Source: a virus
Lineage: Duplodnaviria; Heunggongvirae; Uroviricota; Caudoviricetes
Length of the DNA stretch: 64,000 bases
IMG/VR virus record: IMGVR_UViG_3300022562_001204
Span: 78,551-142,550 of that record
Reading direction: 5' to 3' (one strand)
Part shown: piece by piece, positions 1 through 64,000 of the stretch
Layout: each line of letters opens with the position of its first letter
How positions within the stretch are numbered: the stretch's first letter is position 1
Program-made: the position numbers and the translations under genes
The notes under the pieces: model-generated
What the model was told of the DNA's origin: nothing
Database searches by the model: none
Seen by the model: only the letters and a program-made list of their open reading frames with translations

Positions 1-56
1 TATATACAGCCAAGACTCTGACTCTCTTCAAGGAGAGTATATCCGGTTACTGGGGG

Positions 57-521
57 TTAGGAACCGGACCCACGAGCCCTTAAGAACTCCATCATCACGG
101 TATCGTAGACCCGCTTGTTCATACGCCGTTCGTTCGGGACATCCCAGAGCTTGATCTCCGACTCCATGATAGAGTCCTTAATAGCGGTGGCCATCCCGAC
201 GGATCGGGAGATTCCCATGTCGCAGTGGATGAGGAGATCATCGATCTTTCCGTGATAGGCCAAGACGAAGGACACCACCCGGATCGCCATATGCCGATCG
301 AAGAGCACGGGTTCTTTATCGCCCCACCTGGCTTTGTACAGCCAGTCATCAGGGTCGATATCTCCAATGTCCCAGAAGTTCAGGTAGAGTGTATCGGCCC
401 AGCCGATCATCTTGATGGAGCTGGGGTAGTCGTGGTCGGGTGTGCCAATGGAGACGGCGGCTGTCTGGGTGTTTGGCTCCCAATCAACCGCTCTCTCCCG
501 CGACATGGCATGGATCAGCAT
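57..521 (-). CDS. protein-tyrosine / dual-specificity phosphatase (CX5R active-site loop HCDMGISRS)
   Basis: 154-aa ORF ending in TAA. The motif VLAYHGKIDDLLIHCDMGISRSVGMATAI matches the DUSP/PTP P-loop HCxxGxxRS. An A/T box plus SD lies upstream (533..544). Confidence 0.65.
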   Translation of the reverse strand: MLIHAMSRERAVDWEPNTQTAAVSIGTPDHDYPSSIKMIGWADTLYLNFWDIGDIDPDDWLYKARWGDKEPVLFDRHMAIRVVSFVLAYHGKIDDLLIHCDMGISRSVGMATAIKDSIMESEIKLWDVPNERRMNKRVYDTVMMEFLRARGSGS

Positions 522-532
522 CTGGTTCTATT

Positions 533-544
533 CCTTTATATATG
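533..544 (-). promoter_or_regulatory. A/T box + SD gene-start motif (CATATATAAAGGAA) before 57..521
   Basis: Plus strand reads cctttatatatg. One of 11 or more close matches to the CTCCTTTATATATG consensus. Confidence 0.4.
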
Positions 545-1087
545 TCAGGCAACAAGCGCCTGCATTTCTTCTGGACGGAGTTGTCCAGTCAGCTTCAACT
601 CGTACAGCGCAAGAAGGTCCTGGATGGAGAGCTTCTTGAGGCCAGCAAAGTCGGATTCTTCCTCGGCTGACAAATAAATGAGTGCCGCACGCTCTGGCGG
701 GAAGATGTCGGCCAACTTGGGACCCCAGACGGATTCCCGATGACTGCGCCAGCGCTGGCTACGGAAACACTCGGCAGTCCGGACAAAGGTCTGGACGAGC
801 GCCATGTCCGGGTCTTCCCAGGAGCGGGTGGTCTCATAGCGGTGGTAGCCTACCGCCTTGGGGCGGATGGTGGTCATCACCTTGGTTCCCATCTGGACGA
901 CCGTGATACCGGCGGGTAGCTCGACCATGGCCAGGCTGCGCAAGGCTTCAGAGAGGGACTCATGACGTGTTTCGGTGCCGTAGGTCTTTCTGTATCCATC
1001 GGCGGTGGGCATGTAATCCAGTTCAGTCACCTGGATGCCCCGGTAGTTTTTGACCCAACCGAACGTTTTGTCATGAGAGTCAGTCAT
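545..1087 (-). CDS. hypothetical protein (180 aa)
   Basis: Long minus-strand ORF with a TGA stop, in register with its neighbours. No motif recognised. Confidence 0.5.
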   Translation of the reverse strand: MTDSHDKTFGWVKNYRGIQVTELDYMPTADGYRKTYGTETRHESLSEALRSLAMVELPAGITVVQMGTKVMTTIRPKAVGYHRYETTRSWEDPDMALVQTFVRTAECFRSQRWRSHRESVWGPKLADIFPPERAALIYLSAEEESDFAGLKKLSIQDLLALYELKLTGQLRPEEMQALVA

Positions 1088-1184
1088 CTGCTTTCTCGCT
1101 GTGTGTGGTGAATACCAGAGGATTCATAACACTCCGAAGGGTGTCTTCGTATTGAATATGTCGTACTGAGAAACTTTATAAAGA

Positions 1185-1214
1185 CCACCAGGAGCCTCTA
1201 GAGGCTCCTGGTGG
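1185..1214. terminator. perfect 30-nt palindrome (stem-loop) downstream of gene 1235..2533
   Basis: ccaccaggagcctctagaggctcctggtgg read directly. No U-tract follows. Confidence 0.4.
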
Positions 1215-1234
1215 TCCATGCCGTGAGGCGGGTG

Positions 1235-2533
1235 TTACTCGGCGCTGGAGCCTTGAATATTGGCGATCGACATGCCGATGTACTTCGTGGCATTTGCGAA
1301 GCCAGCGTAAGTTTCGGCCGGAAGCCTCATGTAGAAGTTGTTCATGATTCGCACACTCTGAGAGAGTATGAACTTCATGGTGTTCATTTGGGACCTGGAC
1401 AACTTCTTCAAGTCCTTCGAAGTACGATTGAAGTTCTGAAGGATGGTCTTAAGGTCACCCTTATCGGCCTTGACAGAGGCGTTAGCCTTACGAATCTCGG
1501 AGATGGCCGAGAGAAGTTCCTTGGCCAACGGAGCGATTTCGTTGGGTTTCAGAGCCGTCGCCGTCACCACCTGCTTCCGTGAATTACTGGGTCTGATCCA
1601 GGTAACGATAAACGGAATACCGTAAATCGAAGCGGGAATGGCGGATTTCGACAGAACGATACCACCGATCAGAGGACCCCGAGCCTCGTGGGTGGTTGAC
1701 TGAACCGAAGCGGTAGCTTTCGGAATGCCGTTGAAAAGCTTTTCTTCAACAGAGGTAAAGGTTTTGGCGGCTTTGGTCGCGTCGTCTTTCTCCATCGAGC
1801 TCTTCTGAAAGCCTTCGATTGCCGAAACAAGAGACTCTTTGGACGCGCTGACGAGTTTCACGGAGGAGACCGTGCGTTCGATCAGTTCGCTCAACGTTTT
1901 GGCGTTGGCCTGGGTTCCGTCACCGATCGCCCGGGCGATGGCCTTCGATTTGAACTCCGTGGCCTTCATCTCGCCTTTCAGCGACTTGGCCTGGGCTGAG
2001 TACTGCGTCAGCTTCTGCTCGAGATCGACATACTTGGAGTCGAGAGAAGCGAACAACTTGACGAAGGCGTCGCCAATCGCCGCCAGTTTCTTGAAGACAT
2101 TGCCGAGGATCGATTCGGAGGTCTTCTCGACACCGTCTTCCAAGGCCAGCTTGGTGGCGGCCAAACGCGACCGGGGGGACTGGAACGATTCCATACTCGG
2201 CAGGGACTTCCGGAGTTTGGTCGGCATGCCAAGACGATCACGGATCGACTCAATGGCCGTCTCAACCATTTCGGCAGCCTGGGGATCCAGACCTTCACCA
2301 GAATCGATTGCCGGCTGAATGGCCTCTTCGAGGTTTTCCAGAGTGGCCAGTGCTTCGAGACCGACCTCCACACCGGCCATGTTGTCGCTGGCGACAACGG
2401 CATAGCCGTCCATCTCGGCCATGGCGTCATCCAGTTCCGAGTGGGACGACAGGACGTCATCCTGGGCTGCGTCACCTGGGTTGAGTTCTTCCAGATCTGC
2501 GTCTTCGAGTGAAAAGAAAGTATTCTTCGACAT
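1235..2533 (-). CDS. acidic coiled-coil protein, paralog 1 of 3 (family with 2671..4044 and 4058..5257)
   Basis: The ORF track runs to 2635. The probable start is the ATG at 2533 (MSKNTFF), preceded by a GAGG SD. It shares the motif block E(T)AIESIRDRLG with the two plus-strand paralogs. TAA stop. Confidence 0.55.
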   Translation of the reverse strand: MSKNTFFSLEDADLEELNPGDAAQDDVLSSHSELDDAMAEMDGYAVVASDNMAGVEVGLEALATLENLEEAIQPAIDSGEGLDPQAAEMVETAIESIRDRLGMPTKLRKSLPSMESFQSPRSRLAATKLALEDGVEKTSESILGNVFKKLAAIGDAFVKLFASLDSKYVDLEQKLTQYSAQAKSLKGEMKATEFKSKAIARAIGDGTQANAKTLSELIERTVSSVKLVSASKESLVSAIEGFQKSSMEKDDATKAAKTFTSVEEKLFNGIPKATASVQSTTHEARGPLIGGIVLSKSAIPASIYGIPFIVTWIRPSNSRKQVVTATALKPNEIAPLAKELLSAISEIRKANASVKADKGDLKTILQNFNRTSKDLKKLSRSQMNTMKFILSQSVRIMNNFYMRLPAETYAGFANATKYIGMSIANIQGSSAE

Positions 2534-2670
2534 AGCGGCCTCTATGAGGATTGGAGATGAGAAATTCGATGGCGCAGAGCTGCACTCAAAAGATAGTAAG
2601 GTATACTGGTTTAGATATTCTCTGGTAACCAACAACCTGTGTCCACCCTTCCTATAAGGAACTAAAACGT

Positions 2671-4044
2671 ATGAAGCCCTATTTTTCGATGGAAGAGATC
2701 AGTGAAGACCTGGATGTCCTGGACGGTGTGGATCAGGGTAGCTTGGAAAACAACATCCCGATCGATGATGCAGTGCAGGCCGTCGAGTCCATCGAGGAAG
2801 GACTCGGAGTCAACGACGAACTGCTCAAGACCCTGGATGTGATTCAAGGGGCTCCTGAGATCACCGTGGAAACCGCCAGGCTGGTGGACCTCCAACTTCA
2901 GTCCATCCGGAACCGCCTGGGTGCCACTGCTCGCCGTATCCCGGGCGTATCGGTCGAATCCTACAGCAGCAAGAAGGACCTGAAAGTCGCCACCGAAGCC
3001 GGTATTCTCAACACCCTTCAGACAGTTGTTGAGCGCATCATCGAGTGGATCAAGGAATTTATCGCCAAAATTGGTGACTTCTTCTTTGGTTTCGAGAAGC
3101 GCCTCAAGGATGCCCGTGCTCGAATTGACAAACTCAAGATGTCGTTGAACTCTGTCGGTCACAATGCCCCTGTCGACACCGAGAAGTTCACCCCGGCCGA
3201 CCTTGTCAAGAAGACCTTTTATTACCGTACCGCTGTGGACGGTGGATCTATCTTGAATGACCTGAACGCTGGCGGTGCGTACATGGCGAGGGCTCACGAA
3301 GCCCTTGGGTATGTTCGTGAGGTCAAAACACACGCCGCCGCTTTCAAAGACCAAGATAGTGCGGGTCTTATGAAGATCCAAATGGGGGTCAGAAAGCTCA
3401 TCAAGCTTCTCATTGAAGACGAGTCCCTCGTAGCAAGGACGGGTATCAACATTGGGCTTAACCGAACCGATATGCAGATATACGGCCCGGTGGTCTCGAC
3501 ACACTTCTTCATTGTTTCTCAGACGACTGTCAGATTTCTATCGAGTAAAACCGATGTTCTTGACAGTGATAAAAATATCCCGACGGTGCTAGATTTTCGG
3601 CTATTCAACACCGGGGTGCAGAAGCAAGCATATGAGCAAGCGACCGTCAAACCTCTGATCCCATCGAATCTTTCGACATATGCCGATCACCTTGATGATG
3701 TTGTCAAGTCTTATGAACGGCAAACACAGTCCGTCAAAGATCTTCGAAAAGAACTTTCTGATATTCAGTTGACCCTGTCAAAGGAACTTCGTAATGGGTC
3801 CACGCAGAGTGACGACGAAATTAGCATCGATCAGCGTAAGTTCCTTATCAAAGATATTCAGATCTTGCTTAAGGGCCTGATCGGTGGTATTCGGGTCTTG
3901 GTTGTGGACACCCCGATAGCCCTCCTGAAAGCACTCCATGCTGCCATTCTCTATGGTGAAGCAAATGCTATTGCAGTCGGCGCAAAGGTTCACTTCGCCC
4001 CAGAAGGCGGCGGTACCCATGCACTGACGTACAACCCAGCCTAA
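2671..4044 (+). CDS. acidic coiled-coil protein, paralog 2 of 3
   Basis: 457 aa with AAGGAA before the ATG and a TAA stop. Carries the conserved ETARLVDLQLQSIRNRLG block shared with 1235..2533 and 4058..5257. Confidence 0.6.
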   Translation: MKPYFSMEEISEDLDVLDGVDQGSLENNIPIDDAVQAVESIEEGLGVNDELLKTLDVIQGAPEITVETARLVDLQLQSIRNRLGATARRIPGVSVESYSSKKDLKVATEAGILNTLQTVVERIIEWIKEFIAKIGDFFFGFEKRLKDARARIDKLKMSLNSVGHNAPVDTEKFTPADLVKKTFYYRTAVDGGSILNDLNAGGAYMARAHEALGYVREVKTHAAAFKDQDSAGLMKIQMGVRKLIKLLIEDESLVARTGINIGLNRTDMQIYGPVVSTHFFIVSQTTVRFLSSKTDVLDSDKNIPTVLDFRLFNTGVQKQAYEQATVKPLIPSNLSTYADHLDDVVKSYERQTQSVKDLRKELSDIQLTLSKELRNGSTQSDDEISIDQRKFLIKDIQILLKGLIGGIRVLVVDTPIALLKALHAAILYGEANAIAVGAKVHFAPEGGGTHALTYNPA

Positions 4045-4057
4045 CTCAGGAATCTCC

Positions 4058-5257
4058 ATGCTGAAAATCACGGTCGAGGGGGAGGAAATCCCCCTCCCGT
4101 CGATTGACCTCGAGGCTTACAGTGAGGTCCTGCTTCGTGCCGCTCAGCATGAGGAGGACTACGGTAACCTGGTCAATGACGGACTTGACGCCTACGCCAA
4201 CCTCGCGAATGCCCGTGAACACCTCACGGGCTTCAAACAAGCCCCGATCCCCCTGGCGACTCGTGGGCTGATCAACGTCATCATGGAGTCCACCCGACTC
4301 CAACTCGACGGAGAACCCGGCACATTCAGGGGTATCTCCCTCGAGTCTGATGAGGACGTCCTCCCACAGGTCGCCATCGAGGCCTTCACGGACACGATCA
4401 AGAAGATCATCGAGCGACTGATCAAGCTGATCAAGAAGATCTACCAGTCCTACGAGCGTATCCATCATGCCCTAGGCCGGGAGTACGCCCATAACCAGGA
4501 CAAGGTCAGGGATCTCCAGCATTACCTGGAAACTGCGGATGTCCTGGAACGTCCGGAATCCGGTACCGTGGAAGCTGTGGCTGTCAAGTCGTACTTTGGT
4601 TCTACGGACAAAGTGAATGCTCAGCATGTCCTGAAGGTCCTCAGGACCTCCCAGACCCTGGTCACCAACCTCTCCATCGGTTCGGATGCTTTCAGCGGTA
4701 TCATTGACAGCATGAAAACCGGGAAGGGTGAGGACTTCTCTGGGATCCGCACGAACTTGGAGAAAACCATGAGTGTCATGCTCAAGGGTCTCCCCAAGTA
4801 CAGTGAGGATGGCTACGGTCCGTTTGTGAGCTGCCGTGAACTCAAGGTCATCGAGAAGAACATCCCGCCCATGGGCCGGATTGAGACCCTGGAGTTCGTG
4901 CCGATCCTTGTCAAGGATCGGACAACGGTCGCCAGCATGAGCCGGGCAGAGGTCTATACGTTCCTGTCGTCCCTGTCGTCAGCCATGACAGATGCGGAGA
5001 AGTACTCCCTGGAGATGGGCAAGGCCAGGAGTCAGTTGAAGACCATCGAGGCTTTCCTTACGGAGACCAACCGTACGTTGCATCGAAACCAAGATGACAC
5101 GAAGGCCGACTACCTGAAAGCTTGTGCCGAGATCACTCGGCTCTTGGTTCGAGTAATGGACCGTAGCATGAATGATCTCCCAGTCACCCTGGAACGAGGG
5201 TACAAGACGGCGATCGCCTATGCCGTGGTCTGTGTCAAGGAACTGAAAAAGAAGTAA
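4058..5257 (+). CDS. acidic coiled-coil protein, paralog 3 of 3
   Basis: 399 aa with a TAA stop. Shares the MESTRLQLDG block and the overall N-terminal acidic layout. Confidence 0.6.
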   Translation: MLKITVEGEEIPLPSIDLEAYSEVLLRAAQHEEDYGNLVNDGLDAYANLANAREHLTGFKQAPIPLATRGLINVIMESTRLQLDGEPGTFRGISLESDEDVLPQVAIEAFTDTIKKIIERLIKLIKKIYQSYERIHHALGREYAHNQDKVRDLQHYLETADVLERPESGTVEAVAVKSYFGSTDKVNAQHVLKVLRTSQTLVTNLSIGSDAFSGIIDSMKTGKGEDFSGIRTNLEKTMSVMLKGLPKYSEDGYGPFVSCRELKVIEKNIPPMGRIETLEFVPILVKDRTTVASMSRAEVYTFLSSLSSAMTDAEKYSLEMGKARSQLKTIEAFLTETNRTLHRNQDDTKADYLKACAEITRLLVRVMDRSMNDLPVTLERGYKTAIAYAVVCVKELKKK

Positions 5258-5262
5258 AGACC

Positions 5263-5297
5263 CCTCCCCTACCCCGGATAGTCCGGGGTAGGGGAGG
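5263..5297. terminator. bidirectional stem-loop between convergent genes
   Basis: cctcccctaccccgga-tag-tccggggtaggggagg: a 16-bp perfect stem between the stop at 5257 (+) and the stop at 5305 (-). Confidence 0.5.
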
Positions 5298-5304
5298 TAT
5301 GTCG

Positions 5305-6225
5305 TCACACTGAGATCATCTTCCGATAGAGCTCTTCATGGTGAAGGTAAGCCTGATCCGTCACATCCAGCAGAAGCTGGCTATACGGGTAGACCCTCAG
5401 GAATGCCTCACAGCTACTCAGGGGTTTGTCGAAACTCGCCCCGTCCACTGTGAAGTAGGCGTCCTTGTGGATCATGGCCGTCACCCGTTCACCTGAAACA
5501 ATGTCGGTCATGTAGTATCGCGTCATGAGGGGATCCGAGGTATTCTCTCCTTTAATAGAGAGGATCAGTCGAGTCCCTATTGACACATAGAACCGGATCT
5601 TCCCAGCTTCAGGACGATCAATGACGACCGAAAGCCGGGTCTCGTCCGGGGACAGAAGCTCGGCCAGCCTCACCACCTGGAACTGCTCGTTGTAGGTCAC
5701 CAGCATGTCCTGATCAACGAGAGCGTCCAGATCCGACAACTTGAACAACGTCGGCCAGATCAGACGGTCCGTCAGCCAGGCAGATCCTTTCAGAACTCGA
5801 CTGGCTTCATGGGCAGGTGCGTCTATGCGGAACGACTTCGGAGTGATGCCCACGACCGCCGAGGGATCCACCACGATTCCCGATGGGAGGTTGATGGGCT
5901 GGGCTTCCCTGGGCTGAAGCAGTAGCTTGATACCCATTTTCCTGGCTTGATCGCAGGTGGCCTCGATCTGGTTGATCGTCTGCTCCCACTCTCCCCAGGT
6001 CGGACAGATACTGACCTCCCGGGTCTTGACCCGGACATGGACGTCCTGCGTGTTGTACTCGTCCACGTGGTCCTGCTGCTTCGGGATGCCGGTCAAGCGG
6101 CTCCTTTTCTTCAGCTCCTCCAGGGATGTCGTCGGTCTGGATCTCACAGATACCGTGTAGACCCAGTCATCATCTCCGAGCTGATGCCGGACATGCCGAT
6201 CCTTGGCACGTGAATACTGCAACAT
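5305..6225 (-). CDS. hypothetical protein (306 aa)
   Basis: Long ORF with AGGAG 7 nt before the ATG at 6225 and a TGA stop. Confidence 0.55.
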   Translation of the reverse strand: MLQYSRAKDRHVRHQLGDDDWVYTVSVRSRPTTSLEELKKRSRLTGIPKQQDHVDEYNTQDVHVRVKTREVSICPTWGEWEQTINQIEATCDQARKMGIKLLLQPREAQPINLPSGIVVDPSAVVGITPKSFRIDAPAHEASRVLKGSAWLTDRLIWPTLFKLSDLDALVDQDMLVTYNEQFQVVRLAELLSPDETRLSVVIDRPEAGKIRFYVSIGTRLILSIKGENTSDPLMTRYYMTDIVSGERVTAMIHKDAYFTVDGASFDKPLSSCEAFLRVYPYSQLLLDVTDQAYLHHEELYRKMISV

Positions 6226-6282
6226 AGGGTTCTCCTGTTGGGTGGATTAATCACATCCTTGACGCCTGCACCGGGTGATGTG

Positions 6283-7149
6283 CTACATCTGTACAACAAA
6301 AGCTCGGAATATCTCTTCATAGCCTCGGCTCTCTGGGTCCAGACGTGTCTTGCTGTAGGTCCAGTAGTCCCGCAGGAAGATCGAGATGTTCTTGAAAAGC
6401 GATGCATCCGCCCAGTCTCCCGACAGCTCGTATGTCTTCGCGTCCATGTACGTGAGGAGACTGGAGGACGGATCCGAGTTATATTCGATCCGGAGATGGT
6501 AACCCACCAGCTCGCGATGGGTATACTCGCAGACCATCCTCGTCACAAACCTTCGTGTGTTCGACCACTTCTCCCCGACGGAGATCTTGAGATACTCTAG
6601 CTGCCCGGAGGGAGCGTAGTGAAAGGTGATAGTAGACAGCTTATCCTCGATTGAAACGAGACGACCATCCTCGATCCGGACATTGCCGCTCATGATAGCC
6701 GTACCCATGGCTTCGTCAGTGTCGCTAGCCATTATCGCCGGGATGCTGTGCGGGCACTGGAGGTTAGTGAGGTCTTTTCCATCGAAGTGCATCAGGGACT
6801 TCGTACGGAACCCACACTCTGGGTCGAGTAAGGACCAGTCCCCGATGCCACTGACCCCTGAGAAGGTATCTAACAGCAGGATCTCGGTTTCATGAGCCCG
6901 TCCCGTCCCTGAATACAGACCATACCCCATGTCCAGCAGACGCTCGGCAGTGTTCTCGGGGTTTCTCAGTCGATAAGCTGCCAGACCCTCGGGGTCGAGA
7001 GGGGCGGCTTCCCGACCGGTACAGTCATACAACACGCAGAACTTGGTGTTTGCCCGGGGGCGTCGGCAACCGAGGAATGCTTTGTACCCACCGTCCAGCT
7101 TGATGGCCGGCGACCCTACCCAGAAGTACCCTGACTTTACAGCACTCAT
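6283..7149 (-). CDS. hypothetical protein, tandem paralog of 7146..8060
   Basis: The ORF track runs to 7179. The likely start is the ATG at 7149 (MSAVKS), overlapping the upstream stop as ATGA. It shares GYFW..KLDGGYKAFLG and KFCV blocks with its neighbour. It ends in TAG (6283..6285). Confidence 0.5.
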   Translation of the reverse strand: MSAVKSGYFWVGSPAIKLDGGYKAFLGCRRPRANTKFCVLYDCTGREAAPLDPEGLAAYRLRNPENTAERLLDMGYGLYSGTGRAHETEILLLDTFSGVSGIGDWSLLDPECGFRTKSLMHFDGKDLTNLQCPHSIPAIMASDTDEAMGTAIMSGNVRIEDGRLVSIEDKLSTITFHYAPSGQLEYLKISVGEKWSNTRRFVTRMVCEYTHRELVGYHLRIEYNSDPSSSLLTYMDAKTYELSGDWADASLFKNISIFLRDYWTYSKTRLDPESRGYEEIFRAFVVQM

Positions 7150-8060
7150 AAAACGACTCCCTGAGATGAATTGACGCAATACGCTATGCCACTCCGCTGA
7201 GCAACCAGTTTCCGAAGTCGATCAAACTCCTCGTGTTCCGGGTTACCTTTCGGAACTGCCGTCTTTCCGAACTCCCAGATCTTGGTGAAGTAGAGAACCA
7301 GCAACTTGAGAGCATCCGAGGCTGTTTCATCGAGGTCGGTGGTCATGGTTGAAAGATCTACCGTCGCGGCACTGACGTTCATCCTCGCGATACCTTGGTA
7401 TAACCCGTGGTTCCCGAGATCGTTCGCGTATAACACCACCTTGGTCGGAGTCATGAACTCGTTATAAATCAAATCCCCATGGCCACTCATCCAGCCCGGG
7501 ACACTGAAATAAAGCTGTGATAGATAGAGACTGTTCTGGTAGTTAAAATGGATGGTGACTCCATCGGTTACAGTTTCTACGACAACGTTGTGTTTGTTCA
7601 GTCGCAGTTTACCATCCAGACACGCCTGGGTGAAATCCACGTCATCCCGGAAGAGAGACCCGCCTTCGATTTCTCCGGAGATTTCGACCATGTAGTTAAG
7701 AACGGCGAGTTCTGGGGCTTCATGACCGACGTAGACCAATTCTTCTCGTTTTTCGATGAAATAATAGGCCTTCTGGGGAGTTCCGCCAAAGTCATATCCA
7801 TCGTACCCCATTTTCTCCATGGCGATCAAGGTGGCCCTCAGATCCTTGGTACGTTCCTTGATGACCGCGTCTACAACGTCCACGCAGAACCTTTTCTCGT
7901 CCTTTTCGAACACCAGGGCGATGTTGCATTCTTCCGTTTGGATGAAAGAACCCTCGACTGCCAGCTTGTGCCCATCTCCAACCACGTAGGTGGTCGGATT
8001 CTTCTTGATCCAGAAGAACCCCTTCGTGCCGTGGTATGTATCCTGGCCTAGTTTGTACAC
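7146..8060 (-). CDS. hypothetical protein, tandem paralog of 6283..7149
   Basis: 304 aa with a GTG start after a TTTTTTAAAGGAAA box and a TGA stop. Confidence 0.5.
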   Translation of the reverse strand: MYKLGQDTYHGTKGFFWIKKNPTTYVVGDGHKLAVEGSFIQTEECNIALVFEKDEKRFCVDVVDAVIKERTKDLRATLIAMEKMGYDGYDFGGTPQKAYYFIEKREELVYVGHEAPELAVLNYMVEISGEIEGGSLFRDDVDFTQACLDGKLRLNKHNVVVETVTDGVTIHFNYQNSLYLSQLYFSVPGWMSGHGDLIYNEFMTPTKVVLYANDLGNHGLYQGIARMNVSAATVDLSTMTTDLDETASDALKLLVLYFTKIWEFGKTAVPKGNPEHEEFDRLRKLVAQRSGIAYCVNSSQGVVL

Positions 8061-8093
8061 AGTGAGTTTCCTTTAAAAAAGAGATAGCGATGA

Positions 8094-8124
8094 CTCTACA
8101 GAGACGTGTCCGGTCTCTGTAGAG
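8094..8124. terminator. stem-loop ctctacagagac/gtctctgtagag
   Basis: 12-bp perfect inverted repeat in the gap between 8060 and 8144. Confidence 0.35.
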
Positions 8125-8143
8125 TATATGCTGCCATGTTTCT

Positions 8144-8656
8144 TTACAGAAGCCTGGGGTTGCGCAGGACCCGTCTCAGGGCGTCGGTATACCGAACCTT
8201 GACTTTCTTCTGCCGGACTTCTTCCAGGGTTGCCCAGGATAAGGCCTCGGTTTCCGGGTCTTTGAAGATCAGCACCTGGTCGCCTCGGTTCAGCCGACTG
8301 CCCAGTCTGTTCCCCACGTAGAGGGACTGGACGTGGTGATCGATGCGGGTCACGTGGTCTTCCATCGATGCGAAGTTCGTGTATATCGACACATCGACGG
8401 ATCCTCCAGGAATGATATTCCCAACCAGGACCACCCCGAGGTAATGAAACGTCGGTAGCTTGGTGATGTCCACCCGGACTTCGGTCGCAACATTCATGAG
8501 GATGTAACCACCCAGCACGCAGATCAGTGCACCTAGGCTTTTCAACCCGATGCCGTCCAGTAGCCACATCGAAAGCCCGCCAATGCAGAGCATGACGTAG
8601 CCCACATAACCCGTCAGCCACGTGTCGGACGGATCTTCATCTTCGTACATCTTCAT
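8144..8656 (-). CDS. membrane protein with C-terminal soluble domain
   Basis: 170 aa with two hydrophobic helices near the N-terminus and a TAA stop. The start is likely the second ATG (MYEDED), 6 nt after the GGAG. Its C-terminal GDQVLIFKD block resembles GDRVLVFQA in 8662..9216. Confidence 0.5.
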   Translation of the reverse strand: MKMYEDEDPSDTWLTGYVGYVMLCIGGLSMWLLDGIGLKSLGALICVLGGYILMNVATEVRVDITKLPTFHYLGVVLVGNIIPGGSVDVSIYTNFASMEDHVTRIDHHVQSLYVGNRLGSRLNRGDQVLIFKDPETEALSWATLEEVRQKKVKVRYTDALRRVLRNPRLL

Positions 8657-8661
8657 CTCCT

Positions 8662-9216
8662 TTAGAGACCTCGCGCTTTTCTCAGTCCTGGAATTACGCA
8701 GACAGTTGTCAATTGCGGAGTCGTCTGTACCCTGACAACTCCAGAAAGAATCGCTCGATGGGACGCCCAGTAGTAAATCCCAGAGGACGCCTGGAACACC
8801 AAAACCCTGTCACCTGCAAAGGCCTCTTCCTTGAAGCTACCGTTACCGCTGCCGAGTTCATCGCTGCGAACCAGAGACCTCAAGAGCTCGGACGGATAGG
8901 CTGGGAGATCTGCGATATCCACATCTGACCGACATGGGGCAATCCGGACCACGCTACTTTGGGCGGTGGTGCCCTCGATAACCAGGCCTTCGTAGAGGAA
9001 TACCGGAAGTTCGTTCAGGTACTCCTTCCATCGTTGCCATGTCCGGTACTCGACCAAGAAACGTTCCCGAGTCACACCTCCCAGAAAGCCGAACCCTATC
9101 AACCAAATCGGCCAGAGGCTCGGTAAAGCGAACGCCATGCCGGCAACAGCCGTCAGCATGACAGCAATCATGAACCAACCGAACCAGTTCAGCTCCGGTT
9201 TTTCCATCTGTAGCAT
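8662..9216 (-). CDS. membrane protein, distant paralog of 8144..8656
   Basis: The ORF track extends to 9516. The chosen start is the ATG at 9216 (MLQMEKPELNWFGWFMIAV), 6 nt after AAGGAGTGGGAG and directly downstream of the 9239..9262 hairpin. TAA stop. Confidence 0.5.
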   Translation of the reverse strand: MLQMEKPELNWFGWFMIAVMLTAVAGMAFALPSLWPIWLIGFGFLGGVTRERFLVEYRTWQRWKEYLNELPVFLYEGLVIEGTTAQSSVVRIAPCRSDVDIADLPAYPSELLRSLVRSDELGSGNGSFKEEAFAGDRVLVFQASSGIYYWASHRAILSGVVRVQTTPQLTTVCVIPGLRKARGL

Positions 9217-9223
9217 CTCCCAC

Positions 9224-9237
9224 TCCTTTATATATGC
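9224..9237 (-). promoter_or_regulatory. CATATATAAAGGAG gene-start motif before 8662..9216
   Basis: Exact ctcctttatatatg on the plus strand, 3' of the hairpin at 9239..9262. Confidence 0.4.
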
Positions 9238-9238
9238 C

Positions 9239-9262
9239 AGAGCCTGGGAGATCCCAGGCTCT
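9239..9262. terminator. stem-loop agagcctggg-agat-cccaggctct
   Basis: Perfect 10-bp inverted repeat sitting between the stop at 9273 and the A/T box plus SD at 9224..9237. Confidence 0.4.
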
Positions 9263-9272
9263 GTATGCCGAC

Positions 9273-9920
9273 TCAGATCAACTCGAACTTGGCGTTCATC
9301 GGAACACTGTCGAGATTCCGTTCCAGGAGGTCGCACCAGGCGCTGGGTAGGATGTCCCGATCCTTCTTCTGGAAGTTCAAGCGCAGGTGACCGATGTAGA
9401 ACTTGGAGAGGGGGACCCATAGCGGGGTGTCGCAATGTGTCGCCTTCACCAGCAGAATGGGCGCCCCGACCACAGCGAGGGTATACATCCTCGGGAACTC
9501 CCGATGGTTGGGCCACAGCGCGAACTGGAGATCCTCATTCGGGCTACCGTCCGGACGATGACTGACCTTGAAACAGGGGTAGGGTGAATCCTCCATGATC
9601 CTGGAAACCCCGATGATGGTCGGGAGTTTCTGGACGTGCGCCTTCCAGATGGCCCGGTGATACTCATATTCCGAGACTGTGCCGAACACAGCCAGGCCCG
9701 TCGCCAGTACCGCCATCGACGACCAGAACAGGTCGACCTGGGCAAAGAAGCAGCAGATGGTGAGCAGTAGCGCACCAATCGTCAGCTGAACGCCAACGAT
9801 GGAGGGCCTCGGACGACGGATATGGCCAGTGCCATTGTGTTTCTTGATCAGCGACTTGAGTCGATAGTCGATGATGTCGGTATATGAGTATCCGAAGAGG
9901 AAGAAGCTGAGAAGGTTCAT
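9273..9920 (-). CDS. polytopic membrane protein
   Basis: The track ORF (to 10016) overlaps ligA in another frame. The real start is taken as ATG 9920 (MNLLSFFLFGY), after AAATAAAGGAACCCCA. Hydrophobic segments are visible. TGA stop. Confidence 0.55.
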   Translation of the reverse strand: MNLLSFFLFGYSYTDIIDYRLKSLIKKHNGTGHIRRPRPSIVGVQLTIGALLLTICCFFAQVDLFWSSMAVLATGLAVFGTVSEYEYHRAIWKAHVQKLPTIIGVSRIMEDSPYPCFKVSHRPDGSPNEDLQFALWPNHREFPRMYTLAVVGAPILLVKATHCDTPLWVPLSKFYIGHLRLNFQKKDRDILPSAWCDLLERNLDSVPMNAKFELI

Positions 9921-9930
9921 TGGGGTTCCT

Positions 9931-11721
9931 TTATTTGAACGTGAGTCCATTGGAGAGCATGGATTGGATAGCTCTCCGAATGGCGGGTGTGCCGAGGAAG
10001 TACATGAGACGGTCAAAAACCGCGTCCTTGATCCGGAGATCTTGGACGAAGATGGACCGAAGGGTTTCTGGGCTGTCGTAGGTGGATGAGGAGATACGCA
10101 GCACCGCCATGGCCAGGGGGTGGGTATGGAACCGCTGGCCGATTTTGTGATACAGATCCGAGCTGACGCCTGGGGCGTTCAGTCCGGTGAGGAATGCCGT
10201 CAGAGTGACTTCCTTTGAACGCTTGTTAAACTCGAAGAACGCACGAGCCCGGTGCTCGTTGAAACCGGCACGGACCAGCTTCTCTGGGGTCAGGGTGTAG
10301 ATATCCGCGATCGAGGTGATGCTTTTCTGCTCCACCAAGGTCCGGATGGTCGACCGACTCAGGTTCTTGAAGTCCAGTCCCTTCTTACTGACCAGGTTCC
10401 AGACCTTCTTGACCAACTGTTCTGGGCAGGTTTCCGATACACAGGCGATTCGAGTCGGTGTGATCGCCAGAGGGCTTTTGCAGAACGGGCAGACGACCGG
10501 TAGGGTGAACTCTAACTCCCCCTGTTCATCGACGTCTTTGCGTTCTTCCTTGAGGACCCCTGAGATGACTGGGAAGGCATCGCCCTGCAAGCTGACCATC
10601 ACGACGTCGTTCTTCCGCATCTCTTTGAGATTGGAGATAGACGGCATGGAAACCGAAGAGACCGTGACACCCTTGAGTTCGACAGGGTCGACCATGGCTT
10701 TGGCGGACAGTTCACCCTGAGCACTGATGCTCCACTCGACATCTCGGATGACCGTGCGTTTCTTCATGGCCTTGAACTTATGGGCAAACGCCCAGTTCGG
10801 CCCCTTGCTGGTATAACCCAGAATCTCCCGGTGAGCAACATCATTCACCTTGTACACCACCCCGTCCATGTCAAATGGGCAGGTTTCCCGCATGTCGCTG
10901 AGGGTGTTCTGGAACTCGATGAGACCCGTGATGGACACACTCATTCGGCGCTGTTCGGCAATGTTGAATCCGAGATCTTCCAGGAGTGTCCAGGTGGCTG
11001 AATGCAAGTCGCACAGGAAGTTACCCTGCCAGTCACGGGCTTCGTAGGCCATGAACCGAAGGGTCCGCTTGGAGAATTCCTCGGGATCCTTGAGGCCCAT
11101 GGTTCCGCCAGTGGCGTGACGTGGGGTTGCGAACGGCGGCTGACAGATCCGGCGCTGCCTGGCATTCAGTTCAAAGAAGTCATTCCGGGTCATGCACAGC
11201 TCCCCGTCGATCGCCACCTCTTTGTGGTTGCAGTTCTTCAGGACCTTCGGAATATCGTTGATCAGGAGTGCCTGGAGCGTGCGGTCTTGACCGACCATGC
11301 CGTCTCCACGAGTCGCCCCTGTGACCAGGATACCGTCCCGATAGTACAGACGGAACGCAATGCCATCGAACTTCGGCTCAGCTACCCAGGTCGGGAAGAC
11401 TTCCAGTTTCTTCACGATCCGACGTTGGTTCACATAAACGAACTCGTTCTCATAGGTGTTTTCCAGGCTGAGCATGTTGAAGGGATGGGTGAACTGCTGC
11501 TCACTGGGTGCATTGCCGCCGACCACCTGGGTCGGGGAATGAGGATTGACCCAATCTGGGTGCAGTTCCTCGATCTCCTTCAATCGACTGAACTTCTGGT
11601 CGTAGACCTCATCGGTAACCCGAGAAGTGTTTCTCTCGTAGTAGAAGTAGTTCAGCCGACGGATCTCTGCCAGCAAGGTCAGATATTCACTCTTGGTGGC
11701 ACGGGTGATGACTGCGCTCAT
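9931..11721 (-). CDS. ligA: NAD+-dependent DNA ligase (LigA family)
   Basis: 596 aa with the N-terminal Ia-domain pattern YYERNTSRVTDEVYDQKFSRLKEIEELHP, the adenylation motif EPKFDGIA (KxDG), a C4 zinc finger (CPFCKSPL...CVSETC) and a C-terminal helix-hairpin-helix region. TAA stop. Confidence 0.85.
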   Translation of the reverse strand: MSAVITRATKSEYLTLLAEIRRLNYFYYERNTSRVTDEVYDQKFSRLKEIEELHPDWVNPHSPTQVVGGNAPSEQQFTHPFNMLSLENTYENEFVYVNQRRIVKKLEVFPTWVAEPKFDGIAFRLYYRDGILVTGATRGDGMVGQDRTLQALLINDIPKVLKNCNHKEVAIDGELCMTRNDFFELNARQRRICQPPFATPRHATGGTMGLKDPEEFSKRTLRFMAYEARDWQGNFLCDLHSATWTLLEDLGFNIAEQRRMSVSITGLIEFQNTLSDMRETCPFDMDGVVYKVNDVAHREILGYTSKGPNWAFAHKFKAMKKRTVIRDVEWSISAQGELSAKAMVDPVELKGVTVSSVSMPSISNLKEMRKNDVVMVSLQGDAFPVISGVLKEERKDVDEQGELEFTLPVVCPFCKSPLAITPTRIACVSETCPEQLVKKVWNLVSKKGLDFKNLSRSTIRTLVEQKSITSIADIYTLTPEKLVRAGFNEHRARAFFEFNKRSKEVTLTAFLTGLNAPGVSSDLYHKIGQRFHTHPLAMAVLRISSSTYDSPETLRSIFVQDLRIKDAVFDRLMYFLGTPAIRRAIQSMLSNGLTFK

Positions 11722-11788
11722 GATTCCCTCGTTTTAAAATGGACCGAAGATTCGGCCTCTAGCTGAGCGTCCTTGCCTGAATAGTCCT

Positions 11789-12469
11789 TTAAGCAGCTAC
11801 AGCAGGTTTCCGCTTACGAACCGGCGATACTACCGGCACGTTGAAATGGGTATGTGATTTCCTTCCGATAATCTCACATTTCGGCCCTAACCTCTCAACA
11901 TCTTGAGCTCTTGGGCCGTGCACGAGGACAAACTCAACGATGTTCATCGTGTCGCGTTCCCGAAGCGTCAGGACGTAGTAGGAGTTGTTGTCCTTGTATA
12001 TGGGTCTTCCGAGGGCCGTGATGAACTTCTTGCTCTCCACGAGCTCGAACGGTCTGGTGGACTCCTTCCTCAGGGAGGCGATCAATACCTCCACGACCTC
12101 CGTGATCTCTTTCCATCCTGGATTCAGGTGGTGTGATCGACGGTCCCAACGCACCATGTTTCTGTAGTGGGAGATCCGAAAGGGTGCCAAGAACTTCCGA
12201 TTTCGCTCGGTGTACTCCGACATATGGACAGTGAAAGTGTCGAACAACCTCCCGGCATTCAGCGTCATGAGGTAGCTCTGCTGGAATCCGTACCAGCCAG
12301 GCCCTGGACCCGTTCGTCTTGAGTTCAGGAGTTTCAGTGGATACTCTCGACGTTTCCCGTAGTAGAATTCGATTGCATCCAAGACCGCCGTGAACATCGG
12401 GGTCTGGTGGTGGTCTTTGAGATGAAAAGCCCCAGTCAATGCAGCATGCGTCACATACTTCGTCTTCAT
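11789..12469 (-). CDS. hypothetical protein (226 aa)
   Basis: Long ORF with GGGAG before the ATG and a TAA stop. Confidence 0.5.
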   Translation of the reverse strand: MKTKYVTHAALTGAFHLKDHHQTPMFTAVLDAIEFYYGKRREYPLKLLNSRRTGPGPGWYGFQQSYLMTLNAGRLFDTFTVHMSEYTERNRKFLAPFRISHYRNMVRWDRRSHHLNPGWKEITEVVEVLIASLRKESTRPFELVESKKFITALGRPIYKDNNSYYVLTLRERDTMNIVEFVLVHGPRAQDVERLGPKCEIIGRKSHTHFNVPVVSPVRKRKPAVAA

Positions 12470-12484
12470 ACCTGACTCCCTGAC

Positions 12485-12510
12485 GAGAGGGGCGGTTAGC
12501 CGCCCCTCTC
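12485..12510. terminator. stem-loop gagaggggcgg-ttag-ccgcccctctc
   Basis: 11-bp perfect stem following the stop at 12520. Confidence 0.4.
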
Positions 12511-12519
12511 CACTGCTGC

Positions 12520-12705
12520 TCAGTCCTTCTTATCCCGATCGCTCTGTACGGCCATCTGCCAGAGCCAAAAGGGCCAACTCACCACAACAATCACGATCCC
12601 CAACAACCGACCACTGACGTGACTGGGGTCGTTTCTGGATCGGATCAGGTCCAGAATAGCCACCAGCACCCCCACCAGGCCATAAGCCAGTATCCACCCG
12701 TCCAT
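12520..12705 (-). CDS. small two-helix membrane protein (61 aa)
   Basis: MDGWILAYGLVGVLVAILDL...IVIVVVSWPFWLWQ shows two TM segments. GGAG lies 6 nt before the ATG. It is in frame with the upstream gene, separated only by TAG-CAC. Confidence 0.45.
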   Translation of the reverse strand: MDGWILAYGLVGVLVAILDLIRSRNDPSHVSGRLLGIVIVVVSWPFWLWQMAVQSDRDKKD

Positions 12706-12708
12706 GTG

Positions 12709-13044
12709 CTACTCCGTGCTGTCCAAAAGCCGTTGGGTATCCTTCTTGATCTTCTCGATGAGAAGGTAGCTCATATCCAGAGCAGCCCTACGTGTTTCAT
12801 AATCCTTCCGAAGAAGGTCCAGTCGCTCTCGATCTCGTTCAGCCTGCTTCAGGTAGATCAGGTCCCTGAAGCGCAGATGGTTCCGCTTAGCCGTTTCGAT
12901 ACGCAGTTCGAAAATGCTTTCTGCTTCTATGAACTCTTCGAATTCACTGAAGCGTTTGCTACTATACTGTCCGAGCAGTCCAGACAGCTTCACCAGCAGT
13001 GACATCAATGTCGGGCGATCCATGGTATCGGTCTCATCCCACAT
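12709..13044 (-). CDS. coiled-coil protein (111 aa) terminated by TAG
   Basis: Charged heptad-like sequence preceded by TATATTAGTAAGGAGGTGAACG ATG. The stop is TAG at 12709..12711. Confidence 0.5.
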   Translation of the reverse strand: MWDETDTMDRPTLMSLLVKLSGLLGQYSSKRFSEFEEFIEAESIFELRIETAKRNHLRFRDLIYLKQAERDRERLDLLRKDYETRRAALDMSYLLIEKIKKDTQRLLDSTE

Positions 13045-13140
13045 CGTTCACCTCCTTACTAATATAAAGGAGTTGCTGGCTATCTTTTCCTACCACACCG
13101 AGGTTTGTGTCCATACATCACTCGCCGAGACGGCATAAAG

Positions 13141-13172
13141 CCCTCCTACCTGGCCGAAACCAGGTAGGAGGG
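13141..13172. terminator. stem-loop directly 3' of the tRNA
   Basis: ccctcctacctgg-ccgaaa-ccaggtaggaggg: a 13-bp perfect stem 5 nt after the tRNA CCA end. Confidence 0.5.
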
Positions 13173-13177
13173 CAATG

Positions 13178-13252
13178 TGGTGGCGCTAGAGGGACTCGAA
13201 CCCTCGTCTACGTGTTTAGAGCACGTCGCTCTTACCGCTGAGCTATAACGCC
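13178..13252 (-). tRNA. tRNA with anticodon CUA (amber/UAG suppressor), isotype undetermined
   Basis: Folded by hand from the reverse complement GGCGTTATAGCTCAGCGGTAAGAGCGACGTGCTCTAAACACGTAGACGAGGGTTCGAGTCCCTCTAGCGCCACCA. A 7-bp acceptor stem, a GCTC/GAGC D-stem, an ACGTG/CACGT anticodon stem with loop CU-CUA-AA (U33 and A37 present), a T-stem GAGGG/CCCTC with loop TTCGAGT, discriminator A and an encoded CCA are all present. Confidence 0.75.
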
Positions 13253-13266
13253 TAACGGGTATCCTC

Positions 13267-13728
13267 TCAAGCCATTACCTCGATGGCCTGGATGACGTTC
13301 TTCTGGTTTTTCATCTTCCAGCTCTGCTTAGCCTGTTCCACCGCGGGCCCTAACCGAGCAGCCACGTGCGAACCATACTGCTTCTCAACCACTTGCAGTA
13401 CTTTATGCCACTGGGGTTCGGTGTAGCTACGAGGTTCCAGCGCCTCGTAAGGCACTCCTCGCATCAGGCCGTACGCCAGGTGCATCGCCCTGGCCTCCTC
13501 CTTCAGTCTCGTCCTCTCCCAGACAAAATAGAAGTGGTCACTTCGGGAGTAGAAGCCGGTGAGCTTCTCGTGATACGCGAGTCTCCTGGCCTGTACGTCT
13601 TCGATCTGATGGACCTCCCGGTACAGCCTGGAGTACCATTGTTCGATCTTCCTGACTTCATCCCGGTGGATACGGGTCGCGGCGGCATTGGCTTTAATCA
13701 GCGCTTTCAGATAGCGTGTCTTAGACAT
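13267..13728 (-). CDS. hypothetical protein (153 aa)
   Basis: ORF with GAGAGGAAACTACG before the ATG and a TGA stop. Confidence 0.5.
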   Translation of the reverse strand: MSKTRYLKALIKANAAATRIHRDEVRKIEQWYSRLYREVHQIEDVQARRLAYHEKLTGFYSRSDHFYFVWERTRLKEEARAMHLAYGLMRGVPYEALEPRSYTEPQWHKVLQVVEKQYGSHVAARLGPAVEQAKQSWKMKNQKNVIQAIEVMA

Positions 13729-13916
13729 CGTAGTTTCCTCTCGTGTTCAGGTTTGACAACTGTACCTTCACTACGGAGGTTAAGGAGGCTTATAGACCTA
13801 GTGCATTGGTCACCTCCTGATGGTTTGTCAGCTAGAACATGGCAGTTCCTATATTAAAGGAGTGTTTCATTCTATCTAACACCTGAGGGAAGAAAAGTCT
13901 TCCACTCCGGCTCGGA

Positions 13917-14306
13917 CTACGGGACTAGGTTGGTCCCGATACTCGTCCACTTCATCCGGATGTCCTCTATGTCATCCGGGGGTAAGAACCAGCATTCCTT
14001 GAGCAGCTTATCAAGGATGGGGTTTTGCTGGGAGGCAAAGAACCCCATCAGCAACTTCTGGCTCTCTTTCGAGAAGACCCCCTCTTTCAAGCAGGCCTTC
14101 ATGAAATCGTGGGAGGGTAACTGACGTCCTGTCTCGACATGGCTGATCCGGCACTTGCTGTACCCAAGGAGGGGAGCCAGACTGGGCATCGTGTGCCCGG
14201 CATCATGCCGGACCTGTCGTAGCGCTTCCCCAAAGGTCTTCGGATTATCGGGCCGTTTCGTCCCGTGCCGATAGGTAGTCTTCTTGGGGCGTTTCTTTCG
14301 AGGCAT
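13917..14306 (-). CDS. helix-turn-helix DNA-binding protein (Cro/C1-like)
   Basis: A basic N-terminus (MPRKKRPKKTT) is followed by FGEALRQVRHDAGHTMPSLAPLLGYSKCRISHVETG, consistent with an HTH_XRE fold. The stop is TAG. Confidence 0.5.
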   Translation of the reverse strand: MPRKKRPKKTTYRHGTKRPDNPKTFGEALRQVRHDAGHTMPSLAPLLGYSKCRISHVETGRQLPSHDFMKACLKEGVFSKESQKLLMGFFASQQNPILDKLLKECWFLPPDDIEDIRMKWTSIGTNLVP

Positions 14307-14382
14307 ATCTTTTCCCTATCAGAGATGGAACCTCAGTTCCTCATGTAGAATATGTATAACCGAAAAAATCTTGAAGAGACGA

Positions 14383-14408
14383 GGAGAGACCCCCTAGGGG
14401 GTCTCTCC
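14383..14408. terminator. stem-loop ggagagaccccc-tag-ggggtctctcc
   Basis: Perfect 11-bp stem. Confidence 0.4.
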
Positions 14409-14416
14409 TTAGCTGA

Positions 14417-15112
14417 TCACTCTGACGCAGTCGGTTTTCTGAGATGCTCCGGCGGGTCGAAGAGTCGCACGTACGTTTCTTGAGAAATAAAACCAGTACG
14501 ACCCTCTGGTCTCTTTCGTCTCCGAGGAACATACCGCTTGAAACGTACTTCGTCACCCCCGGGTCCGTAGATTCTACAGACCTCGCTCAGTGCGGGTACC
14601 CACCACGAAACGAAACTTCGTTGATTGAGAGGGTCCTGAGCATACGTACACCAGGCCACCAACCCCTCGCTGGTAAAACCCCGCTCATAGCTTTCCGGAT
14701 GTTTCGGATCGTCTTGAACGGTGTGGCTGACCCGACGACCCTGCTTGCTGTACTGGTTCTTGTAGCTAGATGCTGTTGTCGGATCTTTTCCGCAGGTGTG
14801 CTCAAGAACCAGTTTAAGCCGGAGTCTCTGTGCAAACCGGTTCTCGAAGCTGTTAGGATTCTCTGGATCATCGTGGTAAACATGCTTGATGACCACATAG
14901 TTCTTTATATAAGAGAGGCTACTTCCTAGGTTAGTAAGATCCAGCCTCTCAAATGTCTCGTGCACCTGGTATTCTTCGCCAGGACCGAGAACCACAGCCT
15001 CCTCGAGAAAACCAGTAACCGGCTCAACGGGGAGCATCACTGGTTTTGACAGGGTGTCAATAAGGACCTGTTCTTCTTCAGCGCTAATGGCGGAACTTCT
15101 GATTGTACTCAC
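14417..15112 (-). CDS. protein with recurring DPxxPxSY-type motifs, paralog of 15178..16074
   Basis: 231 aa with a GTG start that follows an A10 run, and a TGA stop. Motifs HDDPENPNSFENRF and QDDPKHPESYERGF are visible. Confidence 0.5.
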   Translation of the reverse strand: MSTIRSSAISAEEEQVLIDTLSKPVMLPVEPVTGFLEEAVVLGPGEEYQVHETFERLDLTNLGSSLSYIKNYVVIKHVYHDDPENPNSFENRFAQRLRLKLVLEHTCGKDPTTASSYKNQYSKQGRRVSHTVQDDPKHPESYERGFTSEGLVAWCTYAQDPLNQRSFVSWWVPALSEVCRIYGPGGDEVRFKRYVPRRRKRPEGRTGFISQETYVRLFDPPEHLRKPTASE

Positions 15113-15137
15113 TGTGGTACCTTTTTTTTTTAGAGAC

Positions 15138-15168
15138 GAGAGGAGAGGCCCCCAGGGGGCCTCTCCTC
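15138..15168. terminator. stem-loop gaggagaggcccc-cag-ggggcctctcctc
   Basis: 13-bp perfect stem. The T10 run lies on the plus-strand 5' side, so it is not a canonical intrinsic terminator for minus-strand transcripts. Confidence 0.35.
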
Positions 15169-15177
15169 GTATGACGG

Positions 15178-16074
15178 TTAACCTTTGTTTGGCGGTAGAC
15201 CAAGCAGCTGGACACTTCCGACCGCCACCCGGCTGTACCCTGACTCAAACTCCTCCCTCAGAGAGGGTTCGTCTGCACGCTCGAGGGGGTGTCTGCTCCT
15301 GGGGTCGTTCGGATTCTCACTGTAGACCCGGTACTCGTACCCGTCTTCCCGTTTCACTACGAAGCTGTCCTTATGCTTGGGATCCTCGGCATGGGTGCAA
15401 CTGACAAGCTGCCATCTCAGGCCATAGAGGTTCACATAAGACCGTGAATCTTTCGGGTTGTCGTCCACGATCCTTGAAAGTTGCATCGAAAAGACTGATG
15501 TGACGAAGAAGGTTTCGACGATACGGACGACTTTCTCGAACCCCACCTTCATTTGCATCTCCACAACCTTCAGATTCCCGACAACCGTCGTTTTCTGCTC
15601 TTCAGGGATTGATTCGTTCTCCCCGTACGTCTTAACCCAGTGATTGTCGGCGATGTATCGAACGGTGTAACTCCGGCTGTTCGAAAGTCGATCACCATAA
15701 ACACAGGTGGTCATTCGACCGAGTTCGTCGTACTCCATCCGGTAGCTTTCTGGGTGAAACTGATTACCATCGACCACATAGGTGACGATATTTCCCGCCT
15801 GGTTCAAGCCAATCCTCGCCTGCTGCCCAGGCGTGTTGTCAAACTCCGAACAGTGGTCGTCCGTGTATGAGCTGACAATCCTGTTAAAGTCGATGTTGGA
15901 CATCTTGGTTTCCTTTTGAAGTGTCGATGACAGTGGATGCTTCGAGTAGAGTATGCCTAACTGAAATTTTAACAAACGGCATAAGCCCCCAGGACCAAGC
16001 TTGGTCCTGGGGGAGGGGAGGAAGCAGAGACCTGCTGTCGGGGTAACCAGGCCTTGGTCATTCGTTCCGGGCAA
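15178..16074 (-). CDS. protein with recurring DPxxPxSY-type motifs, paralog of 14417..15112
   Basis: 298 aa with a TAA stop. Motifs GNQFHPESYRMEY, DDNPKDSRSYVNLY, AEDPKHKDSFVVKR and SENPNDPRSRHPLER are visible. Confidence 0.5.
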   Translation of the reverse strand: MPGTNDQGLVTPTAGLCFLPSPRTKLGPGGLCRLLKFQLGILYSKHPLSSTLQKETKMSNIDFNRIVSSYTDDHCSEFDNTPGQQARIGLNQAGNIVTYVVDGNQFHPESYRMEYDELGRMTTCVYGDRLSNSRSYTVRYIADNHWVKTYGENESIPEEQKTTVVGNLKVVEMQMKVGFEKVVRIVETFFVTSVFSMQLSRIVDDNPKDSRSYVNLYGLRWQLVSCTHAEDPKHKDSFVVKREDGYEYRVYSENPNDPRSRHPLERADEPSLREEFESGYSRVAVGSVQLLGLPPNKG

Positions 16075-16148
16075 AAACGAATGGCTGACTCCCTTTCTGC
16101 TAAGGAGTGTCCGAGCTCCTCAGTCTATACAACTCTCTCAATCTTTTT

Positions 16149-16598
16149 TTACATCGAAGAGAACTTAAGTCGTACAGTATCGAGGATGGCCTTGCAGGGG
16201 ATCTCCTCGATGTTGACAATATGGTCTTTGACGAGCGTGTGGGTGGCGTACTCCCCATAGCCCGCCTGTTTGTCACCTTTACTACACTCCTCCCAATCCT
16301 CGGAGGTTTCAATGGTGTACAAGAAGAAGCTCTGCTCTTTGAGAGCCTTGACGTCTGGATACTCCTCCCCTTTCAGGGCTAGGGTCAGTTCGTTACCTCG
16401 AAACTCACAGCGTCCTACCGTCCCTGTGGCCATCGCCACATATGTGAACCCTTGGTAGATCGCTCCCTGTCGGGAGACGGTCGCATACAGACACCTGTCC
16501 TCACCCTCAGGGTGCTCAGTGGCTGCTTTACCAGTGATATCGTAAAGCGGCACCAACTCATCCACTCGGGATAGCGAGGTATGGTACAGGTAGATCAT
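16149..16598 (-). CDS. hypothetical protein (149 aa)
   Basis: ORF with a TAA stop. A stem-loop lies upstream at 16618..16643. Confidence 0.5.
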   Translation of the reverse strand: MIYLYHTSLSRVDELVPLYDITGKAATEHPEGEDRCLYATVSRQGAIYQGFTYVAMATGTVGRCEFRGNELTLALKGEEYPDVKALKEQSFFLYTIETSEDWEECSKGDKQAGYGEYATHTLVKDHIVNIEEIPCKAILDTVRLKFSSM

Positions 16599-16651
16599 GG
16601 CTCCTCCTTGAGACGAAAGAGACCCGGGACGTCCCGGGTCTCTCGTTCTCG

Positions 16652-17110
16652 TTACGCAGCTTTCACGTAAAACCAGACATCACCCACGCCACGCTGGCTG
16701 ATTTGGTGCCAGGTGTAGTTGATGGTTTCCACTTTCGAGACATTGGGGTTGTTGACGTCGAAGATGTAGTCTTCATACTCCAGGATGCAATGGTACTCTG
16801 CGGTGGTCTTGTCGGGACCATTCCAGCAGGTGACTAGGCGGGTACGCTGGAAAGCAGCCTCAGAGATACGGCGGATGAGGGCACGACAGAGAATGGCCAT
16901 GTCCTCGCAGTCCCCCTGAAAGGGGTCGCTAACGACCTGGCCCGTGGCGATGGTGCCGGACTCCACCTCGGCTACCGCGGCTTCCAGCTTGGCGGGGGTC
17001 GGGTAGAGCCAGGTATAGGCGTAGGGCTCGTTCGTGTTTCGAACGAACATCTTCTCGGCCATGTCCCGGACGGCTTGCAGTTGGTCGTGTGTCAGGATCA
17101 GATCGCTCAT
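16652..17110 (-). CDS. transglutaminase-like / papain-fold cysteine protease-like protein
   Basis: The start is taken at ATG 17110 (MSDLILTHDQ), overlapping the upstream stop as ATGA. GDCEDMAILCRALIRRI resembles the transglutaminase-core GxCxxFA motif, with downstream His (EYHCILEY) and Asp residues. Confidence 0.4.
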   Translation of the reverse strand: MSDLILTHDQLQAVRDMAEKMFVRNTNEPYAYTWLYPTPAKLEAAVAEVESGTIATGQVVSDPFQGDCEDMAILCRALIRRISEAAFQRTRLVTCWNGPDKTTAEYHCILEYEDYIFDVNNPNVSKVETINYTWHQISQRGVGDVWFYVKAA

Positions 17111-17352
17111 ACGTAGGTATCCTTGTTCTTCACGTAGTGCTTGTTGGCACCACCGGGCGGCACACAGTACATCTTGCCGTGATCGAAGTGGGAGATGCCC
17201 GTGACACCTTTGGAAGTGACGAAGATGCCGGTCAGGTTCATGAACAGGCACTTCAAGAGGCGGGGGATGCGATACATAATGACTCCACAGTGTAGCAGGA
17301 CCTCTGCACATGATCCCTGGGTGAAACCACACAAAAAGAAAGACATAGCCAT
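17107..17352 (-). CDS. small Cys-rich protein (81 aa)
   Basis: Five Cys and several His residues. Translationally coupled (ATGA) to 16652..17110. It starts right after the 17353..17380 stem-loop. Confidence 0.45.
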   Translation of the reverse strand: MAMSFFLCGFTQGSCAEVLLHCGVIMYRIPRLLKCLFMNLTGIFVTSKGVTGISHFDHGKMYCVPPGGANKHYVKNKDTYV

Positions 17353-17380
17353 ACAGCCCGGGTCTATCCCGGGCTGTATG
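17353..17380. repeat. stem-loop element acagcccgggtctatcccgggctgtatg (near-identical second copy at 49666..49693)
   Basis: Read directly. The two copies differ at one or two positions. Confidence 0.5.
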
Positions 17381-17388
17381 GTGTCATA

Positions 17389-17865
17389 TCACGCGAAGTA
17401 CGGGGACGAGATGACCCCCATTTCGACCAGCAGACGGACGCCCGTCTCGGTCAGGGGCAGGTGAATCACCTCGCTTCCTCGAGGTTCGTTGGTTGAAGTC
17501 CGGCGTTGTACCATGATTTCCACGTAGTGAACTGTCATGTCCGTCACTCGAAACCGCAGACACCCCATGTCCCAGACAGAATCCCTGGAGATGTCAAGCT
17601 TTTCGTTCACGTCCTCATAGGACGAACGATCTTCCCATGGTTGCTCCTTAGGCAGGAGCTCCGCCAGCGGGGCGTAGTACGGACGGCATCCCACATCGAT
17701 CCCGTTGACGTCAGCCGTGACGTGGTAAGCCACGTTACAGGCCGTGGTCAGCCGGATCCCCAGTTCAGCGATGGAGTCCTTGAGACTGAGGGAGGAGCTG
17801 TAGGCATCTACGAACACCGCCTTATCTTCCAGCTTGATGACATTTTCAGCAACAGCCATGTGCAC
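17389..17865 (-). CDS. hypothetical protein (158 aa)
   Basis: The track start is GTG 17865. The ATG at 17859 (MAVAENV), 7 nt after AAGGAG, is more likely. TGA stop. Confidence 0.5.
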   Translation of the reverse strand: MHMAVAENVIKLEDKAVFVDAYSSSLSLKDSIAELGIRLTTACNVAYHVTADVNGIDVGCRPYYAPLAELLPKEQPWEDRSSYEDVNEKLDISRDSVWDMGCLRFRVTDMTVHYVEIMVQRRTSTNEPRGSEVIHLPLTETGVRLLVEMGVISSPYFA

Positions 17866-17866
17866 A

Positions 17867-17880
17867 CTCCTTTATATATG
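17867..17880 (-). promoter_or_regulatory. CATATATAAAGGAG gene-start motif before 17389..17865
   Basis: Exact ctcctttatatatg, 3' of the hairpin at 17891..17916. Confidence 0.4.
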
Positions 17881-17890
17881 TCAGTATAGC

Positions 17891-17916
17891 AGAGTAGGGT
17901 GGATCCACCCTACTCT
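17891..17916. terminator. stem-loop agagtagggtgg-at-ccaccctactct
   Basis: 12-bp perfect stem located between the stop at 17929 and the A/T box plus SD at 17867..17880. Confidence 0.4.
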
Positions 17917-17928
17917 GTAGAGACCCGC

Positions 17929-19527
17929 TCAGTACCCCGTGATCTGATAGTTGATCTGTCGACCGTCCACCATGGCCTGGAGGGTCAATGGAGTCGTGCA
18001 GTTCTTTCCGACCGCCATCATAACAACCGACTCCCCGGGCGTTGAAGGACCAAGCCTCCTGCCATCACTCATTTGTTCGACAACCTTACGGACCGGATAC
18101 AATTCCGGAATGGTGCGTTCCGGAAAGATAGAGCCTGAGGTCTCGAACCTCAGGTAGCCGTCCTTGAGAACCAGAAACCGCTGGCTATCCGTCGAGTCTT
18201 TCCCCCAACAGCTTGGGATCGTGATGACACCTCCCACCTCAACAGGTTCTTCGCGTAACAGCCCCCATGTCTTATGTTCGACTGGGTAGGACAGCGTAAA
18301 ACTGACAAAGTGGTTTCCGTGAGAGAAGATACATGGAGCTTCCGGGTAGACTGCCGTGGTCAGACTGTGGGCGCCCACGAAGTAATCCCCAGTCGGTACA
18401 AACAGCAGCTTCGTCACTCTCGGAAGGATATCTTTCTCGAAATCGCGCCAGATGAGAGACCTGCCGTCGATCGGCCCGCTGTCACCAACGTTGTTGGCAG
18501 ATTTCTTGAGTCCCAGTAAGATGTCCTCCTTCTCCTGGACGACCTCGACAACCGGTTTCCAGACGAACCCTTCTTCCGGGATGTCTGAGAACGTTGCCAG
18601 TCGGCGTTCGAAGGACTTGGCTAGTCCAAGCTCGTCGACTATCTTTGACGCCTGCTCCAGGGTACCGTCGGATGCTACACTTGTGGGGCGCATGTAGACG
18701 GTCGGCTTCGTACGTTCCAGGAAATTCTTCTTGGCCGTACTGTACCCAACCCGGGAACAGTCATCGAGGTAAACCCCTACCACCGACATGGCAATATGGA
18801 TATACGCCGATGATTTTGTACCCACTTCACGCCAGATCAGGTTCTCACGGACGTTCCCCCGCGCTTTCTTCAGTTTGGCTTTGAGCACTTCAAGCCACTG
18901 AACTACCAGCGACTGGAACTCAAACTTCCTGAGCGCTGAGTCGAAAGCAAACTGCTGACTGGCCTGCTTGATGACCAGTTCCGAGGTCGTGTTGATAAAC
19001 CGACTGAGAGTATCGTGAGTCTGGATGGACTCGCGCATGTCGGCGGATGCCGTGCTAATACGGAGGGATGACCTGAAGTAACCATTGACGGGGACCGAGA
19101 GGTGATCGAAGCCACCGCTGGTCTCAACCCCAAGCATTTTCTGTCGGTTCCCAAGCTTATCCGAGCCTTTGATGTAGAAAACTGACCGAATCTTAGCGGA
19201 TTCGACCAGCTTCTTCAGGTTTCGAACGGCGTTCTGGTACTCTTCCGGGCAGGTCTGGGTTTCCGTCTCCAACTGCCACAGCAGAGACACCACCTCACCA
19301 GTCTCAGTGATGGTTGCCAGGCTACCGTACTGCTCCAGGAAGGATAGGCAGCAGGTACAGACGAACTCCGGGCAGGCTTCCTCCGGGAAGCCCAGCAGGT
19401 ACGCGTCGTTCAATACGACCTTCTTGATGTTCATCACAAATACCGGCGTATCGGTCGTCATCTTGCTGTCCAGAACATGCCGGATGTACTGGACGAAGTT
19501 GTGGAAATTGTTGGTTTCGATTGTCAT
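17929..19527 (-). CDS. large hypothetical protein (~532 aa)
   Basis: The ORF track extends to a TTG at 19605. The ATG at 19527 (MTIETNNFHNF) follows GAAAAGGAAAGATCACC. TGA stop. No motif recognised. Confidence 0.5.
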   Translation of the reverse strand: MTIETNNFHNFVQYIRHVLDSKMTTDTPVFVMNIKKVVLNDAYLLGFPEEACPEFVCTCCLSFLEQYGSLATITETGEVVSLLWQLETETQTCPEEYQNAVRNLKKLVESAKIRSVFYIKGSDKLGNRQKMLGVETSGGFDHLSVPVNGYFRSSLRISTASADMRESIQTHDTLSRFINTTSELVIKQASQQFAFDSALRKFEFQSLVVQWLEVLKAKLKKARGNVRENLIWREVGTKSSAYIHIAMSVVGVYLDDCSRVGYSTAKKNFLERTKPTVYMRPTSVASDGTLEQASKIVDELGLAKSFERRLATFSDIPEEGFVWKPVVEVVQEKEDILLGLKKSANNVGDSGPIDGRSLIWRDFEKDILPRVTKLLFVPTGDYFVGAHSLTTAVYPEAPCIFSHGNHFVSFTLSYPVEHKTWGLLREEPVEVGGVITIPSCWGKDSTDSQRFLVLKDGYLRFETSGSIFPERTIPELYPVRKVVEQMSDGRRLGPSTPGESVVMMAVGKNCTTPLTLQAMVDGRQINYQITGY

Positions 19528-19601
19528 GGTGATCTTTCCTTTTCTTTGGTCTTTGTGTGTGTCTACAGATTGACGGCTGCTTGGGATAAAGTCAGGGTTA
19601 A

Positions 19602-20042
19602 TCAAAACTGACGGGTACGAAAGCCCCGTCTGAGCCCCTCATTTGTTCTGGGAATAGCGAACACACCAAGTTGAATGGGGTCGCAGAGGCTGTGCTGCTG
19701 GTGGTGTACGACCAGGTAGAGCATGTCCTTGGTCGCCGAAGCAATGGAGAGGGTGTACCCACCGTAGTGGACCTTCCCCTTATCCTGGATGACATACCCA
19801 GTGGGTAGCTTCCCACTGAGTCTGCGTAGGGCAAGCAACTCTCGGTCATAGAGGGACGTCCTCACCGATACACTCGGTGAGGACGGGAGCCACATCTTGA
19901 TACCGTAACGATGCCCCGTGTGAATCAGGACCGTATCGGACGTCGAGCCCGGGATGACCCAGACCTTGACTGCCCAAATACGGTCCGCCCAACGCCTCCA
20001 TGCGAGGTACAGCCAGTTCAGACAGTAGGCCAGGGTCATCAT
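19602..20042 (-). CDS. hypothetical protein (146 aa)
   Basis: ATGATG start after GGGGAGTAAGGAACC. TGA stop. Confidence 0.45.
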   Translation of the reverse strand: MMTLAYCLNWLYLAWRRWADRIWAVKVWVIPGSTSDTVLIHTGHRYGIKMWLPSSPSVSVRTSLYDRELLALRRLSGKLPTGYVIQDKGKVHYGGYTLSIASATKDMLYLVVHHQQHSLCDPIQLGVFAIPRTNEGLRRGFRTRQF

Positions 20043-20048
20043 GGTTCC

Positions 20049-20669
20049 TTACTCCCCGGGTTCGTTGTTGCCGGGATTGGCCGGGTCGTCTTCAAGACCA
20101 ACCCCAACAAACGGTCCCGTGCGGTTCATGAAGGGACCCTGATTGGTAGCCCACGGCAGGATTCCTGAGCCTGGCCCATACCACGCGGGGGCACCTTCTC
20201 CCGGTGGGACTATGCCGTGGTTGTGACGAAGCGGACGTCCAAACACAGCCGTCTTGTTCAGATAATCGCTGTTCATCAGCTCCCCGATACCCTTGAAACT
20301 CAGGGGAACATTCAGCACATAGGGCTGGTTCCAGTTTTTGGATTCCAGGAGAACCGAGCAGTCGTCTTCATTCAGACGAAGAAGCGTCGTGCGAACACCC
20401 GTTTTCGTTTCGAGCGTTGTCGCGCCGATACCTTCTTCCAACGACAGTATCGATGAGGGATCCTGGGACGGGTCCCGGAAAAGCTCCATTATCTCCCTGT
20501 CGAACAACTGTACCCCGATAGTGGGTACGAAATTGGGGTAAGTCTGCAGTTTCTGTACTTCGAAACAGATCCCGTACCGGAATCCTGACCGACACACCAG
20601 GATGTCACTTTTGATCAAGTCAGCGACCATCGAGATGGTCAACGTGTCTCCGCGTGATTCTTCGAACAT
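20049..20669 (-). CDS. hypothetical protein with Gly/Pro-rich C-terminus
   Basis: 206 aa with TAAATAAAGGAG before the ATG and a TAA stop. Confidence 0.5.
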   Translation of the reverse strand: MFEESRGDTLTISMVADLIKSDILVCRSGFRYGICFEVQKLQTYPNFVPTIGVQLFDREIMELFRDPSQDPSSILSLEEGIGATTLETKTGVRTTLLRLNEDDCSVLLESKNWNQPYVLNVPLSFKGIGELMNSDYLNKTAVFGRPLRHNHGIVPPGEGAPAWYGPGSGILPWATNQGPFMNRTGPFVGVGLEDDPANPGNNEPGE

Positions 20670-20685
20670 GGCGGTACTCCTTTAT

Positions 20686-21678
20686 TTAGAAATCGTTGCT
20701 GAAGGTCGTCCCTTGGATCGATACGAGCCTCGGGGTGGCGGGTGGTGGAGGACATCCTTCTACACCGAACAGCACGTTATGTGGCAGAAGGCACCGTTCT
20801 GTCATCCACATCCCGCTCTCTTCGGTGGTTCTCGGGATCATTACTAACCTGGTTGCATTCCAGGGTTCTAGAGGACAATCTCTCGAAATGCGGAGAACGT
20901 CCCAATTCAGGTGTCTTCCGATAACCTGTACGGCTACCGAGTTCGGAAGAATCGTGAGGTTGTTGGGGAGTTTGATAACGCCCCTCTCATCTGGGGGCAT
21001 CGACCAGAGGGACTCCGGGGCCGTGATGGCATGGTCGCAATGGTGGTCGAACAACCTGGGGAGACTGATTCTGGTACGGACTCCTTCTGGTGACAGGACG
21101 TTCAGACGAGTGTCACCAGCATTCGGCGGGTGAAAGAACAGACCAACCCCTCGTTGAACCATCCCCGCCCGAAACTTGGCCCATTGAGCGCAACAGGTCT
21201 CTTTAATGCCCTGGAGAATAGTTTTCCAGGGTTCTTCAACACTGGTCGTTTGAGACCACGGCTCCCACTGTTCACGATCTGGCTGGATGACACTGGGTAG
21301 GTAATGCAGATCCTTCTCCAGGCATTCTGTATACACCTTACCATTTTGTTCGTACATCCTCAAAATGCGTAGACGGTTGACAGGGTAGCCGGGGTTAACG
21401 AAGACTGCATTTTGTAGAAGATAAAGACTGACCTCCATGTTCTCATTCACCGCATAGCTGAGCATGTGCGGAACCTGGACGGGATAGCCCACCGTATCGA
21501 CGACAGACAGTTCAAGCTGATCGTTGATCCCGACGTTTGGAATAAGTTTGTAGTCACGGGGATTATCGCCGGGCATCTCAAGGAGCTCTCTGAGTAGCTC
21601 ATTGGTTATTCCGTACAGTCCGACAACTACCGGATTTTGAGGAACCAGACCAGGCTCCATGTACATTCCTGCTTCCAC
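20686..21678 (-). CDS. family-A paralog (conserved C-terminal SPEGVRTR...LIPRT domain)
   Basis: 330 aa. The C-terminus reads LSPEGVRTRISLPRLFDHHCDHA...RLVMIPRT. TAA stop. Confidence 0.5.
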   Translation of the reverse strand: MEAGMYMEPGLVPQNPVVVGLYGITNELLRELLEMPGDNPRDYKLIPNVGINDQLELSVVDTVGYPVQVPHMLSYAVNENMEVSLYLLQNAVFVNPGYPVNRLRILRMYEQNGKVYTECLEKDLHYLPSVIQPDREQWEPWSQTTSVEEPWKTILQGIKETCCAQWAKFRAGMVQRGVGLFFHPPNAGDTRLNVLSPEGVRTRISLPRLFDHHCDHAITAPESLWSMPPDERGVIKLPNNLTILPNSVAVQVIGRHLNWDVLRISRDCPLEPWNATRLVMIPRTTEESGMWMTERCLLPHNVLFGVEGCPPPPATPRLVSIQGTTFSNDF

Positions 21679-21691
21679 GGGGGCTTCCTTA

Positions 21692-22234
21692 TTAAAGAGG
21701 TGCTGGGGGTGGTTCTAATGGCGTTAGAGCATTCTGAGCCATACTCTGTTTCCAGGCTCGGTATGCACTTTCAGCGATTGGAGAGACGGCGTTCCAGACC
21801 TTCCTGTCGGTTTCTGATCTGATTGCAGAAGGTGGAAACCAGTTCTGCTCAGTCAGTTTGACGACATATGGCTTCATACTTACGCTGGGGTACGAAACAT
21901 ATGACCTCAAACACCCTGGGCCCTCCATTTGCAATGCCAGAAGGCTAATTGACAGGAAGGGAGTGCCATATGGACTGTAAGGCACACTTGTCAAGGCGTA
22001 TACGACGATACTGCCATCGGCATAGACTGTGTACCATACGCCATATGGCACAGTTACTGAGTAGATGGACGCATCAAAGATGCAGAGTAAAGGTTCGCCA
22101 CTCATCTCGTTGATCAGAACCCCGGCATACTTCCCGAGATACGCACCGTACTGTTCCTTGAAGATCTGGTGCAGTTCACCGGTGAGCTCGAAGAAGCCAG
22201 AGACCACTGGAGGTCCGGATTGGTCACTTCTCAT
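21692..22234 (-). CDS. hypothetical protein (180 aa)
   Basis: ATG at 22234 after CATATTTAAAGGAG. TAA stop. Confidence 0.5.
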   Translation of the reverse strand: MRSDQSGPPVVSGFFELTGELHQIFKEQYGAYLGKYAGVLINEMSGEPLLCIFDASIYSVTVPYGVWYTVYADGSIVVYALTSVPYSPYGTPFLSISLLALQMEGPGCLRSYVSYPSVSMKPYVVKLTEQNWFPPSAIRSETDRKVWNAVSPIAESAYRAWKQSMAQNALTPLEPPPAPL

Positions 22235-22239
22235 AACTA

Positions 22240-22253
22240 CTCCTTTAAATATG
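22240..22253 (-). promoter_or_regulatory. CATATTTAAAGGAG gene-start motif before 21692..22234
   Basis: Plus strand reads ctcctttaaatatg, 3' of the hairpin at 22258..22279. Confidence 0.35.
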
Positions 22254-22285
22254 TAAGGGGTAGTCCCTATGGGACTACCTTGTGG

Positions 22286-23398
22286 TCAGGCCAGCTTCTT
22301 GATCCAGGGCGGGCACTCTTGTTCCGTTACCTTGATGGCGGTCGACGGGTCGAACAGGCATTCATGCAGCAAGATGCTCCCGCCGTGCTGGGCGATCGTT
22401 TCCGATGCTGCCTGGACGGTCCTGGGGATCAGCACTACCCTCAGCCCCAGAGGGGGCTGGGCCAGGATATGACAGATATCCCAGTCAAAGTAGCGTCCTG
22501 TCGAATAGACCGCCACTCCGTTGACCAATGGGGAGGTATCCACCTCAGTGGGTAATGCCCGCCAATCCGAGGAGGACCCATAGGAACTGCGTCGTTCGTC
22601 CTCGGTGATCGGCCAGAGCGACAGCGGGGACATGAAGGCATGGTTCGCATCCCCTCGGAACAACCCAGGAAGGTGGACACGAGTACGGACACCTTCGGGG
22701 GATACGAAGTCCAAGAACTCATGATACTGCATGGCGGGCCTGATGTTCAGAGGGAGCTGTCGAAGGTCGACCGTTTCGTCTTCTGGTTCGGATTTCATTG
22801 TATCGAGATGTTCGGACTTGCTATGCTCTAGACAAATATGTTTCAAGTAGTCGAGCGAGACGCGAGGAATAGTATTACGGTAGAAGCGCCGAAGCCCGGC
22901 ACTGACCTCATAGTTACGCCATCCATGCGCCTCCGTGGGTACCAGGCCTAGCGGGTCGCAGGTTTGCACATCCCTGATTTTAGCGTAGAACCCGGAGCCA
23001 TCAGTCGTTATGTCGTCGATAACCGCGGTCATACGGAGCCATTTAAACTGATACTCGACCCCGGCGAGATGAGACGTTCCCTTTATCAAAACGTAGATGC
23101 TGAACCGATGTTTCGAATCAACCGTGAAATTGACGTCATAGGTGTTACTTTCGACCCTTTTATCGGCGACCATCATGAGTTCCTGGCCATTTCGAATAGC
23201 TAACTTTCCCACATAGTCCGAGGGTTCCTCATGACACTCCTCGAGTATACGGTCATACTCAGACTTAGTGAGTTTGATCGACCCGATGTATGGTAGGGGT
23301 TCTTTGCAAAGCTCGATGACCTCGGGCTCAGCCCTATCACGGACGTCCTTCTGATACTCTTCATACAGCTTCTTAGAGGTGATGAAACTGTTTTCCAC
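22286..23398 (-). CDS. family-A paralog
   Basis: 370 aa with a GTG start after the TATATAAAGGAG box. The C-terminus reads VSPEGVRTRVHLPGLF...CHILAQPPLGLRVVLIPRT. TGA stop. Confidence 0.5.
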   Translation of the reverse strand: MENSFITSKKLYEEYQKDVRDRAEPEVIELCKEPLPYIGSIKLTKSEYDRILEECHEEPSDYVGKLAIRNGQELMMVADKRVESNTYDVNFTVDSKHRFSIYVLIKGTSHLAGVEYQFKWLRMTAVIDDITTDGSGFYAKIRDVQTCDPLGLVPTEAHGWRNYEVSAGLRRFYRNTIPRVSLDYLKHICLEHSKSEHLDTMKSEPEDETVDLRQLPLNIRPAMQYHEFLDFVSPEGVRTRVHLPGLFRGDANHAFMSPLSLWPITEDERRSSYGSSSDWRALPTEVDTSPLVNGVAVYSTGRYFDWDICHILAQPPLGLRVVLIPRTVQAASETIAQHGGSILLHECLFDPSTAIKVTEQECPPWIKKLA

Positions 23399-23404
23399 GA
23401 GCGA

Positions 23405-23417
23405 CTCCTTTATATAG
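23405..23417 (-). promoter_or_regulatory. CTATATAAAGGAG gene-start motif before 22286..23398
   Basis: Plus strand reads ctcctttatatag, 3' of the hairpin at 23427..23459. Confidence 0.35.
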
Positions 23418-23480
23418 CGCTGCTGACTCCCCTCGGACCTATACCGGGTCCGAGGGGAGTATTGGCTGACTTACTGAATG

Positions 23481-24569
23481 TTACAAGGGGGCGCGAGGTG
23501 TTGAACGGAGTTCGTCCGGCAGTTTCGAAGAGAACGCGCCTGCCCCGGGTATGCCGATGATGAATTGTGTTAAGATCCAGTCCGGAATGTCGCGGATGTC
23601 CATGTTCGGATACTCCTGAGATCTCCCAGGTTTGTTATGCTGAAGCAGGACCGACCTGGATCCAAGCAAACCTGTGACTGCTTGGGTAGTCCTTGGGATG
23701 AGGATGACCCGAAGACCTAACGGAGCCGGTGCGTGGATATGGCAGACTTCGTAGTCGTCGTAGGTCGCCACTCGGTAGAACCGGATACCGCCCCACTCAG
23801 ACAGATCCTCGATATCCGAAAGACGCCGCCATTCTTCGGTCAGACCTGCGTCTTCCTCAGCAGAATGGTGGTAGGCGTTGTTCCGGTAGTCATTGAACAC
23901 AGCCGGCAGGTCGATGCGGCTCCAGGTACCTTCAGGGGAGATGACATCCAGGCTTCCTGTCTCGAATCCTTTCGGTTTAAACCGAAAGGTCCCTCTCAGA
24001 GAGCTCGGACTGTGTGGACGGTTCATATCGGCCACTTCCTTGGCTATGACGGGGTTGAGGTCTTCCACGAGCGTGGCGGCGTCTTTCGGATAAAAGTGAA
24101 AGGGCCTGGATCTTCCAAGATCCTCGATGACGAGAGGTCCTGAGGAACCTTTTTCCACCAACCGAACCTGGGTTGACTCAAGGCCACGATGGATGACGAG
24201 CCAGTACGTCTTCGTCAAGTCGAGTGGTGTATCCATAAGTTTCAGAAAGGCTGCTGTATAAAAGGTCCATTCTCCTGGGGACCTGGTCAGCACCACCCCC
24301 TGACAGACATCTTGAATCGCCATTACGACAGACGAATCAAGAGTAGCATGTTTGAAATCGGGGCGTACGATATTGGTAAGGAGTACCGTCTCGTTCTCCA
24401 GAATACCGATTTTGAACGGACAGGGAATGGGACGGATACCAAAATAGACGTAGAAGTTATGAAGAATAGTTTCAATATGGCGTTTGGGAAGGTGGACGGT
24501 GATCAGACTCCCCTTCTCTTTGTCCGGATTGACCACCGTCTTGACAACGCGGATCTCATTACTATTCAT
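23481..24569 (-). CDS. family-A paralog
   Basis: 362 aa. The C-terminus reads ISPEGTWSRIDLPAVF...CHIHAPAPLGLRVILIPRT. TAA stop. Confidence 0.5.
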   Translation of the reverse strand: MNSNEIRVVKTVVNPDKEKGSLITVHLPKRHIETILHNFYVYFGIRPIPCPFKIGILENETVLLTNIVRPDFKHATLDSSVVMAIQDVCQGVVLTRSPGEWTFYTAAFLKLMDTPLDLTKTYWLVIHRGLESTQVRLVEKGSSGPLVIEDLGRSRPFHFYPKDAATLVEDLNPVIAKEVADMNRPHSPSSLRGTFRFKPKGFETGSLDVISPEGTWSRIDLPAVFNDYRNNAYHHSAEEDAGLTEEWRRLSDIEDLSEWGGIRFYRVATYDDYEVCHIHAPAPLGLRVILIPRTTQAVTGLLGSRSVLLQHNKPGRSQEYPNMDIRDIPDWILTQFIIGIPGAGAFSSKLPDELRSTPRAPL

Positions 24570-24644
24570 GATTGCTCTCCCTTAATGGAGGGGCGAACGT
24601 GGTGAACAGCCCCTTAGACCAATCGCTGGTCTGAGGGGCGGTGG

Positions 24645-25529
24645 TTAATCATCGCACCGACAGAGTGCCCGGTTGTAAACTGCATTGAAACTGAGGTGCG
24701 GATAGTCGCGATCGACAATGGCTAACTCGGTCGAGCTGTACAAAGTAGGGAACCCACGTTTTGTGGTCAAGATCCCGATGTCACCAGGGAGTTGATTACC
24801 CACGACCTCTTCACCGACTTCAACAAGCCAGTAGACATTTTCGGCTATATCAACACCCAGACATGCGAAGTTCCCGTAGGGAAGCTTCACAGTCGTCGTG
24901 CGACTCGACCCTGAGATTCTGTCCATCGGGTACGCCACATCCCACGGCGCCTCGGGTATGACGTCTAGCGTAATCCCATTATCACTTGTCGACACGATAA
25001 GGTAGCACTCTTGCAGTTTGTCAATGACCCCCTTATCCATCAGTTTGTTAACGATCTCCTGCACGGGTTCCTCGACATTGAAGCTTTTCCTGAACTCGCG
25101 GAGTTCCGGGAATGCCTTTAGCGTAAAGTTCTTGATGGACCCTCCAGCGTACATCTGTAAAGTGTCATTATCGATGATACGCTGAAGCCCCTTCAGCCGA
25201 GCATACCCCCAGTGACGTTCCTCAATCCCTCCAGGTCGCTTGACCAGGAAGGATACCCAGTAAATGGTATCCCGGGTAATGGGGAGTGTTCCGAGATACA
25301 TGACCTCGAACAGTGTCCCGCTAGTCCGGTCCTGGAAGGAGAACACCATGCCGCCGATACCTTCCCTTGCGGTCACCATCACCCCTCCTTCCTCGGAGGT
25401 CGTGATGTGCGTGGGCTGGAACTGCAAACCGGTCTCGTCGATCTCCTCAAACAACTGTTTACGGAGTCCGCTGATTTCCTGCTCGCAGCCAAGGGACTTA
25501 TAGTCTGCATCTCGATGATGGCAAAACAT
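24645..25529 (-). CDS. hypothetical protein (294 aa)
   Basis: Long ORF with a TAA stop. Confidence 0.5.
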   Translation of the reverse strand: MFCHHRDADYKSLGCEQEISGLRKQLFEEIDETGLQFQPTHITTSEEGGVMVTAREGIGGMVFSFQDRTSGTLFEVMYLGTLPITRDTIYWVSFLVKRPGGIEERHWGYARLKGLQRIIDNDTLQMYAGGSIKNFTLKAFPELREFRKSFNVEEPVQEIVNKLMDKGVIDKLQECYLIVSTSDNGITLDVIPEAPWDVAYPMDRISGSSRTTTVKLPYGNFACLGVDIAENVYWLVEVGEEVVGNQLPGDIGILTTKRGFPTLYSSTELAIVDRDYPHLSFNAVYNRALCRCDD

Positions 25530-25546
25530 GGTATTCTCCTTTTGAC

Positions 25547-26566
25547 TCAGGTGGCGTATTGGCGATACTTGTTGATGAAGAAGACGCCGTCTGTCGTGTT
25601 GTTGGCGATCATTTCACGGGCTCCTTCATCGGAGGTGGGAATGAAGACCATCTTTGGAGGGAGGTTCACCTGGGTCGTAGAAACGACCAGGACAACCAGC
25701 CCCACCTTCAGATCAATCAAATTTGAGATGAACCAACCCGTTTCTTCGAGGTAGAAACTGGTGCTCAGATAGACAATCGTTGCTGGAGAAGACGGCGGTG
25801 CCGTATGCCGGAGGTCTTCCAACTGGAAGTTGGAGGTCAGCAATCCGGGTCTGGCATCCAGATCGACGGTCAGATGGTACAGACCACCCACGCTGAAACC
25901 CACCTTGGTGGGGGCTCCTGGGACTTCGTACACGTGGAGCGCTGTCGGTTCGACCGGGCTGAAGTCAGTTTTGATGGGTTTCACACCCTCACTGAAGTCC
26001 AGCAAGTCGCCTGCTGGCGCCGGAGTGTCGATTTCTCGTTTGATGAGCGTGTAGCTTTCTGCCGACGTATACTTCTGATCAGCGGATGGCTCATAGTACC
26101 TGGCATCCAAGAGGCTCTGACCTGTCATCTTGGCAAAGACCAGATACTTCTTGTCGCCGTATTTACCCCGGGTCTGGTAGTCCCAAACCAGGTCCTCTCC
26201 GTTTCGTTCCAGAAGCGTCAGAGAAAATGAGCCCAGTTCCGTATCGGCCGTGGTAAAGGAGTACGTCTCCCCTGGCCTCACGAGGTGAATCTGAGGGTAG
26301 AGCTTGTTGTTCGGGTGCATGGCTGGAGAGCCAAGCATCACATCAAACTCTCCGATCAGAATGCACCCCGTTATGGCGCCGGAGGGTCTTTCATGACGAG
26401 AGGTCTTCGGACGAGAACTCAGTTCGATCCGGCTGTTCGGGCGCTTGAACGGTATTTTTGACACGTGGGGTTCCTCAGTAGGAATGACGCCAGGCCTCGA
26501 CGGGGGATCGAAGACGTCGCGGAAGACGTCTACGAAGAAATTCTGAAAGTTATCCAGTCTGTACAC
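25547..26566 (-). CDS. family-B paralog (C-terminal FIPTSDEG...DGVFFINK motif)
   Basis: 339 aa with a GTG start after CTAAAGGAGTCTATC and a TGA stop. Confidence 0.5.
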   Translation of the reverse strand: MYRLDNFQNFFVDVFRDVFDPPSRPGVIPTEEPHVSKIPFKRPNSRIELSSRPKTSRHERPSGAITGCILIGEFDVMLGSPAMHPNNKLYPQIHLVRPGETYSFTTADTELGSFSLTLLERNGEDLVWDYQTRGKYGDKKYLVFAKMTGQSLLDARYYEPSADQKYTSAESYTLIKREIDTPAPAGDLLDFSEGVKPIKTDFSPVEPTALHVYEVPGAPTKVGFSVGGLYHLTVDLDARPGLLTSNFQLEDLRHTAPPSSPATIVYLSTSFYLEETGWFISNLIDLKVGLVVLVVSTTQVNLPPKMVFIPTSDEGAREMIANNTTDGVFFINKYRQYAT

Positions 26567-26577
26567 GATAGACTCCT

Positions 26578-27075
26578 TTAGTCGAGTCCTTCTTCGAAAT
26601 GGTGAAATCGTACTCTTAAGCGGTTCGAACCCACCTTCTCGACGTACTGGTTGACAACATCGACGGTTTTGCTGATCTCGAGGTCAGCGCTGACCGGGAA
26701 GTAATTACAGAGATGGAGATACTCCTCGTCAGGAGGGACAACGACGATGCCGACATGTTGCTGGACGCCATCGGTCTCACGGAGAATCCACATTGCGTAC
26801 CCGTTGCGATGCGTGCACAGGGGTTGTATGGAGAACGCCGTTGCTCCCTCTTCCTGAGGTTGATAGACGCAGAAGTGCCGGCTATCGAGGTCGACAGCCT
26901 TATTTGAGGAGAGAAGACCGAGATATGGTTTTTCATTCACCAGAAGCATCCCCTCGTTTCGGAAAAGCACAAACGCCGACATCGGGGTGGCCAGCTTCTG
27001 AATGACCTCGTTGTCACGGTCATCAACCACACCGACGTACTTCATCGGAATGTTCTGGCCTGTAAGATCGGGCAC
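26578..27075 (-). CDS. hypothetical protein (165 aa)
   Basis: GTG start after TGTAAAGGAGTCTACA, a box nearly identical to that of the preceding gene. TAA stop. Confidence 0.5.
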   Translation of the reverse strand: MPDLTGQNIPMKYVGVVDDRDNEVIQKLATPMSAFVLFRNEGMLLVNEKPYLGLLSSNKAVDLDSRHFCVYQPQEEGATAFSIQPLCTHRNGYAMWILRETDGVQQHVGIVVVPPDEEYLHLCNYFPVSADLEISKTVDVVNQYVEKVGSNRLRVRFHHFEEGLD

Positions 27076-27086
27076 TGTAGACTCCT

Positions 27087-27959
27087 TTACATCGGGCGAA
27101 CGTAGTGAAATGGCAAGACGTCGCCGGATTCAGTGAATTGGACGCCATTGGCATTGTGTTGCCCTGGCACGTGTGCGGAACACAAGGCAGACAATCTGCC
27201 TGTCTGGCTGTCTCCAGGGATGACCAGGCTACAGACCCCGTAGGTGTCGTTCATGGTCAGCGAGAACAGTCGGTTAAGGGGCCGTCCGTCCGATGGGGTG
27301 ATGAACGACTTGCTAACGGAATCCCAGTACTTCTTTTCAATCATGCCCTTGGAGTACTGACCTTTCGGGGCGATTTCATAGATGTCCTTGATGCCGTATC
27401 GAGAGATTGCCTTTGAGGGTTTCTCGATGTACTCGATGCAGACCCGCCGCAACATGACACTTCCGTGTGCCAGCACAGACCAGCCTGTGGCATTTCGGAT
27501 CAGGAGGGTCTTGCCTGCCCCGGCCCCGAGGATAGTTTCCCGGGCTTCCTCCAGGGTTTCGTTCGAAAACGTGTCGACGTAGTACCCCTGATCGGGTTCT
27601 CCCAGGGGGTAGCTGGCGCGCATCCGTGGGTGCGGCTTCTTTTCAGAGAGTTTGATGTTGTATACCAGGTCCTGCTCGGACACTGGGAGAAAGCAGAAGA
27701 ATGACTTCTTGAGCTCCTCCGACTGGTGCCGAACCAGTATTTTGGCCATCGCCTCAGAAGAGGTCGGCATGCGTTTCAGCTGCCAATAACCCGAGAGGTC
27801 CTGATACCAGCCAACGTCTGAGACCGTGGGGAGGGTCTCGATCGGGATCGCCGTGCCTTCATCATCGAAGACCCCGGCCTGGACTCTGACGACGCCGGTA
27901 TCCTCCATGATACTGATCCGGGTGTTGTAAAGCCCGGCCTTGATCGTGATGGTATTCAT
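27087..27959 (-). CDS. hypothetical protein (290 aa)
   Basis: ATG overlaps the upstream stop (ATGA). TAA stop. Confidence 0.5.
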   Translation of the reverse strand: MNTITIKAGLYNTRISIMEDTGVVRVQAGVFDDEGTAIPIETLPTVSDVGWYQDLSGYWQLKRMPTSSEAMAKILVRHQSEELKKSFFCFLPVSEQDLVYNIKLSEKKPHPRMRASYPLGEPDQGYYVDTFSNETLEEARETILGAGAGKTLLIRNATGWSVLAHGSVMLRRVCIEYIEKPSKAISRYGIKDIYEIAPKGQYSKGMIEKKYWDSVSKSFITPSDGRPLNRLFSLTMNDTYGVCSLVIPGDSQTGRLSALCSAHVPGQHNANGVQFTESGDVLPFHYVRPM

Positions 27960-28480
27960 TCTGACGCTGGCCCCGTGGACTGCCGCAGGTTGTCGATCCA
28001 GCAGATCTCACGTCCTTCCTGCTTCTCTTTATCGATGAAAAACTGGCCGTCCGCCGTGCCGCTGGCGATGATCGCCTGGATACCTTCATTGTTGGTTGGT
28101 ACGAAGTAGTGCGCGACTCGCAGCTGCGTCTTGTCAACGACCTTCACCACCAGCCCGTTGTTGAGCACCGCCACCGCTCGCGTACGTGTCTTCGATACCG
28201 GGTCTCCGTAGGTCACTCCTGGTTGCAGAGAGACCGACTGGGGTGTGGTCGATTGGGATGCAGGTAGATGCTCCGTTCCGAGCACAGCGGCTTTCGTCTT
28301 GTACTCCGATGGAGTCTTGAAGACGAGCGCACAGCCGGGCAACCGAAGAACCCCACTGTAAAGGAACGGGCCGGTGGCGATGACCAAGTGCCACATCGGG
28401 CTCAGAGGAAACATCAGGTAACCAAACGGGTCGTTTCCGATATGCAGGGACGGGATATCTGGGTAGTTTTCAGTATTCAT
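27956..28480 (-). CDS. family-B paralog (C-terminal FVPTNNEG...DGQFFIDK motif)
   Basis: 174 aa. ATG at 28480 after CTATATAAAAGGAATGTGTC. TGA stop. Confidence 0.5.
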   Translation of the reverse strand: MNTENYPDIPSLHIGNDPFGYLMFPLSPMWHLVIATGPFLYSGVLRLPGCALVFKTPSEYKTKAAVLGTEHLPASQSTTPQSVSLQPGVTYGDPVSKTRTRAVAVLNNGLVVKVVDKTQLRVAHYFVPTNNEGIQAIIASGTADGQFFIDKEKQEGREICWIDNLRQSTGPASE

Positions 28481-28486
28481 GACACA

Positions 28487-28500
28487 TTCCTTTTATATAG
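28487..28500 (-). promoter_or_regulatory. CTATATAAAAGGAA gene-start motif before 27956..28480
   Basis: Plus strand reads ttccttttatatag, 3' of the hairpin at 28514..28546. Confidence 0.35.
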
Positions 28501-28513
28501 ACGGTAAGACAAC

Positions 28514-28546
28514 ATAGACGCCATGGGACTACCCCATGGCGTCTAT
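28514..28546. terminator. stem-loop atagacgccatggg-actacc-ccatggcgtctat
   Basis: 14-bp perfect stem. Confidence 0.4.
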
Positions 28547-28550
28547 GGAC

Positions 28551-28943
28551 TCATTTATTCAGGTACACGGGCTCAGCCAGGTAGAACGGACCGTCGTCAC
28601 GCTCCCAGACCTTGACATTCATGTTCAAAGGTTCGCCAACGACGGGCTCATAGTCGACTCGATGGCGGTAGCGCCCGCCACGGACGTGCTTGAAGGTCCC
28701 AGATTCCAGGACCAGCTTGGGTTCTTCCTTGGTGACCATGCCCAGATAGGTCATGTCCATGTCCATGAGGGACTTCGCATTCGACCGCTTCTTCCTGAAG
28801 ACGGTCATGTCGGTTTCCTCTTCGTGAGGTCCCCGGTACTCGTAGGTGGTGTCACCACCCGCTGGCCCTGTGTGCGCGTAGATCGCTTTCTTCTGTGCGG
28901 AATAGAAGAAGTGAACCGCCCCATGCGTATATTCTTCTGTCAT
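28551..28943 (-). CDS. hypothetical protein (130 aa)
   Basis: ATGA overlap with the upstream gene. TGA stop. Confidence 0.5.
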   Translation of the reverse strand: MTEEYTHGAVHFFYSAQKKAIYAHTGPAGGDTTYEYRGPHEEETDMTVFRKKRSNAKSLMDMDMTYLGMVTKEEPKLVLESGTFKHVRGGRYRHRVDYEPVVGEPLNMNVKVWERDDGPFYLAEPVYLNK

Positions 28944-29317
28944 CCGTCCTGCTCCGTCTTGATCAAGAGATCGAGACAGTCACCCGTGATACTGGGGTCC
29001 AAGACTTCCGTTGTCATAATGCAGGTGTCCTTCCTGCCGAGTACCCCCCGGATCGCGTCTTTGACCGTCCCAGCTGAGGGTTTCCTCAGAAGATACCGGA
29101 GAATCAGACGACGGCCCCGGGTCTCCCGACGAATCGTCAGGAGTTCGCGGATCATGCTGGGTGAGATCAACTCCATTGGGATGCCATACAGGTTATGAAT
29201 CGCCAACTTCACCAGAAACACGGTGTGGCGCGTCAGCATCTTGGTCGACTTGATCACTATAAACCCTTTCATTATAACGAAGGTGGGGATACCTCCAAGT
29301 AGAGTATACCTAATCAA
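28940..29317 (-). CDS. hypothetical protein (125 aa; start uncertain, TTG 29317 or ATG 29272)
   Basis: Minus-strand ORF with a TGA stop. A stem-loop lies just upstream at 29326..29345. Confidence 0.4.
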   Translation of the reverse strand: MIRYTLLGGIPTFVIMKGFIVIKSTKMLTRHTVFLVKLAIHNLYGIPMELISPSMIRELLTIRRETRGRRLILRYLLRKPSAGTVKDAIRGVLGRKDTCIMTTEVLDPSITGDCLDLLIKTEQDG

Positions 29318-29353
29318 AAAAAGAAAGGAGGGGATAACCCCTCCTCTATTCAG

Positions 29354-29680
29354 TTAGAAGTGACGACGTCTGACGATTTTGGTCATATCCTCGTTATATT
29401 CCAGGACGATGACGTGGGATATCGGCAGCTCCATACTGTTCTTCGGCGTATATACGAACCTGAGGGTCTTTTGCCGGGGCTTGGATTCAATCAGCGTGAT
29501 GGAACTGGCCGCCTCTAATGGACCCTTAGGGTCCTCCTTCAGGAGTCGGAGCCAGTTCTCTACCATTGCTTTGAAGAACTTCCAGTCGCCTTGCAGAGCT
29601 TCGAAGGTTTCTGCGTCAGCTTCCTTCTCAAGAATCCGGAAAATGTCTTGGTATCGAGTCGTCAGGGGTCGGTTCATCAC
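29354..29680 (-). CDS. hypothetical protein (108 aa)
   Basis: TAA stop. Confidence 0.45.
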   Translation of the reverse strand: MMNRPLTTRYQDIFRILEKEADAETFEALQGDWKFFKAMVENWLRLLKEDPKGPLEAASSITLIESKPRQKTLRFVYTPKNSMELPISHVIVLEYNEDMTKIVRRRHF

Positions 29681-30161
29681 TTGGTTCCTTGTGAGGGATT
29701 ACCACTGGTACTTCCTTCTTATCCCAGGGTCGAACTTCGATCAGCTGATCAGCACGGCTACCATGATTCGGGGGAATGCTTGGGATAAAGTAAATCGGGA
29801 ATGCCCAGAATAAGAGGATGAAGGTAAACAACACCAGGGTCTGTAGGTTGGCCCTGCCTCGTCTGATCGTGATCCCGCTGTTCAGGATGTACAGAATAAG
29901 GGGTGGGTATACCGTGAAGACCAGCCCCGAGATCGTCAGACCCGCCACGATCAGGGTACTGCCAAAGGTACCGAGGCTCCAGAGGAAAGGGAAGTATATG
30001 AGCAGGATCCCCCCAAGCCCTGTCCCTATCAATACAACTACTGGGTTCCTTAGTCTTGAGGGTTTCCATACACCGAAGTACAGCCAGTACATGGAGTAAA
30101 GCACCACGACCGTAGTGAGGGTCGTGGTGAACTCCACCAAGGTTGCGTTACTGACAGCCAT
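29628..30161 (-). CDS. polytopic membrane protein (177 aa)
   Basis: Several hydrophobic helices (VVVLYSMYWLYFGV, VVVLIGTGLGGILLIYFPFLW, LIVAGLTISGLVF, LVLFTFILLFWAFPIYFI). GGATATAAGGAAACCAC before the ATG. TGA stop. Confidence 0.5.
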   Translation of the reverse strand: MAVSNATLVEFTTTLTTVVVLYSMYWLYFGVWKPSRLRNPVVVLIGTGLGGILLIYFPFLWSLGTFGSTLIVAGLTISGLVFTVYPPLILYILNSGITIRRGRANLQTLVLFTFILLFWAFPIYFIPSIPPNHGSRADQLIEVRPWDKKEVPVVIPHKEPSDEPTPDDSIPRHFPDS

Positions 30162-30177
30162 GTGGTTTCCTTATATC

Positions 30178-30729
30178 CTAATGCAGTCTCCCCTTAGAAC
30201 GCAACTGAACTACCGTGGACGGGTTAGGCATGTACACGGGTCGTTCGTTCATGAATGCGTACGTCGGATGAGGCGTGCGGGAGTTGATGTGGACCCTGGT
30301 GAACAGAGTGCGATCTGGAGAGACCTCCAGGACCAGGGAGTACACCAGAGTGGCGTGCTCAGTTTCGTCAGAGGGCTGATAATAGAAGTTCAAACCCATG
30401 CCTGGGGTAGCCGGATCGTGGGTCGTTCGAGGTCCCGGAGGGACGTAGTACCTTGGTCTCTCCAGGAGGATCGTCAGATTAACCAGCCTGCGCGTAGCTT
30501 CTGGGGTCAGCTTTCCTCTTGAGATCTCCCCTCGGTTCGGGAGATCATTCAATATGAACGCGATCACCTCAGCACAGCGGTCGCTTATTTCTTTTCGAAT
30601 GGGTGGGGGTGAGTGATCCATAACGTAAACCAGGGCGGCGTTGCCTTTCAGGCAGACGCGGTCTTCCAGGTTGAGGTCGTGTACCACAGGGTCGGCGTCA
30701 ATGCCGTACTTCACAATCATGTCGTCCAT
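30178..30729 (-). CDS. hypothetical protein (183 aa), TAG stop
   Basis: ORF ending in TAG at 30178..30180. The next in-frame stop (TAA) lies 9 codons further on. Confidence 0.5.
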   Translation of the reverse strand: MDDMIVKYGIDADPVVHDLNLEDRVCLKGNAALVYVMDHSPPPIRKEISDRCAEVIAFILNDLPNRGEISRGKLTPEATRRLVNLTILLERPRYYVPPGPRTTHDPATPGMGLNFYYQPSDETEHATLVYSLVLEVSPDRTLFTRVHINSRTPHPTYAFMNERPVYMPNPSTVVQLRSKGRLH

Positions 30730-30790
30730 GGGGTTGCTCCAATTACAAGTGTAGGTGGTCCGTCTTCCATAACGGCAAACATCAAAAAAA

Positions 30791-30822
30791 GAGTCCCTGC
30801 TCCCAATAGGGGCAGGGACTCC
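30791..30822. terminator. stem-loop gagtccctgc...gcagggactc
   Basis: 10-bp stem with a 12-nt loop. Confidence 0.35.
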
Positions 30823-30841
30823 TCTTTGTCACGCAGAGGTA

Positions 30842-31504
30842 TTATTCCTCAGGTCCGATGAACTGGACCTTGGTTCGGTACTTCGGGTAGATTCGGAGGA
30901 AGTCCTCCAAGTACAGAGAGATCTCTCTCCTGAGCTCGAAGCTCTCTACCCGAATCATGATCTGGCTGGGCATCTTGGCGTGTCCGATCATGACTTTGTC
31001 CAGAATCCACTTCAGAGCGTCGAAGGCATCGTCCTGTAGGGACATCCCGAATTTCCTGAGAGAGGGGGAGTCTGGCGTACTGCTGTCCAGGTACACGATC
31101 TCGAACACGTCGTTCAGATAGAGTCGAGTCATGTGCCGGTAGGACCGAAAAATGGTCCACTCACTGGGTGCAGATAGTACCCGAAAGAGACTCTCCTTGT
31201 CTCTCTGGGTGCCGAAGTACATCGCCTTAATGGCAGTCTCCTTGACCGGTTTGATGAAGGGGGTGAGATCGGAGCGACGGAAGCTGTCCTTGTGTTCCAG
31301 GGACCCGGCTACGACTTTTGCGTAAACCTCTTCCGTCTCAGAGTGGATGATGTACACGCTGGAGAGCGCATGATGCGGATCAGCCGCGGTGAGGAACCGA
31401 CGGACTTCGCAGTCCGTGCCGTACCCCAGAATGTTTAACAGTTTCTCATCATCTAACAGGATCTCCTGAGGGATCTTGCTGGATGCAGTCGCGACATCGT
31501 CCAT
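30842..31504 (-). CDS. hypothetical protein (220 aa)
   Basis: TAA stop. Confidence 0.5.
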   Translation of the reverse strand: MDDVATASSKIPQEILLDDEKLLNILGYGTDCEVRRFLTAADPHHALSSVYIIHSETEEVYAKVVAGSLEHKDSFRRSDLTPFIKPVKETAIKAMYFGTQRDKESLFRVLSAPSEWTIFRSYRHMTRLYLNDVFEIVYLDSSTPDSPSLRKFGMSLQDDAFDALKWILDKVMIGHAKMPSQIMIRVESFELRREISLYLEDFLRIYPKYRTKVQFIGPEE

Positions 31505-31546
31505 ATGATCCTCCTAGATCTCTACCCCATTACGAGACTTCCCCGG

Positions 31547-32407
31547 TCAGTTGACCGATTTGACCGGTGTGACACCAGGTTGGCCGATGAAGAACGTGCA
31601 GTTTGACTTGCCATCGCCGCAGATGGTGTTCATCATCTTGATGCGTTCCAGCTCAATGAACTGCTCGGTCGACATGTTCATGGCTTCACGATAGGCATTG
31701 TCCGCCGCAGCACGGCTTTCTTCGGCATCCCGTCGCCCGTCTTCCGCCAGCTTGCGCTGCTTTTCCGTCATGATGCGTTGCTGTTCCTGGGCCGTCTGGA
31801 CACGCTGCGTCAGAATGGCATCCGGGGGATTGGCTTTGCCGACGGTCACGTTCAGGAGTTTCACCGGGATCTTGGTCTCTGCCAGATAGCTAGAGAGGGA
31901 TTCGGTGATCTCGTTGTCGATGGCCTCCACGGCGGTGGTGTCGATGGCCGTCTCGTTCATGCCGTGTTTCTTGACCGCGTCACGGACACGATTGGCGAAG
32001 GCCTGTTCGACGTTCTGCTTGTACCAGTCCGGACCAAAGTCCCGGATCAGCCCGACAGAGTCAGTCACCTGCAAGCGGATGGCCGTATGGAAGTCCAGCG
32101 GCACACCGTCCGAGGTCATGATGTCCTTGAACTCGGCGTCCATCTGCTGCGGGTAGATCGTCACATACACCGATTTGGTCGAAGCCCAAGTGAAGGAACG
32201 ACCCGTTTCCACCGGGAACTTCTGGATACCGCCATGTCCAAAGAAGTACGGCTTGTCGATCAGCACCGCTTCCTGGCCCTGGTCTGGCGCCACGACCTTG
32301 AAGGAGCACAGGAGAACGATGAAGCCAATCACTGCGAGAATGGCGATACTGATATTCCGCATCGTGCAGTACTTGTCGAAGAACGACGGTTCATCATAAC
32401 GAGACAT
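31547..32407 (-). CDS. SPFH / band-7 (HflK/C-stomatin-prohibitin-like) membrane-anchored protein
   Basis: One N-terminal TM helix (ISIAILAVIGFIVLLCSF) is followed by AVLIDKPYFFG... and a C-terminal AE-rich coiled segment (QRVQTAQEQQRIMTEKQRKLAEDGRRDAEESRAAADNAYREA), typical of SPFH domains. TTCTATAAAAGGAAAGAACCAGATGTCT before the ATG. TGA stop. Confidence 0.55.
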   Translation of the reverse strand: MSRYDEPSFFDKYCTMRNISIAILAVIGFIVLLCSFKVVAPDQGQEAVLIDKPYFFGHGGIQKFPVETGRSFTWASTKSVYVTIYPQQMDAEFKDIMTSDGVPLDFHTAIRLQVTDSVGLIRDFGPDWYKQNVEQAFANRVRDAVKKHGMNETAIDTTAVEAIDNEITESLSSYLAETKIPVKLLNVTVGKANPPDAILTQRVQTAQEQQRIMTEKQRKLAEDGRRDAEESRAAADNAYREAMNMSTEQFIELERIKMMNTICGDGKSNCTFFIGQPGVTPVKSVN

Positions 32408-32414
32408 CTGGTTC

Positions 32415-32428
32415 TTTCCTTTTATAGA
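32415..32428 (-). promoter_or_regulatory. CTCTATAAAAGGAA gene-start motif before 31547..32407
   Basis: Plus strand reads ttccttttatagag. Confidence 0.3.
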
Positions 32429-32492
32429 GTCGTGAATGAAACCGGGCTGGCTTCATGTAGAGTGTATCTGACTCAGTTTTTATTAGAACGGT

Positions 32493-32906
32493 TTAGGCAG
32501 CTTTGGCAGGGTCTAGCGGTACGACCACCCAGGTATACGCCACCTCGGAGATCCCCTCCTTCGAGGGATGGGGATCCCAGACCAGGCTACCTGCCCTGTA
32601 GACGACCATGTGGTAATGTCCCCTCGAGGTAGGACCCGACGCCAGGTACAGCCCGTCGTAGACCCGATCCCCATGTTGCATGACCGCCTGATAGCCCTTG
32701 GAGAGGAACCATGTCTCGAACATCTCCCAGAACACCCCGGCATCCTTCGTGAGGTTGGCAAAGTCAGGAACCTCTGAGAGTGGAATACCCATGATGGTCG
32801 CCACAGAGGCCTGTGTACAGTTACCATCCAGCCCTTCACTGCCATGGAGAATGGTCTGGGGCTGGCAACGGTCCTGAGGAAGCAAGTAAGAAGGAGTCTC
32901 GTTCAT
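32493..32906 (-). CDS. putative papain-like (Cys/His) peptidase-fold protein
   Basis: 137 aa. GNCTQASVATIMG carries the candidate nucleophile Cys, and GHYHMVVY supplies a downstream His. Low confidence. ATGA overlap with the vWA gene. Confidence 0.35.
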   Translation of the reverse strand: MNETPSYLLPQDRCQPQTILHGSEGLDGNCTQASVATIMGIPLSEVPDFANLTKDAGVFWEMFETWFLSKGYQAVMQHGDRVYDGLYLASGPTSRGHYHMVVYRAGSLVWDPHPSKEGISEVAYTWVVVPLDPAKAA

Positions 32907-34126
32907 GTGATCGCATCCATGAGTTCGCCGATAAAGGTGGTCAGCTCAGCCGCGGTCGGGGAAGCAATGAAGATACCGTCGGTCTGTGTCGCCAGTGCGC
33001 TAAGGGACGTGGTATTGATACCATCACTGAATCCCAGGGCGTAGATGGAAATATCATTAGCCTGGCAATAGGCGATGACCTCCGCCTGGGTGTGAGTACC
33101 ATCACCTTGACCGTCCGTCATGATCAGGATCGCCCTACGGTTACCACGACCTGTCAGGTCAGTCGCTGCCTGATAGAGTGCGTCCATCACAACCGTTCCG
33201 TAGATCAGACTGGTGACCGTGGCGAGACTGGTGAGGGCGGTGGTCTTGTCATCCGTAAAGTCTTGGATCTGCGTGACGCTGCCATTCAGGGTATACAGAG
33301 CGACCTCGTCGTCATAATCCAGAGCATTGATTGCCGAGGAGGCGGCACTGCGCTCACTGGTCAATTCTGAAGAGGTCAGAGACTGACTGTTGTCAATAAT
33401 GATCGCTAGGGATGCTGGTCCGATGGGCTGGCTGCTGACGATGGTGATGTCCGCGACTGTATCGCCAGCGACACACCCGCCCCAGATCTTCGTGATACTG
33501 AGGGTAAAGTCCTCATCGACCTCCCCTGTGTTGGTATCGGCGATGATGTTGATGGGGACCAGCTTATCGCCTTCTTCCCCATCTGCCCAGACAATGGTCT
33601 GGGTCGTGGAGACGTAGTCCTCACCCTGGATGGCCGTCCCATCTGCGGTGACCACCATGGCTTTCGCTTCCCCATTGCTACCGCCAGAGCGGCGAATGGT
33701 GACATTCATGGTGCCGACATCATCAGAGGTGCTGTAAGAAGTCTCGGGAAACCCGAGCATACCCTGGTAGCTGAACTTGTTCAGTAGGGGGAAGGTGACA
33801 TTGGACAGTACTGAGATACTGACCCAGACGTTCCCCTCGGTTCCTGAGAGTCCCTGCTTGTTCTCGAGCCGGTAGGGGTGGATGTCCCCGACTTCTGAGA
33901 ACTCCGTCACGTACATCCTTAACCTTAGATACCGGCCTTCGCTGGTGTCCGTGATCTCAAACCCGTACCGCATCCCCGTACGCGGGGTAATGAATCGATA
34001 GGTGATGCTGCTGGTGTCCAGCCGAATCCTTTCGTAGAGGTAGAAATACTCGATCATGAGATCCACCAGGTACTGGGTCTCATTTTGGTCTGGGTAAAAC
34101 TTGTTAAACCCGGTCAGTGAGTACAT
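32903..34126 (-). CDS. von Willebrand factor A (MIDAS) domain protein with Calx-beta-like domain
   Basis: 407 aa. A central Calx-beta-like stretch (NVTIRRSGGSNGEAKAMVVTADGTAIQGEDYV...GEVDEDFTLSI) precedes a C-terminal vWA domain with the DxSxS MIDAS motif (LAIIIDNSQSLTSSE) and ILIMTDGQGDG. TGA stop. Confidence 0.6.
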   Translation of the reverse strand: MYSLTGFNKFYPDQNETQYLVDLMIEYFYLYERIRLDTSSITYRFITPRTGMRYGFEITDTSEGRYLRLRMYVTEFSEVGDIHPYRLENKQGLSGTEGNVWVSISVLSNVTFPLLNKFSYQGMLGFPETSYSTSDDVGTMNVTIRRSGGSNGEAKAMVVTADGTAIQGEDYVSTTQTIVWADGEEGDKLVPINIIADTNTGEVDEDFTLSITKIWGGCVAGDTVADITIVSSQPIGPASLAIIIDNSQSLTSSELTSERSAASSAINALDYDDEVALYTLNGSVTQIQDFTDDKTTALTSLATVTSLIYGTVVMDALYQAATDLTGRGNRRAILIMTDGQGDGTHTQAEVIAYCQANDISIYALGFSDGINTTSLSALATQTDGIFIASPTAAELTTFIGELMDAIT

Positions 34127-34232
34127 GGTATTATTAAAGGAGTAGGGTCATACCATCTCCTCCTGGATTCGACGAAAAATATAGCAGTCTGATATACCCT
34201 CCTCTGGCCAGGCCAGAGGAGGGTATATACCG

Positions 34233-34910
34233 TCAGAGCAGCCAGTGCTTCGGGATGTTCCGCAGGTTGGCCTTCTTCTGAACCTCGGGACGCGGGTCCA
34301 GTGCTGCCGAGAGTGCTGCCAGCCCAGGGCGGGCGTCACCAATCAGAGGACCACCGGCATGGAGCTCGGCCCAGACCTCATCCCACTTCAACTTCTGACC
34401 CTTGCCGAAGTCGGAAGCATAGAGCTGAAGCAGCGGAACGCCAATGAGTTCGATCTCTCGCCTCACGAGGTGTGAGAAGTTGCTGTTCCGCATGGCGGCC
34501 AGCAAGGTCGGGAGTTTCTTATTGACCTGCGCCTTCTCGGCAGACTGCTCGGCCAGACGGATATAGAGGCGATCGGCCTCAAGTTCCTCGGCCAGCCGGT
34601 TCTCGGCCTCGATGGCCTGGGCTGTCTTGATCACCTTGTAGTTGACGACGACCATCTTCCTCGCGTGAGGCGGGGCTTTTGGTACGTCGATCACCTTGTA
34701 AAGACTGTCAATCTCGACAATGTCCCCGACGGAGGCGGTATCGCGCGGCAGAAGCGGATACCAGGACGACGACACTTCCTTACCGAACCGAGGATCGACC
34801 TCGATCCGGATCTGAGGGACCTGCAACGCGGCCTCTTTCCAGGCCTCGTGTCCCTCGACGGGATACAGCTCGGGACGACCTTTGTAACCACTGACGATAC
34901 GAAACTGCAT
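34233..34910 (-). CDS. hypothetical protein (225 aa)
   Basis: ATG after the CATATATAAAGGAGTGGC box. TGA stop. Confidence 0.5.
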   Translation of the reverse strand: MQFRIVSGYKGRPELYPVEGHEAWKEAALQVPQIRIEVDPRFGKEVSSSWYPLLPRDTASVGDIVEIDSLYKVIDVPKAPPHARKMVVVNYKVIKTAQAIEAENRLAEELEADRLYIRLAEQSAEKAQVNKKLPTLLAAMRNSNFSHLVRREIELIGVPLLQLYASDFGKGQKLKWDEVWAELHAGGPLIGDARPGLAALSAALDPRPEVQKKANLRNIPKHWLL

Positions 34911-34917
34911 GATGCCA

Positions 34918-34931
34918 CTCCTTTATATATG
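34918..34931 (-). promoter_or_regulatory. CATATATAAAGGAG gene-start motif before 34233..34910
   Basis: Exact ctcctttatatatg. Confidence 0.4.
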
Positions 34932-35010
34932 TCGTTCAAAAAGAGAGCCGGAAATGGAAGTTCTCGTCAGGAATCGAGACCGAACCTCTCTTCGTGTTTC
35001 ACCAACTTCC

Positions 35011-35412
35011 CTAGATCTCATACCCGATGAGGTTGTGGCCGTCATCAAGGAGCTTCGCCAGTTCGATGAGCTCTCGCATGTCGATGGTGAAGTCAAAATC
35101 GATGTGCTTCAACCATTCGTCAATGTTGGCACCGAGGTGCTGCGCAAGGGCCCTGAGCACATCCGCTGGGTCGTTCGTGAAAGCGATCGAGAGGTTGAGG
35201 TACTTCCTGGCTGTTTCAACGAGGGCCTCAGTGTAACTCTCCCAATCGACAGGTGTCTCCTCATCGATGATAGCAAAGTAGTACTCATCGGGGAAGATAG
35301 GCTGCTCCTCTTCAAATGAAAATGGATTGAAGAGGGTCCGGATCATCGGGGTGATGACCGCAGGGGTACCGAAACTCAAGAGGCCTGTGGTGATGTTGGT
35401 GCTATAAGACAC
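35011..35412 (-). CDS. acidic protein, short tandem paralog of 35594..36247 (TAG stop)
   Basis: 133 aa with a GTG start. It is about 60% identical to the N-terminal 130 aa of its neighbour (GTPAVITPMIRTLF, DEYYFAII, DGHNLIGY). The TAG stop falls exactly where the longer paralog continues. Confidence 0.5.
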   Translation of the reverse strand: MSYSTNITTGLLSFGTPAVITPMIRTLFNPFSFEEEQPIFPDEYYFAIIDEETPVDWESYTEALVETARKYLNLSIAFTNDPADVLRALAQHLGANIDEWLKHIDFDFTIDMRELIELAKLLDDGHNLIGYEI

Positions 35413-35593
35413 GGTGTTATTCCTCTGTATAGCGTCAATAAAAATAGAGCCAGCTCCTTGCCGAGCTGGCTCAGTCCACCTACCCAGGATCGGGCGGTGG
35501 TTGCGGAATAAAAAGCGGCGACGGGCTCGGGATTAGAAGCTTCGACGCCGAAGAGCATCCGGTCTCGTGGAGAGTATATCTCGCCGTAGTTCT

Positions 35594-36247
35594 TTAAGAG
35601 CTGAGGTTGAACTTCTTCAGGACCTCCTTACGGATACCCTCATCGAAGATACTGTCGGTGATGGACTTGAAGTGAGCGTCCAGCACCTTCACGACCTCGT
35701 CGAGCCCGGTACCCAGCGCAACGTCGAGGTCTTCGGCGAGCTCCTTCCCGGTGTAAGTTGAGGTTGTTCGCAGAAGGTGTTGGGAGTAGTGCTGACTCCA
35801 ACCCCCGAACCCGAGGTATTCAGGCTGAGAGCTCCACCAGCTTCCCTGAATGCTGTACCCGATGAGGTTGTGGCCGTCGTTGAGGAGCTTCGCCAGGTCA
35901 AGAACCCAGTGCATTTCGATGCTGTAGTCGAAATCGATTTTCTTCAACCATTCGTCGATGTTGACGCCGACGTGCTGCGCAAGGGCCCTGAACACATCTG
36001 CGAAGTCATCCGTGAGGGTGATCGAGAGCTTGAGGTGTTCCTTGGCTGTTTCGACGAGAGCTTCAGCATAGCCCTCCCACTCGACAGGCGTCTCCTCTCC
36101 GATGATGGCGAAATAATATTCGTCTGGGCTGATGGTCTCCCCTTCTTCAAACAAAAACGGTGTGAAGAGAGTTCGGATCATCGGGGTGATGACCGAAGGG
36201 GTGCCAAACTTAAGAGCGCCGGTGGCGGTGTTATAGCTGTCAGACAT
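35594..36247 (-). CDS. acidic protein, long tandem paralog of 35011..35412
   Basis: 217 aa. ATG after CATATATAAAGGAGTAACACC. TAA stop. Confidence 0.5.
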   Translation of the reverse strand: MSDSYNTATGALKFGTPSVITPMIRTLFTPFLFEEGETISPDEYYFAIIGEETPVEWEGYAEALVETAKEHLKLSITLTDDFADVFRALAQHVGVNIDEWLKKIDFDYSIEMHWVLDLAKLLNDGHNLIGYSIQGSWWSSQPEYLGFGGWSQHYSQHLLRTTSTYTGKELAEDLDVALGTGLDEVVKVLDAHFKSITDSIFDEGIRKEVLKKFNLSS

Positions 36248-36254
36248 GGTGTTA

Positions 36255-36268
36255 CTCCTTTATATATG
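36255..36268 (-). promoter_or_regulatory. CATATATAAAGGAG gene-start motif before 35594..36247
   Basis: Exact ctcctttatatatg, 3' of the hairpin at 36274..36307. Confidence 0.4.
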
Positions 36269-36273
36269 TCAGC

Positions 36274-36307
36274 ATACCCCCACGAGACCTATTCTCGTGG
36301 GGGTATG
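36274..36307. terminator. stem-loop catacccccacgaga-cctatt-ctcgtgggggtatg
   Basis: 14-bp perfect stem. Confidence 0.4.
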
Positions 36308-36311
36308 AATG

Positions 36312-36788
36312 TCAGTAGAAACTTTGAGGGTTCTTGAAGCTCTGGTAGTTCAGCAACATCGCAGCGGCAGCATAGACCACCAGGATCCATCCAGACCCGG
36401 CTAATGTCAGGACTCCTGCCAGGACAACCAGGGTATTTCGCATGTACCGTGTCGGGGAATTGTACAGACAGATCACGGAGACTGCCGTCACCATGGCTAC
36501 CACGCGGGCGGTAATGTCCATCGCCACGGCCAGGGGTCCCCAGATGTCTTCACCCACCGTTTGGACCAGAAGCCAGGGAACCATAGCCAGGATCACGGTT
36601 GTCGTGATGAACATCCCGGCGCTGCTGTACAGGGTGGACACCCCGTAGCATCGCTCGTCCAGATAGGCTGACATGGCAGATTTCTGGGAGAAGACGTACT
36701 GGCGCCCGTAGGCCCAGGTCATCAGGACTCCCGACAGGAACAACACCAGCGAGAAACCATTCAACAGAAGCTCAAGAAGCGTGAACAT
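36312..36788 (-). CDS. small polytopic membrane protein 1 of 8 (158 aa)
   Basis: About four hydrophobic helices. TACTATAAGGGAGTATCGCC before the ATG. TGA stop. Confidence 0.5.
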   Translation of the reverse strand: MFTLLELLLNGFSLVLFLSGVLMTWAYGRQYVFSQKSAMSAYLDERCYGVSTLYSSAGMFITTTVILAMVPWLLVQTVGEDIWGPLAVAMDITARVVAMVTAVSVICLYNSPTRYMRNTLVVLAGVLTLAGSGWILVVYAAAAMLLNYQSFKNPQSFY

Positions 36789-36813
36789 GGCGATACTCCC
36801 TTATAGTAATCGC

Positions 36814-37302
36814 TTATGATTCTTTCCACGTGGCGGATTGCCAGCGGAACAGTTGGAGCCGTCCGAGGATGAGGACGGCGATGCTAATGAAGATCAAAGC
36901 GGCGTTAAACGCCAGTAACAAAACCGAACATAACACAACAGCGATTCGACCTTGGCGGGAGAGGTCGAAGTTCAAGCCGACCACAATCCCCGCAATGAGA
37001 GTGGGGATGAGTCGACTCCCCAGAAGCACAGCCTCGACCACGGGGTCGTAGGCCCGCCCACCCAGCAGCTTCCCTGTTGCGTAACACAGTGCGGTCAGAA
37101 ACACCATAGCCCCACACAGCTTGGAGTGGTCCTCCACGATTCGACCAGTCCCCAAAGTCACGTGACCTTCCTTGGTCCGATAAGGGTCTCTCGACACTAC
37201 GTAGGTCATGGTCAGTCCATAGAGCCAGTGAAGCTCAATATAGAGCACCATAGACGCCAGGACTGTGTAGACCACGTAGCTGTTCGAGAAACACTCGTTC
37301 AT
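36814..37302 (-). CDS. small polytopic membrane protein 2 of 8 (162 aa)
   Basis: About four hydrophobic helices. GGAGGGG SD. TAA stop. Confidence 0.5.
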   Translation of the reverse strand: MNECFSNSYVVYTVLASMVLYIELHWLYGLTMTYVVSRDPYRTKEGHVTLGTGRIVEDHSKLCGAMVFLTALCYATGKLLGGRAYDPVVEAVLLGSRLIPTLIAGIVVGLNFDLSRQGRIAVVLCSVLLLAFNAALIFISIAVLILGRLQLFRWQSATWKES

Positions 37303-37303
37303 G

Positions 37304-37780
37304 TCACCCCTCCGTTGTTTGCTTTACCTTACGCCCAATGAGCCCCAAGAACACCACAGCAATGATGGCATTGAGCCAGCTGTATCCCAGTAACCCTATC
37401 GCACAGAACGTTACCAGAATTACCATTCGATTCGGGACTGCCAGGGTGACGTACCAAACCCAGACAATGATGGTCGCGATGCAAGCGATCAGAAGTATGG
37501 TGCTGTACTCGGCAGCCAGTAGAAACCCAGGACTTCCCACGGTAGGATGACCGTAATCAATGACGAGGTAGATCGCGAAATACCCCACGATACAGGCAAG
37601 TAACTGAGGGGCTTTCTTGTATATGTTCTCCCAGCACGCCTGCCTTTGTTTCTCTGGGAATACGACGAGGCTAAACATGTTGTCGAGTCCCGCTTTCAGA
37701 GTGGCTTTCGCTGTAACCAGTGCCGATATGACAAGCAGCAAGCAGAAGAAGTTGACGCTATAATCAAGAACGATGTTCAT
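37304..37780 (-). CDS. small polytopic membrane protein 3 of 8 (~158 aa)
   Basis: The track start lies inside the upstream gene. The ATG at 37780 (MNIVLDYS) follows GGGGAG. TGA stop. Confidence 0.5.
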   Translation of the reverse strand: MNIVLDYSVNFFCLLLVISALVTAKATLKAGLDNMFSLVVFPEKQRQACWENIYKKAPQLLACIVGYFAIYLVIDYGHPTVGSPGFLLAAEYSTILLIACIATIIVWVWYVTLAVPNRMVILVTFCAIGLLGYSWLNAIIAVVFLGLIGRKVKQTTEG

Positions 37781-38243
37781 TTTGCTCCCCAGATCTAAGT
37801 TTTGCGTCGTCTTCACACGACCACGCGAGCACACAGAACCCGACCCCTACCACCAGTACGGTCAGATTCAAGTTAAACATTATCAACGCCCCGACCAGGA
37901 AGACGAACCGAATGAAACGGAACGTCATGAGGTACATGGAGAGAATCGACGCTACCGTGACCCCTGAGAGTAGGTATGCCGACAGTACGGCCACCCTACG
38001 GACGCCCTCGCTCCCGTACCCGGTACCCAGAAGGTTGAGCATCCCAACAGCCGCCAGTGGTAAGAGCATGGATGCGAGAAGCGACCAGCGGGCGTCACTG
38101 ACCAGGGAGTATCCAGGGATACGGAGGTTGAACCGCCCCAACCAGGGTTCTTCTGGAACCAGGTAGTACCGGGTCGCTAGGTATGTAAAGCTCAATGAGC
38201 TCATGAGCAGCATCAAGTACAGCAGGTTAGCGATACTGTCCAT
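37764..38243 (-). CDS. small polytopic membrane protein 4 of 8 (159 aa)
   Basis: The ATG directly abuts the TAG of the upstream gene, in the same frame. AAAAAAAGGAACCGATAG precedes it. TGA stop. Confidence 0.5.
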   Translation of the reverse strand: MDSIANLLYLMLLMSSLSFTYLATRYYLVPEEPWLGRFNLRIPGYSLVSDARWSLLASMLLPLAAVGMLNLLGTGYGSEGVRRVAVLSAYLLSGVTVASILSMYLMTFRFIRFVFLVGALIMFNLNLTVLVVGVGFCVLAWSCEDDAKLRSGEQNEHRS

Positions 38244-38660
38244 CTATCGGTTCCTTTTTTGTGTTGCGAGGTTGTTTTCGATAAACAGGATGGGTAAAAC
38301 GACGGAGAGAGCGATCCCTACGGGGTTACCCAACCACCCAAGAATCACACCAGCCGGCATGAGGAGTATTTTGGTCGAGGTTTTAACCTCGAATTCAGAA
38401 CCCACGACAGCGATACTGACCAAGAATCCCTGAACACACGTCACGATGCCAACGAAGTGAAGGAAAGGCGTGTGTCCTGCCAGGTCGGTGACCAGTGCGA
38501 TGGCCAGTAGTGGAAGACCACCCACTAAGAGACAAACGACCTGATGTTTGTTACGCCGAACCTCAAAGTTGAAGAAGATCCCGTTGAGGACCACCCAGAA
38601 CGTTCCAAGCAGACTCACTGCTTGGAACGTCAGAAGTACCATGCTTTCTTGCTGGGTCAC
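38244..38660 (-). CDS. small polytopic membrane protein 5 of 8 (138 aa), TAG stop
   Basis: The stop is TAG at 38244..38246, immediately followed in frame by the next ATG. Confidence 0.5.
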   Translation of the reverse strand: MTQQESMVLLTFQAVSLLGTFWVVLNGIFFNFEVRRNKHQVVCLLVGGLPLLAIALVTDLAGHTPFLHFVGIVTCVQGFLVSIAVVGSEFEVKTSTKILLMPAGVILGWLGNPVGIALSVVLPILFIENNLATQKRNR

Positions 38661-39091
38661 GAGATCTTTGACCTGGTCTTGAAGTTCTCCATACTGACGG
38701 CTATCAGCATCGCTGATGCGATGAGCGCCAGTGTCACGGGATTCGAACCCGCTGCGAAGTGGGTGTAGTAGGACAGGGGCAGGCTAGCGATAACCAGCCC
38801 CGCACCGACGATCCGAAGACCCCGACTGTAGACACATCTGACGGTAAGTAGGGCCAACATGGTCGCGAACGAAAGGGAAATGCTGAACGCACCCAGCATC
38901 AGCGACAAGTTGGCAGCTGGGTCCTTGACCTGAAGGTAAATCAGCCAGTAGGCAGGATACAGGCCAACAACGACCAGCGCGGACAGCACGATGTTGGGTT
39001 TTGAGATCTGGGGACTGATGATCGCCATGGAGACCACGCTGACAAGAGCCAGCATGGCGACACCCAGTGCGAGGTGATGAAGATCATTCAT
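38657..39091 (-). CDS. small polytopic membrane protein 6 of 8 (~144 aa)
   Basis: The track ORF has a long Arg/Pro-rich N-terminal extension that is not believable. The ATG at 39091 (MNDLHHLALGV) follows CCAAGGAGTACCAGC. TGA stop. Confidence 0.5.
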   Translation of the reverse strand: MNDLHHLALGVAMLALVSVVSMAIISPQISKPNIVLSALVVVGLYPAYWLIYLQVKDPAANLSLMLGAFSISLSFATMLALLTVRCVYSRGLRIVGAGLVIASLPLSYYTHFAAGSNPVTLALIASAMLIAVSMENFKTRSKIS

Positions 39092-39512
39092 GCTGGTACT
39101 CCTTGGATTTGGTCCAACCGAAAAACACAACAATACAGACACAGACAAGGACGGGGACTGGGATGCCCTTGATGGCAAACACCAGGGAGACCCCCAGCCC
39201 AATGACTCGATACACAACAGCCAGCCGCTCTCGCGTGGCGAATACGGCAACCGCCATGGCGCCGCTGGTCCAGATACCGACCTGGGTCGTGGCCGACGCC
39301 AGCGAGGCGACCCCTGTACCGAGGTCATACATCCCACCCAGAGCCATCAAGGGACTCAGTACGCCCCCTATGTTCAGCCGTTCGATGATTGTGAACCTGG
39401 GTTTCTGGCTGGCGGGTCTCAAAATGTAAAAGACGGTCAGATAGATCAAGCTCGCAGTCATCACCACCAGCAGCACAGCATCTATCACGAAGAAGAGGGC
39501 GGTATCGTCCAT
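39084..39512 (-). CDS. small polytopic membrane protein 7 of 8 (~142 aa)
   Basis: The ATG at 39512 (MDDTALFFVID) follows CAAAAGGAAACTCACC. TGA stop. Confidence 0.5.
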   Translation of the reverse strand: MDDTALFFVIDAVLLVVMTASLIYLTVFYILRPASQKPRFTIIERLNIGGVLSPLMALGGMYDLGTGVASLASATTQVGIWTSGAMAVAVFATRERLAVVYRVIGLGVSLVFAIKGIPVPVLVCVCIVVFFGWTKSKEYQHE

Positions 39513-39988
39513 GGTGAGTTTCCTTTTGTCAGGCACTTACGGTTCTTGAAAGACCAGGCTGTAAGGCCCAGTAGTGGAAAAGGTGCCGCAATGAAGAGAT
39601 CGTTACACTGGGTGAACGCCAGTACGCCCATCATGATCAGACGGGCATACGTAGGGAGGGGTAACCAGGCATTGAACAGAATCGTGATCCCGATCGCCAC
39701 CGTCAGGGCAGAGATGTTTCGAACGATGTGTTCACAACCGGATACCCACGCCTCGCTGTGGCTAATGCTGAGCCAGCTGAACGCCCCAGCGGTGGTAATC
39801 AACTCGAAGAACCCAGACCCTCCGATCAGCAGCAGCACCATGACCCAGAGGTTCTTTTTGAACATGGGTTTCGATAAAGGGTAGTAGATGCCCTCCAGGA
39901 ACATCCGACAGCCATAGATGAAGATACCCCCCTGCATGAGCAGGAGGGTATAACACATCACTTCACGCACATACAGAGAGATCACCAC
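39485..39988 (-). CDS. small polytopic membrane protein 8 of 8 (167 aa)
   Basis: GTG start after AGGAGGACCCAA. TGA stop. Confidence 0.5.
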   Translation of the reverse strand: MVISLYVREVMCYTLLLMQGGIFIYGCRMFLEGIYYPLSKPMFKKNLWVMVLLLIGGSGFFELITTAGAFSWLSISHSEAWVSGCEHIVRNISALTVAIGITILFNAWLPLPTYARLIMMGVLAFTQCNDLFIAAPFPLLGLTAWSFKNRKCLTKGNSPWTIPPSSS

Positions 39989-40470
39989 TTGGGTCCTCCT
40001 GAGATGGGTTCATACGTGACCACAGGGCCGATGAGATCCCGAGGGGTCACTACTGGAGTGACCCTGAGACGCATCTGGCATGCCGTATACAGCCTGAAGT
40101 AGATCAGCTCCTGCGGGGAGGTCCCATGAAGATCCCACCCGTAGAGGTGAGCCTTCACAAAGAACGCTGAGAGATTCTTACGATAGACCCCGATGGGACC
40201 ATCGTTCTTCATCAGCATGATGCCATTGTACTCGTCGCTCTGGATCCACTCATGGCCATGGCGGTCGATATACGTCGGCGTAGGGCTGATCGCGGTCAGC
40301 CCCTCGTTTGCGGTTCCTTCGCGGTAGGCCACTGTCAACATCAGTGGCAACTCGGCCAGGTTTCCCATCCCCTCGCAGGGGAATTCGTTATACTTCTGCC
40401 CTTTGAAAGCATAGAAGTATTCCGGTCTGGCCCGATGGAGTTTGTTACCCAGGATTCTGCGAAGGTTCAT
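39982..40470 (-). CDS. hypothetical protein (~162 aa)
   Basis: The ATG at 40470 (MNLRRILGN) follows TGTCATAAAGGGAACCAAC. TGA stop. Confidence 0.5.
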   Translation of the reverse strand: MNLRRILGNKLHRARPEYFYAFKGQKYNEFPCEGMGNLAELPLMLTVAYREGTANEGLTAISPTPTYIDRHGHEWIQSDEYNGIMLMKNDGPIGVYRKNLSAFFVKAHLYGWDLHGTSPQELIYFRLYTACQMRLRVTPVVTPRDLIGPVVTYEPISGGPKW

Positions 40471-40521
40471 GTTGGTTCCCTTTATGACAACATAGAGGAG
40501 AGGCATCCCTCTCCCGAAGAA

Positions 40522-40764
40522 TTAGAAGACGATCACCGTGGGGTGTCGTTGCTGTGCGTCCCGTTCGGCAGCCTTTATGGCCGCTCTGTCGGTCTGATGC
40601 CCTGACTTGGGGCGCCAGTCCTTGTCTTGTTCGGTTTTGACGTAGAGAACAAACCCTGTACTCAGATCGTCATTCTTATCGAAGGCCTCGTCTGTATCAA
40701 TGATCCGATACGCTACGTGGTCGTTACTTTTGCACTTGAACGTCGAAACGATTCTTTGTTCCAT
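40522..40764 (-). CDS. hypothetical protein (80 aa)
   Basis: TAA stop. A stem-loop lies upstream at 40786..40809. Confidence 0.4.
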   Translation of the reverse strand: MEQRIVSTFKCKSNDHVAYRIIDTDEAFDKNDDLSTGFVLYVKTEQDKDWRPKSGHQTDRAAIKAAERDAQQRHPTVIVF

Positions 40765-41040
40765 AGTCCCTGTTCACCTATCAAATCCCCAGGACCTCTA
40801 GGTCCTGGGGCTATGCCATCTATTTTATTTTCTGGCGGGAAACCCTAGCCGAATCTAGGGCACCCGGTTATGCTAAGGAAACCCCCAGGTACAGTACCCG
40901 TACCCGGGGTCGGGCTTTAGTAGGTGGCGTTCCCAGGCGAGGGAAATGCGAGGGACTGGCAAAGTTTCATAATAGCCATTCGGGGCGCAGGCCAGGCTCG
41001 CAAGTTGCCACCTCAGGAAGAGGAGCTCAAGCATCGAGGT

Positions 41041-41478
41041 TTATTTCACGGAGTTGGGATCCAGCACATAGGCGGCTGGGCGGCTGTACCACTCGGCAGT
41101 ACCGCATTGACAGTAGGCAAATGGCCCTTCACTGTCGAACGTGTAAGGAGCTTTACACTCCGTACAGTACGGCCAGTGGGGGAGTTCTGTCTGACTGAAG
41201 TCCGGAGAGTTCTTGGGATTCGCTGTGAGAAGCCCGTGCTTCATCAGTTCGGGGAACAGCTCACCGAAGTACTGGAACTTCTTCAGGGTCTTGCTGACAC
41301 CCTCTCGGGTCTCGGCATCCCTGGCGATGCTCTCGTAATACTGGATCGTCGGAACCGCCCGGGCATCCTTGGCGCGAAGAATGAAGACGGGTTCGGTCGG
41401 GGGAATGACCTCCCCGGTAGCCCGGTTCACCAGGGCTTCACCCACAATGGTGTACTTCTCACACTGGTGGGGTTCCAT
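41041..41478 (-). CDS. hypothetical protein with C-terminal Cys-cluster (CTEC...CQC; possible zinc ribbon)
   Basis: 145 aa with a TAA stop. The overlapping plus-strand ORF 40924..41517 is judged an antisense shadow. Confidence 0.5.
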   Translation of the reverse strand: MEPHQCEKYTIVGEALVNRATGEVIPPTEPVFILRAKDARAVPTIQYYESIARDAETREGVSKTLKKFQYFGELFPELMKHGLLTANPKNSPDFSQTELPHWPYCTECKAPYTFDSEGPFAYCQCGTAEWYSRPAAYVLDPNSVK

Positions 41479-41488
41479 AGGTCACCTC

Positions 41489-42133
41489 TTAATGACGGGT
41501 CGATGAGGGTTGATTGATAACGGTTTTGATAGACTCGGGGGTCTTACGACCATCGGCTGCCAACGGCATATCCGTGGGTCCACCCATGGTCTTCTGGACG
41601 GACACCAGGCTGTCGCAAAGCGTCTTGTAGCTCTTGAACCCCGGATTACTCTCGTAGTTCCGGAGCTTCATGTACGCCAAACGACAGCCATTGGTGGTCA
41701 GTTCTTCATGGACGAGGATGGCCGCCGCTGCTTTGGCACGCATCTCCGGTCCGCCAGAGGTCTGGATCTTCCGGGTGTTATCCATGAAGGTGTTCATGTC
41801 TCGCAGACAGAACTTGACTATCGGGGCACCCAGGATGTCCAGCTCAGCGACACCTTCCGGAACATTGGTGTTTCGCCAGCGTACCAGCGTATCCCACATG
41901 TCCAAGATGTCATCGAGGACTCCCACCAGCTGCCGGACATAGTCCTGCGGTTTGGTCAGGGGGTTTCGAGCCAGGCGGTTACCTTCCATGGCCTGCAACA
42001 GACACCGGTCGTTCACGTTGTAGAAGAATTGCTCTTCCTCCGTGCTGCCGGGTGTCAGTTTGGCTGCCAGGTAGGCGTCTCTCCAGTGGGAGAGCGACTT
42101 GGCGATCGGAAAGCTCTTCTCGGGCTCGCTCAT
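41489..42133 (-). CDS. hypothetical protein (214 aa)
   Basis: TAA stop. Confidence 0.5.
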   Translation of the reverse strand: MSEPEKSFPIAKSLSHWRDAYLAAKLTPGSTEEEQFFYNVNDRCLLQAMEGNRLARNPLTKPQDYVRQLVGVLDDILDMWDTLVRWRNTNVPEGVAELDILGAPIVKFCLRDMNTFMDNTRKIQTSGGPEMRAKAAAAILVHEELTTNGCRLAYMKLRNYESNPGFKSYKTLCDSLVSVQKTMGGPTDMPLAADGRKTPESIKTVINQPSSTRH

Positions 42134-42618
42134 GGTGGTCCTTGGTTCAGTACAATTGATCGTTCAATCCGGAAACAAAACTCCACGCCATGCAGGAAGG
42201 TACGCACGTCCTGGATGCGATGGAGGTCGTATTCTCCGGGTATTTTCTTAATGACGGAATAGCCGGCATTCAGGGGATGGCTGCGCTCCATCAGGTACGC
42301 TCGCCAGATAACCCCAACTTCATACATCCGAAACGAGGCTAAAACCTTGAGATCGATCTCTAAAGACCGGTAGTCCTGGCCGCGTCTTAGCAGGACTCGG
42401 ACCTTGGAAGATCCAGAGGAATCGGAGATGTCATACGACTCCCCGACTAAAAATCGTTCCTGTCTGTCCAGGATGAAGACGGTCACTTCCTCCAGGACGA
42501 CCCGTACCATAGGCGGATCTCGGGGTATCGCCTGTGTGACAAAGACCCCATGTTTATCTGATCGAAGAATAATCTTCTCTACACCTTCCCCCACTCCCTG
42601 GGGTACCCTCATGTCCAT
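42130..42618 (-). CDS. hypothetical protein (162 aa)
   Basis: ATGA overlap with the downstream gene. TGA stop. Confidence 0.5.
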   Translation of the reverse strand: MDMRVPQGVGEGVEKIILRSDKHGVFVTQAIPRDPPMVRVVLEEVTVFILDRQERFLVGESYDISDSSGSSKVRVLLRRGQDYRSLEIDLKVLASFRMYEVGVIWRAYLMERSHPLNAGYSVIKKIPGEYDLHRIQDVRTFLHGVEFCFRIERSIVLNQGPP

Positions 42619-42666
42619 TTGAAAACTCAGTGCATGTCCATAAGAAGTATATAGTGCCGAGATTCC

Positions 42667-43197
42667 TTAGGAAAGGTCAAGCTTCAGGCGATATTCCCCG
42701 TTCTTGATCCGAAGCGTCAGGAGACTCCCGATATGGGCAGGTAGCGGCTCTCCTTTAATATAGAACCGTAGTCGACCCTTATGGCAGAGCCTGGGCTCTA
42801 CCTCGGTCAGGTCGATGTTCTGGAGAAGCCGATCCTGTTCACTGTAGGACAGCGTCAGGGAATGACTACTGGGGGTCTCGTACCAAAGAAGGTCTTTCAC
42901 ATCGCTCTGGTAGTCCACGATAGTGAACGACCGGCACTCAAAGTCCTCCGGAATGGTCCGGTAGTCCCGCTTATAGAGACCAGAAGCCGCTAAGAACGTA
43001 CGTCCCACCCCACTGTTGTGAAAGACATTCCGGGTTCCGATATACCCAAGCTGACCGTTCTGGTAGATCAAGCTGTGTCGCTTATCGATGGGAATGTCCA
43101 GTGATTCGTTCTGTCCACGGTATCGTTGTTCCCAGGATAGGACGGACTTCAGTACCAGCCCCATGTGTTCTTCAGGTACTTTGATAATGATTTTCAC
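42667..43197 (-). CDS. hypothetical protein (176 aa)
   Basis: TAA stop. Confidence 0.5.
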   Translation of the reverse strand: MKIIIKVPEEHMGLVLKSVLSWEQRYRGQNESLDIPIDKRHSLIYQNGQLGYIGTRNVFHNSGVGRTFLAASGLYKRDYRTIPEDFECRSFTIVDYQSDVKDLLWYETPSSHSLTLSYSEQDRLLQNIDLTEVEPRLCHKGRLRFYIKGEPLPAHIGSLLTLRIKNGEYRLKLDLS

Positions 43198-43205
43198 GCA
43201 GCATG

Positions 43206-43242
43206 CTCCCCTGTCTGTCCCTAGATAGGACAGACAGGGGAG
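43206..43242. terminator. stem-loop ctcccctgtctgtcc-ctagata-ggacagacaggggag
   Basis: 15-bp perfect stem. Confidence 0.4.
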
Positions 43243-43247
43243 AAATG

Positions 43248-43505
43248 TCAGCTGGCCAGGTAGACCCGCTTCAATGTCGAGGTTTCACCTACATTACTGT
43301 ACATGGTCACCAACTTCTGGGTGGTCAAGTCGTAATAAAGATAGGCTTTTGATGTGTCCCCAGTAACGTCATTCTGATCGGTGATGGTATACACCCCTGA
43401 TCCAGAGCTCAACGGAACCATGGTAAAACGTTTCACTGTGAAACTCACTGGGTTCGGAGCGATGGTGATGTCCTGAACCAGCGAAGTATAACCGAGCGTA
43501 TCCAT
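43248..43505 (-). CDS. small protein downstream of fibre gene, copy 1 (candidate fibre assembly/chaperone)
   Basis: 85 aa. It is about 65% identical to 44561..44818 (shared MDTLGY...GDTSKAYLYYDLTTQ.LVT.YSNV.ETSTLKRVYLA) and is coupled to the upstream gene through GGAGGTGAT-ATG. Confidence 0.5.
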   Translation of the reverse strand: MDTLGYTSLVQDITIAPNPVSFTVKRFTMVPLSSGSGVYTITDQNDVTGDTSKAYLYYDLTTQKLVTMYSNVGETSTLKRVYLAS

Positions 43506-43506
43506 A

Positions 43507-44553
43507 TCACCTCCAGGGTCCGGTGATGTCGATCATGGCGTATCCTTGACCGACCCCTACATTCGAACTCGAATTGGTAACCCAGGTGCTTGTGTTGATA
43601 TAGCTAGATATCCCAACGATCATGAAGACCCGGTCTGTCATCCCTGTCACGTTAGTGAGGAGAATGTCGGTACCTGGCGACGCAGTAAGTTGGTCGTATA
43701 ATCCAGGGACAGCACCTACAATACGAGTGGTGGCCTCGGTTGGGATCTCTACCACATACACGGGTCTCGCAATGACACCAACGCCTTGTGAGTTCGGAAC
43801 TCCTAGTGAGTACCGTCGATATCCAAGACCGTTGTTGAGATAATCATCAATGTCAGTTGATGTGTTAATTAAACCTCTTGCAAAATCACTGGTGAGGTGC
43901 GCGTAGGGATTTACGCTAGAGCCGTCATACAGTTTCCAGGTCCTAGCGACTCTAGAATTAGTGCTGCTATTACTGATATAGGAAAGTCGCCCGTACCGAT
44001 TGTAAACACCCGGGAGGTTAGCTGCCGGGTCGAGATCGGTAATATCCCCATAAGTAGTTGCTGCATATGGGTGATCCCCAAAGGCAACCAAATCCCCGAA
44101 GAAGTACCCAGCGGCGAGTGTTGGGACGTCGGCATCCGGGTATGTGAAGAGATGAAAGCAATACTCGTCAGCGAATAACTTCCAGGGTCTCGTGGTCGTT
44201 GAGAGCTCGTCTGACTTGGTGATCGGAGACCCCTGGGTGTAGAGGGCGAGACCGTAGGCATTGGTGCCTGTGTCGATATCGGTCATCGTCTCATACGCGA
44301 TCCAACCCGCTTTCATGGCAGTATACGTGGCAGAAAATGCCGCGTCATCCTGAACACGGAGGTAGTGACGGTAACCCAGCAACGGTCTGAAGACCGCTAC
44401 GTTCGTCCCGGTGAACTCCTCGGACCAGCCGACAGGAGACTTTGACCCATACCCGTCTATCAGGCAGGCCCTGAGCACATCGAGTAGCGTACCGGCGGTA
44501 CCGCTGAGGGTAGGCGCGTCAGTGTCATCAGAATAATAGGCATATACCGTCAT
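43507..44553 (-). CDS. tail-fibre / receptor-binding-like protein, copy 1
   Basis: 348 aa. The N-terminal ~150 aa is near-identical to that of 44820..45863, with a divergent centre and a conserved C-terminal IDITGPWR. TGA stop. Confidence 0.55.
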   Translation of the reverse strand: MTVYAYYSDDTDAPTLSGTAGTLLDVLRACLIDGYGSKSPVGWSEEFTGTNVAVFRPLLGYRHYLRVQDDAAFSATYTAMKAGWIAYETMTDIDTGTNAYGLALYTQGSPITKSDELSTTTRPWKLFADEYCFHLFTYPDADVPTLAAGYFFGDLVAFGDHPYAATTYGDITDLDPAANLPGVYNRYGRLSYISNSSTNSRVARTWKLYDGSSVNPYAHLTSDFARGLINTSTDIDDYLNNGLGYRRYSLGVPNSQGVGVIARPVYVVEIPTEATTRIVGAVPGLYDQLTASPGTDILLTNVTGMTDRVFMIVGISSYINTSTWVTNSSSNVGVGQGYAMIDITGPWR

Positions 44554-44560
44554 AGTCGCT

Positions 44561-44818
44561 TCATCCTGCTAGGTAAACACGTTTAAGTGTGGAGGTCTCA
44601 GCGACGTTGCTGTAGATCGTCACCAGTTGTTGGGTGGTCAGGTCATAGTAGAGGTACGCCTTGGACGTATCTCCGGTCCCTGAGTCCACGTCCTTGGCCG
44701 AGAAAGCCAGTGATCCATCCGCCAACGGCACCACGGTCGGCACCTTTCTCAGAAATTCCACGGGACACTCTGACTGGAGTGGTTGGATAAAGAGTGAGTC
44801 GTACCCAAGCGTATCCAT
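44561..44818 (-). CDS. small protein downstream of fibre gene, copy 2
   Basis: 85-aa paralog of 43248..43505. Confidence 0.5.
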   Translation of the reverse strand: MDTLGYDSLFIQPLQSECPVEFLRKVPTVVPLADGSLAFSAKDVDSGTGDTSKAYLYYDLTTQQLVTIYSNVAETSTLKRVYLAG

Positions 44819-44819
44819 A

Positions 44820-45863
44820 TCACCTCCAGGGTCCGGTGATGTCGATCATGGCTGAACACTCCGCATTCGTTAAAGAGGCAGAGCCCTCCATAGCCCAATT
44901 ACTAGCATTGTAATAACCGCTGACCCCTATTGTCAGAAACACCCGGTCCGTCATACCGGTCACATTGGTAATCAAGGTTCGGTGAGCTGGGGCTACAGTG
45001 AGTTGATCATAGAGTCCAGGAATCGCACCAGTAATTCGACTCGTAGCCTCTGTAGGGGTCTCCACCGCGTAAACGGGTCTTGCAATGACGCCTACACCGC
45101 TCGAGTTTGGAGTACCTATCATCCAACGACGTTTACCCAGCGAGCTTTCAACGTTATAGATTGCGTTCACTGAGCTAGTCACATATCCTCGGACGAACGT
45201 ACTGGTCAGCTTTATGGGCATATTAACGGTCGTCCCATCAAAATTCCCAGCTGCCCTAGCCCAGAACATCCCATCCCCAGTCGCACTCAGTGAACACATG
45301 GGCGAGTACCGGTTATAGACAACCGGCTGCCCCGTGGGGTCTCCATCAACGACATCGCCGTAAAGCAGTGTTGAATACAGATGTCCGCCATAAGCGACGG
45401 CATCTCCAAAGAAGTATCCAGCCCCAGAAGTTGGATTATCAGCATCTGGATAGGTAAACAGGTGGAAACAATACTCATCACCAACGAGGATCCAGGGACG
45501 TGTCGTGGTAGAGAGTTCATCCGACTTGCTGATGGTCGACCCTTGGGTGTACGTGGCGAGACCGAAGGCGTCGGTGCCTGTGTCGATATCGGTCATGGAC
45601 TGATACCCGATCCACACGGCCTTCATCTCGGTATAGGTGGTCGATACAGCACCATCATCCTGGATTCTCAGGTAATACCGACGTCCTTGAGGAGCACGAA
45701 ACACCGAGACGTTCGTCCCAGTGAACTCCTCCGACCAGCCCAGAGGGTCGATGCTGCCATACCCGTTGACCAGGCAGGCTTTCAGAACGTCCAGAAGGGC
45801 ACCAGCGGTTCCGGACAGTACCGGAGCCCCGGAGTCGTCGGAGTAGTAGACGCGTACAGTCAT
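44820..45863 (-). CDS. tail-fibre / receptor-binding-like protein, copy 2
   Basis: 347-aa paralog of 43507..44553. Confidence 0.55.
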   Translation of the reverse strand: MTVRVYYSDDSGAPVLSGTAGALLDVLKACLVNGYGSIDPLGWSEEFTGTNVSVFRAPQGRRYYLRIQDDGAVSTTYTEMKAVWIGYQSMTDIDTGTDAFGLATYTQGSTISKSDELSTTTRPWILVGDEYCFHLFTYPDADNPTSGAGYFFGDAVAYGGHLYSTLLYGDVVDGDPTGQPVVYNRYSPMCSLSATGDGMFWARAAGNFDGTTVNMPIKLTSTFVRGYVTSSVNAIYNVESSLGKRRWMIGTPNSSGVGVIARPVYAVETPTEATSRITGAIPGLYDQLTVAPAHRTLITNVTGMTDRVFLTIGVSGYYNASNWAMEGSASLTNAECSAMIDITGPWR

Positions 45864-45898
45864 GAGTCACCTGGTTCTTATACAGTAGGATTTGAAGG

Positions 45899-46369
45899 CT
45901 ATATGATCTTGAGGTCTTTCATACGAACATACACGGAGAGTTCCGACATCTGAAAGATGGTGCCTAACTCTCTGGCGCTATGGGTCCCGTTCTTGATTCG
46001 GTTCTTCAGATGCGTGGAGGGGATCATCAGCGCTAGCGCAAAGGCGTTAGCCTCTGCTTCCATGGGGTCCACGGTGTTGCTGGAGAGATGGTAGGCCATC
46101 TCCTTCGGGGGATTGATGTGTTTCAGCTCGATATGGCCGAGGCAGTGAGCGATGACGAATCGCTGTCGAGTGGGGATCAGCCTGGGGTTGACGTAGATGA
46201 CCTCACGTCCCATGGACGTGATGGCGTGGCCTTGGTAGCGATCTCGATCCTCTTCTGGGAGGTCGATGACCTGGATATGGCGAGCCCTGGCGATCACTTC
46301 AGGTTCTACGGGAAGTGCCCGGTCCTGCCAGTGTGTTGCGAGTATGGCGTTAGCCAGTGCCTGGAACAT
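45899..46369 (-). CDS. ImmA/IrrE-family (DUF955) metallopeptidase-like protein with HCxxH in place of HExxH
   Basis: FVIAHCLGHIELKH aligns with the ImmA HEL(G)H zinc motif, but Cys replaces the catalytic Glu. EANAFALALMIP matches the downstream E..AN.FA..LLMP ligand motif. The stop is TAG, with a backup TAA 6 codons on. Confidence 0.5.
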   Translation of the reverse strand: MFQALANAILATHWQDRALPVEPEVIARARHIQVIDLPEEDRDRYQGHAITSMGREVIYVNPRLIPTRQRFVIAHCLGHIELKHINPPKEMAYHLSSNTVDPMEAEANAFALALMIPSTHLKNRIKNGTHSARELGTIFQMSELSVYVRMKDLKII

Positions 46370-46376
46370 GTGGGGA

Positions 46377-46389
46377 TTCCTTATATAGG
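46377..46389 (-). promoter_or_regulatory. CCTATATAAGGAA gene-start motif before 45899..46369
   Basis: Plus strand reads ttccttatatagg. Confidence 0.3.
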
Positions 46390-46493
46390 GGTGTAATCCT
46401 TGACACCATTGGATCCCTGGTCAAGACTGATGAAAAAAAAAGAATGAGAGAGGAGCCTAGGCTCCTCTCTCTCTCTCTCACTACACCCGCTAC

Positions 46494-46835
46494 TCAATCG
46501 AGCGGCGGGTAGGGGATCGTCATATGTCCCAAGTATGCCACTACGTCCGGGTTACCTCCAGACGCCACGAACAACTCATTGGCGATCTTGCGGCGACGGC
46601 GGGTGTTCTTGATTCCTTTCAAGAGCTTCCCTTCGATCCAGAGGTTGGCCACGTACGTGGCCTCCTCCTTGTATTGGTGACACCCGGACCAGTAGTTCTG
46701 GGCCGCACAGCTGGTATCGCCCCACTCGGGGGTCCAGCTCTCACCGTAAACTTCTTCAATATACTTATCCATCCACGCCAAAACAGCTGTCAGTTCCGGC
46801 TTCGGGGCAGGGATTGCGATATTACCTTTGATCAT
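46494..46835 (-). CDS. hypothetical protein (113 aa)
   Basis: TGA stop. Confidence 0.5.
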   Translation of the reverse strand: MIKGNIAIPAPKPELTAVLAWMDKYIEEVYGESWTPEWGDTSCAAQNYWSGCHQYKEEATYVANLWIEGKLLKGIKNTRRRRKIANELFVASGGNPDVVAYLGHMTIPYPPLD

Positions 46836-46967
46836 GATAAACTCCTTAGATAGTTGATTGAGCGTCTGGGGGAACAGAGCGCTCGATGTGACAGATTCCT
46901 CTGTCTTTCTTCAAGTTGAATATATCTAACTGAAATTTTCTCAAAAGGGGAAATGTCCCTCCAGACC

Positions 46968-46995
46968 CCGGATAGGCTCTTAGGAGCCTATCCGG
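46968..46995. terminator. stem-loop ccggataggctc-ttag-gagcctatccgg
   Basis: 12-bp perfect stem immediately 3' of the candidate small ORF 47003..47161. Confidence 0.4.
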
Positions 46996-47002
46996 GACTT
47001 TG

Positions 47003-47161
47003 TCACTTCAACATCCACGTCCCTCGACGCTGCAGCTTACGCTTGTTACGGGCCTTGCGGTTGGTTTGCAGCGGCCTGTACGAGACCCTGTACCGCACAA
47101 CAGGAGAACCCAGGGTGTGGTAACAGCTAACGACATCGCAGTCGGTAAAGAAGACGGTCAC
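47003..47161 (-). CDS. candidate small basic protein (52 aa) missed by the 60-aa ORF cutoff
   Basis: Hand-translated from the reverse complement as GTG-TVFFTDCDVVSCYHTLGSPVVRYRVSYRPLQTNRKARNKRKLQRRGTWMLK-TGA. TAGGAGAACGCT precedes the GTG. The gene is flanked by the stop of 47182..47598 on one side and a stem-loop on the other. Confidence 0.3.
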   Translation of the reverse strand: MTVFFTDCDVVSCYHTLGSPVVRYRVSYRPLQTNRKARNKRKLQRRGTWMLK

Positions 47162-47181
47162 AGCGTTCTCCTACAAGTGGG

Positions 47182-47598
47182 TTAGGTGGAGTACTTCTTT
47201 TCTTCGTAAACGGGTGTAGGGGTGCGATCTTCGCTATTGGCACGCTTCTGTGTCGAAATGACCAGCGTCAGCGGGCTACGCGGGTGCATCTGCCAGAAGG
47301 ACTTGATCATCCCCAGGGTCTTGAAGTAGGGGATCTCATCCCGACCCAGGTCGGTCATGTCTGTGAAGTGGCTGGTGCCGCCCGAGACCTTCTGGGCATG
47401 AAAGAGTCCTTTCAGCTCCAGGGACTGGGCGTCACGGCGGGTATATTGAAGGAGCAGGCGGGTGCTGGGCTGGTTTTCGGACTTGATCTCAACCAGTCCG
47501 CGATCAGCCGCGGTCAGTACGCTCAGGCGTTCCCGGGCTGTCGCGAGGAAATCCTCGGCGAGACGCTGGCAGGGATCGGAGGCGGTGCTGGGGGTCAT
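47182..47598 (-). CDS. hypothetical protein (138 aa)
   Basis: TAA stop. Confidence 0.5.
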   Translation of the reverse strand: MTPSTASDPCQRLAEDFLATARERLSVLTAADRGLVEIKSENQPSTRLLLQYTRRDAQSLELKGLFHAQKVSGGTSHFTDMTDLGRDEIPYFKTLGMIKSFWQMHPRSPLTLVISTQKRANSEDRTPTPVYEEKKYST

Positions 47599-47673
47599 GG
47601 GGGTTCCTTCTATGGATTGACAGTATAAGCATGCCAGGGACTACTCCCTAGCATGCCCAGTATTTGGAATTGT

Positions 47674-48135
47674 TTACAGTTTACAGCTGGCCAGTTCAGG
47701 GCCGAGGATCAACACCACCGAGACCTTCTTGGTCCCCGCGTCATACAACTTCTTCAATCGGTGGTTTCCGTCCAGGACGTAGTACTTCCCGGACTCCTTG
47801 ACCGCGATGATGGGGATACTGGGATCCGCCTTGGTTACCCTGGCAGTATCCAGATCCTCCATGACGTTCCACTTCAGGTCGTCCATTGAGACCTGCGTGG
47901 GCGTTCTGCCTTCGACCAGCTCGAAGACTTTATTCAGGGAGTACGGCTTCCCGTGATGTGTGAAAATTGAATCTTCTTCCTGATAGGCTTCATGAGCCTT
48001 TTCCCGCTTGGCTTTCTTGGCTTTCTCGATCTTGGCCATGGTCCCGTAGATATACGCATTCTTGCGATCCCCGGTCAGACCCTTTTCGTCGGCTTCCTTC
48101 TCTAACTTGTCATGCAGTTCCTTGGGCATCTTCAT
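47674..48135 (-). CDS. ParB-like nuclease (ParB/Srx-fold) domain protein
   Basis: The likely start is ATG 48135 or 48129 (MKMPKELHDK). The C-terminal IIAVKESGKYYVLDGNHRLKKLYDAGTKKVSVVLI fits the ParB N-terminal domain consensus (y.lidG.hRl.Aa..G...vpv.v). TAA stop. Confidence 0.45.
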   Translation of the reverse strand: MKMPKELHDKLEKEADEKGLTGDRKNAYIYGTMAKIEKAKKAKREKAHEAYQEEDSIFTHHGKPYSLNKVFELVEGRTPTQVSMDDLKWNVMEDLDTARVTKADPSIPIIAVKESGKYYVLDGNHRLKKLYDAGTKKVSVVLILGPELASCKL

Positions 48136-48187
48136 TCCTCGACATAAAAACAGGCATTGGGCTTCCCACCCAATGCCTGTCATGACG

Positions 48188-48670
48188 TCATTCGACATCC
48201 AAGATACGGTACGGACCCATGTAAGTGGGTCTGAGTATGTCATCGACGATCGGGGCGGTCAGCAGTTTACCGTAATCCTTCACCAGGATGGTGAGATGGG
48301 TTTGCTTGCTGTCGTGCCAGAACGTCTTCATGAACTTGAAGCTGGACGGCCGACCCAGCTCCTGACCGATACGCTCCAGTTCACTCAGAACCTCGAGTGA
48401 TTTCTCAACCTGGCACGGATACTCCAGTTTCTTGAGAGACAGCTTGAGGTGATTGATGAGATCTTCAAACGAGTTGAAGTGCGTATAATCCCGCGTAACT
48501 ACGTATCCCTGAGACATGTTAAAGCCCACTGAAATTGGAAGAGGTGACAGACTACCCTTCGTCCATGAGCGAGTCAAATCCCATTTACCCCGGCCTACAC
48601 ACGGCCGTGACTCTGTCAACCGACGACCTTGTCGTACCGCTATACTACGGCATTTCCGACATCCACGCAT
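48188..48670 (-). CDS. hypothetical protein
   Basis: The ORF track gives 160 aa, but an internal ATG near 48517 (MSQGYVVTRDY) is plausible. TGA stop. Confidence 0.45.
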   Translation of the reverse strand: MRGCRKCRSIAVRQGRRLTESRPCVGRGKWDLTRSWTKGSLSPLPISVGFNMSQGYVVTRDYTHFNSFEDLINHLKLSLKKLEYPCQVEKSLEVLSELERIGQELGRPSSFKFMKTFWHDSKQTHLTILVKDYGKLLTAPIVDDILRPTYMGPYRILDVE

Positions 48671-48793
48671 CTACTTAGGCCATCGTACTGCTGATTCAGC
48701 TTACCTTGTACGTATACAGCTCCTTCGTCAAATGGATGTAACCCATAGTATCCTACCCAGGACTCTACTTAGAGGTCCTGGGTAGGAGAGTTT

Positions 48794-49207
48794 TCACTTG
48801 TCGAGATTGGAGAGATACGCTGAGATGGCTTCTTCCGTACGACTATCCGAACGGACGATGGCGTCGATGGTCTCCTCGTCATAACCCAGTGACGGACCGC
48901 AGATGACCAACAAAGCCTTGATCTCGGGGAGATACACCGGGTCCTTGATCATGAGGTATTCCCTACCGAGAACCTCCACGACCTGAGAGAAACTGGCAGA
49001 TATCGTCGGCAAGGCAGTCGGTAGGTCCGTAGGGAGCATGTCGCATCTCTTAAGCCCTACCAAGGATTCGCTGACGACGAAATAGCACATCTCCATCAAC
49101 CACTTGAAGTAATCGGGGATCTGAAGCTGGTCGATCTGCTCCTTGGTGTAGAGTGGATAGTCTTCCCAATACTTCTCACTGAGCTCAGACATGGGTCTCT
49201 CAGTCAA
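48794..49207 (-). CDS. hypothetical protein (137 aa, TTG track start)
   Basis: TGA stop. Confidence 0.45.
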   Translation of the reverse strand: MTERPMSELSEKYWEDYPLYTKEQIDQLQIPDYFKWLMEMCYFVVSESLVGLKRCDMLPTDLPTALPTISASFSQVVEVLGREYLMIKDPVYLPEIKALLVICGPSLGYDEETIDAIVRSDSRTEEAISAYLSNLDK

Positions 49208-49643
49208 AGATTGAACGGATGATATCGACAGCGGACTCGGCCACCTGACCGGTCAGGGTCTTACGGTCCTTTCGTTCAGGTCGCTTGTCGAAGATCTCGG
49301 TCACGGTATCCAGCAGTACGTCCACACCTTCGATGCAGTCTTGGACGGGTGTGCCGACTGCCACGTCAACTGTCGTCCTGACGGCAGCTTCTGTGAAAGA
49401 GGTCTGTCGGGGCGGCGTGGGAGCGGGGCGTTTTGGCTGCTTCTTGGGGACGGATGCGATGACATTGTCCAGTTTCCGTTGAGTGGCGTCGATCTTGTCA
49501 CAGAGTTCCAACAGTCGATGACGACGTTCGGCGTCGGTTCGAAGAGCCTTGATGGATTCCCTCAGAGCTTCGATGGCCCCCGGATACCCTTTGACATCCT
49601 TGAGGTGCCTCAACTCCATGGGTCGAATCTTTGGATCAGCCAC
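49200..49643 (-). CDS. hypothetical protein (147 aa)
   Basis: GTG start after TATATATAAGGAGTCAC. TGA stop. Confidence 0.5.
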   Translation of the reverse strand: MADPKIRPMELRHLKDVKGYPGAIEALRESIKALRTDAERRHRLLELCDKIDATQRKLDNVIASVPKKQPKRPAPTPPRQTSFTEAAVRTTVDVAVGTPVQDCIEGVDVLLDTVTEIFDKRPERKDRKTLTGQVAESAVDIIRSIFD

Positions 49644-49648
49644 AGTGA

Positions 49649-49661
49649 CTCCTTATATATA
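49649..49661 (-). promoter_or_regulatory. TATATATAAGGAG gene-start motif before 49200..49643
   Basis: Plus strand reads ctccttatatata, 3' of the hairpin at 49666..49693. Confidence 0.35.
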
Positions 49662-49665
49662 CAGC

Positions 49666-49693
49666 ATACAGTCCGGGTCTATCCCGGGCTGTA
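49666..49693. repeat. second copy of stem-loop element acagtccgggtctatcccgggctgtatg
   Basis: Near-identical to 17353..17380. Confidence 0.5.
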
Positions 49694-49701
49694 TGTATGA
49701 C

Positions 49702-50847
49702 TCAGCCCCAGGGGCCGTTCTTCATGGTCAGCCGCATGGCGTTGCCGAGGGTATTGCCCTCTTCACGCACCTTCTTCTTGCGTTTGATCTCGTCAGCCCG
49801 ACGAATGCTGACTTCCTTGGTGAGAAGGTCCACCAGGTCGATGTCCTTCATGGTCTCGCCCACCTGCTCGGCCGTCAGGAGCTTCTCGAGCTTCTTGCTG
49901 ACTTCCTTGGTGAGTTGTTCGATCAGGCGTTCCGAGACGGTCTTCTCGGTCAGGGTGACCAGTAGTTCCGAGTTCTGGTCTGTCGGACTGGGTACGGCCA
50001 CCTTTATCTTGAAGAGGTCGCCAAGGGAGGATGCCTGCTCGGCGGCCCTCTGAGCAACGAAGTCCATCACCTCTTTGACATATTCCTTTCCAAAAGCTGG
50101 GATGGCGGCTTCCTGGAGAGGCTCTGAGGGGGACGCGATATTCAAGAACGGTGTGTACTTGGGTTCACTGAACTGGATCTGCTCGCCCTGACGCGGATGG
50201 ATGTGGTCACTGAGGGTGATCGAGATCGGTGCCGTTTGCTTGGTCTGGTTCAATCCAGGATACGGTGTTCCGGTCTGACTCACCAACTGACCTGTATGGG
50301 GGTCTCGGGCCACCTCGGTCCTGTTCTGATCAAATGGCCCGTACGTCCCCACGTACCCGGCATTTGAGTCACGGACTTCTACGACAGGCATCGAGTTTTT
50401 CAGCAAGTTTCTGACATGAAAGGAAATCTTGTCCAGGCCGATGAGGTCCAGGTTGGTTTTGGAAACGGTATCTTCGTGTGTCATGGGGGGAAGTTCCATT
50501 GGGGAGAGGGCAATGCTCATGAGACGATCGAAACTGTACAACCGGCCAGAGAAGCTCATGACCTGGTCTCGAACTTCCAGAAACTTCCTGGAAGCGAACG
50601 CCTTTGGCCAGGCCAATACTTCAGCCAGATTGTGGCCATGGACCAGATGGTTGATCACCGGGTCGTTGGTCGGGCCATTGCCCTCGATTGAGCCGGGGGG
50701 ACTCTTGAGTTCGAGCGACTTGAACTTTGCAATCGTCTTGGCTTGCTCGGCCTTGTGGTTGTGACGAGCGAAGATCGACTCGAGCAGACTCAGGTTCGAG
50801 GCCTTCCAGATACCTTGGTCCCCTGAATCAAAGAATTTCAAACCCAT
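49702..50847 (-). CDS. hypothetical protein (381 aa), possibly virion-associated
   Basis: Long ORF at the proximal end of the structural block. TGA stop. Confidence 0.5.
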   Translation of the reverse strand: MGLKFFDSGDQGIWKASNLSLLESIFARHNHKAEQAKTIAKFKSLELKSPPGSIEGNGPTNDPVINHLVHGHNLAEVLAWPKAFASRKFLEVRDQVMSFSGRLYSFDRLMSIALSPMELPPMTHEDTVSKTNLDLIGLDKISFHVRNLLKNSMPVVEVRDSNAGYVGTYGPFDQNRTEVARDPHTGQLVSQTGTPYPGLNQTKQTAPISITLSDHIHPRQGEQIQFSEPKYTPFLNIASPSEPLQEAAIPAFGKEYVKEVMDFVAQRAAEQASSLGDLFKIKVAVPSPTDQNSELLVTLTEKTVSERLIEQLTKEVSKKLEKLLTAEQVGETMKDIDLVDLLTKEVSIRRADEIKRKKKVREEGNTLGNAMRLTMKNGPWG

Positions 50848-50946
50848 AAATCACCTAGTTCCTTATTACAGCAGTTTAAAGGTTACCACTTCCGTGATAC
50901 GATCAGATTCAGAGGACTCGGAGACCCGTTGGTACGATCGTTAAAA

Positions 50947-51255
50947 CTACGGGGTGTAGACGAGGGTCAGCACCCAGTAGTCGTCACCACCCTTGACACC
51001 TTTGTGGTTGGCTGCAACAGCTTGGGTCCAGCCAGCGCTGTCGGTAAATTCTGACTCAAGGAAGGCGATCTCGCCGACCGTGAGGACGCCGTCATACTTG
51101 AAACGGTACTCGACTTCCGGGGAGGTCCGGTAGTTGATAGCGCTGTCGATGAACCCCTGGTCTGCCAAGAGGTCATTGATGGTCGGGACCATGGCCGTGA
51201 TGTCGTTACGGACGTACTGGCTAGCCTGGCCAAGTTCTGCGGGGGAGACGGGCAT
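50947..51255 (-). CDS. hypothetical protein (102 aa), TAG stop followed by Phe-TAA
   Basis: ORF ending in TAG, then TTT, then TAA. Confidence 0.5.
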   Translation of the reverse strand: MPVSPAELGQASQYVRNDITAMVPTINDLLADQGFIDSAINYRTSPEVEYRFKYDGVLTVGEIAFLESEFTDSAGWTQAVAANHKGVKGGDDYWVLTLVYTP

Positions 51256-51301
51256 ATCAGTTCCTAAGGTGGGGTTTCAAAATATGCCCGTTTCCGGAGT
51301 G

Positions 51302-52021
51302 TTAACCGCGACGGAAGAGTGCGATGTCATACCCCAGTGTTTCTGTACCGTCACCCAGAGCGTCGATCAGTGGTTGATTCACTTCTTGACCGTTATGCTC
51401 GGCTAGGTGCACACTGGTCAAATTGACGACCACTTCGCCCAGGTCCCTGCGAAGCAGTACCTCGACATTCAACTGAATAAAGTGCACGTGATGATCACAT
51501 ACCAGTGAGCGCAATCGAGGGTCTGTCAGCAGGCTACCATTTATCTGACGGGTCTTGGCGGATAGACCGACTACCACATAGTCGAAAGTATCGGACTCAA
51601 GCGAAAAGACATTGGTGAACATATCGGGCATCGAAGAACGGGCACTGCTGAATGCGACGACATTGTCACCGATCTTCATGTAGATCGTCATAAAGGCCCC
51701 ACACGTCATCAGCCCGTCAATAGACGAATGAAGTCTATCCCGGGCGGTGTCCTCGGTCATGGACACCGCGAGCATGTCGTATTTGACACCGAACTTCATG
51801 GGGGCGGTCGTTACGACATGGCCCGAGTCCAGTCTGACTCGCTTGGCCGGGACAAACGACTCATCAACGAAGAGGTGTCTGGTGGATTCGGTGACGACGG
51901 GGACGCAGAGCCTTGGGAGGCTTCGATTGAAGGGGAGCCGTTCGGTCGTATCTTGAAGTGACAACGGATCTTTCAGCGCATCCGCCAGGTTAGTTTCGCT
52001 GAACTGGATTGTCTGGGCCAT
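51302..52021 (-). CDS. hypothetical protein (239 aa)
   Basis: GAATAAGGAATAACA before the ATG. TAA stop. Confidence 0.5.
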   Translation of the reverse strand: MAQTIQFSETNLADALKDPLSLQDTTERLPFNRSLPRLCVPVVTESTRHLFVDESFVPAKRVRLDSGHVVTTAPMKFGVKYDMLAVSMTEDTARDRLHSSIDGLMTCGAFMTIYMKIGDNVVAFSSARSSMPDMFTNVFSLESDTFDYVVVGLSAKTRQINGSLLTDPRLRSLVCDHHVHFIQLNVEVLLRRDLGEVVVNLTSVHLAEHNGQEVNQPLIDALGDGTETLGYDIALFRRG

Positions 52022-52030
52022 TGTTATTCC

Positions 52031-52249
52031 TTATTCGAAGATCCAGAGGCGTCCGCCCCTGTAATGATTGCTGGTCTTTTTCACCTTGAGGCTGTGACGG
52101 ACAAGGACTTTGACGTCCATACCCTGTCGAAACTCCACGATCTTGTCGGTGACGCGCCCCAGTTTCCCGGAGCATGGCCCTGACTCGATCTGGCGATCGG
52201 AAGCAAACTCGGCATAATCGCCCTCTTGAAAATCGTGATCCATGAGCAC
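52031..52249 (-). CDS. hypothetical protein (72 aa)
   Basis: TAA stop. Confidence 0.4.
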   Translation of the reverse strand: MLMDHDFQEGDYAEFASDRQIESGPCSGKLGRVTDKIVEFRQGMDVKVLVRHSLKVKKTSNHYRGGRLWIFE

Positions 52250-52303
52250 TCCTTGTAAAGTCAGAGTATGACAGCCTCAAATAAAATATATCGAACCTAA
52301 AAG

Positions 52304-52333
52304 AGATAGGGAGGGCTTTCGCCCTCCCTATCT
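52304..52333. terminator. stem-loop agatagggagggc-tttc-gccctccctatct
   Basis: 13-bp perfect stem. Confidence 0.4.
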
Positions 52334-52340
52334 CAGTTTG

Positions 52341-52946
52341 TCACAAAGATTCCGCGTCGGTCACGGCGCTAGCTTCATTGGTGCCGCCACCCACCACCGT
52401 GACATCCCCGCTATTGCTGGTGTCAGTATCGCCCGATGTATCATCCAGGCTGGTGTCGGTGTCGACATCGGTCGTGATGAGATCATCATCACTGGTCATA
52501 TCGCTATCCGAGAGCGTCCCTGGGAAGGTGTACTCTGATCCAGCGAAGGTGGGTTCCACTGCAAGCAGGGTATTGATGTCATCCCAGGTCTTGTAGGGGT
52601 TGATGTAGTAGATGAAGGGGAGACCTTGCGAAGCCAGGTCGTATCTCACGACAGCCAGGCAGTACGTGGGGTCTTCCAGCTGGGTTTGTCGAGTTGACGC
52701 ACGGACGACGATCTGATAACCATCCATGGTCAGCTCGGGTGTCACGAGTACCGACTCGTCAGTCAGGAGGTCTTGAGTGTAGACCGCCTTGACGATGATG
52801 TATCGAGCCGGCATCATTGACAACTCGCCGATGGTCCAGCTACCTGGGAGTGGGAGGGCGTTACCCTCCTCATCCAGGGCGTCTGGGAAAGGGAGTACCG
52901 CACGAGCGGCATCCTCATCTGTGAATCGCAGCAGTGCGTCGAACAT
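52341..52946 (-). CDS. hypothetical protein with Asp/Thr/Ser-rich acidic C-terminus (201 aa)
   Basis: TGA stop. Confidence 0.5.
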   Translation of the reverse strand: MFDALLRFTDEDAARAVLPFPDALDEEGNALPLPGSWTIGELSMMPARYIIVKAVYTQDLLTDESVLVTPELTMDGYQIVVRASTRQTQLEDPTYCLAVVRYDLASQGLPFIYYINPYKTWDDINTLLAVEPTFAGSEYTFPGTLSDSDMTSDDDLITTDVDTDTSLDDTSGDTDTSNSGDVTVVGGGTNEASAVTDAESL

Positions 52947-52947
52947 G

Positions 52948-55302
52948 TTAGGTCACCCTGGCCATGAGAGTCGTGAGATCTTCAGGGGCTCGAACAAAAG
53001 CCACTTTCTTGATGTACCCGCCCAGAGGACTCGCCCCATTCTCAGACCCCAGATACATGGTGTCGATATAGGCATACTCAGAGTCCGTGAATGCCTGGGT
53101 CTGCACGGTACCAGACACAGATTCGGCGTAGATGTTGTTGTGATACCAGTTCATCGCCAACACCGCTTCTTCCCCTGAGGTCAGTGCCCCCAGGGACTTC
53201 GTGGTGACCGTGTCCACGTTGTTGGTCTTGTAGACGGCTGCGGCACCACCAGACTGACGGTAGAGGACGATACGTTGGGTACTGGCTGCTGATCGACGGA
53301 CCGCGAGGTACTGACTGACGTCCGTCGAGTAGCCTGGGACGATCTTCCCAGCGAAGGCCCCTACGGCCTTATCGTAGAGGAAGGTGTTGTTCAACGTCAC
53401 GACATCGGCTAGACGAGCTGTCGTAGACCCCTCGCTGATGATTGGCGAGTTGATGCTGGTGACGCCTTCCTCGTACTGGGCTCCCCAGACATAGAACCCA
53501 GAAACCCCGTCGCCTAGGTAGGTGTTACCGCTGGTGACATCGGTACCGTTCATGATCGTGAAGCGGAATGACGAACTCGATGCAGAGACACCCGTTGCCA
53601 CACACCAGTACCATCCATCGTTCAATGGGACAATACGAGCTGTATTCCAGGTGGTACCCACACGAGCCACGACCCCCGTGTTCAGGTCAAAGATGGGGTA
53701 GTTACCCCCGATACCCATGCCACGGAAACCCAAGTAACGGGTAGCGGAGCCTGGAATGACCTTCGCAAAGATCGAGCAAGCGAAGTTGACACCGTTCGTA
53801 GTGACCGCAGAGCAGATGTTCTCACGAACGTTTGTGGTATCGTCCTCAACAATCGAACAGGCCATACTGGTGTCTCCCAGTGGGGAGACAGCGGCATCGG
53901 CGGTTACAGTGGAGTAATTGGTCGTCCAGCTACTATCCGTGAGCAGGTTGCTGTAAGTGATGAGGTTGGTTCTGGCGCTACCCTGCATGAACCCATTGGC
54001 ATTGATAGCCGGCTGTCCTGCTGGGTACAGCACCACGCGTCCACTGACAATATCCCAGGCTGAACTGGACCTTGAGAAGGTCGCGTACGGAGGATGGGAC
54101 TTATGGACAGTGTAGTCGTGGGTATACGACGTCGGGGCCACGGCCTTCAGCATGTGGTTCAAACCAACGACATCTTTGGAGTACGCCATCGAGCAGATGG
54201 TCGAATTCCAGAAACTACCGGAGGTCGCTGTACAACCAATGGTCAGGGTATCAAAGTTCGCGATGTTGGGAAGCGTCGTCATGGATTGCTCCGACGCCCC
54301 CTGAAGCATTGCGAAAAACCCCCGGGTAGACCAGTTCGCAGCTACGGAAACCATGGTGTTTCCAGTGACGGCTCCGAGCGTCGTGTTCGTGATCGTTCCA
54401 TCGATGGACGTCTGCATCACCATGTACCCTGCGGCGGTGACGTAAATGATCAGTCGGTCGGTGTTGTCATTTGACAGGGAGAGCTGCCACAGTACCCTGG
54501 AGTAGGTACCGATGGCTGGGGTGACTGCCGTAAACGCCAGAGACCCCGAATATAGTCCGAACATGTTGGACGACGACATATAGACGGACTCCGCCTTTCT
54601 AGAAGTCGTCGCTCCAGTCGTGTTCAGGATCACACTCGTTACACCCACCCCTTCTTCAAAGGACGGGAGTACCGCATAGAGGACTGTGCCGGCGCTGGCC
54701 TGTACGCGCATGACGTCTGCAGCGTTGTAATCACCACTGTTCAGAACAGAGGTGTCTACAGAGTACCTGGCGTATTGGCTACCTACAGTTACGGCTGAGT
54801 TTGGAGGGTTTGTATACCCCGTACGCAAACGAATGGACCCGATTCCTCGGGCGTAGACGGATAGCGTGTGTACGTTGGTGTCACCAGTCAGCCCAGTGTA
54901 CTGGATATAGGCAGGGGTTGTGCCGAGTCTATTGTCCAGCATTACTGCGTTATTGTTCGTCAAGATACCGGAAAGTCCAGCCTCCGCAATGCAGGTACTG
55001 TCAGTTATCATTGACAGCACCGCCGCGGAGTCCCCAACAGACGTAATGCCCGTTAAGTCGGTTGGGTTCGAGAGGGGTAGTGTTTTATTGGCACGACCTC
55101 CCTCGATAACGATCCCGTAGTCATTGACACGGATGGTACCGGCAGCGGCTACCAGTAGCTCACCGTTCAGCCGGTAGGTGGACGGATCCGTACCCGTGTA
55201 AGTGGCCCAGGCGGGTAAGCCGTCTCGGAAGTCGACAGTGTGAATGATGGGCGTGCGGCTAGCGCCTCGGCTGACCGAGGTGCTCGTGGCGCTACTCTTC
55301 AT
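52948..55302 (-). CDS. tail fibre protein with LamG/concanavalin-like region, paralog A (784 aa)
   Basis: Shares the blocks GSATRYLGFRG, NDGWYWC, GAQYEEGVTSI and TARLADVVT with 56563..58917. Rich in Thr/Ser/Gly/Asn, typical of beta-rich fibre proteins. TAA stop. Confidence 0.6.
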   Translation of the reverse strand: MKSSATSTSVSRGASRTPIIHTVDFRDGLPAWATYTGTDPSTYRLNGELLVAAAGTIRVNDYGIVIEGGRANKTLPLSNPTDLTGITSVGDSAAVLSMITDSTCIAEAGLSGILTNNNAVMLDNRLGTTPAYIQYTGLTGDTNVHTLSVYARGIGSIRLRTGYTNPPNSAVTVGSQYARYSVDTSVLNSGDYNAADVMRVQASAGTVLYAVLPSFEEGVGVTSVILNTTGATTSRKAESVYMSSSNMFGLYSGSLAFTAVTPAIGTYSRVLWQLSLSNDNTDRLIIYVTAAGYMVMQTSIDGTITNTTLGAVTGNTMVSVAANWSTRGFFAMLQGASEQSMTTLPNIANFDTLTIGCTATSGSFWNSTICSMAYSKDVVGLNHMLKAVAPTSYTHDYTVHKSHPPYATFSRSSSAWDIVSGRVVLYPAGQPAINANGFMQGSARTNLITYSNLLTDSSWTTNYSTVTADAAVSPLGDTSMACSIVEDDTTNVRENICSAVTTNGVNFACSIFAKVIPGSATRYLGFRGMGIGGNYPIFDLNTGVVARVGTTWNTARIVPLNDGWYWCVATGVSASSSSFRFTIMNGTDVTSGNTYLGDGVSGFYVWGAQYEEGVTSINSPIISEGSTTARLADVVTLNNTFLYDKAVGAFAGKIVPGYSTDVSQYLAVRRSAASTQRIVLYRQSGGAAAVYKTNNVDTVTTKSLGALTSGEEAVLAMNWYHNNIYAESVSGTVQTQAFTDSEYAYIDTMYLGSENGASPLGGYIKKVAFVRAPEDLTTLMARVT

Positions 55303-56444
55303 TATGCCAGCTCAGAGATGTACAGAACCGCCGACGCTGCAGACTCGCCATCCGCGATGATCGCGGAGATGGTGCTGTTGGCCGGTACTCGGAAGTCCTT
55401 GCTACCACCATCCAAGCAGACATGCCCGGTAGTGCTCGTTACCGTCGCCGTGGCGCTGGTCTCCACCATGAACATAACCTTGGCACCGGAGGCTGTGATG
55501 CTTACGCGGGTGGTGGTCGTGGTCAGTGTCACATAGGCTGCCACGGTGGTGCAGGCAATCTGGCTCCCCGCTCCCAGCAGACCCAGGGGTTCTGAGCTGA
55601 CCCGGCCGCCCAGCAACTGATCCGTGGCTACCGCGACACTCAGAGATGCCGAGGCTGCCTTGGCGCCCAGAGTGCTAGGCAGCTGGCCAGCAATCGCCGC
55701 CAGAGTCGTATTACCCGTGGTCTGAAGTGCTGATGTGGATGCACCACTCGGAAGCGGAAGGGCTGCGGCAGAGACAGGGACCGCTGATTGGTCGTTGGCC
55801 ACGACCACCGACATAGACGCCGTCATGGCCTTCTGACCAATGGTCGTCGGGAGCTGGGCTCGCATGTTAGTGATATTGGTGTTCACTGTAGTGACACCAG
55901 CCGCGGTAGCTGCTCCCGTGGGAAGCGGTAGCGCAGCTGCCGAGATCGGCAACGTACTTTGATCTGACGACACCACGACCGGGAGGGACAGTGCCATGGT
56001 CTTTTGACCGACGGACCCAGGGAGTTTCCCGTCGATTTCGGTGACTGCGGTGATCAGCGTCGACTGATGTGTCGCAGTAGCGTAGTCAGACAGACTCACC
56101 GGTACGGAAGTCTGGTCAGATGCCAGCGTCACGGAGAGGGAGCTGACAGAGGTCTGGCTACCCAGGGAGCTTGGGAGCTTCCCGCTCATCGTCGTGATCG
56201 CGGAGATCACTGACGTCAGTGAAGCCAGCGCTCGCTTGAAAAGCGAGATAAAGGTGAAACTTCCACTATCTGACGTCGCAGCAGCGTCATCCTTCGAGCC
56301 GAAGGCCACATCCGCACCATCTGCAACGGTCACGGCACCGGAACTACCACTGCCGCTGCCACTACCGGTACCTCCACCCTTGACGACTACACCAATGTAG
56401 TACTCGCCATCATCGCCCTTTACCACTTTAAATTCATCGGACAT
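55302..56444 (-). CDS. Gly/Ala/Thr/Ser-rich tandem-repeat fibre protein, short paralog (380 aa)
   Basis: The N-terminus (MSDEFKVVKGDDGEYY...GSGSGSGSS) is followed by repeats of GKLP.S.G.KT.A.SLSV..ASDQ...PVS..ALPLPTGA and a C-terminal ...YISELA. The start is coupled to the upstream gene through a TAATG overlap. Confidence 0.55.
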   Translation of the reverse strand: MSDEFKVVKGDDGEYYIGVVVKGGGTGSGSGSGSSGAVTVADGADVAFGSKDDAAATSDSGSFTFISLFKRALASLTSVISAITTMSGKLPSSLGSQTSVSSLSVTLASDQTSVPVSLSDYATATHQSTLITAVTEIDGKLPGSVGQKTMALSLPVVVSSDQSTLPISAAALPLPTGAATAAGVTTVNTNITNMRAQLPTTIGQKAMTASMSVVVANDQSAVPVSAAALPLPSGASTSALQTTGNTTLAAIAGQLPSTLGAKAASASLSVAVATDQLLGGRVSSEPLGLLGAGSQIACTTVAAYVTLTTTTTRVSITASGAKVMFMVETSATATVTSTTGHVCLDGGSKDFRVPANSTISAIIADGESAASAVLYISELA

Positions 56445-56562
56445 ACGTGTTTCCTCGAATCCAATCCCGAATAAATAAAGATTCCAAAAGATTGCCCGAC
56501 CCCTGCCCTGACATAAAGACAGTCACACACCCGGACTATTGGGTGTGTGACTGTCCCTGTCG

Positions 56563-58917
56563 TTATATTACGCGGACCAGCAGGGCGTCTATGGCCTCTG
56601 GATAACGAGAAAACACCACCTTGTAAACTCGTCCATTCCAATACGCATTGCCGTTCTCACTACCGAGCAGCACTGTCACATAGTTCGCAGACTGGCTCAG
56701 TGTCAATGTTCCCGTTGCTTGGGTACCATTGTACTGCTTGCCATACATCTTCTCATTCTTCCAGGTCATGCCGATGTTCGTCACTGTGCCGTTCGCCACG
56801 GTGACGATACTCGTGGTCGCACCGCCATCGACGGTGTTTGTACGATACATACTCATGTTCCCGGCAGCGGTTCGGTACAACAAGAACCTATCAGAGCCGG
56901 TAGACCCTCGTCTTGAGAAGAGGTATTGGTTCAGCTGTGGATCCGTGGTGGTTAGTGCTTTCGCAGCAAACCCACCCGTGTAGTCTGAGTACAGCTGACT
57001 GTAATCCACAGTGACTACATCCGCCAAACGATTCGTGGTCGCACCCACACTGAACACCGGTGTCAGGATACTAGTGACGCCCTCTTCGTATTGAGCGCCT
57101 GCCAAGTAGAACCCTGAAGCCGTATCCCCAGTATAGGATTGCGCCCCTGACGGCGACGTGCTGGTGAGATAAACAAAGGAGAGTGGAGTGGTGCTAGCAG
57201 TGGTGCAGGTGGCAGTACACCAATACCAGCCGTTGTTGAAGCCCTTGATACTGGCGGCGGTCCATTGGGACCCCGTCCTGAGGACGGTTCCGTTGACGAT
57301 GTCAAAGACCGGGTAGTCTGTATCGACGCCTAGGCCACGGAAACCCAGGTACCGAGTGGCGCTCCCTGTGACGACCTTCACAAAGACACCGACAGCTGCC
57401 AGTACCCCGGAGGTTGGTACTTTGGCGCACTGGGCGCTGTGTACCGAGGTATCCGTGGTCTCCATCAGGGTCTTGACAAACAGACCATTTAAAGGAGTCT
57501 CGATAGTACCTGTACCCACAGACAGACCCGTCTTGGTCCAGGTACTCTGACTAAAGTCATGGCTGTACGTCAGTAGGTTGGTTCGAGCTTCGAAGATCTC
57601 GATCCCCGTGGCGGCTACGGCGGGGGTACCTGCAGCATATTGGAAGATACGGCCGTCGGTGGCCGTCATCGCAATGCTGTTTCGAGAGATCGAGAGGTAG
57701 GGTGGTAGGGACTTGTGGTTTCGGAAGTCGAAGACCTGATACGGAATCTCCACTCCTTTTAATAGAGTCTTGACATCCGCAAAGAGTTTCGAGTAGGCCA
57801 TGCACCGAATGGCCCCACCCCAGCCATAGCTGCCGTCAGAGAGCGCCCCGACATACAGAGCGTTATAACTGCTGACGTTGGAGGGCTGAGTGATCTGGTA
57901 CGTGGTACCGCCCAGGAGTTTAATACGGATCAGCCCGCTACCCCAGGTAATCGCTACCGAGATGAAGGCCCCGCCCGTGACGGTCCCGATTACCGTGTTG
58001 GTAGTTGTCCCTGAGAGGACAGTTTGAGCAATGACCGATCCCGTCGTACCGACGCCGATACTGATTCGGTTATTGACGTCTCCTGAGATGGAGTACTGGA
58101 ATAACAGGGCGTTGTTTCCCAAAGTAGGGGTCAGAGCTGTGAAAGCCAAACCTCCCTTGGTGGGATTAAACATCTTGGTTGGATCCAGCAGAAGACTGTC
58201 TGCTGACCGGGTCACTGTGCTGGTGGTGCTGTTCGCAATGGGTGTAGAGGCAACAACCGCCTCCTCAAAGCACATGAGGATCGCATAAACCACCGCACCA
58301 GGCTGGGCCTGTATCCAAATGTAGTCGTTACTGACCTTACTGCCAGCTGAGAGGGTGCTTTGATTGGAGACACACCTGCGGTACGTGGTATTCAGCGTGA
58401 AGAGGCTATTGCTGGGGTCTGTGAAGGCAGTCCTCAGCTTGACATCCCCATATCCCCGGACATAGGCCGAGATACAGTGCGTCGCTGCATTACCTGTGGT
58501 CCCAGTGAAAGCCATACTCGCAACGGTCGTACCGGCACTGTTGTCCAGTTTGTAAACATAGCTGTTCGAACAGACCCCGCTCAGCCCAGCCTCATTAAGG
58601 TAATAGACATCGGTCACTACAGAGAGCACTGAGTTAGCATCACCGACCTTCGTAACCCCTGTCGTATCGACCGGGTTATAGTTGACGACGGTGATCTTGT
58701 TCGTACGGGCTTCCTGCATCACGAGCCCGTAGCTATTCTTTTTGATGGTGTTCGCGGCTACAATAGAAGAAACACCCTCCACCCGCATGACTGCGGATGA
58801 AGGGGTCGAGTACGTTCCAAAACTCGGGATTCCTGAGTTCAGGAAGTCATGCTTGTAGACCGGGACCGAGGTCGGCGGAGCGACCGGTGAGTTGATACGT
58901 GTCCCGAACAGCTTCAT
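56563..58917 (-). CDS. tail fibre protein with LamG/concanavalin-like region, paralog B (784 aa)
   Basis: Paralog of 52948..55302. TAA stop. Confidence 0.6.
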   Translation of the reverse strand: MKLFGTRINSPVAPPTSVPVYKHDFLNSGIPSFGTYSTPSSAVMRVEGVSSIVAANTIKKNSYGLVMQEARTNKITVVNYNPVDTTGVTKVGDANSVLSVVTDVYYLNEAGLSGVCSNSYVYKLDNSAGTTVASMAFTGTTGNAATHCISAYVRGYGDVKLRTAFTDPSNSLFTLNTTYRRCVSNQSTLSAGSKVSNDYIWIQAQPGAVVYAILMCFEEAVVASTPIANSTTSTVTRSADSLLLDPTKMFNPTKGGLAFTALTPTLGNNALLFQYSISGDVNNRISIGVGTTGSVIAQTVLSGTTTNTVIGTVTGGAFISVAITWGSGLIRIKLLGGTTYQITQPSNVSSYNALYVGALSDGSYGWGGAIRCMAYSKLFADVKTLLKGVEIPYQVFDFRNHKSLPPYLSISRNSIAMTATDGRIFQYAAGTPAVAATGIEIFEARTNLLTYSHDFSQSTWTKTGLSVGTGTIETPLNGLFVKTLMETTDTSVHSAQCAKVPTSGVLAAVGVFVKVVTGSATRYLGFRGLGVDTDYPVFDIVNGTVLRTGSQWTAASIKGFNNGWYWCTATCTTASTTPLSFVYLTSTSPSGAQSYTGDTASGFYLAGAQYEEGVTSILTPVFSVGATTNRLADVVTVDYSQLYSDYTGGFAAKALTTTDPQLNQYLFSRRGSTGSDRFLLYRTAAGNMSMYRTNTVDGGATTSIVTVANGTVTNIGMTWKNEKMYGKQYNGTQATGTLTLSQSANYVTVLLGSENGNAYWNGRVYKVVFSRYPEAIDALLVRVI

Positions 58918-61900
58918 TAGGTCAGTTCCGATATGTAGAGAGTGGCCGCCGTGGCGGTCTCACCACTGGCGATGACGTACGAAATGTAGCTGTTGGCTGG
59001 GATTCGGATGTCCTTGTCGCGGCCGTCCAGGATGATGTGCCCTGAGGCAGCTGCGGCTGTCGGGGTAGACGTCGTGTCGATCATGAAGATCACACGAGCC
59101 CCGTAGGCCGTCAAGCCGAGTCGGGTCGTGGTGGTGGTCAACTGTGTGCTGGTCGAGGTGGTCGTTACATCGAGTACGCGCGCGGTGCCCAGTGAGCTAA
59201 GGGGTTCTGTGCTAACGCGGGTACCGAGCAACTGATCCGTCGCGACCGCTACGGACAGAGACGCTGAGGCAGCTTTGACCCCGATGGTAGTCGGCAGCTG
59301 GGCTCGCAGGTTGGTGATGTTCGTATTAAGCGTCGTCTGGTTGGCTGAGGTCGCGGCACCTGACGGGAGTGGCAGGGCTGATGCGCTGATTGCCACCGTC
59401 TGGTCCGATGGGAGGACCACAGGCAGAGACGCTGCGGATGTCTTTTGGCCCACGCTTGCTGGAAGCTGCCCAGAAATCGTGGTGAGTGTGGAGTTTCCTG
59501 TGGTCTGGAGTGTAGCGGTCGCAGCACCTGAGGGCAAGGGGAGTGAGGCTGCCGACACTGCCAGGGTCGCGATATCCGTAGCAAACCCAATGGACAGTGA
59601 TGCCGCTGTGCTCTTAGCTCCCAACGTGGCTGGGAGCTTATTGCTCATTGCCGCTACGGTCGTCTCTGTTGCTGCGCCGCTGGGTAGCGGTAGAGAAGCA
59701 ACCGAGGTCGGTACGGTAGCCTGGTCAGAAGCCAACACCACCGAGAACGAGTTAGCTGACGTCTTGGCGCCCACGGACGTCGGGAGTTTCCCCGACATCG
59801 CGGACAGCGTGGTTTCCGTAGCGGCGCCTGTCGGGAGCGGCTGGGATGCCAGGCTGACAGGGACTGTCGACTGATCAGAGGCCAAAACCACGGACATGGA
59901 AGCAGTAGATGCCTTCTGTCCCAGGGTGGCAGGGAGCTTTCCATTGATCCCAGAGAGGGTCGTATTACCCGTGGTCTGGAGATCCGAGGTCGCCGCATTG
60001 GTCGGAAGGGGCAGAGCCGTCGCCGAGATCGGCACCACGCTCTGGTCCGACGCGATCACCACCGCCATGGAGTTAGCGGAAGTTTTCTGACCAATGGTTG
60101 AAGGGATCTGCCCCGTCAGGTTGCTGAGAATACTGTTTCCAGTACTCTGCAACGCTGCAGTCGAAGCACCTGTGGGAAGCGGCAGAGCCGAGGCAGAGAT
60201 CGGCACAGCCGCCTGGTCATTAGCGATAACAACTGGGAGAGATGCTGACGAAGCCTTGGCACCCAACGAAGATGGCAACTTTGTATTGATCGTCGAGAGG
60301 GTCGTGTTCGCCGTCGTCTGGTTAGCCGCAGTAGCGGCACCTGACGGAAGTGGGGACGCTGCGATCGACACCGGCAGGGTGTCGATATTGCTGGCAAAGG
60401 TCACTGACAACGAAGCCGCTGAGGTATTTTGCCCGATAGTAGCAGGAAGCTGACCGGCGATAGCTGCCAGGGTGTTGTTACCCGTGGTCTGCAATGCCGA
60501 GGTTGACGCACCTGTGGGTGGTGACGCCATCGACACCGGCAGGGTCGCTGTATCCGTAGCTAGGGTCACCGACATCGAGTTTGCCGCGGTCTTGGCACCC
60601 AGGGTCGTCGGGATCTGCGCTCTCAGATTGGTGATGTTGGTATTGACCGTCGTCTGGTTCGCTGCGGTAGCTGCACCCGTGGGGAGCGGCAGCGCAGTCG
60701 CAGAGATCGGTAGTGTCGAGGTATCGGTAGCCAGAGCGACTGAGATACTCTCAGCAGCTGTCTTTGCGCCCAGAGATGCTGGGAGCTGATCTGCGATAGC
60801 CTCAAGGGTAGCTTCAGTCGCCAAACCGTCAGGGAATGTAAACCCAGTCATCGTGACCGGGAGTGCGGCTTGGTCGCTGGCGAAGGTGACCGAGATGCTA
60901 TTCTCAGTTGTCAAGCTACCCAGAGTTGCGGGCAACTGACCTGCAATTCCCTCCAGCGTAGCCTCCGTGGCCAGCCCGTCAGGGAATGTGAATCCGTCCA
61001 CTGAGACAGGAATCGTCGCCTGATCACTGGCGATCGTTACGGACATCGACGCAGCAGCCGTCTTGGTCCCTACCGAAGTAGGAAGACGACCCGCTATCGT
61101 CGACAGACTCGTGTTTCCTGTCGTCTGCAATGCTGCGGTTGACGCCCCTGTGGGGAGCGGCAAAGATGCGGCAGATACGGGGAGGGTCCCCAAGTCTGTC
61201 GCAAACGTCACTGACACACTGTTAGCAGAGGTCTGGGCACCCAGTGACGCGGGGAGTTGTCCAGCGATACCTTCCAGCGTGGCCTCCGTGGCCAAACCGT
61301 CAGGAAAGGTAAACCCATCGATGCTAACCGGAATGGTCGCCTGATCTGACGCCATCACAACTGAAAGCGATGCTGCCGACAGCTGAGACCCCACCGACGT
61401 CGGAAGACGTCCTGCGATGGTGGACAGGGTAGCGTTCCCTGTGGTCTGGTTCGCTGAGGTAGCTGCCCCTGTCGCTAGGGGTACGGAACTCAATGATACC
61501 GGAAGAGTCCCGAGGTCTGAGGCCCACGTCACTGAGAGTGAGTTGACCGATGTCTGTGTTCCTCGTGCACTAGGTAGCTGTCCTGAGATCGCCGAGAGCG
61601 TTGAATTCCCGGTCGTCTGGAGAGCTGACGTCGCGGCGCCACTCGCCAGAGGAAGTGCCGCGCTATCCGAAGCAAAGGTCACCGAGAGACTGCCTGCCGC
61701 AGTCTTGGTCCCTACCGATGCCGGAAGTTTGGTATCGATGTTCGACAACGAGGTATTCCCCGCCGTCTGAAGTGTCGCTGTGGCTGCATCGGCCACTGCC
61801 GGGAATGTCGCGTCCGAGGCAAAGACAACCGACAGGGATTCACTCCCTGTCTTCTGACCGAGCGTGGTGGGAAGTTTCCCGCTCATCGTGTTGATGGCGG

Positions 61901-62168
61901 TAACTGTACTGGTGCTGAGTGTCAAACCTCGCTTATACAGCGCCATGAAACTGAACGAACCCGTGTCACTGGTGGCGACGTTGTCTGCTTTCGCCCCAAA
62001 TGTCACGAACCCACCATCGTTGATACCGACAACATCGGCAACACCACCAGTCCCCCCGGAACTTCCTCCTCCATTGACTGCATAGAAGGCCGGGTACCAC
62101 TGGTCGTCACTGCCTTTTACAAGGGGTGCTTCAATCAACATTTCCATCCTCCTGGACAGAACAACCAA
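58917..62168 (-). CDS. Gly/Ala/Thr/Ser-rich tandem-repeat fibre protein, long paralog (1083 aa, ~23 repeats of ~37 aa)
   Basis: Repeat unit: LP(L)PTGAAT.A.QTTGN.TLS.I.G.LP.S.G.KT.A.S.SV..ASDQ...PVS. The C-terminus reads ...YISELT. TAATG overlap with the upstream gene. Confidence 0.6.
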   Translation of the reverse strand: MVVLSRRMEMLIEAPLVKGSDDQWYPAFYAVNGGGSSGGTGGVADVVGINDGGFVTFGAKADNVATSDTGSFSFMALYKRGLTLSTSTVTAINTMSGKLPTTLGQKTGSESLSVVFASDATFPAVADAATATLQTAGNTSLSNIDTKLPASVGTKTAAGSLSVTFASDSAALPLASGAATSALQTTGNSTLSAISGQLPSARGTQTSVNSLSVTWASDLGTLPVSLSSVPLATGAATSANQTTGNATLSTIAGRLPTSVGSQLSAASLSVVMASDQATIPVSIDGFTFPDGLATEATLEGIAGQLPASLGAQTSANSVSVTFATDLGTLPVSAASLPLPTGASTAALQTTGNTSLSTIAGRLPTSVGTKTAAASMSVTIASDQATIPVSVDGFTFPDGLATEATLEGIAGQLPATLGSLTTENSISVTFASDQAALPVTMTGFTFPDGLATEATLEAIADQLPASLGAKTAAESISVALATDTSTLPISATALPLPTGAATAANQTTVNTNITNLRAQIPTTLGAKTAANSMSVTLATDTATLPVSMASPPTGASTSALQTTGNNTLAAIAGQLPATIGQNTSAASLSVTFASNIDTLPVSIAASPLPSGAATAANQTTANTTLSTINTKLPSSLGAKASSASLPVVIANDQAAVPISASALPLPTGASTAALQSTGNSILSNLTGQIPSTIGQKTSANSMAVVIASDQSVVPISATALPLPTNAATSDLQTTGNTTLSGINGKLPATLGQKASTASMSVVLASDQSTVPVSLASQPLPTGAATETTLSAMSGKLPTSVGAKTSANSFSVVLASDQATVPTSVASLPLPSGAATETTVAAMSNKLPATLGAKSTAASLSIGFATDIATLAVSAASLPLPSGAATATLQTTGNSTLTTISGQLPASVGQKTSAASLPVVLPSDQTVAISASALPLPSGAATSANQTTLNTNITNLRAQLPTTIGVKAASASLSVAVATDQLLGTRVSTEPLSSLGTARVLDVTTTSTSTQLTTTTTRLGLTAYGARVIFMIDTTSTPTAAAASGHIILDGRDKDIRIPANSYISYVIASGETATAATLYISELT
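59170..61840. repeat. coding tandem direct repeats (~111-nt units) inside gene 58917..62168
   Basis: Recurrent DNA blocks such as ggcagctg.c..gcgat and ggtctg.a.tgc...g..c repeat at a ~111-nt period, mirroring the 37-aa protein repeat. Confidence 0.6.
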
Positions 62169-62208
62169 TCCTTAGCTATATGATCGTTTTGTAAAAGAAC
62201 AGTCAAAA

Positions 62209-62238
62209 TACCTACCAGAACTTCGGTTCTGGTAGGTA
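62209..62238. terminator. stem-loop tacctaccagaa-cttcgg-ttctggtaggta
   Basis: 12-bp perfect stem between the stop at 62261 and the start at 62168. Confidence 0.4.
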
Positions 62239-62260
62239 TCTATATCTATTAACTTTTTCG

Positions 62261-64000
62261 TTATGAACCCTTCGGGTAGTACCCAAGAGGGACCATAAAG
62301 TCGCTGGTGTACCGACAGACGCCTCGTGTGATACGAAGGCCCTTGAGGTACCCCTTCATGTAGCGAGAGGTGAATGATGAGTTCTGCCACCCAATGCGAA
62401 TCGCGGTCCCATTGTCGGCGTTGACACCTGTTTCGGTACCAGAAGCCTCGAGGTGTCCATTCAGGAACAGGTACCAGTTACCGGAAGCGTCACGGGTTGC
62501 GGCAACATGACACCAGGTGTCAAGCGTCACCGCAGTGGTTGAGAGCAGGTTGATTGCCGTGGTACCTGCTGGCGAGTAGTGAATGAAACTCACTAGCCCA
62601 CTCGAAGATACCGAGAGGTTCCACCCCGTAGCCCCGCCAGTATCTGTCTCTCGTCGAGAGACCAGGGTACTATTGTCAGAGAAGGAAGTGATATTGGCGA
62701 AGATCTCGATGGTAAACGCGACGTCTGGTACCCAGTTAGTTGAGGTCGGGATGGTGACGTAACTACTGGCGCTACAAGTATAGGCCGTTCCAAAGTCGCC
62801 ATAGGGACCGTCAACCAGGGTAGAGGTCGGGGATCCCACCGTTGTCAGCGTTCCAACCACTTCGTCAGCAAAAGTTGTAGTCCCGACTCGCATATCCAGA
62901 CTGGAGAACGACACCACGCTGGCCCAATAAGGATCCTTCCAGGGCTGGTTGTCCTTATATAGGTGGTCATCTGCGAAGTTGCCAGTGAGTCCGTACTTGT
63001 GTGCCAGGTACCCTTCTACACGACGGGGGTCGTAAAGGTTGGGTTTGCTCTTACCAAAGACCGTTTCGGCTAGTTTCCCAGGGAAGTAGTTCACGGAAGC
63101 CGGGGTAGCCGAGTTACTGGCACCGATACGGCTGTAGTCCAGGGCGGACGTACTCGAACCACTACCCGTTCCTGAGAAGGTTCCAGTTACATAGTCGACC
63201 TGAATACCGTCTTGGTAAGCCTCGATCGTTCTGGAGTTTGTACTGACGTTGACCCCAGAAATGGTCCAGGTATCTGCGACGGCGTTGAAATCACCCGTGT
63301 AGATACTTCCAGTATCGGAGGTTCTAACCCCGATGTGGAAGGGCGTCAGCGTAATACGAGCCGCTCCAGCGCTGTTTGCAGATGCAAAACTGACCAGAGG
63401 GTACCCGTCTGTAGCGACATCCACGCTATAAAGCATGTACCCCCAGAACTGGTTTAGGGAGTTCCAAAGCGCAGCTGCCCCAGTGATCTTCAAAAACTGA
63501 TCGGTACCATTGAAGACCAGGACATCGTGACCATTGAGGGCGTCTGCCTCGTAAGTCGGTGCCGTCCCCGTCGTGCCTGTTGCTGTGTAGCCACTTCCGG
63601 CCACATCCGCCCACGAGAGGATCTCAGTGCCGCTGTAAGTGAAACTCTCGTCACCGTTGTACCAGATAACGGGCTTAGCCAGCTGCATAGAAGCAGGGGT
63701 CCACTCCTCATTGATACGAACCAAGGCGGTGGCGTTATCGCCAAGGTATCCATCTCCCTGGTAGTTGGACAATACGACCGTAAGCGTCTTTGGCCAGTCC
63801 TCAGACGCAAAGATCTGGAACTCAATGAACTGATCCTCCGCATCCCCGTCTGCCCAGGTAAGGGTGCCGGCGATACCGGCATACTCGTTACCCAGGGTGG
63901 CCGTACCGTCAACAAAGGCATAGTCGACCGATACGGTACCAAAGGTGTCCTCTGTGCGAGTGACCCTGAGGGTAGCCGTATCACCTGCGACGTCATATTC
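62261..64000 (-). CDS. large structural protein (partial, N-terminus beyond window) with Calx-beta-like and LamG-like domains
   Basis: The ORF-track start at 63772 is an internal TTG. Hand-translating 63773..64000 in the same frame gives 76 further codons without a stop (…VSVDYAFVDGTATLGNEYAGIAGTLTWADGDAEDQFIEFQIFASEDWPKTLTVVLSNYQ…), a Calx-beta-like motif. The C-terminal part reads …GYLKGLRITRGV, LamG-like. TAA stop. Confidence 0.6.
   Translation of the reverse strand, partial: EYDVAGDTATLRVTRTEDTFGTVSVDYAFVDGTATLGNEYAGIAGTLTWADGDAEDQFIEFQIFASEDWPKTLTVVLSNYQGDGYLGDNATALVRINEEWTPASMQLAKPVIWYNGDESFTYSGTEILSWADVAGSGYTATGTTGTAPTYEADALNGHDVLVFNGTDQFLKITGAAALWNSLNQFWGYMLYSVDVATDGYPLVSFASANSAGAARITLTPFHIGVRTSDTGSIYTGDFNAVADTWTISGVNVSTNSRTIEAYQDGIQVDYVTGTFSGTGSGSSTSALDYSRIGASNSATPASVNYFPGKLAETVFGKSKPNLYDPRRVEGYLAHKYGLTGNFADDHLYKDNQPWKDPYWASVVSFSSLDMRVGTTTFADEVVGTLTTVGSPTSTLVDGPYGDFGTAYTCSASSYVTIPTSTNWVPDVAFTIEIFANITSFSDNSTLVSRRETDTGGATGWNLSVSSSGLVSFIHYSPAGTTAINLLSTTAVTLDTWCHVAATRDASGNWYLFLNGHLEASGTETGVNADNGTAIRIGWQNSSFTSRYMKGYLKGLRITRGVCRYTSDFMVPLGYYPKGS

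Follow-up and report, generated by a model that had tools for sequence, protein, structure and literature searches.

The A1 protein of Q-beta is made by read-through of a UGA stop codon, and in the known examples of programmed read-through the extension lacks a translation start of its own and is both conserved and functional. Coupled cistrons, which are found in phage and in bacterial operons, abut or overlap at junctions of the types ATGA, TAATG or stop-ATG. Suppressor tRNAs for the amber codon have been described in Xanthomonas phage XacN1, a standard-code jumbo phage that carries tRNAs with the anticodon CUA among dozens of tRNAs in all; when 18 of its amber stops were read through in silico, no recognisable extensions or targets were found (PMC5852040). 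In the crAss-like, Lak and some jumbo phages that use code 15, where TAG is translated as glutamine, the hallmark genes are fragmented by many in-frame TAGs (PMC13037316; PMC9523058), and a coding gain of at least 10% with TAG as a sense codon serves as the criterion for recoding (PMC13037316).

The locus compared here with these systems lies in a stretch of 64,000 nucleotides of phage DNA (referred to as the window, and the source of all position numbers). It consists of two small membrane-protein genes on the minus strand, g4 (38244..38660) and g5 (37764..38243), the fourth and fifth of an array of eight. An earlier note on this DNA had seen in them two four-helix membrane proteins that amber suppression would fuse into one protein with eight helices. 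On the minus strand the junction reads ...ACA CAA AAA AGG AAC CGA TAG ATG GAC AGT..., so that the TAG of g4 (38246..38244) is followed directly by the ATG of g5 (38243..38241), exactly as the earlier note had it. That the two genes share one frame is likewise true, but it is no independent fact because any gap of 0 nt between stop and start gives the same frame. Depending on the start codon, g4 encodes 138 amino acids (GTG at 38660, which overlaps the g3 stop in GTGA) or 132 amino acids (ATG at 38642), and g5 is an ORFan of 159 amino acids whose end, with the TGA stop, lies in a 17-nt overlap with g6. When scored with a codon model trained on long genes of the phage itself, both are coding in these frames (0.17–0.19 log-units per codon) and the other frames score negative; by sequence, open reading frames and coding scores the coordinates of g4 and g5 and the junction between them are therefore correct. 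Within the 3′ end of g4 lies a Shine-Dalgarno (SD)-like AAGGAA for g5 (38251..38256, minus strand), whose AAGGA is 8 nt before the ATG. Here the earlier description needs a small amendment, the run of A having six and not seven members. Since g5 has its own SD and start, separate g4 and g5 products can both be made, as had been proposed.

In lying on the same strand with a gap of 0 nt and with the SD in the 3′ end of the upstream gene, g4 and g5 are like the coupled cistrons mentioned above, from which nothing essential sets them apart: the stop happens to be TAG, and the genome happens to encode a tRNA with the anticodon CUA. With the Q-beta A1 case they have in common an in-frame open reading frame behind a stop of the leaky type and the possibility of two products from one message, but they differ from it in that the downstream g5 is autonomous, with an SD and an ATG of its own. 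We consider it probable that g4/g5 is an ordinary translationally coupled junction between autonomous cistrons, which belong to an array of eight genes for small inner-membrane proteins.

The window comes from an uncultivated jumbo phage, phiKZ-like and very divergent. It encodes three internal head proteins of the phiKZ type (2671..4044 and 4058..5257 on the plus strand, PF12699; 1235..2635, phrog_2497) and, in addition, a tail protein, an NAD-dependent ligase and a PhiKZ_MCP-like protein. The conserved proteins have only about 25–30% amino-acid identity to those of the closest deposited phages, and megablast of the phage DNA against phage records gave no nucleotide match. Exact-protein lookups revealed the same genome in JGI metagenome 3300015263, with a contig of 257,149 bp, and a slightly different strain of the same phage in Logan SRR14699976. 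The JGI contigs are 100% identical to the window and thus uninformative on the g4/g5 junction. In both assemblies g5 is called as a separate gene of 159 amino acids; the gene set of Logan SRR14699976 has no call for g4 and in its place an antisense call of 74 amino acids. Independent gene callers either split g4 and g5 or call g5 alone. Scans of IMG/VR with the flanking genes and the large proteins yielded no relatives beyond two loci that match the 1083-aa protein locally and briefly. A further 9.4 kb of flank from the same genome (L005), with 10 additional genes, was included in the analysis.

The array occupies 36312..39988 on the minus strand and is made up of eight packed ORFan membrane-protein genes with a common architecture: g1 (39485..39988), g2 (39084..39512 or 39536, according to the start), g3 (38657..39091), g4 and g5, g6 (37304..37780), g7 (36814..37302) and g8 (36312..36788). 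All eight open reading frames are coding in frame by the codon model. The proteins are of about 130–165 amino acids each and very hydrophobic, which accounts for the T-rich coding strand across the array. Taken in order, the junctions are a GTGA overlap, a 28-nt overlap, a ATGAATGA overlap, a GTGA overlap, TAG-ATG, a 17-nt overlap, a 1-nt gap and a 25-nt gap. TAG-ATG is one among several compact junction types in the array, and the neighbours of g4/g5, with overlaps of 4, 8, 17 and 28 nt and gaps of 1–25 nt, are likewise as compact as those of coupled cistrons. Every gene has a start of its own and an SD-like motif at normal spacing, those of g2, g3, g6, g7 and g8 resembling that of g5 in motif type and spacing. 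Promoter-like sites inside the array are not in excess over shuffles, and of the 9 terminator-like sites in the region scanned, where 5.1 would be expected, most lie outside it. Immediately 3′ of the g8 stop there is a hairpin with a perfect 15-bp stem, a 5-nt loop and no T-run (36273..36307, minus strand), which is the probable 3′ boundary of the array transcript; three more hairpins are found upstream of the array at about 40790..40910.

The eight proteins are probably very diverged paralogues. Several pairs align with z values of 2.6–4.4 against shuffles, the forward alignment scores exceed those of reversed-sequence controls across the array proteins overall (Wilcoxon p = 0.016), and in a multiple alignment of all eight the identity to the first sequence (g1) is 14–20%. 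Repeats within the array at the DNA level are chance-level matches only. It should be noted that the protein similarity is weak in general and that the alignment of g4 with g5 gave no detectable similarity at all, which weakens the case for paralogy.

No array protein has a detectable relative outside this phage in the databases searched. A g4-Q-g5 fusion used as query found nothing beyond itself among 5.8 billion proteins (word-indexed search), in 50,697 phage records (tblastn) or in a scan of metagenome contigs. In an exhaustive phmmer search of 1.84 billion representatives g5 recovered only itself, and a profile of all eight array proteins recovered only array members. The g4 protein in its exact form, beginning with M, had no record in the exact-protein lookup. 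The array proteins had no match above threshold in Pfam, PHROGs, NCBIfam or PADLOC, and the AlphaFold2 (AF2) model of g4 had no significant match among the viral structures of BFVD (Foldseek, best E = 0.88).

The topology of the array proteins bears directly on what a fusion would do. It was deduced by hand from hydropathy and the positive-inside rule, according to which segments rich in K and R are cytoplasmic, and from AF2 models of low to moderate confidence (pLDDT 60–69), for which the eight paralogues were the only alignment input. All eight proteins have the same pattern. An N-terminal tail of 0–11 residues without K or R precedes TM1; the TM1-TM2 loop is rich in K/R (30 summed over the eight proteins), the TM2-TM3 loop is nearly free of them (7 summed), and TM3 is followed by a short basic loop (15 summed). 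Then comes an uncharged run, 28–41 residues long, in the middle of which polar or charged residues are found (D in g1, K in g2, GNP in g4, NLN in g5), and finally a basic C-tail (22 summed). If the last run is taken as a helical hairpin, the resulting five-segment model with N-out/C-in places K/R in a ratio of 67:8 inside to outside, whereas a four-helix model reaches 45:29 at best. The AF2 helices of g4 (2–30, 32–53, 58–83, 88–103 and 107–131; pLDDT 68.9) and the main helices of g5 (2–28, 41–71, 77–104, 109–122 and 127–158; pLDDT 59.6) are also five in number. The favoured model for all eight proteins is accordingly one in N-out/C-in orientation, in which three predicted TM helices are followed by a helical hairpin near the C-terminus and then by a basic tail in the cytoplasm. 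The earlier count of four helices is probably wrong, hydropathy, charge pattern and AF2 pointing to five hydrophobic segments.

By the positive-inside rule, the C-terminus of g4 would be cytoplasmic and the native N-terminus of g5 periplasmic, so that fusion of g4 to g5 would invert g5. The linker formed by read-through is about 18 residues long (...ENNLATQKRNR-X-MDSIAN...). In an inverted g5, 8 of the 10 K/R in loops and tail would be outside, or 9 of 11 if one K/R within a segment is counted. The topology check that had been proposed for a sensible eight-helix fusion thus came out the other way, the best model being N-out/C-in for both proteins with g5 inverted. In the disfavoured four-helix model (N-out/C-out) the fusion would be topologically possible. 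We regard the predicted topology as a strong but not decisive argument against a sensible g4-g5 fusion.

Class I holins, for example S105 of lambda, are small inner-membrane proteins with N-out/C-in orientation and a basic C-tail. The array proteins are like lambda S105 in their short N-terminus free of K/R, their odd number of crossings and their basic cytoplasmic C-tail. They are unlike class I holins in being longer (130–165 amino acids), in having an extra hairpin and in occurring as eight tandem copies. The comparison with class I holins revealed neither a sequence nor a fold match, and no adjacent endolysin was recognised; membership in this class is not claimed. That the array proteins act in the host membrane, in remodelling, exclusion or immunity-type roles, is only a guess.

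The tRNA with the anticodon CUA is encoded at 13178..13252 on the minus strand and is the only tRNA in the window. It is a canonical class I tRNA, which Rfam recognises over its full length (tRNA, 72.7 bits). Its D-loop contains GG, its anticodon stem has 5 bp and its variable loop, of the class-I type, about 5 nt; it also has A36-A37-A38, the discriminator A73 and an encoded CCA, and a hairpin follows the gene. A blastn search of phage records returned no more than weak matches, to a site without annotation and to a tRNA-Gly. ARAGORN labels this tRNA as 'Pyl'. The hallmarks of tRNA-Pyl are a small D-loop without GG, a variable loop of 3 nt and an anticodon stem of 6 bp, together with genes pylS and pylBCD. 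Because of the canonical architecture the assignment as tRNA-Pyl was rejected, the label reflecting the anticodon only. Since a well-formed tRNA with this anticodon is encoded, on the same strand as g4 and g5, some read-through is chemically possible. The presence of an amber-suppressor tRNA that looks functional is an observation that does not favour an ordinary junction.

A second genuine TAG junction (12520..13044, minus strand) reads GAG-TAG-CAC-ATG. There a soluble open reading frame of 111 amino acids (12709..13044) runs in frame into one of 61 amino acids with two TM segments (12520..12705), which has its own GGAG as SD and is located just downstream of the tRNA-CUA gene. When the read-through fusion of 12709/12520 was used as query, the only match was the 111-aa protein itself. 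Two further candidates were rejected: the TAG junction at 4472 is an artefact, being antisense to a real phiKZ internal-head-protein gene on the plus strand, and the TAG-joined frame at 38784 is a non-coding frame that overlaps g3. The base after the TAG (+4) is A at g4/g5 and C at 12709/12520; from E. coli genetics, TAG-A is known to be a favourable context for amber suppression. The RNA around the g4 TAG does not fold significantly better than shuffled sequence (z = −1.65; an equally good fold in 11 of 200 shuffles).

In a crude gene set of about 83 genes on the minus strand of the window, with about 82 junctions, TAG is the rarest stop (TGA 40, TAA 34, TAG 9). Only g4/g5 has a gap of 0 nt. 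Nine junctions in the window are in frame and free of intervening stops, of which two have TAG (gaps of 0 and 3 nt), five TAA (6, 12, 15, 96 and 180 nt) and two TGA (51 and 165 nt). Compared with the other stops, TAG is not enriched at these junctions (Fisher p = 0.25), nor significantly so when only in-frame gaps of 15 nt or less are considered (Fisher p = 0.089). With a cutoff of 3 nt or less from stop to in-frame ATG there are two junctions, both with TAG, for which Fisher's test gives p ~0.01 at this post hoc cutoff. An open read-through of at least 55 codons is found behind 2 of 9 TAG, 7 of 34 TAA and 9 of 40 TGA stops (p = 1.0, no difference), and the lengths of the read-through extensions are alike between stops (Mann-Whitney p = 0.37). 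The remaining seven TAG stops have short extensions of 1–16 codons. Among the 10 genes of the 9.4-kb flank none ends with TAG, and two further in-frame TAA junctions, with gaps of 9 and 33 nt, are present.

Two observations on these stops do not fit easily with an ordinary junction. One is that the TAG of g4 persists, although a single transition would convert it to TAA. The other is that TAG, which makes up only 9 of 83 stops, is the stop at both junctions where the in-frame ATG follows within 3 nt, the cutoff having been chosen post hoc. The favourable TAG-A context at g4 counts on the same side.

The most serious alternative, although an unlikely one, is programmed partial read-through. In some of the ribosomes tRNA-CUA would decode the UAG of g4, so that g4-g5 would be formed beside the separate proteins, and likewise 12709/12520 read-through would result in membrane anchoring, as a regulated isoform switch. 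In favour of this, the tRNA is canonical, with A36-A37-A38 in the anticodon loop and with encoded CCA, and suppressor tRNAs in standard-code jumbo phages are documented, albeit without known targets. XacN1 and the phage described here are indeed similar in being jumbo phages with the standard code, a CUA tRNA and no recognisable read-through extensions; they differ in that here, behind 2 of 9 amber stops, the open frame leads directly into the next gene, and in that the window has only one tRNA. The two tightest in-frame junctions both have TAG (post hoc p ~0.01), but under natural cutoffs TAG is not enriched (p = 0.25 and 0.09), and the seven other TAG stops have unremarkable extensions of 1–16 codons, with no TAG stop in the 10 flank genes. 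At both TAG junctions the downstream partner is a membrane protein, and one of the junctions is directly downstream of the tRNA gene; against this stands that each of the two downstream genes is equipped with an SD and an ATG, that no significant stimulatory RNA structure was found at g4/g5, that the g4-g5 fusion would be frustrated in the best topology model, and that no fused homologues were found in the databases searched. In its most specific form this reading would have the two TAG junctions (38244 and 12709) as the dedicated targets of tRNA-CUA, an isoform switch without genome-wide recoding, which we think improbable. If it were true, a doubled membrane unit and a membrane-anchored 111-aa protein would appear when tRNA-CUA is expressed.

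It is very improbable that TAG has been reassigned to sense in a code 15-like manner and that g4-g5 is a single gene in which the TAG is an internal sense codon. Jumbo phages with such recoding are known, and in them it is distributed patchily along the genome (PMC13037316), and this phage has in common with the code-15 phages that it encodes a tRNA with the anticodon CUA. It differs from them, however, in that its genes are not fragmented: neither in the window nor in the 9.4-kb flank does TAG break up a conserved or long gene, and under code 11 the genes for structural proteins (tail, internal head, MCP-like, 1083-aa and 784-aa) remain whole. Reading TAG as sense increases the greedy ORF coverage from 91.3% to 92.9%, a gain of only 1.6 points. 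In addition, the ATG and the SD of g5 are exactly at a unit boundary of the eight-unit array. The phage uses the standard genetic code, and for this window recoding is largely refuted.

That g4-g5 was once a single two-unit gene, which was split by a nonsense mutation and is now decaying, would account for an in-frame TAG between two hydrophobic open reading frames but is hardly credible, because all eight units are alike in single-unit size and architecture, g5 has a proper SD and ATG right after the TAG, the coding signature is kept in both halves, and the basic C-tail of g4 and the K/R-free N-tail of g5 resemble the native termini of the other units.

We return to the ordinary coupled junction as the preferred explanation. 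The array would be co-transcribed, and g1–g8 would be coupled in translation. Ribosomes would terminate at the UAG of g4, and g5 would be translated by way of its own SD, the AAGGA 8 nt before its ATG, with initiation de novo or by termination-reinitiation. Should tRNA-CUA be active during expression of the array, a certain amount of g4-X-g5 would be formed as an unselected by-product, the g5 half of which would be forced into the wrong orientation. A read-through fusion may thus arise incidentally, but we see no sign of selection for it or of programming.

As it stands, the g4/g5 junction is a routine compact gene junction and has little significance alone. The array, too, is a familiar sort of thing, small phage membrane proteins encoded in a compact operon, in this case lineage-restricted. 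As a feature of a very divergent phiKZ-like jumbo phage it may merit annotation as a paralogue expansion. Because 2 of the 9 amber stops run in frame into the next gene, candidate targets of the tRNA can be named, and 38244 and 12709 deserve a place on a list of candidate targets for suppression, should the phage or its tRNA come to be studied experimentally. If read-through at these junctions were shown, they would provide testable targets for the suppressor tRNAs of standard-code phages.

A class-I transfer RNA of canonical form with the anticodon CUA is encoded at 13178..13252 on the minus strand, in a phage that otherwise keeps to the standard code. It carries A36-A37-A38 and the discriminator base A73, and its CCA end is encoded; the label "Pyl" that ARAGORN gave to it is based on the anticodon only. 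The tRNA together with its hairpin lies directly upstream of, and adjoins, the second genuine TAG junction (a TAG stop with an open frame running into the next ORF) at 12520..13044 (minus strand). Here the upstream partner is a soluble ORF of 111 aa (12709..13044, minus strand), whose 3' end reads GAG-TAG-CAC-ATG, in frame into ORF 12520..12705 (minus strand), which encodes a two-TM protein of 61 aa and has its own GGAG Shine-Dalgarno sequence; a terminator-like hairpin then follows the pair. A search for homologues of the two ORFs, both fused and separate, found none.

The TAG-only junction at 4472 (4046..4978, minus strand), with 168 and 141 open codons, was rejected, being the antisense shadow of a real plus-strand gene (4058..5257) for a phiKZ-like internal head protein (PF12699). 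A second such gene is found at 2671..4044 (plus strand) and a third, internal-head-protein-like gene in divergent orientation at 1235..2635 (minus strand). A PhiKZ_MCP-like protein of 239 aa is encoded at 51302..52021. The ORF at the window end (62261..64000) covers only a portion of a Laminin_G_3/Calx-beta protein of 1078 aa, which extends past the window and is followed downstream by tail-like proteins, of 1076-1083 aa and, in two cases, of 784 aa.

The genes of the membrane-protein array, g1-g8 (36312..39988, minus strand), are eight tandem ORFans, for which no family relatives elsewhere were found in collections of 5.8 billion and 1.84 billion proteins. We infer for their products a uniform N-out/C-in architecture: three TM helices, then a hairpin towards the C-terminus, and a tail that is basic. 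Immediately downstream, two soluble paralogous proteins are encoded side by side (35011..35412 and 35594..36247, minus strand), with clear N-terminal similarity (…GLLSFGTPAVITPMIRTLFNPFSFEEE… vs …GALKFGTPSVITPMIRTLFTPFLFEEG…). A gene pair is also duplicated in tandem at 43248..45863 (minus strand): genes for 347 aa (44820..45863) and 85 aa (44561..44818) in one copy, for 348 aa (43507..44553) and 85 aa (43248..43505) in the other, the junction sequences being near-identical (51-nt matches, 96%).

Contigs of Logan SRR14699976 represent this phage in a variant strain, known here from its gene calls. Its g5-g8 calls have the same lengths as in the window, g5 being identical, and several other genes vary in length (for example, 1416 vs 1078 aa for the Laminin_G/Calx-beta protein); g4 is absent from these gene calls, and an antisense call of 74 aa is present instead.

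Directly after the g8 stop there is a perfect, GC-rich hairpin (36273..36307; 15-bp stem, 5-nt loop) without a T-run, and three clustered GC-rich hairpins occupy the intergenic region 40790..40910, upstream of the block formed by an 80-aa gene, a 174-aa gene and g1-g8. The hairpins at both sites may mark the limits of transcripts or places where RNA is processed.

What the first reader, a model, noticed from the sequence alone, without database searches (positions are those of the whole stretch)
52948..62168. Duplicated module of a LamG-like 784-aa fibre protein followed by a TAATG-coupled Gly/Ala/Thr/Ser repeat protein; the long copy has ~23 tandem 37-aa repeats
Two paralogous 784-aa proteins (52948..55302, 56563..58917) are each followed by a repeat protein whose start shares the A of the upstream TAA (TAATG). 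The repeat proteins are 55302..56444 (380 aa) and 58917..62168 (1083 aa). The repeat unit LP(L)PTGAAT.A.QTTGN.TLS.I.G.LP.S.G.KT.A.S.SV..ASDQ...PVS is highly regular at protein and DNA level (~111-nt period), so copy number is prone to expansion and contraction, a possible length-variable fibre. Both repeat proteins share N-terminal (…G(D/S)DD..YY…GGG(S/T)G…) and C-terminal (…YISEL(A/T)) caps.
Basis: seen in the sequence. Interest (0 to 1): 0.6.

Follow-up and report, generated by a model that had tools for sequence, protein, structure and literature searches.

The report
Duplicated phage fibre-plus-lectin gene pair
A giant (phiKZ-like) phage carries two old copies of a two-gene unit, a repeat-built fibre protein (17 or 4 units of 50-57 residues) followed by a sugar-binding-type protein, most likely long and short host-recognition fibres; the kind is ordinary for phages, but the repeat itself is in no protein family or structure database searched.

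Summary
Each repeat protein comes first, and its TAA stop overlaps the ATG of the 784-aa protein.

The repeat is not 23 x 37 aa. It is 17 units (long copy, 1074 aa from the likely ATG) and 4 units (short copy) of 50-57 aa. The units are about 45% identical in protein and 51% in DNA. Third codon positions are at chance level and the longest exact DNA repeat is 17 nt. The array is therefore old and is not a slippage-prone locus.

The 784-aa paralogs (39% identical) are built from ConA/LamG-like beta-sandwich domains. They carry the "GTA head spike fiber" domain (RcGTA Rcc01080, PDB 6TB9).

The repeat has more than 1,000 relatives, and every genomic context examined but one was phage. It has no significant Pfam, PHROG or NCBIfam family, and its unit profile matches no PDB sequence. 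One single-unit relative is an MS-confirmed virion protein.

Best reading: two hairpin-bounded operons encode a long and a short adhesin fibre, each made of a shaft protein and a translationally coupled lectin protein. Whether they sit on the tail or the head is unresolved. Modest interest.

The parts
62261..64000 (-). C-terminal part of a large protein (at least 1416 aa) with Laminin_G_3 / Calx-beta / Laminin_G_3; it runs off the window. This is the upstream neighbour and probably another adhesin.
   Evidence: The frame is open to the window end. Pfam Laminin_G_3 scores E 2e-20 on the last 503 aa. A 1416-aa gene call with LamG/Calx-beta exists in an independent contig.
62206..62241 (-). 16-bp perfect hairpin followed by a U-rich tract, terminator-like; it separates the large LamG gene from module 1.
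   Evidence: MFE -26.2 kcal/mol, z -6.9, 0 of 200 shuffles as good; sequence.
58917..62141 (-). Long repeat (shaft) protein, 1074 aa from the ATG at 62141 (ORF listing gives a TTG at 62168, 1083 aa). It has an N-cap, 17 repeat units and a C-cap of about 90 aa.
59196..61925 (-). Array of 17 units of 50-57 aa, with family consensus TGAATxAxQTTGNTxLxxIxGxLPxxxGQKxxAASxPVVIASDQSxxPVSxxxxPLP.
   Evidence: HMM domains with E 1e-10 to 1e-27; segmentation; autocorrelation.
58915..58919 (-). TAATG stop/start overlap: stop of the long repeat gene and start of 784-aa paralog A.
   Evidence: Sequence.
56563..58917 (-). 784-aa lectin-type protein, paralog A. The GTA_spike_fiber domain lies at aa 442-614 (nt 57076..57594).
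   Evidence: NCBIfam NF048003 scores 83.9 bits against a cutoff of 36; 39% identical to paralog B.
56510..56561 (-). Long hairpin (17 uninterrupted pairs, 21 in all) followed by UUUAU, terminator-like; it separates module 1 from module 2.
   Evidence: MFE -35.9 kcal/mol, z -6.2, 0 of 200 shuffles as good; sequence.
55302..56444 (-). Short repeat (shaft) protein, 380 aa: N-cap, 4 units (nt 55584..56231), C-cap. GAGGAA precedes the ATG.
   Evidence: The identical protein (P0001) lies on a 257-kb contig.
55300..55304 (-). TAATG stop/start overlap: stop of the short repeat gene and start of 784-aa paralog B.
   Evidence: Sequence.
52948..55302 (-). 784-aa lectin-type protein, paralog B, read as four beta-sandwich domains (two halves of two). 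The GTA_spike_fiber domain lies at aa 443-630 (nt 53413..53976).
   Evidence: NF048003 scores 106 bits. PDB 6TB9 Rcc01080 matches at E 5.5e-19. In the AF2 model aa 440-784 have pLDDT mostly 70-95. Foldseek results. Internal duplication.
52341..52946 (-). 201-aa protein with an Asp/Thr/Ser-rich acidic tail. Its ATG lies 1 nt after the stop of paralog B, and it is the last gene of module 2. It has no homolog in any library searched.
52303..52334 (-). 14-bp GC-rich hairpin followed by UUUU; intrinsic-terminator-like end of module 2.
   Evidence: MFE -30.4 kcal/mol, z -7.3.

Best explanation
Two paralogous operons of a phiKZ-like jumbo phage each encode a host-recognition fibre made of two proteins.

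The first gene gives the shaft. It has a short N-terminal beta-hairpin and Gly/Ser linker (inferred virion attachment end). This is followed by a chain of 50-57-aa units, each a helix of roughly 20 residues with a heptad-like Q/N/L/I/L core, then a beta/extended SxSVVxASDQ..PVS segment and a Pro-rich linker. It ends in a small beta-rich C-terminal knob.

The second gene starts on the shaft gene's stop codon (TAATG), so the two are made together. It encodes a 784-aa protein read as four ConA/LamG-like beta-sandwich domains, including the domain of the RcGTA head-spike fibre, which binds capsular polysaccharide. This protein is inferred to be the glycan-binding part, either docked on the shaft or mounted beside it.

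One operon makes a 17-unit (long) shaft and the other a 4-unit (short) shaft. Their lectin proteins are only 39% identical. The phage would thus display adhesins of two reaches and probably two glycan specificities.

Shown: gene order, coupling, repeat anatomy, paralogy, domain homology and fold, phage context, and age of the repeats.
Inferred: oligomeric fibre structure, shaft-lectin complex, glycan binding, and position on the virion (tail favoured over head).
For: - Minus-strand order and TAATG at both junctions, conserved despite 39-51% protein divergence.
- Strong hairpins bound the two modules.
- 17 and 4 units by HMM.
- The AF2 monomer model gives one 17-24-residue helix per unit (blocks covering the helices reach mean pLDDT about 70-82), then an extended segment, and a beta-rich C-cap.
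- The 784-aa proteins carry NF048003 GTA_spike_fiber well above cutoff and match Rcc01080 of PDB 6TB9 at E 5.5e-19. That protein mediates attachment to the capsule polysaccharide (PMC7296036; PMC5026251).
- Foldseek matches CBM40, LNS/LG domains and the Pa193/E217 baseplate chain (E 3e-8). It also matches full-length phage 'ConA-like lectin' proteins and annotated tail fibre proteins (E down to 2e-25).
- tblastn hits fall in proteins annotated tail or tail fibre in RcapMu, T5-like and cyanophages, and PHROG 5939 'tail protein' scores E 3.5e-37.
- Repeat-family members sit in phage structural regions, next to Baseplate_J and tail tube genes in L011.
- Cyanophage CL131 ORF025, with one unit, was detected in purified virions by LC-MS/MS (PMC6293099 SI Table 5).
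- Phage identity: a PhiKZ_MCP-like gene, internal head protein genes, and a 257-kb contig.
Against: - No direct evidence that the shaft oligomerises. The monomer AF2 model is poor (pLDDT 56.8) and has no significant fold match.
- No evidence that the shaft and the 784-aa protein bind each other. In six other phage loci with a repeat protein, the downstream gene is unrelated to the 784-aa protein, checked by sequence in three and by Pfam in all six; CL131 has an arabinofuranosidase-like domain there. Four loci with the GTA_spike_fiber domain have no repeat protein.
- The closest characterised homolog is a head fibre, and an MCP-like gene lies just downstream. A head location is therefore not excluded.
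- Glycan binding is inferred from fold and homology only.
Confidence: 0.6

Rival explanations
1. These are head fibres or spikes, not tail fibres. As in RcGTA, a base or shaft protein sits on the capsid and carries a flexible lectin fibre for first reversible contact with capsule polysaccharide.
For: The only experimentally characterised homolog of the 784-aa protein is the RcGTA head spike fibre Rcc01080. Like ghsA-ghsB, this is a two-gene unit. A PhiKZ_MCP-like gene lies about 300 nt downstream of the module. The C-cap of the shaft gives weak, non-significant cupin/jelly-roll-like fold matches, and the RcGTA base protein is a jelly roll.
Against: The N-terminal Ile/Leu-Gly repeat that docks Rcc01080 into its pentameric base is absent from both 784-aa proteins. 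The shaft protein has no detectable similarity to Rcc01079. Phage homologs are annotated as tail or tail fibre proteins, and a relative of the repeat protein lies beside baseplate and tube genes.
Confidence: 0.2
2. The two genes of each module make independent virion components. The repeat protein is a complete fibre with its own C-terminal receptor-binding knob, and the 784-aa lectin is mounted separately (for example on the baseplate periphery). The TAATG overlap only ensures co-expression.
For: Across the repeat family the C-terminal domains vary and the downstream genes differ, as expected if the C-terminal domain itself is the specificity element. The best solved-structure match of the 784-aa model is a baseplate chain of about 500 aa; gp46, baseplate wedge 2, is the only Pa193 baseplate protein of that length.
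Against: The stop/start overlap is conserved in both old paralogous modules. Shaft and lectin were duplicated together and have stayed paired.
Confidence: 0.3
3. One reading: a length-variable fibre whose DNA-regular tandem array expands and contracts between isolates, as in a contingency locus.
For: Copy number differs widely between paralogs (17 against 4) and across the family (2-18 units). Unit number therefore does change over evolutionary time.
Against: TRF finds no array. Unit DNA identity is 36-69%, mean 51%. Third-position identity is 0.315 against 0.274 expected by chance, and the longest exact repeat is 17 nt. Gene lengths are identical in an independent assembly.
Confidence: 0.05
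4. The long array is an assembly artefact, either collapsed or expanded.
For: Repeat regions can break assemblies. A related scaffold (L011) has a gap between two repeat genes.
Against: The units are too diverged to mis-assemble. The ORF is intact through 1074 codons. The same 1074-aa call occurs in a separately assembled contig.
Confidence: 0.02

Closest known systems
RcGTA head spike GhsA/GhsB (Rcc01079/Rcc01080; PDB 6TB9, 6TBA, 6TSU, 6TUI)
   Same: The 784-aa proteins contain the Rcc01080 domain (NF048003; E 5.5e-19 to the solved chain). Both are two-gene units in which the second gene encodes the polysaccharide-binding part, and both have a role in adsorption.
   Different: Here the domain is one of what reads as four beta-sandwich domains in a protein 2.4 times longer. 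The N-terminal (I/L)G-repeat docking peptide is missing. The upstream partner is a long repeat protein rather than a jelly-roll pentamer base, with no detectable homology. The position on the virion is unknown.
Phage ConA/LamG-like lectin tail proteins (BFVD models A0A6J5M666 and A0A6J5SN07; tail fibre proteins of Escherichia phages NBEco002, EdH4 and rolling; RcapMu tail fibre protein)
   Same: Full-length or half-length fold matches (E 2e-25 to 1e-10), similar size, and similar tandem beta-sandwich architecture.
   Different: Sequence identity is only 13-22%. None of them is known to be coupled to this repeat shaft.
Long and short fibre sets of myoviruses (T4 long and short tail fibres), stated from general knowledge
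   Same: Two fibre types of very different length are encoded by one phage, giving a plausible two-reach adsorption logic.
   Different: There is no sequence relationship. Here the two are paralogs differing mainly in unit number. Function is inferred, not shown.
Segmented coiled-coil and beads-on-a-string phage fibres (T4 fibritin, from general knowledge; Pa193 gp47 tail fibre, PMC11456595)
   Same: Short helical segments alternate with beta-structured segments along a fibre. The conserved positions of the unit follow an a/d-like 3-4 spacing with polar Q/N layers.
   Different: There is no detectable homology. The oligomeric state and the fold of the 50-57-aa unit are not established.
Aphanizomenon cyanophage vB_AphaS-CL131 ORF025
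   Same: It carries one copy of the same unit (tblastn E 1e-12). It is a virion protein by LC-MS/MS. The next gene overlaps it and encodes a sugar-related domain.
   Different: It has a single unit within a different architecture, comes from a siphovirus, and its downstream gene is unrelated to the 784-aa protein.

Membership tests
GTA head spike fibre domain family (NCBIfam NF048003; Rcc01080/GhsB) | Match to the domain HMM above the curated cutoff | tested here: met
   83.9 and 106.2 bits against a cutoff of 36. phmmer to PDB 6tb9_F3 gives E 5.5e-19 over aa 385-637.
GTA head spike fibre domain family (NCBIfam NF048003; Rcc01080/GhsB) | N-terminal Ile/Leu-Gly repeat peptide (IALGLGLGL) that docks into the pentameric base | tested here: not met
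   The N-termini are MKSSATSTSVSRGASR... and MKLFGTRINSPVAPP.... The motif is described in PMC7296036.
GTA head spike fibre domain family (NCBIfam NF048003; Rcc01080/GhsB) | Upstream partner homologous to the jelly-roll base protein Rcc01079/GhsA | tested here: not met
   The upstream gene is the repeat protein. Its phmmer search of the PDB did not return the 6TB9 base protein. A weak cupin-like fold signal for the C-cap is not significant.
GTA head spike fibre domain family (NCBIfam NF048003; Rcc01080/GhsB) | Location on capsid pentons | not testable with these tools
   Needs cryo-EM or immuno-EM.
LamG / concanavalin A-like lectin fold | Sequence match to Pfam Laminin_G_3 (PF13385) | tested here: not met
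   No Pfam family at E <= 0.1 for either 784-aa protein. Two distant homologs (P0124, P0126) do carry PF13385.
LamG / concanavalin A-like lectin fold | Beta-sandwich fold superposable on LNS/LG/CBM domains | tested here: met
   The AF2 model has pLDDT mostly 70-95 for aa 440-784. Foldseek gives probability 1.0 to CBM40, neurexin LNS and laminin LG4-5 and to phage 'Concanavalin A-like lectin' models.
DNA tandem repeat / contingency locus | Head-to-tail DNA units similar enough for slippage or unequal recombination | tested here: not met
   TRF gives 0 rows. Unit identity is 36-69%. The longest exact repeat is 17 nt and third-position identity is at chance level.
Collagen-like fibre | Gly-X-Y triplet runs | tested here: not met
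   The longest G-x-x run is 2 triplets.
Leucine-rich repeat proteins (weak PDB hits to plant LRR receptor kinases) | LRR unit period, about 24 residues in plant LRR receptor kinases | tested here: not met
   The period is 50-57 aa. The hits are per-domain insignificant (i-E >= 0.1) and rest on the shared G-x-[IL]-P-x-x-[IL]-G motif.
Trimeric segmented coiled-coil phage fibre | Helical segments with an a/d heptad core, and trimer formation | tested here: inconclusive
   AF2 predicts one 17-24-residue helix per unit. Conserved positions Q9, G12/N13, L16, I19 and L23 of the unit fit a 3-4 spacing (alignment A2).
Any described protein family for the 50-57-aa unit | Significant match in Pfam, PHROGs, NCBIfam or PDB sequences | tested here: not met
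   Pfam gives only sub-threshold DUF6641 (17 bits against 27). PHROGs gives only a weak hit to an unannotated family for the long protein and nothing for 8 of 9 relatives scanned, with one further weak hit to an unannotated family. NCBIfam gives none. The PDB profile search gives 0 hits at E <= 10.

The most novel reading that the evidence does not exclude
The 50-57-aa unit (TGAATxAxQTTGNxxLxxIxGxLP...VVIASDQSxxPVS) defines an undescribed, widespread structural class of phage fibre shaft: a helix-plus-beta 'bead' that sets fibre length by unit number, 2 to 18. In this jumbo phage its C-terminal knob docks a four-lectin adhesin made by translational coupling. The result would be a modular long/short adhesin system that works like the RcGTA base-plus-fibre spike but is built on a different scaffold.
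Probability: 0.25. Interest if true: 0.55.

Novelty: new variant of a known kind. Interest (0 to 1): 0.35.

Why it matters
Receptor-binding fibres decide phage host range, and for phiKZ-like jumbo phages they are poorly defined.

This locus pairs a known glycan-binding domain (the RcGTA head-spike fibre type) with a shaft repeat that more than a thousand proteins share; the contexts examined were nearly all phage. No family or structure database searched describes that repeat.

Defining the unit would allow annotation of many 'hypothetical' structural proteins. It would also give a simple ruler, the number of units, for predicting fibre length.

The long/short paralog pair is a natural test of how fibre reach and lectin specificity combine in adsorption. 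None of this changes current concepts, because it is a variant of the familiar modular phage fibre theme.

Tried and rejected
- **Close relatives of the region.** Megablast of 12 kb against GenBank phages found no match. tblastn of the short repeat protein against phages found no match, possibly because of low-complexity masking. A consensus-like query found only CL131 and one uncultured 595-kb phage.
- **Relatives for comparing unit numbers.** An IMG/VR scan with the single protein found nothing. A scan with the paralog alignment found only 4 distant loci without repeat proteins. The metagenome scan confirmed no relative. The exhaustive representative search found 7,713 homologs, but only the protein itself and its paralog are close.
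- **Structure of the shaft.** The AF2 monomer model is poor (pLDDT 56.8). Foldseek on it gave no hit with E < 0.09; the best were 65-72-residue cupin-like segments, treated as non-significant.
- **PDB sequence searches.** The plant LRR kinase hits were rejected as motif coincidence. The unit profile gave no hit.
- **C-cap.** hhalign against the commonest family C-terminal domain (the 'FDSSG' type) gave 39% probability, which is inconclusive. That domain has no significant PDB or Pfam match either.
- **Literature.** A search for the motif strings found nothing. A jumbo-phage fibre search found nothing relevant.
- **Conserved downstream partner across the family.** None was found.
- **Genome scan.** A single-protein query gave 5 loci in Sphingomonadales and Verrucomicrobia genomes.
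- **Split capsid gene.** Only residues 208-397 of a phiKZ-type capsid protein have a counterpart in the window.


Full report
**Observation**

All long ORFs between 49.7 and 64 kb lie on the minus strand. Read 5' to 3' on that strand, the order is as follows.

- The C-terminal end of a large Laminin_G_3/Calx-beta protein (62261 to beyond 64000). The frame is open to the window edge. An independent contig calls a gene of at least 1416 aa here.
- A 16-bp perfect hairpin followed by a U-tract (62206..62241; z -6.9).
- The long repeat gene (58917..62141).
- 784-aa gene A (56563..58917).
- A long hairpin with 17 uninterrupted pairs, 21 in all (56510..56561; z -6.2).
- The short repeat gene (55302..56444).
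- 784-aa gene B (52948..55302).
- A 201-aa gene that starts 1 nt after the stop of B (52341..52946).
- A 14-bp GC-rich hairpin with a U-tract (52303..52334).

At both junctions the sequence is ...TAATG....

The long gene most likely starts at the ATG at 62141, giving 1074 aa. AGGAGG lies 6 nt upstream. The N-terminus then aligns residue for residue with the short paralog. A separately assembled Logan contig has gene calls of 1074, 784, 380, 784 and 201 aa.

**The repeat**

- Protein autocorrelation peaks at lags 50, 57 and 107 (0.25-0.27 against a 0.10 background). Lags 37, 74 and 111 are at background.
- Motif segmentation and an HMM built from 19 units (A2) both give 17 units in the long protein and 4 in the short one, with E 1e-10 to 1e-27 per unit. 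Start-to-start spacing is 44-59 aa.
- The 7-aa difference between 50- and 57-aa units is the presence or absence of an xxSLPLP linker.
- Units are on average 45% identical in protein and 51% in DNA, with a maximum of 69%.
- By codon position, identity is 0.52, 0.71 and 0.315, against chance values of 0.28, 0.33 and 0.27. At identical Ala/Thr/Ser/Gly/Pro/Val/Leu residues the third base agrees in only 30.5% of cases. The longest exact direct repeat in the gene is 17 nt.
- TRF reports nothing, and the repeat finder gives copies of 60-73% identity.

The array is therefore old and is held by selection on the protein. It offers no substrate for slippage or unequal recombination, and it is not at risk of assembly collapse. 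No Gly-X-Y run exceeds two triplets, so the protein is not collagen-like.

**The 784-aa proteins**

- They are 39% identical over 766 aa (E 4e-180). Each is internally duplicated: aa 603-784 of paralog A align with aa 208-424 of paralog B (E 1e-7).
- Both carry NCBIfam NF048003, 'phage head spike fiber domain' (84 and 106 bits against a cutoff of 36).
- Paralog B matches the Rcc01080 chain of PDB 6TB9 at E 5.5e-19.
- In RcGTA, one Rcc01080 fibre is held by a pentamer of the jelly-roll base protein Rcc01079 through an N-terminal IALGLGLGL peptide. It mediates attachment to the capsule polysaccharide (PMC7296036). Both genes are needed for adsorption, and their phage homologs are annotated as tail proteins (PMC5026251).
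- Phage hits by tblastn are annotated tail or tail fibre proteins of RcapMu, T5-like coliphages and cyanophages. PHROG 5939 'tail protein' scores E 3.5e-37.
- An exhaustive HMMER search finds 7,713 homologs, often with several copies of the module per protein. Only the protein itself and its paralog are close.
- An AF2 model built on 53 sequences has pLDDT mostly 70-95 for aa 440-784 and for about aa 80-215. It is all-beta.
- In the PDB, Foldseek matches a chain of about 500 residues in the Pa193 and E217 baseplates (E 3e-8). Gp46, 'baseplate wedge 2', which carries the fibre attachment loop, is the only Pa193 baseplate protein of that length. It also matches CBM40 sialic-acid-binding modules and neurexin LNS and laminin LG domains.
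- Among viral models it matches full-length 'Concanavalin A-like lectin' proteins and annotated tail fibre proteins (E down to 2e-25).

'LamG-like' is therefore right at the fold level, although Pfam Laminin_G_3 does not reach significance on the sequence.

**The repeat family**

- The short protein finds 1,279 proteins at E <= 1e-3 among only 8,000 scored candidates. The long one finds 399 at E <= 1e-10.
- The shared part is the repeat. The C-cap is found in no other listed hit, and the N-cap is shared only with P0061.
- Unit number per protein is 2-9 among the best hits to the short protein (mode 4) and 2-18 among those to the long one. Seventeen units is at the upper end but is not unique.
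- Eight genomic contexts were examined. Seven are phage: structural regions, one beside Baseplate_J and tail-tube genes, and others in cyanophage-like or T4-like settings. The eighth is a Novosphingobium chromosome.
- One relative with a single unit, ORF025 of cyanophage CL131, was detected in purified virions by LC-MS/MS (PMC6293099, SI Table 5).
- The unit has no significant match in Pfam, PHROGs, NCBIfam or PDB sequences. The motif strings occur in no paper of the library.
- Weak PDB hits to plant LRR kinases rest on the shared G-x-[IL]-P-x-x-[IL]-G motif and a different period, so I reject them.

**Structure of the shaft (weak evidence)**

- The AF2 monomer model is poor (pLDDT 56.8). It repeatedly gives a 17-24-residue helix over TGAATxAxQTTGNxxLxxIxGxL, with 10-residue blocks covering the helices reaching mean pLDDT about 70-82. 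This is followed by a short helix and an extended stretch. The N-terminus forms a beta-hairpin and the C-cap is beta-rich.
- The conserved positions Q9, G12/N13, L16, I19 and L23 of the unit have the 3-4 spacing of a coiled-coil core with polar layers. The SxSVVxASDQ segment alternates like a beta-strand.
- I infer a segmented helix/beta fibre, probably oligomeric. This is not shown.
- No fold match is significant. The best are cupin-like segments of about 70 residues, possibly the C-cap.

**Mechanism proposed**

Each hairpin-bounded operon makes a shaft protein and a translationally coupled lectin protein. The overlap has been kept in both paralogous modules despite deep divergence, which argues for selected co-production.

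The simplest model has the N-cap attached to the virion and the repeat chain setting the reach: 17 units against 4, about a four-fold difference in shaft length. The 784-aa protein supplies glycan binding, either docked on the C-terminal knob or mounted nearby.

With lectin paralogs only 39% identical, the two fibres probably recognise different surface glycans. The acidic-tailed 201-aa protein at the end of module 2 has no homolog anywhere searched, and its role is open.

**What weakens this model**

- No conserved shaft-lectin pairing exists in other phages.
- The closest characterised homolog is a head fibre.
- A PhiKZ_MCP-like gene lies just downstream.

I therefore keep 'head fibre' (0.2) and 'independently mounted components' (0.3, compatible with the main reading in all but the complex) as rivals.

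**Comparison and novelty**

As a kind of thing, a duplicated, modular phage receptor-binding fibre locus is ordinary, and the lectin partner belongs to a large known domain family.

Two things are new. The first is the shaft repeat, a widespread but undescribed unit. The second is its coupling to a GTA-spike-fibre-type lectin in a phiKZ-like jumbo phage, present as a long/short paralog pair. I rate this a new variant of a known kind, with interest 0.35.

Noticed in passing
window 51302..52090 (-): A 239-aa ORF resembles only the middle of phiKZ-type major capsid proteins: Pfam PhiKZ_MCP positions 124-357 of 635 (E 2e-11), gp120 of PDB 8Y6V residues 232-345, and Phabio MCP residues 208-397. The similarity extends about 23 codons upstream of the ATG. 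The flanking ORFs (102 aa at 50947..51255 and 381 aa at 49702..50847) show no capsid similarity. It may be a capsid-fragment-like paralog or an accessory protein; no full capsid gene is in the window.
   Followed up: partly
window 62261..64000 (-), runs off the window: This is the C-terminal part of a very large protein (at least 1416 aa) with Laminin_G_3, Calx-beta and Laminin_G_3, directly upstream of the fibre modules and separated from them by a strong hairpin. It is probably a third adhesin. The ORF listing reports it as a 503-aa TTG ORF, but the frame is open to the window edge.
   Followed up: partly
window 43507..44553 and 44820..45863 (-): Two adjacent paralogous genes (348 and 347 aa) both match PHROG 9600 'tail assembly protein' (E 1e-34 and 2e-38). 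This is another tandem duplication in the structural region.
   Followed up: no
window 1235..2635 (-) and 2671..4044 (+): Two divergently oriented genes both match PHROG 2497 'internal head protein'. Together with the MCP-like gene and the 257-kb contig length, this is consistent with a phiKZ-like jumbo phage. An NAD-dependent DNA ligase lies at 9931..11721.
   Followed up: no
proteins P0280, P0281 and P0283 (locus L010 10001..15109 for P0280): The longest relatives of the repeat protein (14-18 units, 1479-1702 aa) begin with a typical signal-peptide-like sequence (for example MKKLIPLLLALLALPALADTPAP). Yet P0280, the one whose context I looked at, sits in a phage genome context with PhoH, DNA polymerase A with an intein, and GIY-YIG. 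A signal peptide on a virion fibre protein would be unusual.
   Followed up: no
locus L016 5944..7296 (Novosphingobium fuchskuhlense FNE08-7 chromosome): A 450-aa protein with two units of the same repeat lies among ordinary chromosomal genes (argininosuccinate synthase, an RTX protein, cyclopropane-fatty-acid synthase) with no recognisable prophage genes within 6 kb. Other hits are in Sphingomonadales and Verrucomicrobia MAGs. It could be an orphan phage- or GTA-derived adhesin gene.
   Followed up: partly
locus L011 7537..13558: Another large phage contig (144 kb) has two adjacent repeat-protein genes, with 5 and at least 14 units and different C-terminal domains. They are separated by a scaffold gap (a run of N) and lie near Baseplate_J and tail-tube genes. 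This is a second example of short and long repeat proteins side by side.
   Followed up: partly
tool behaviour: The word-indexed protein search did not return the 784-aa and 1074-aa proteins themselves, although the 380-aa neighbour was found at 100% identity. The exhaustive search did find a 401-aa fragment and the paralog. The absence of close hits is therefore not evidence of absence.
   Followed up: yes
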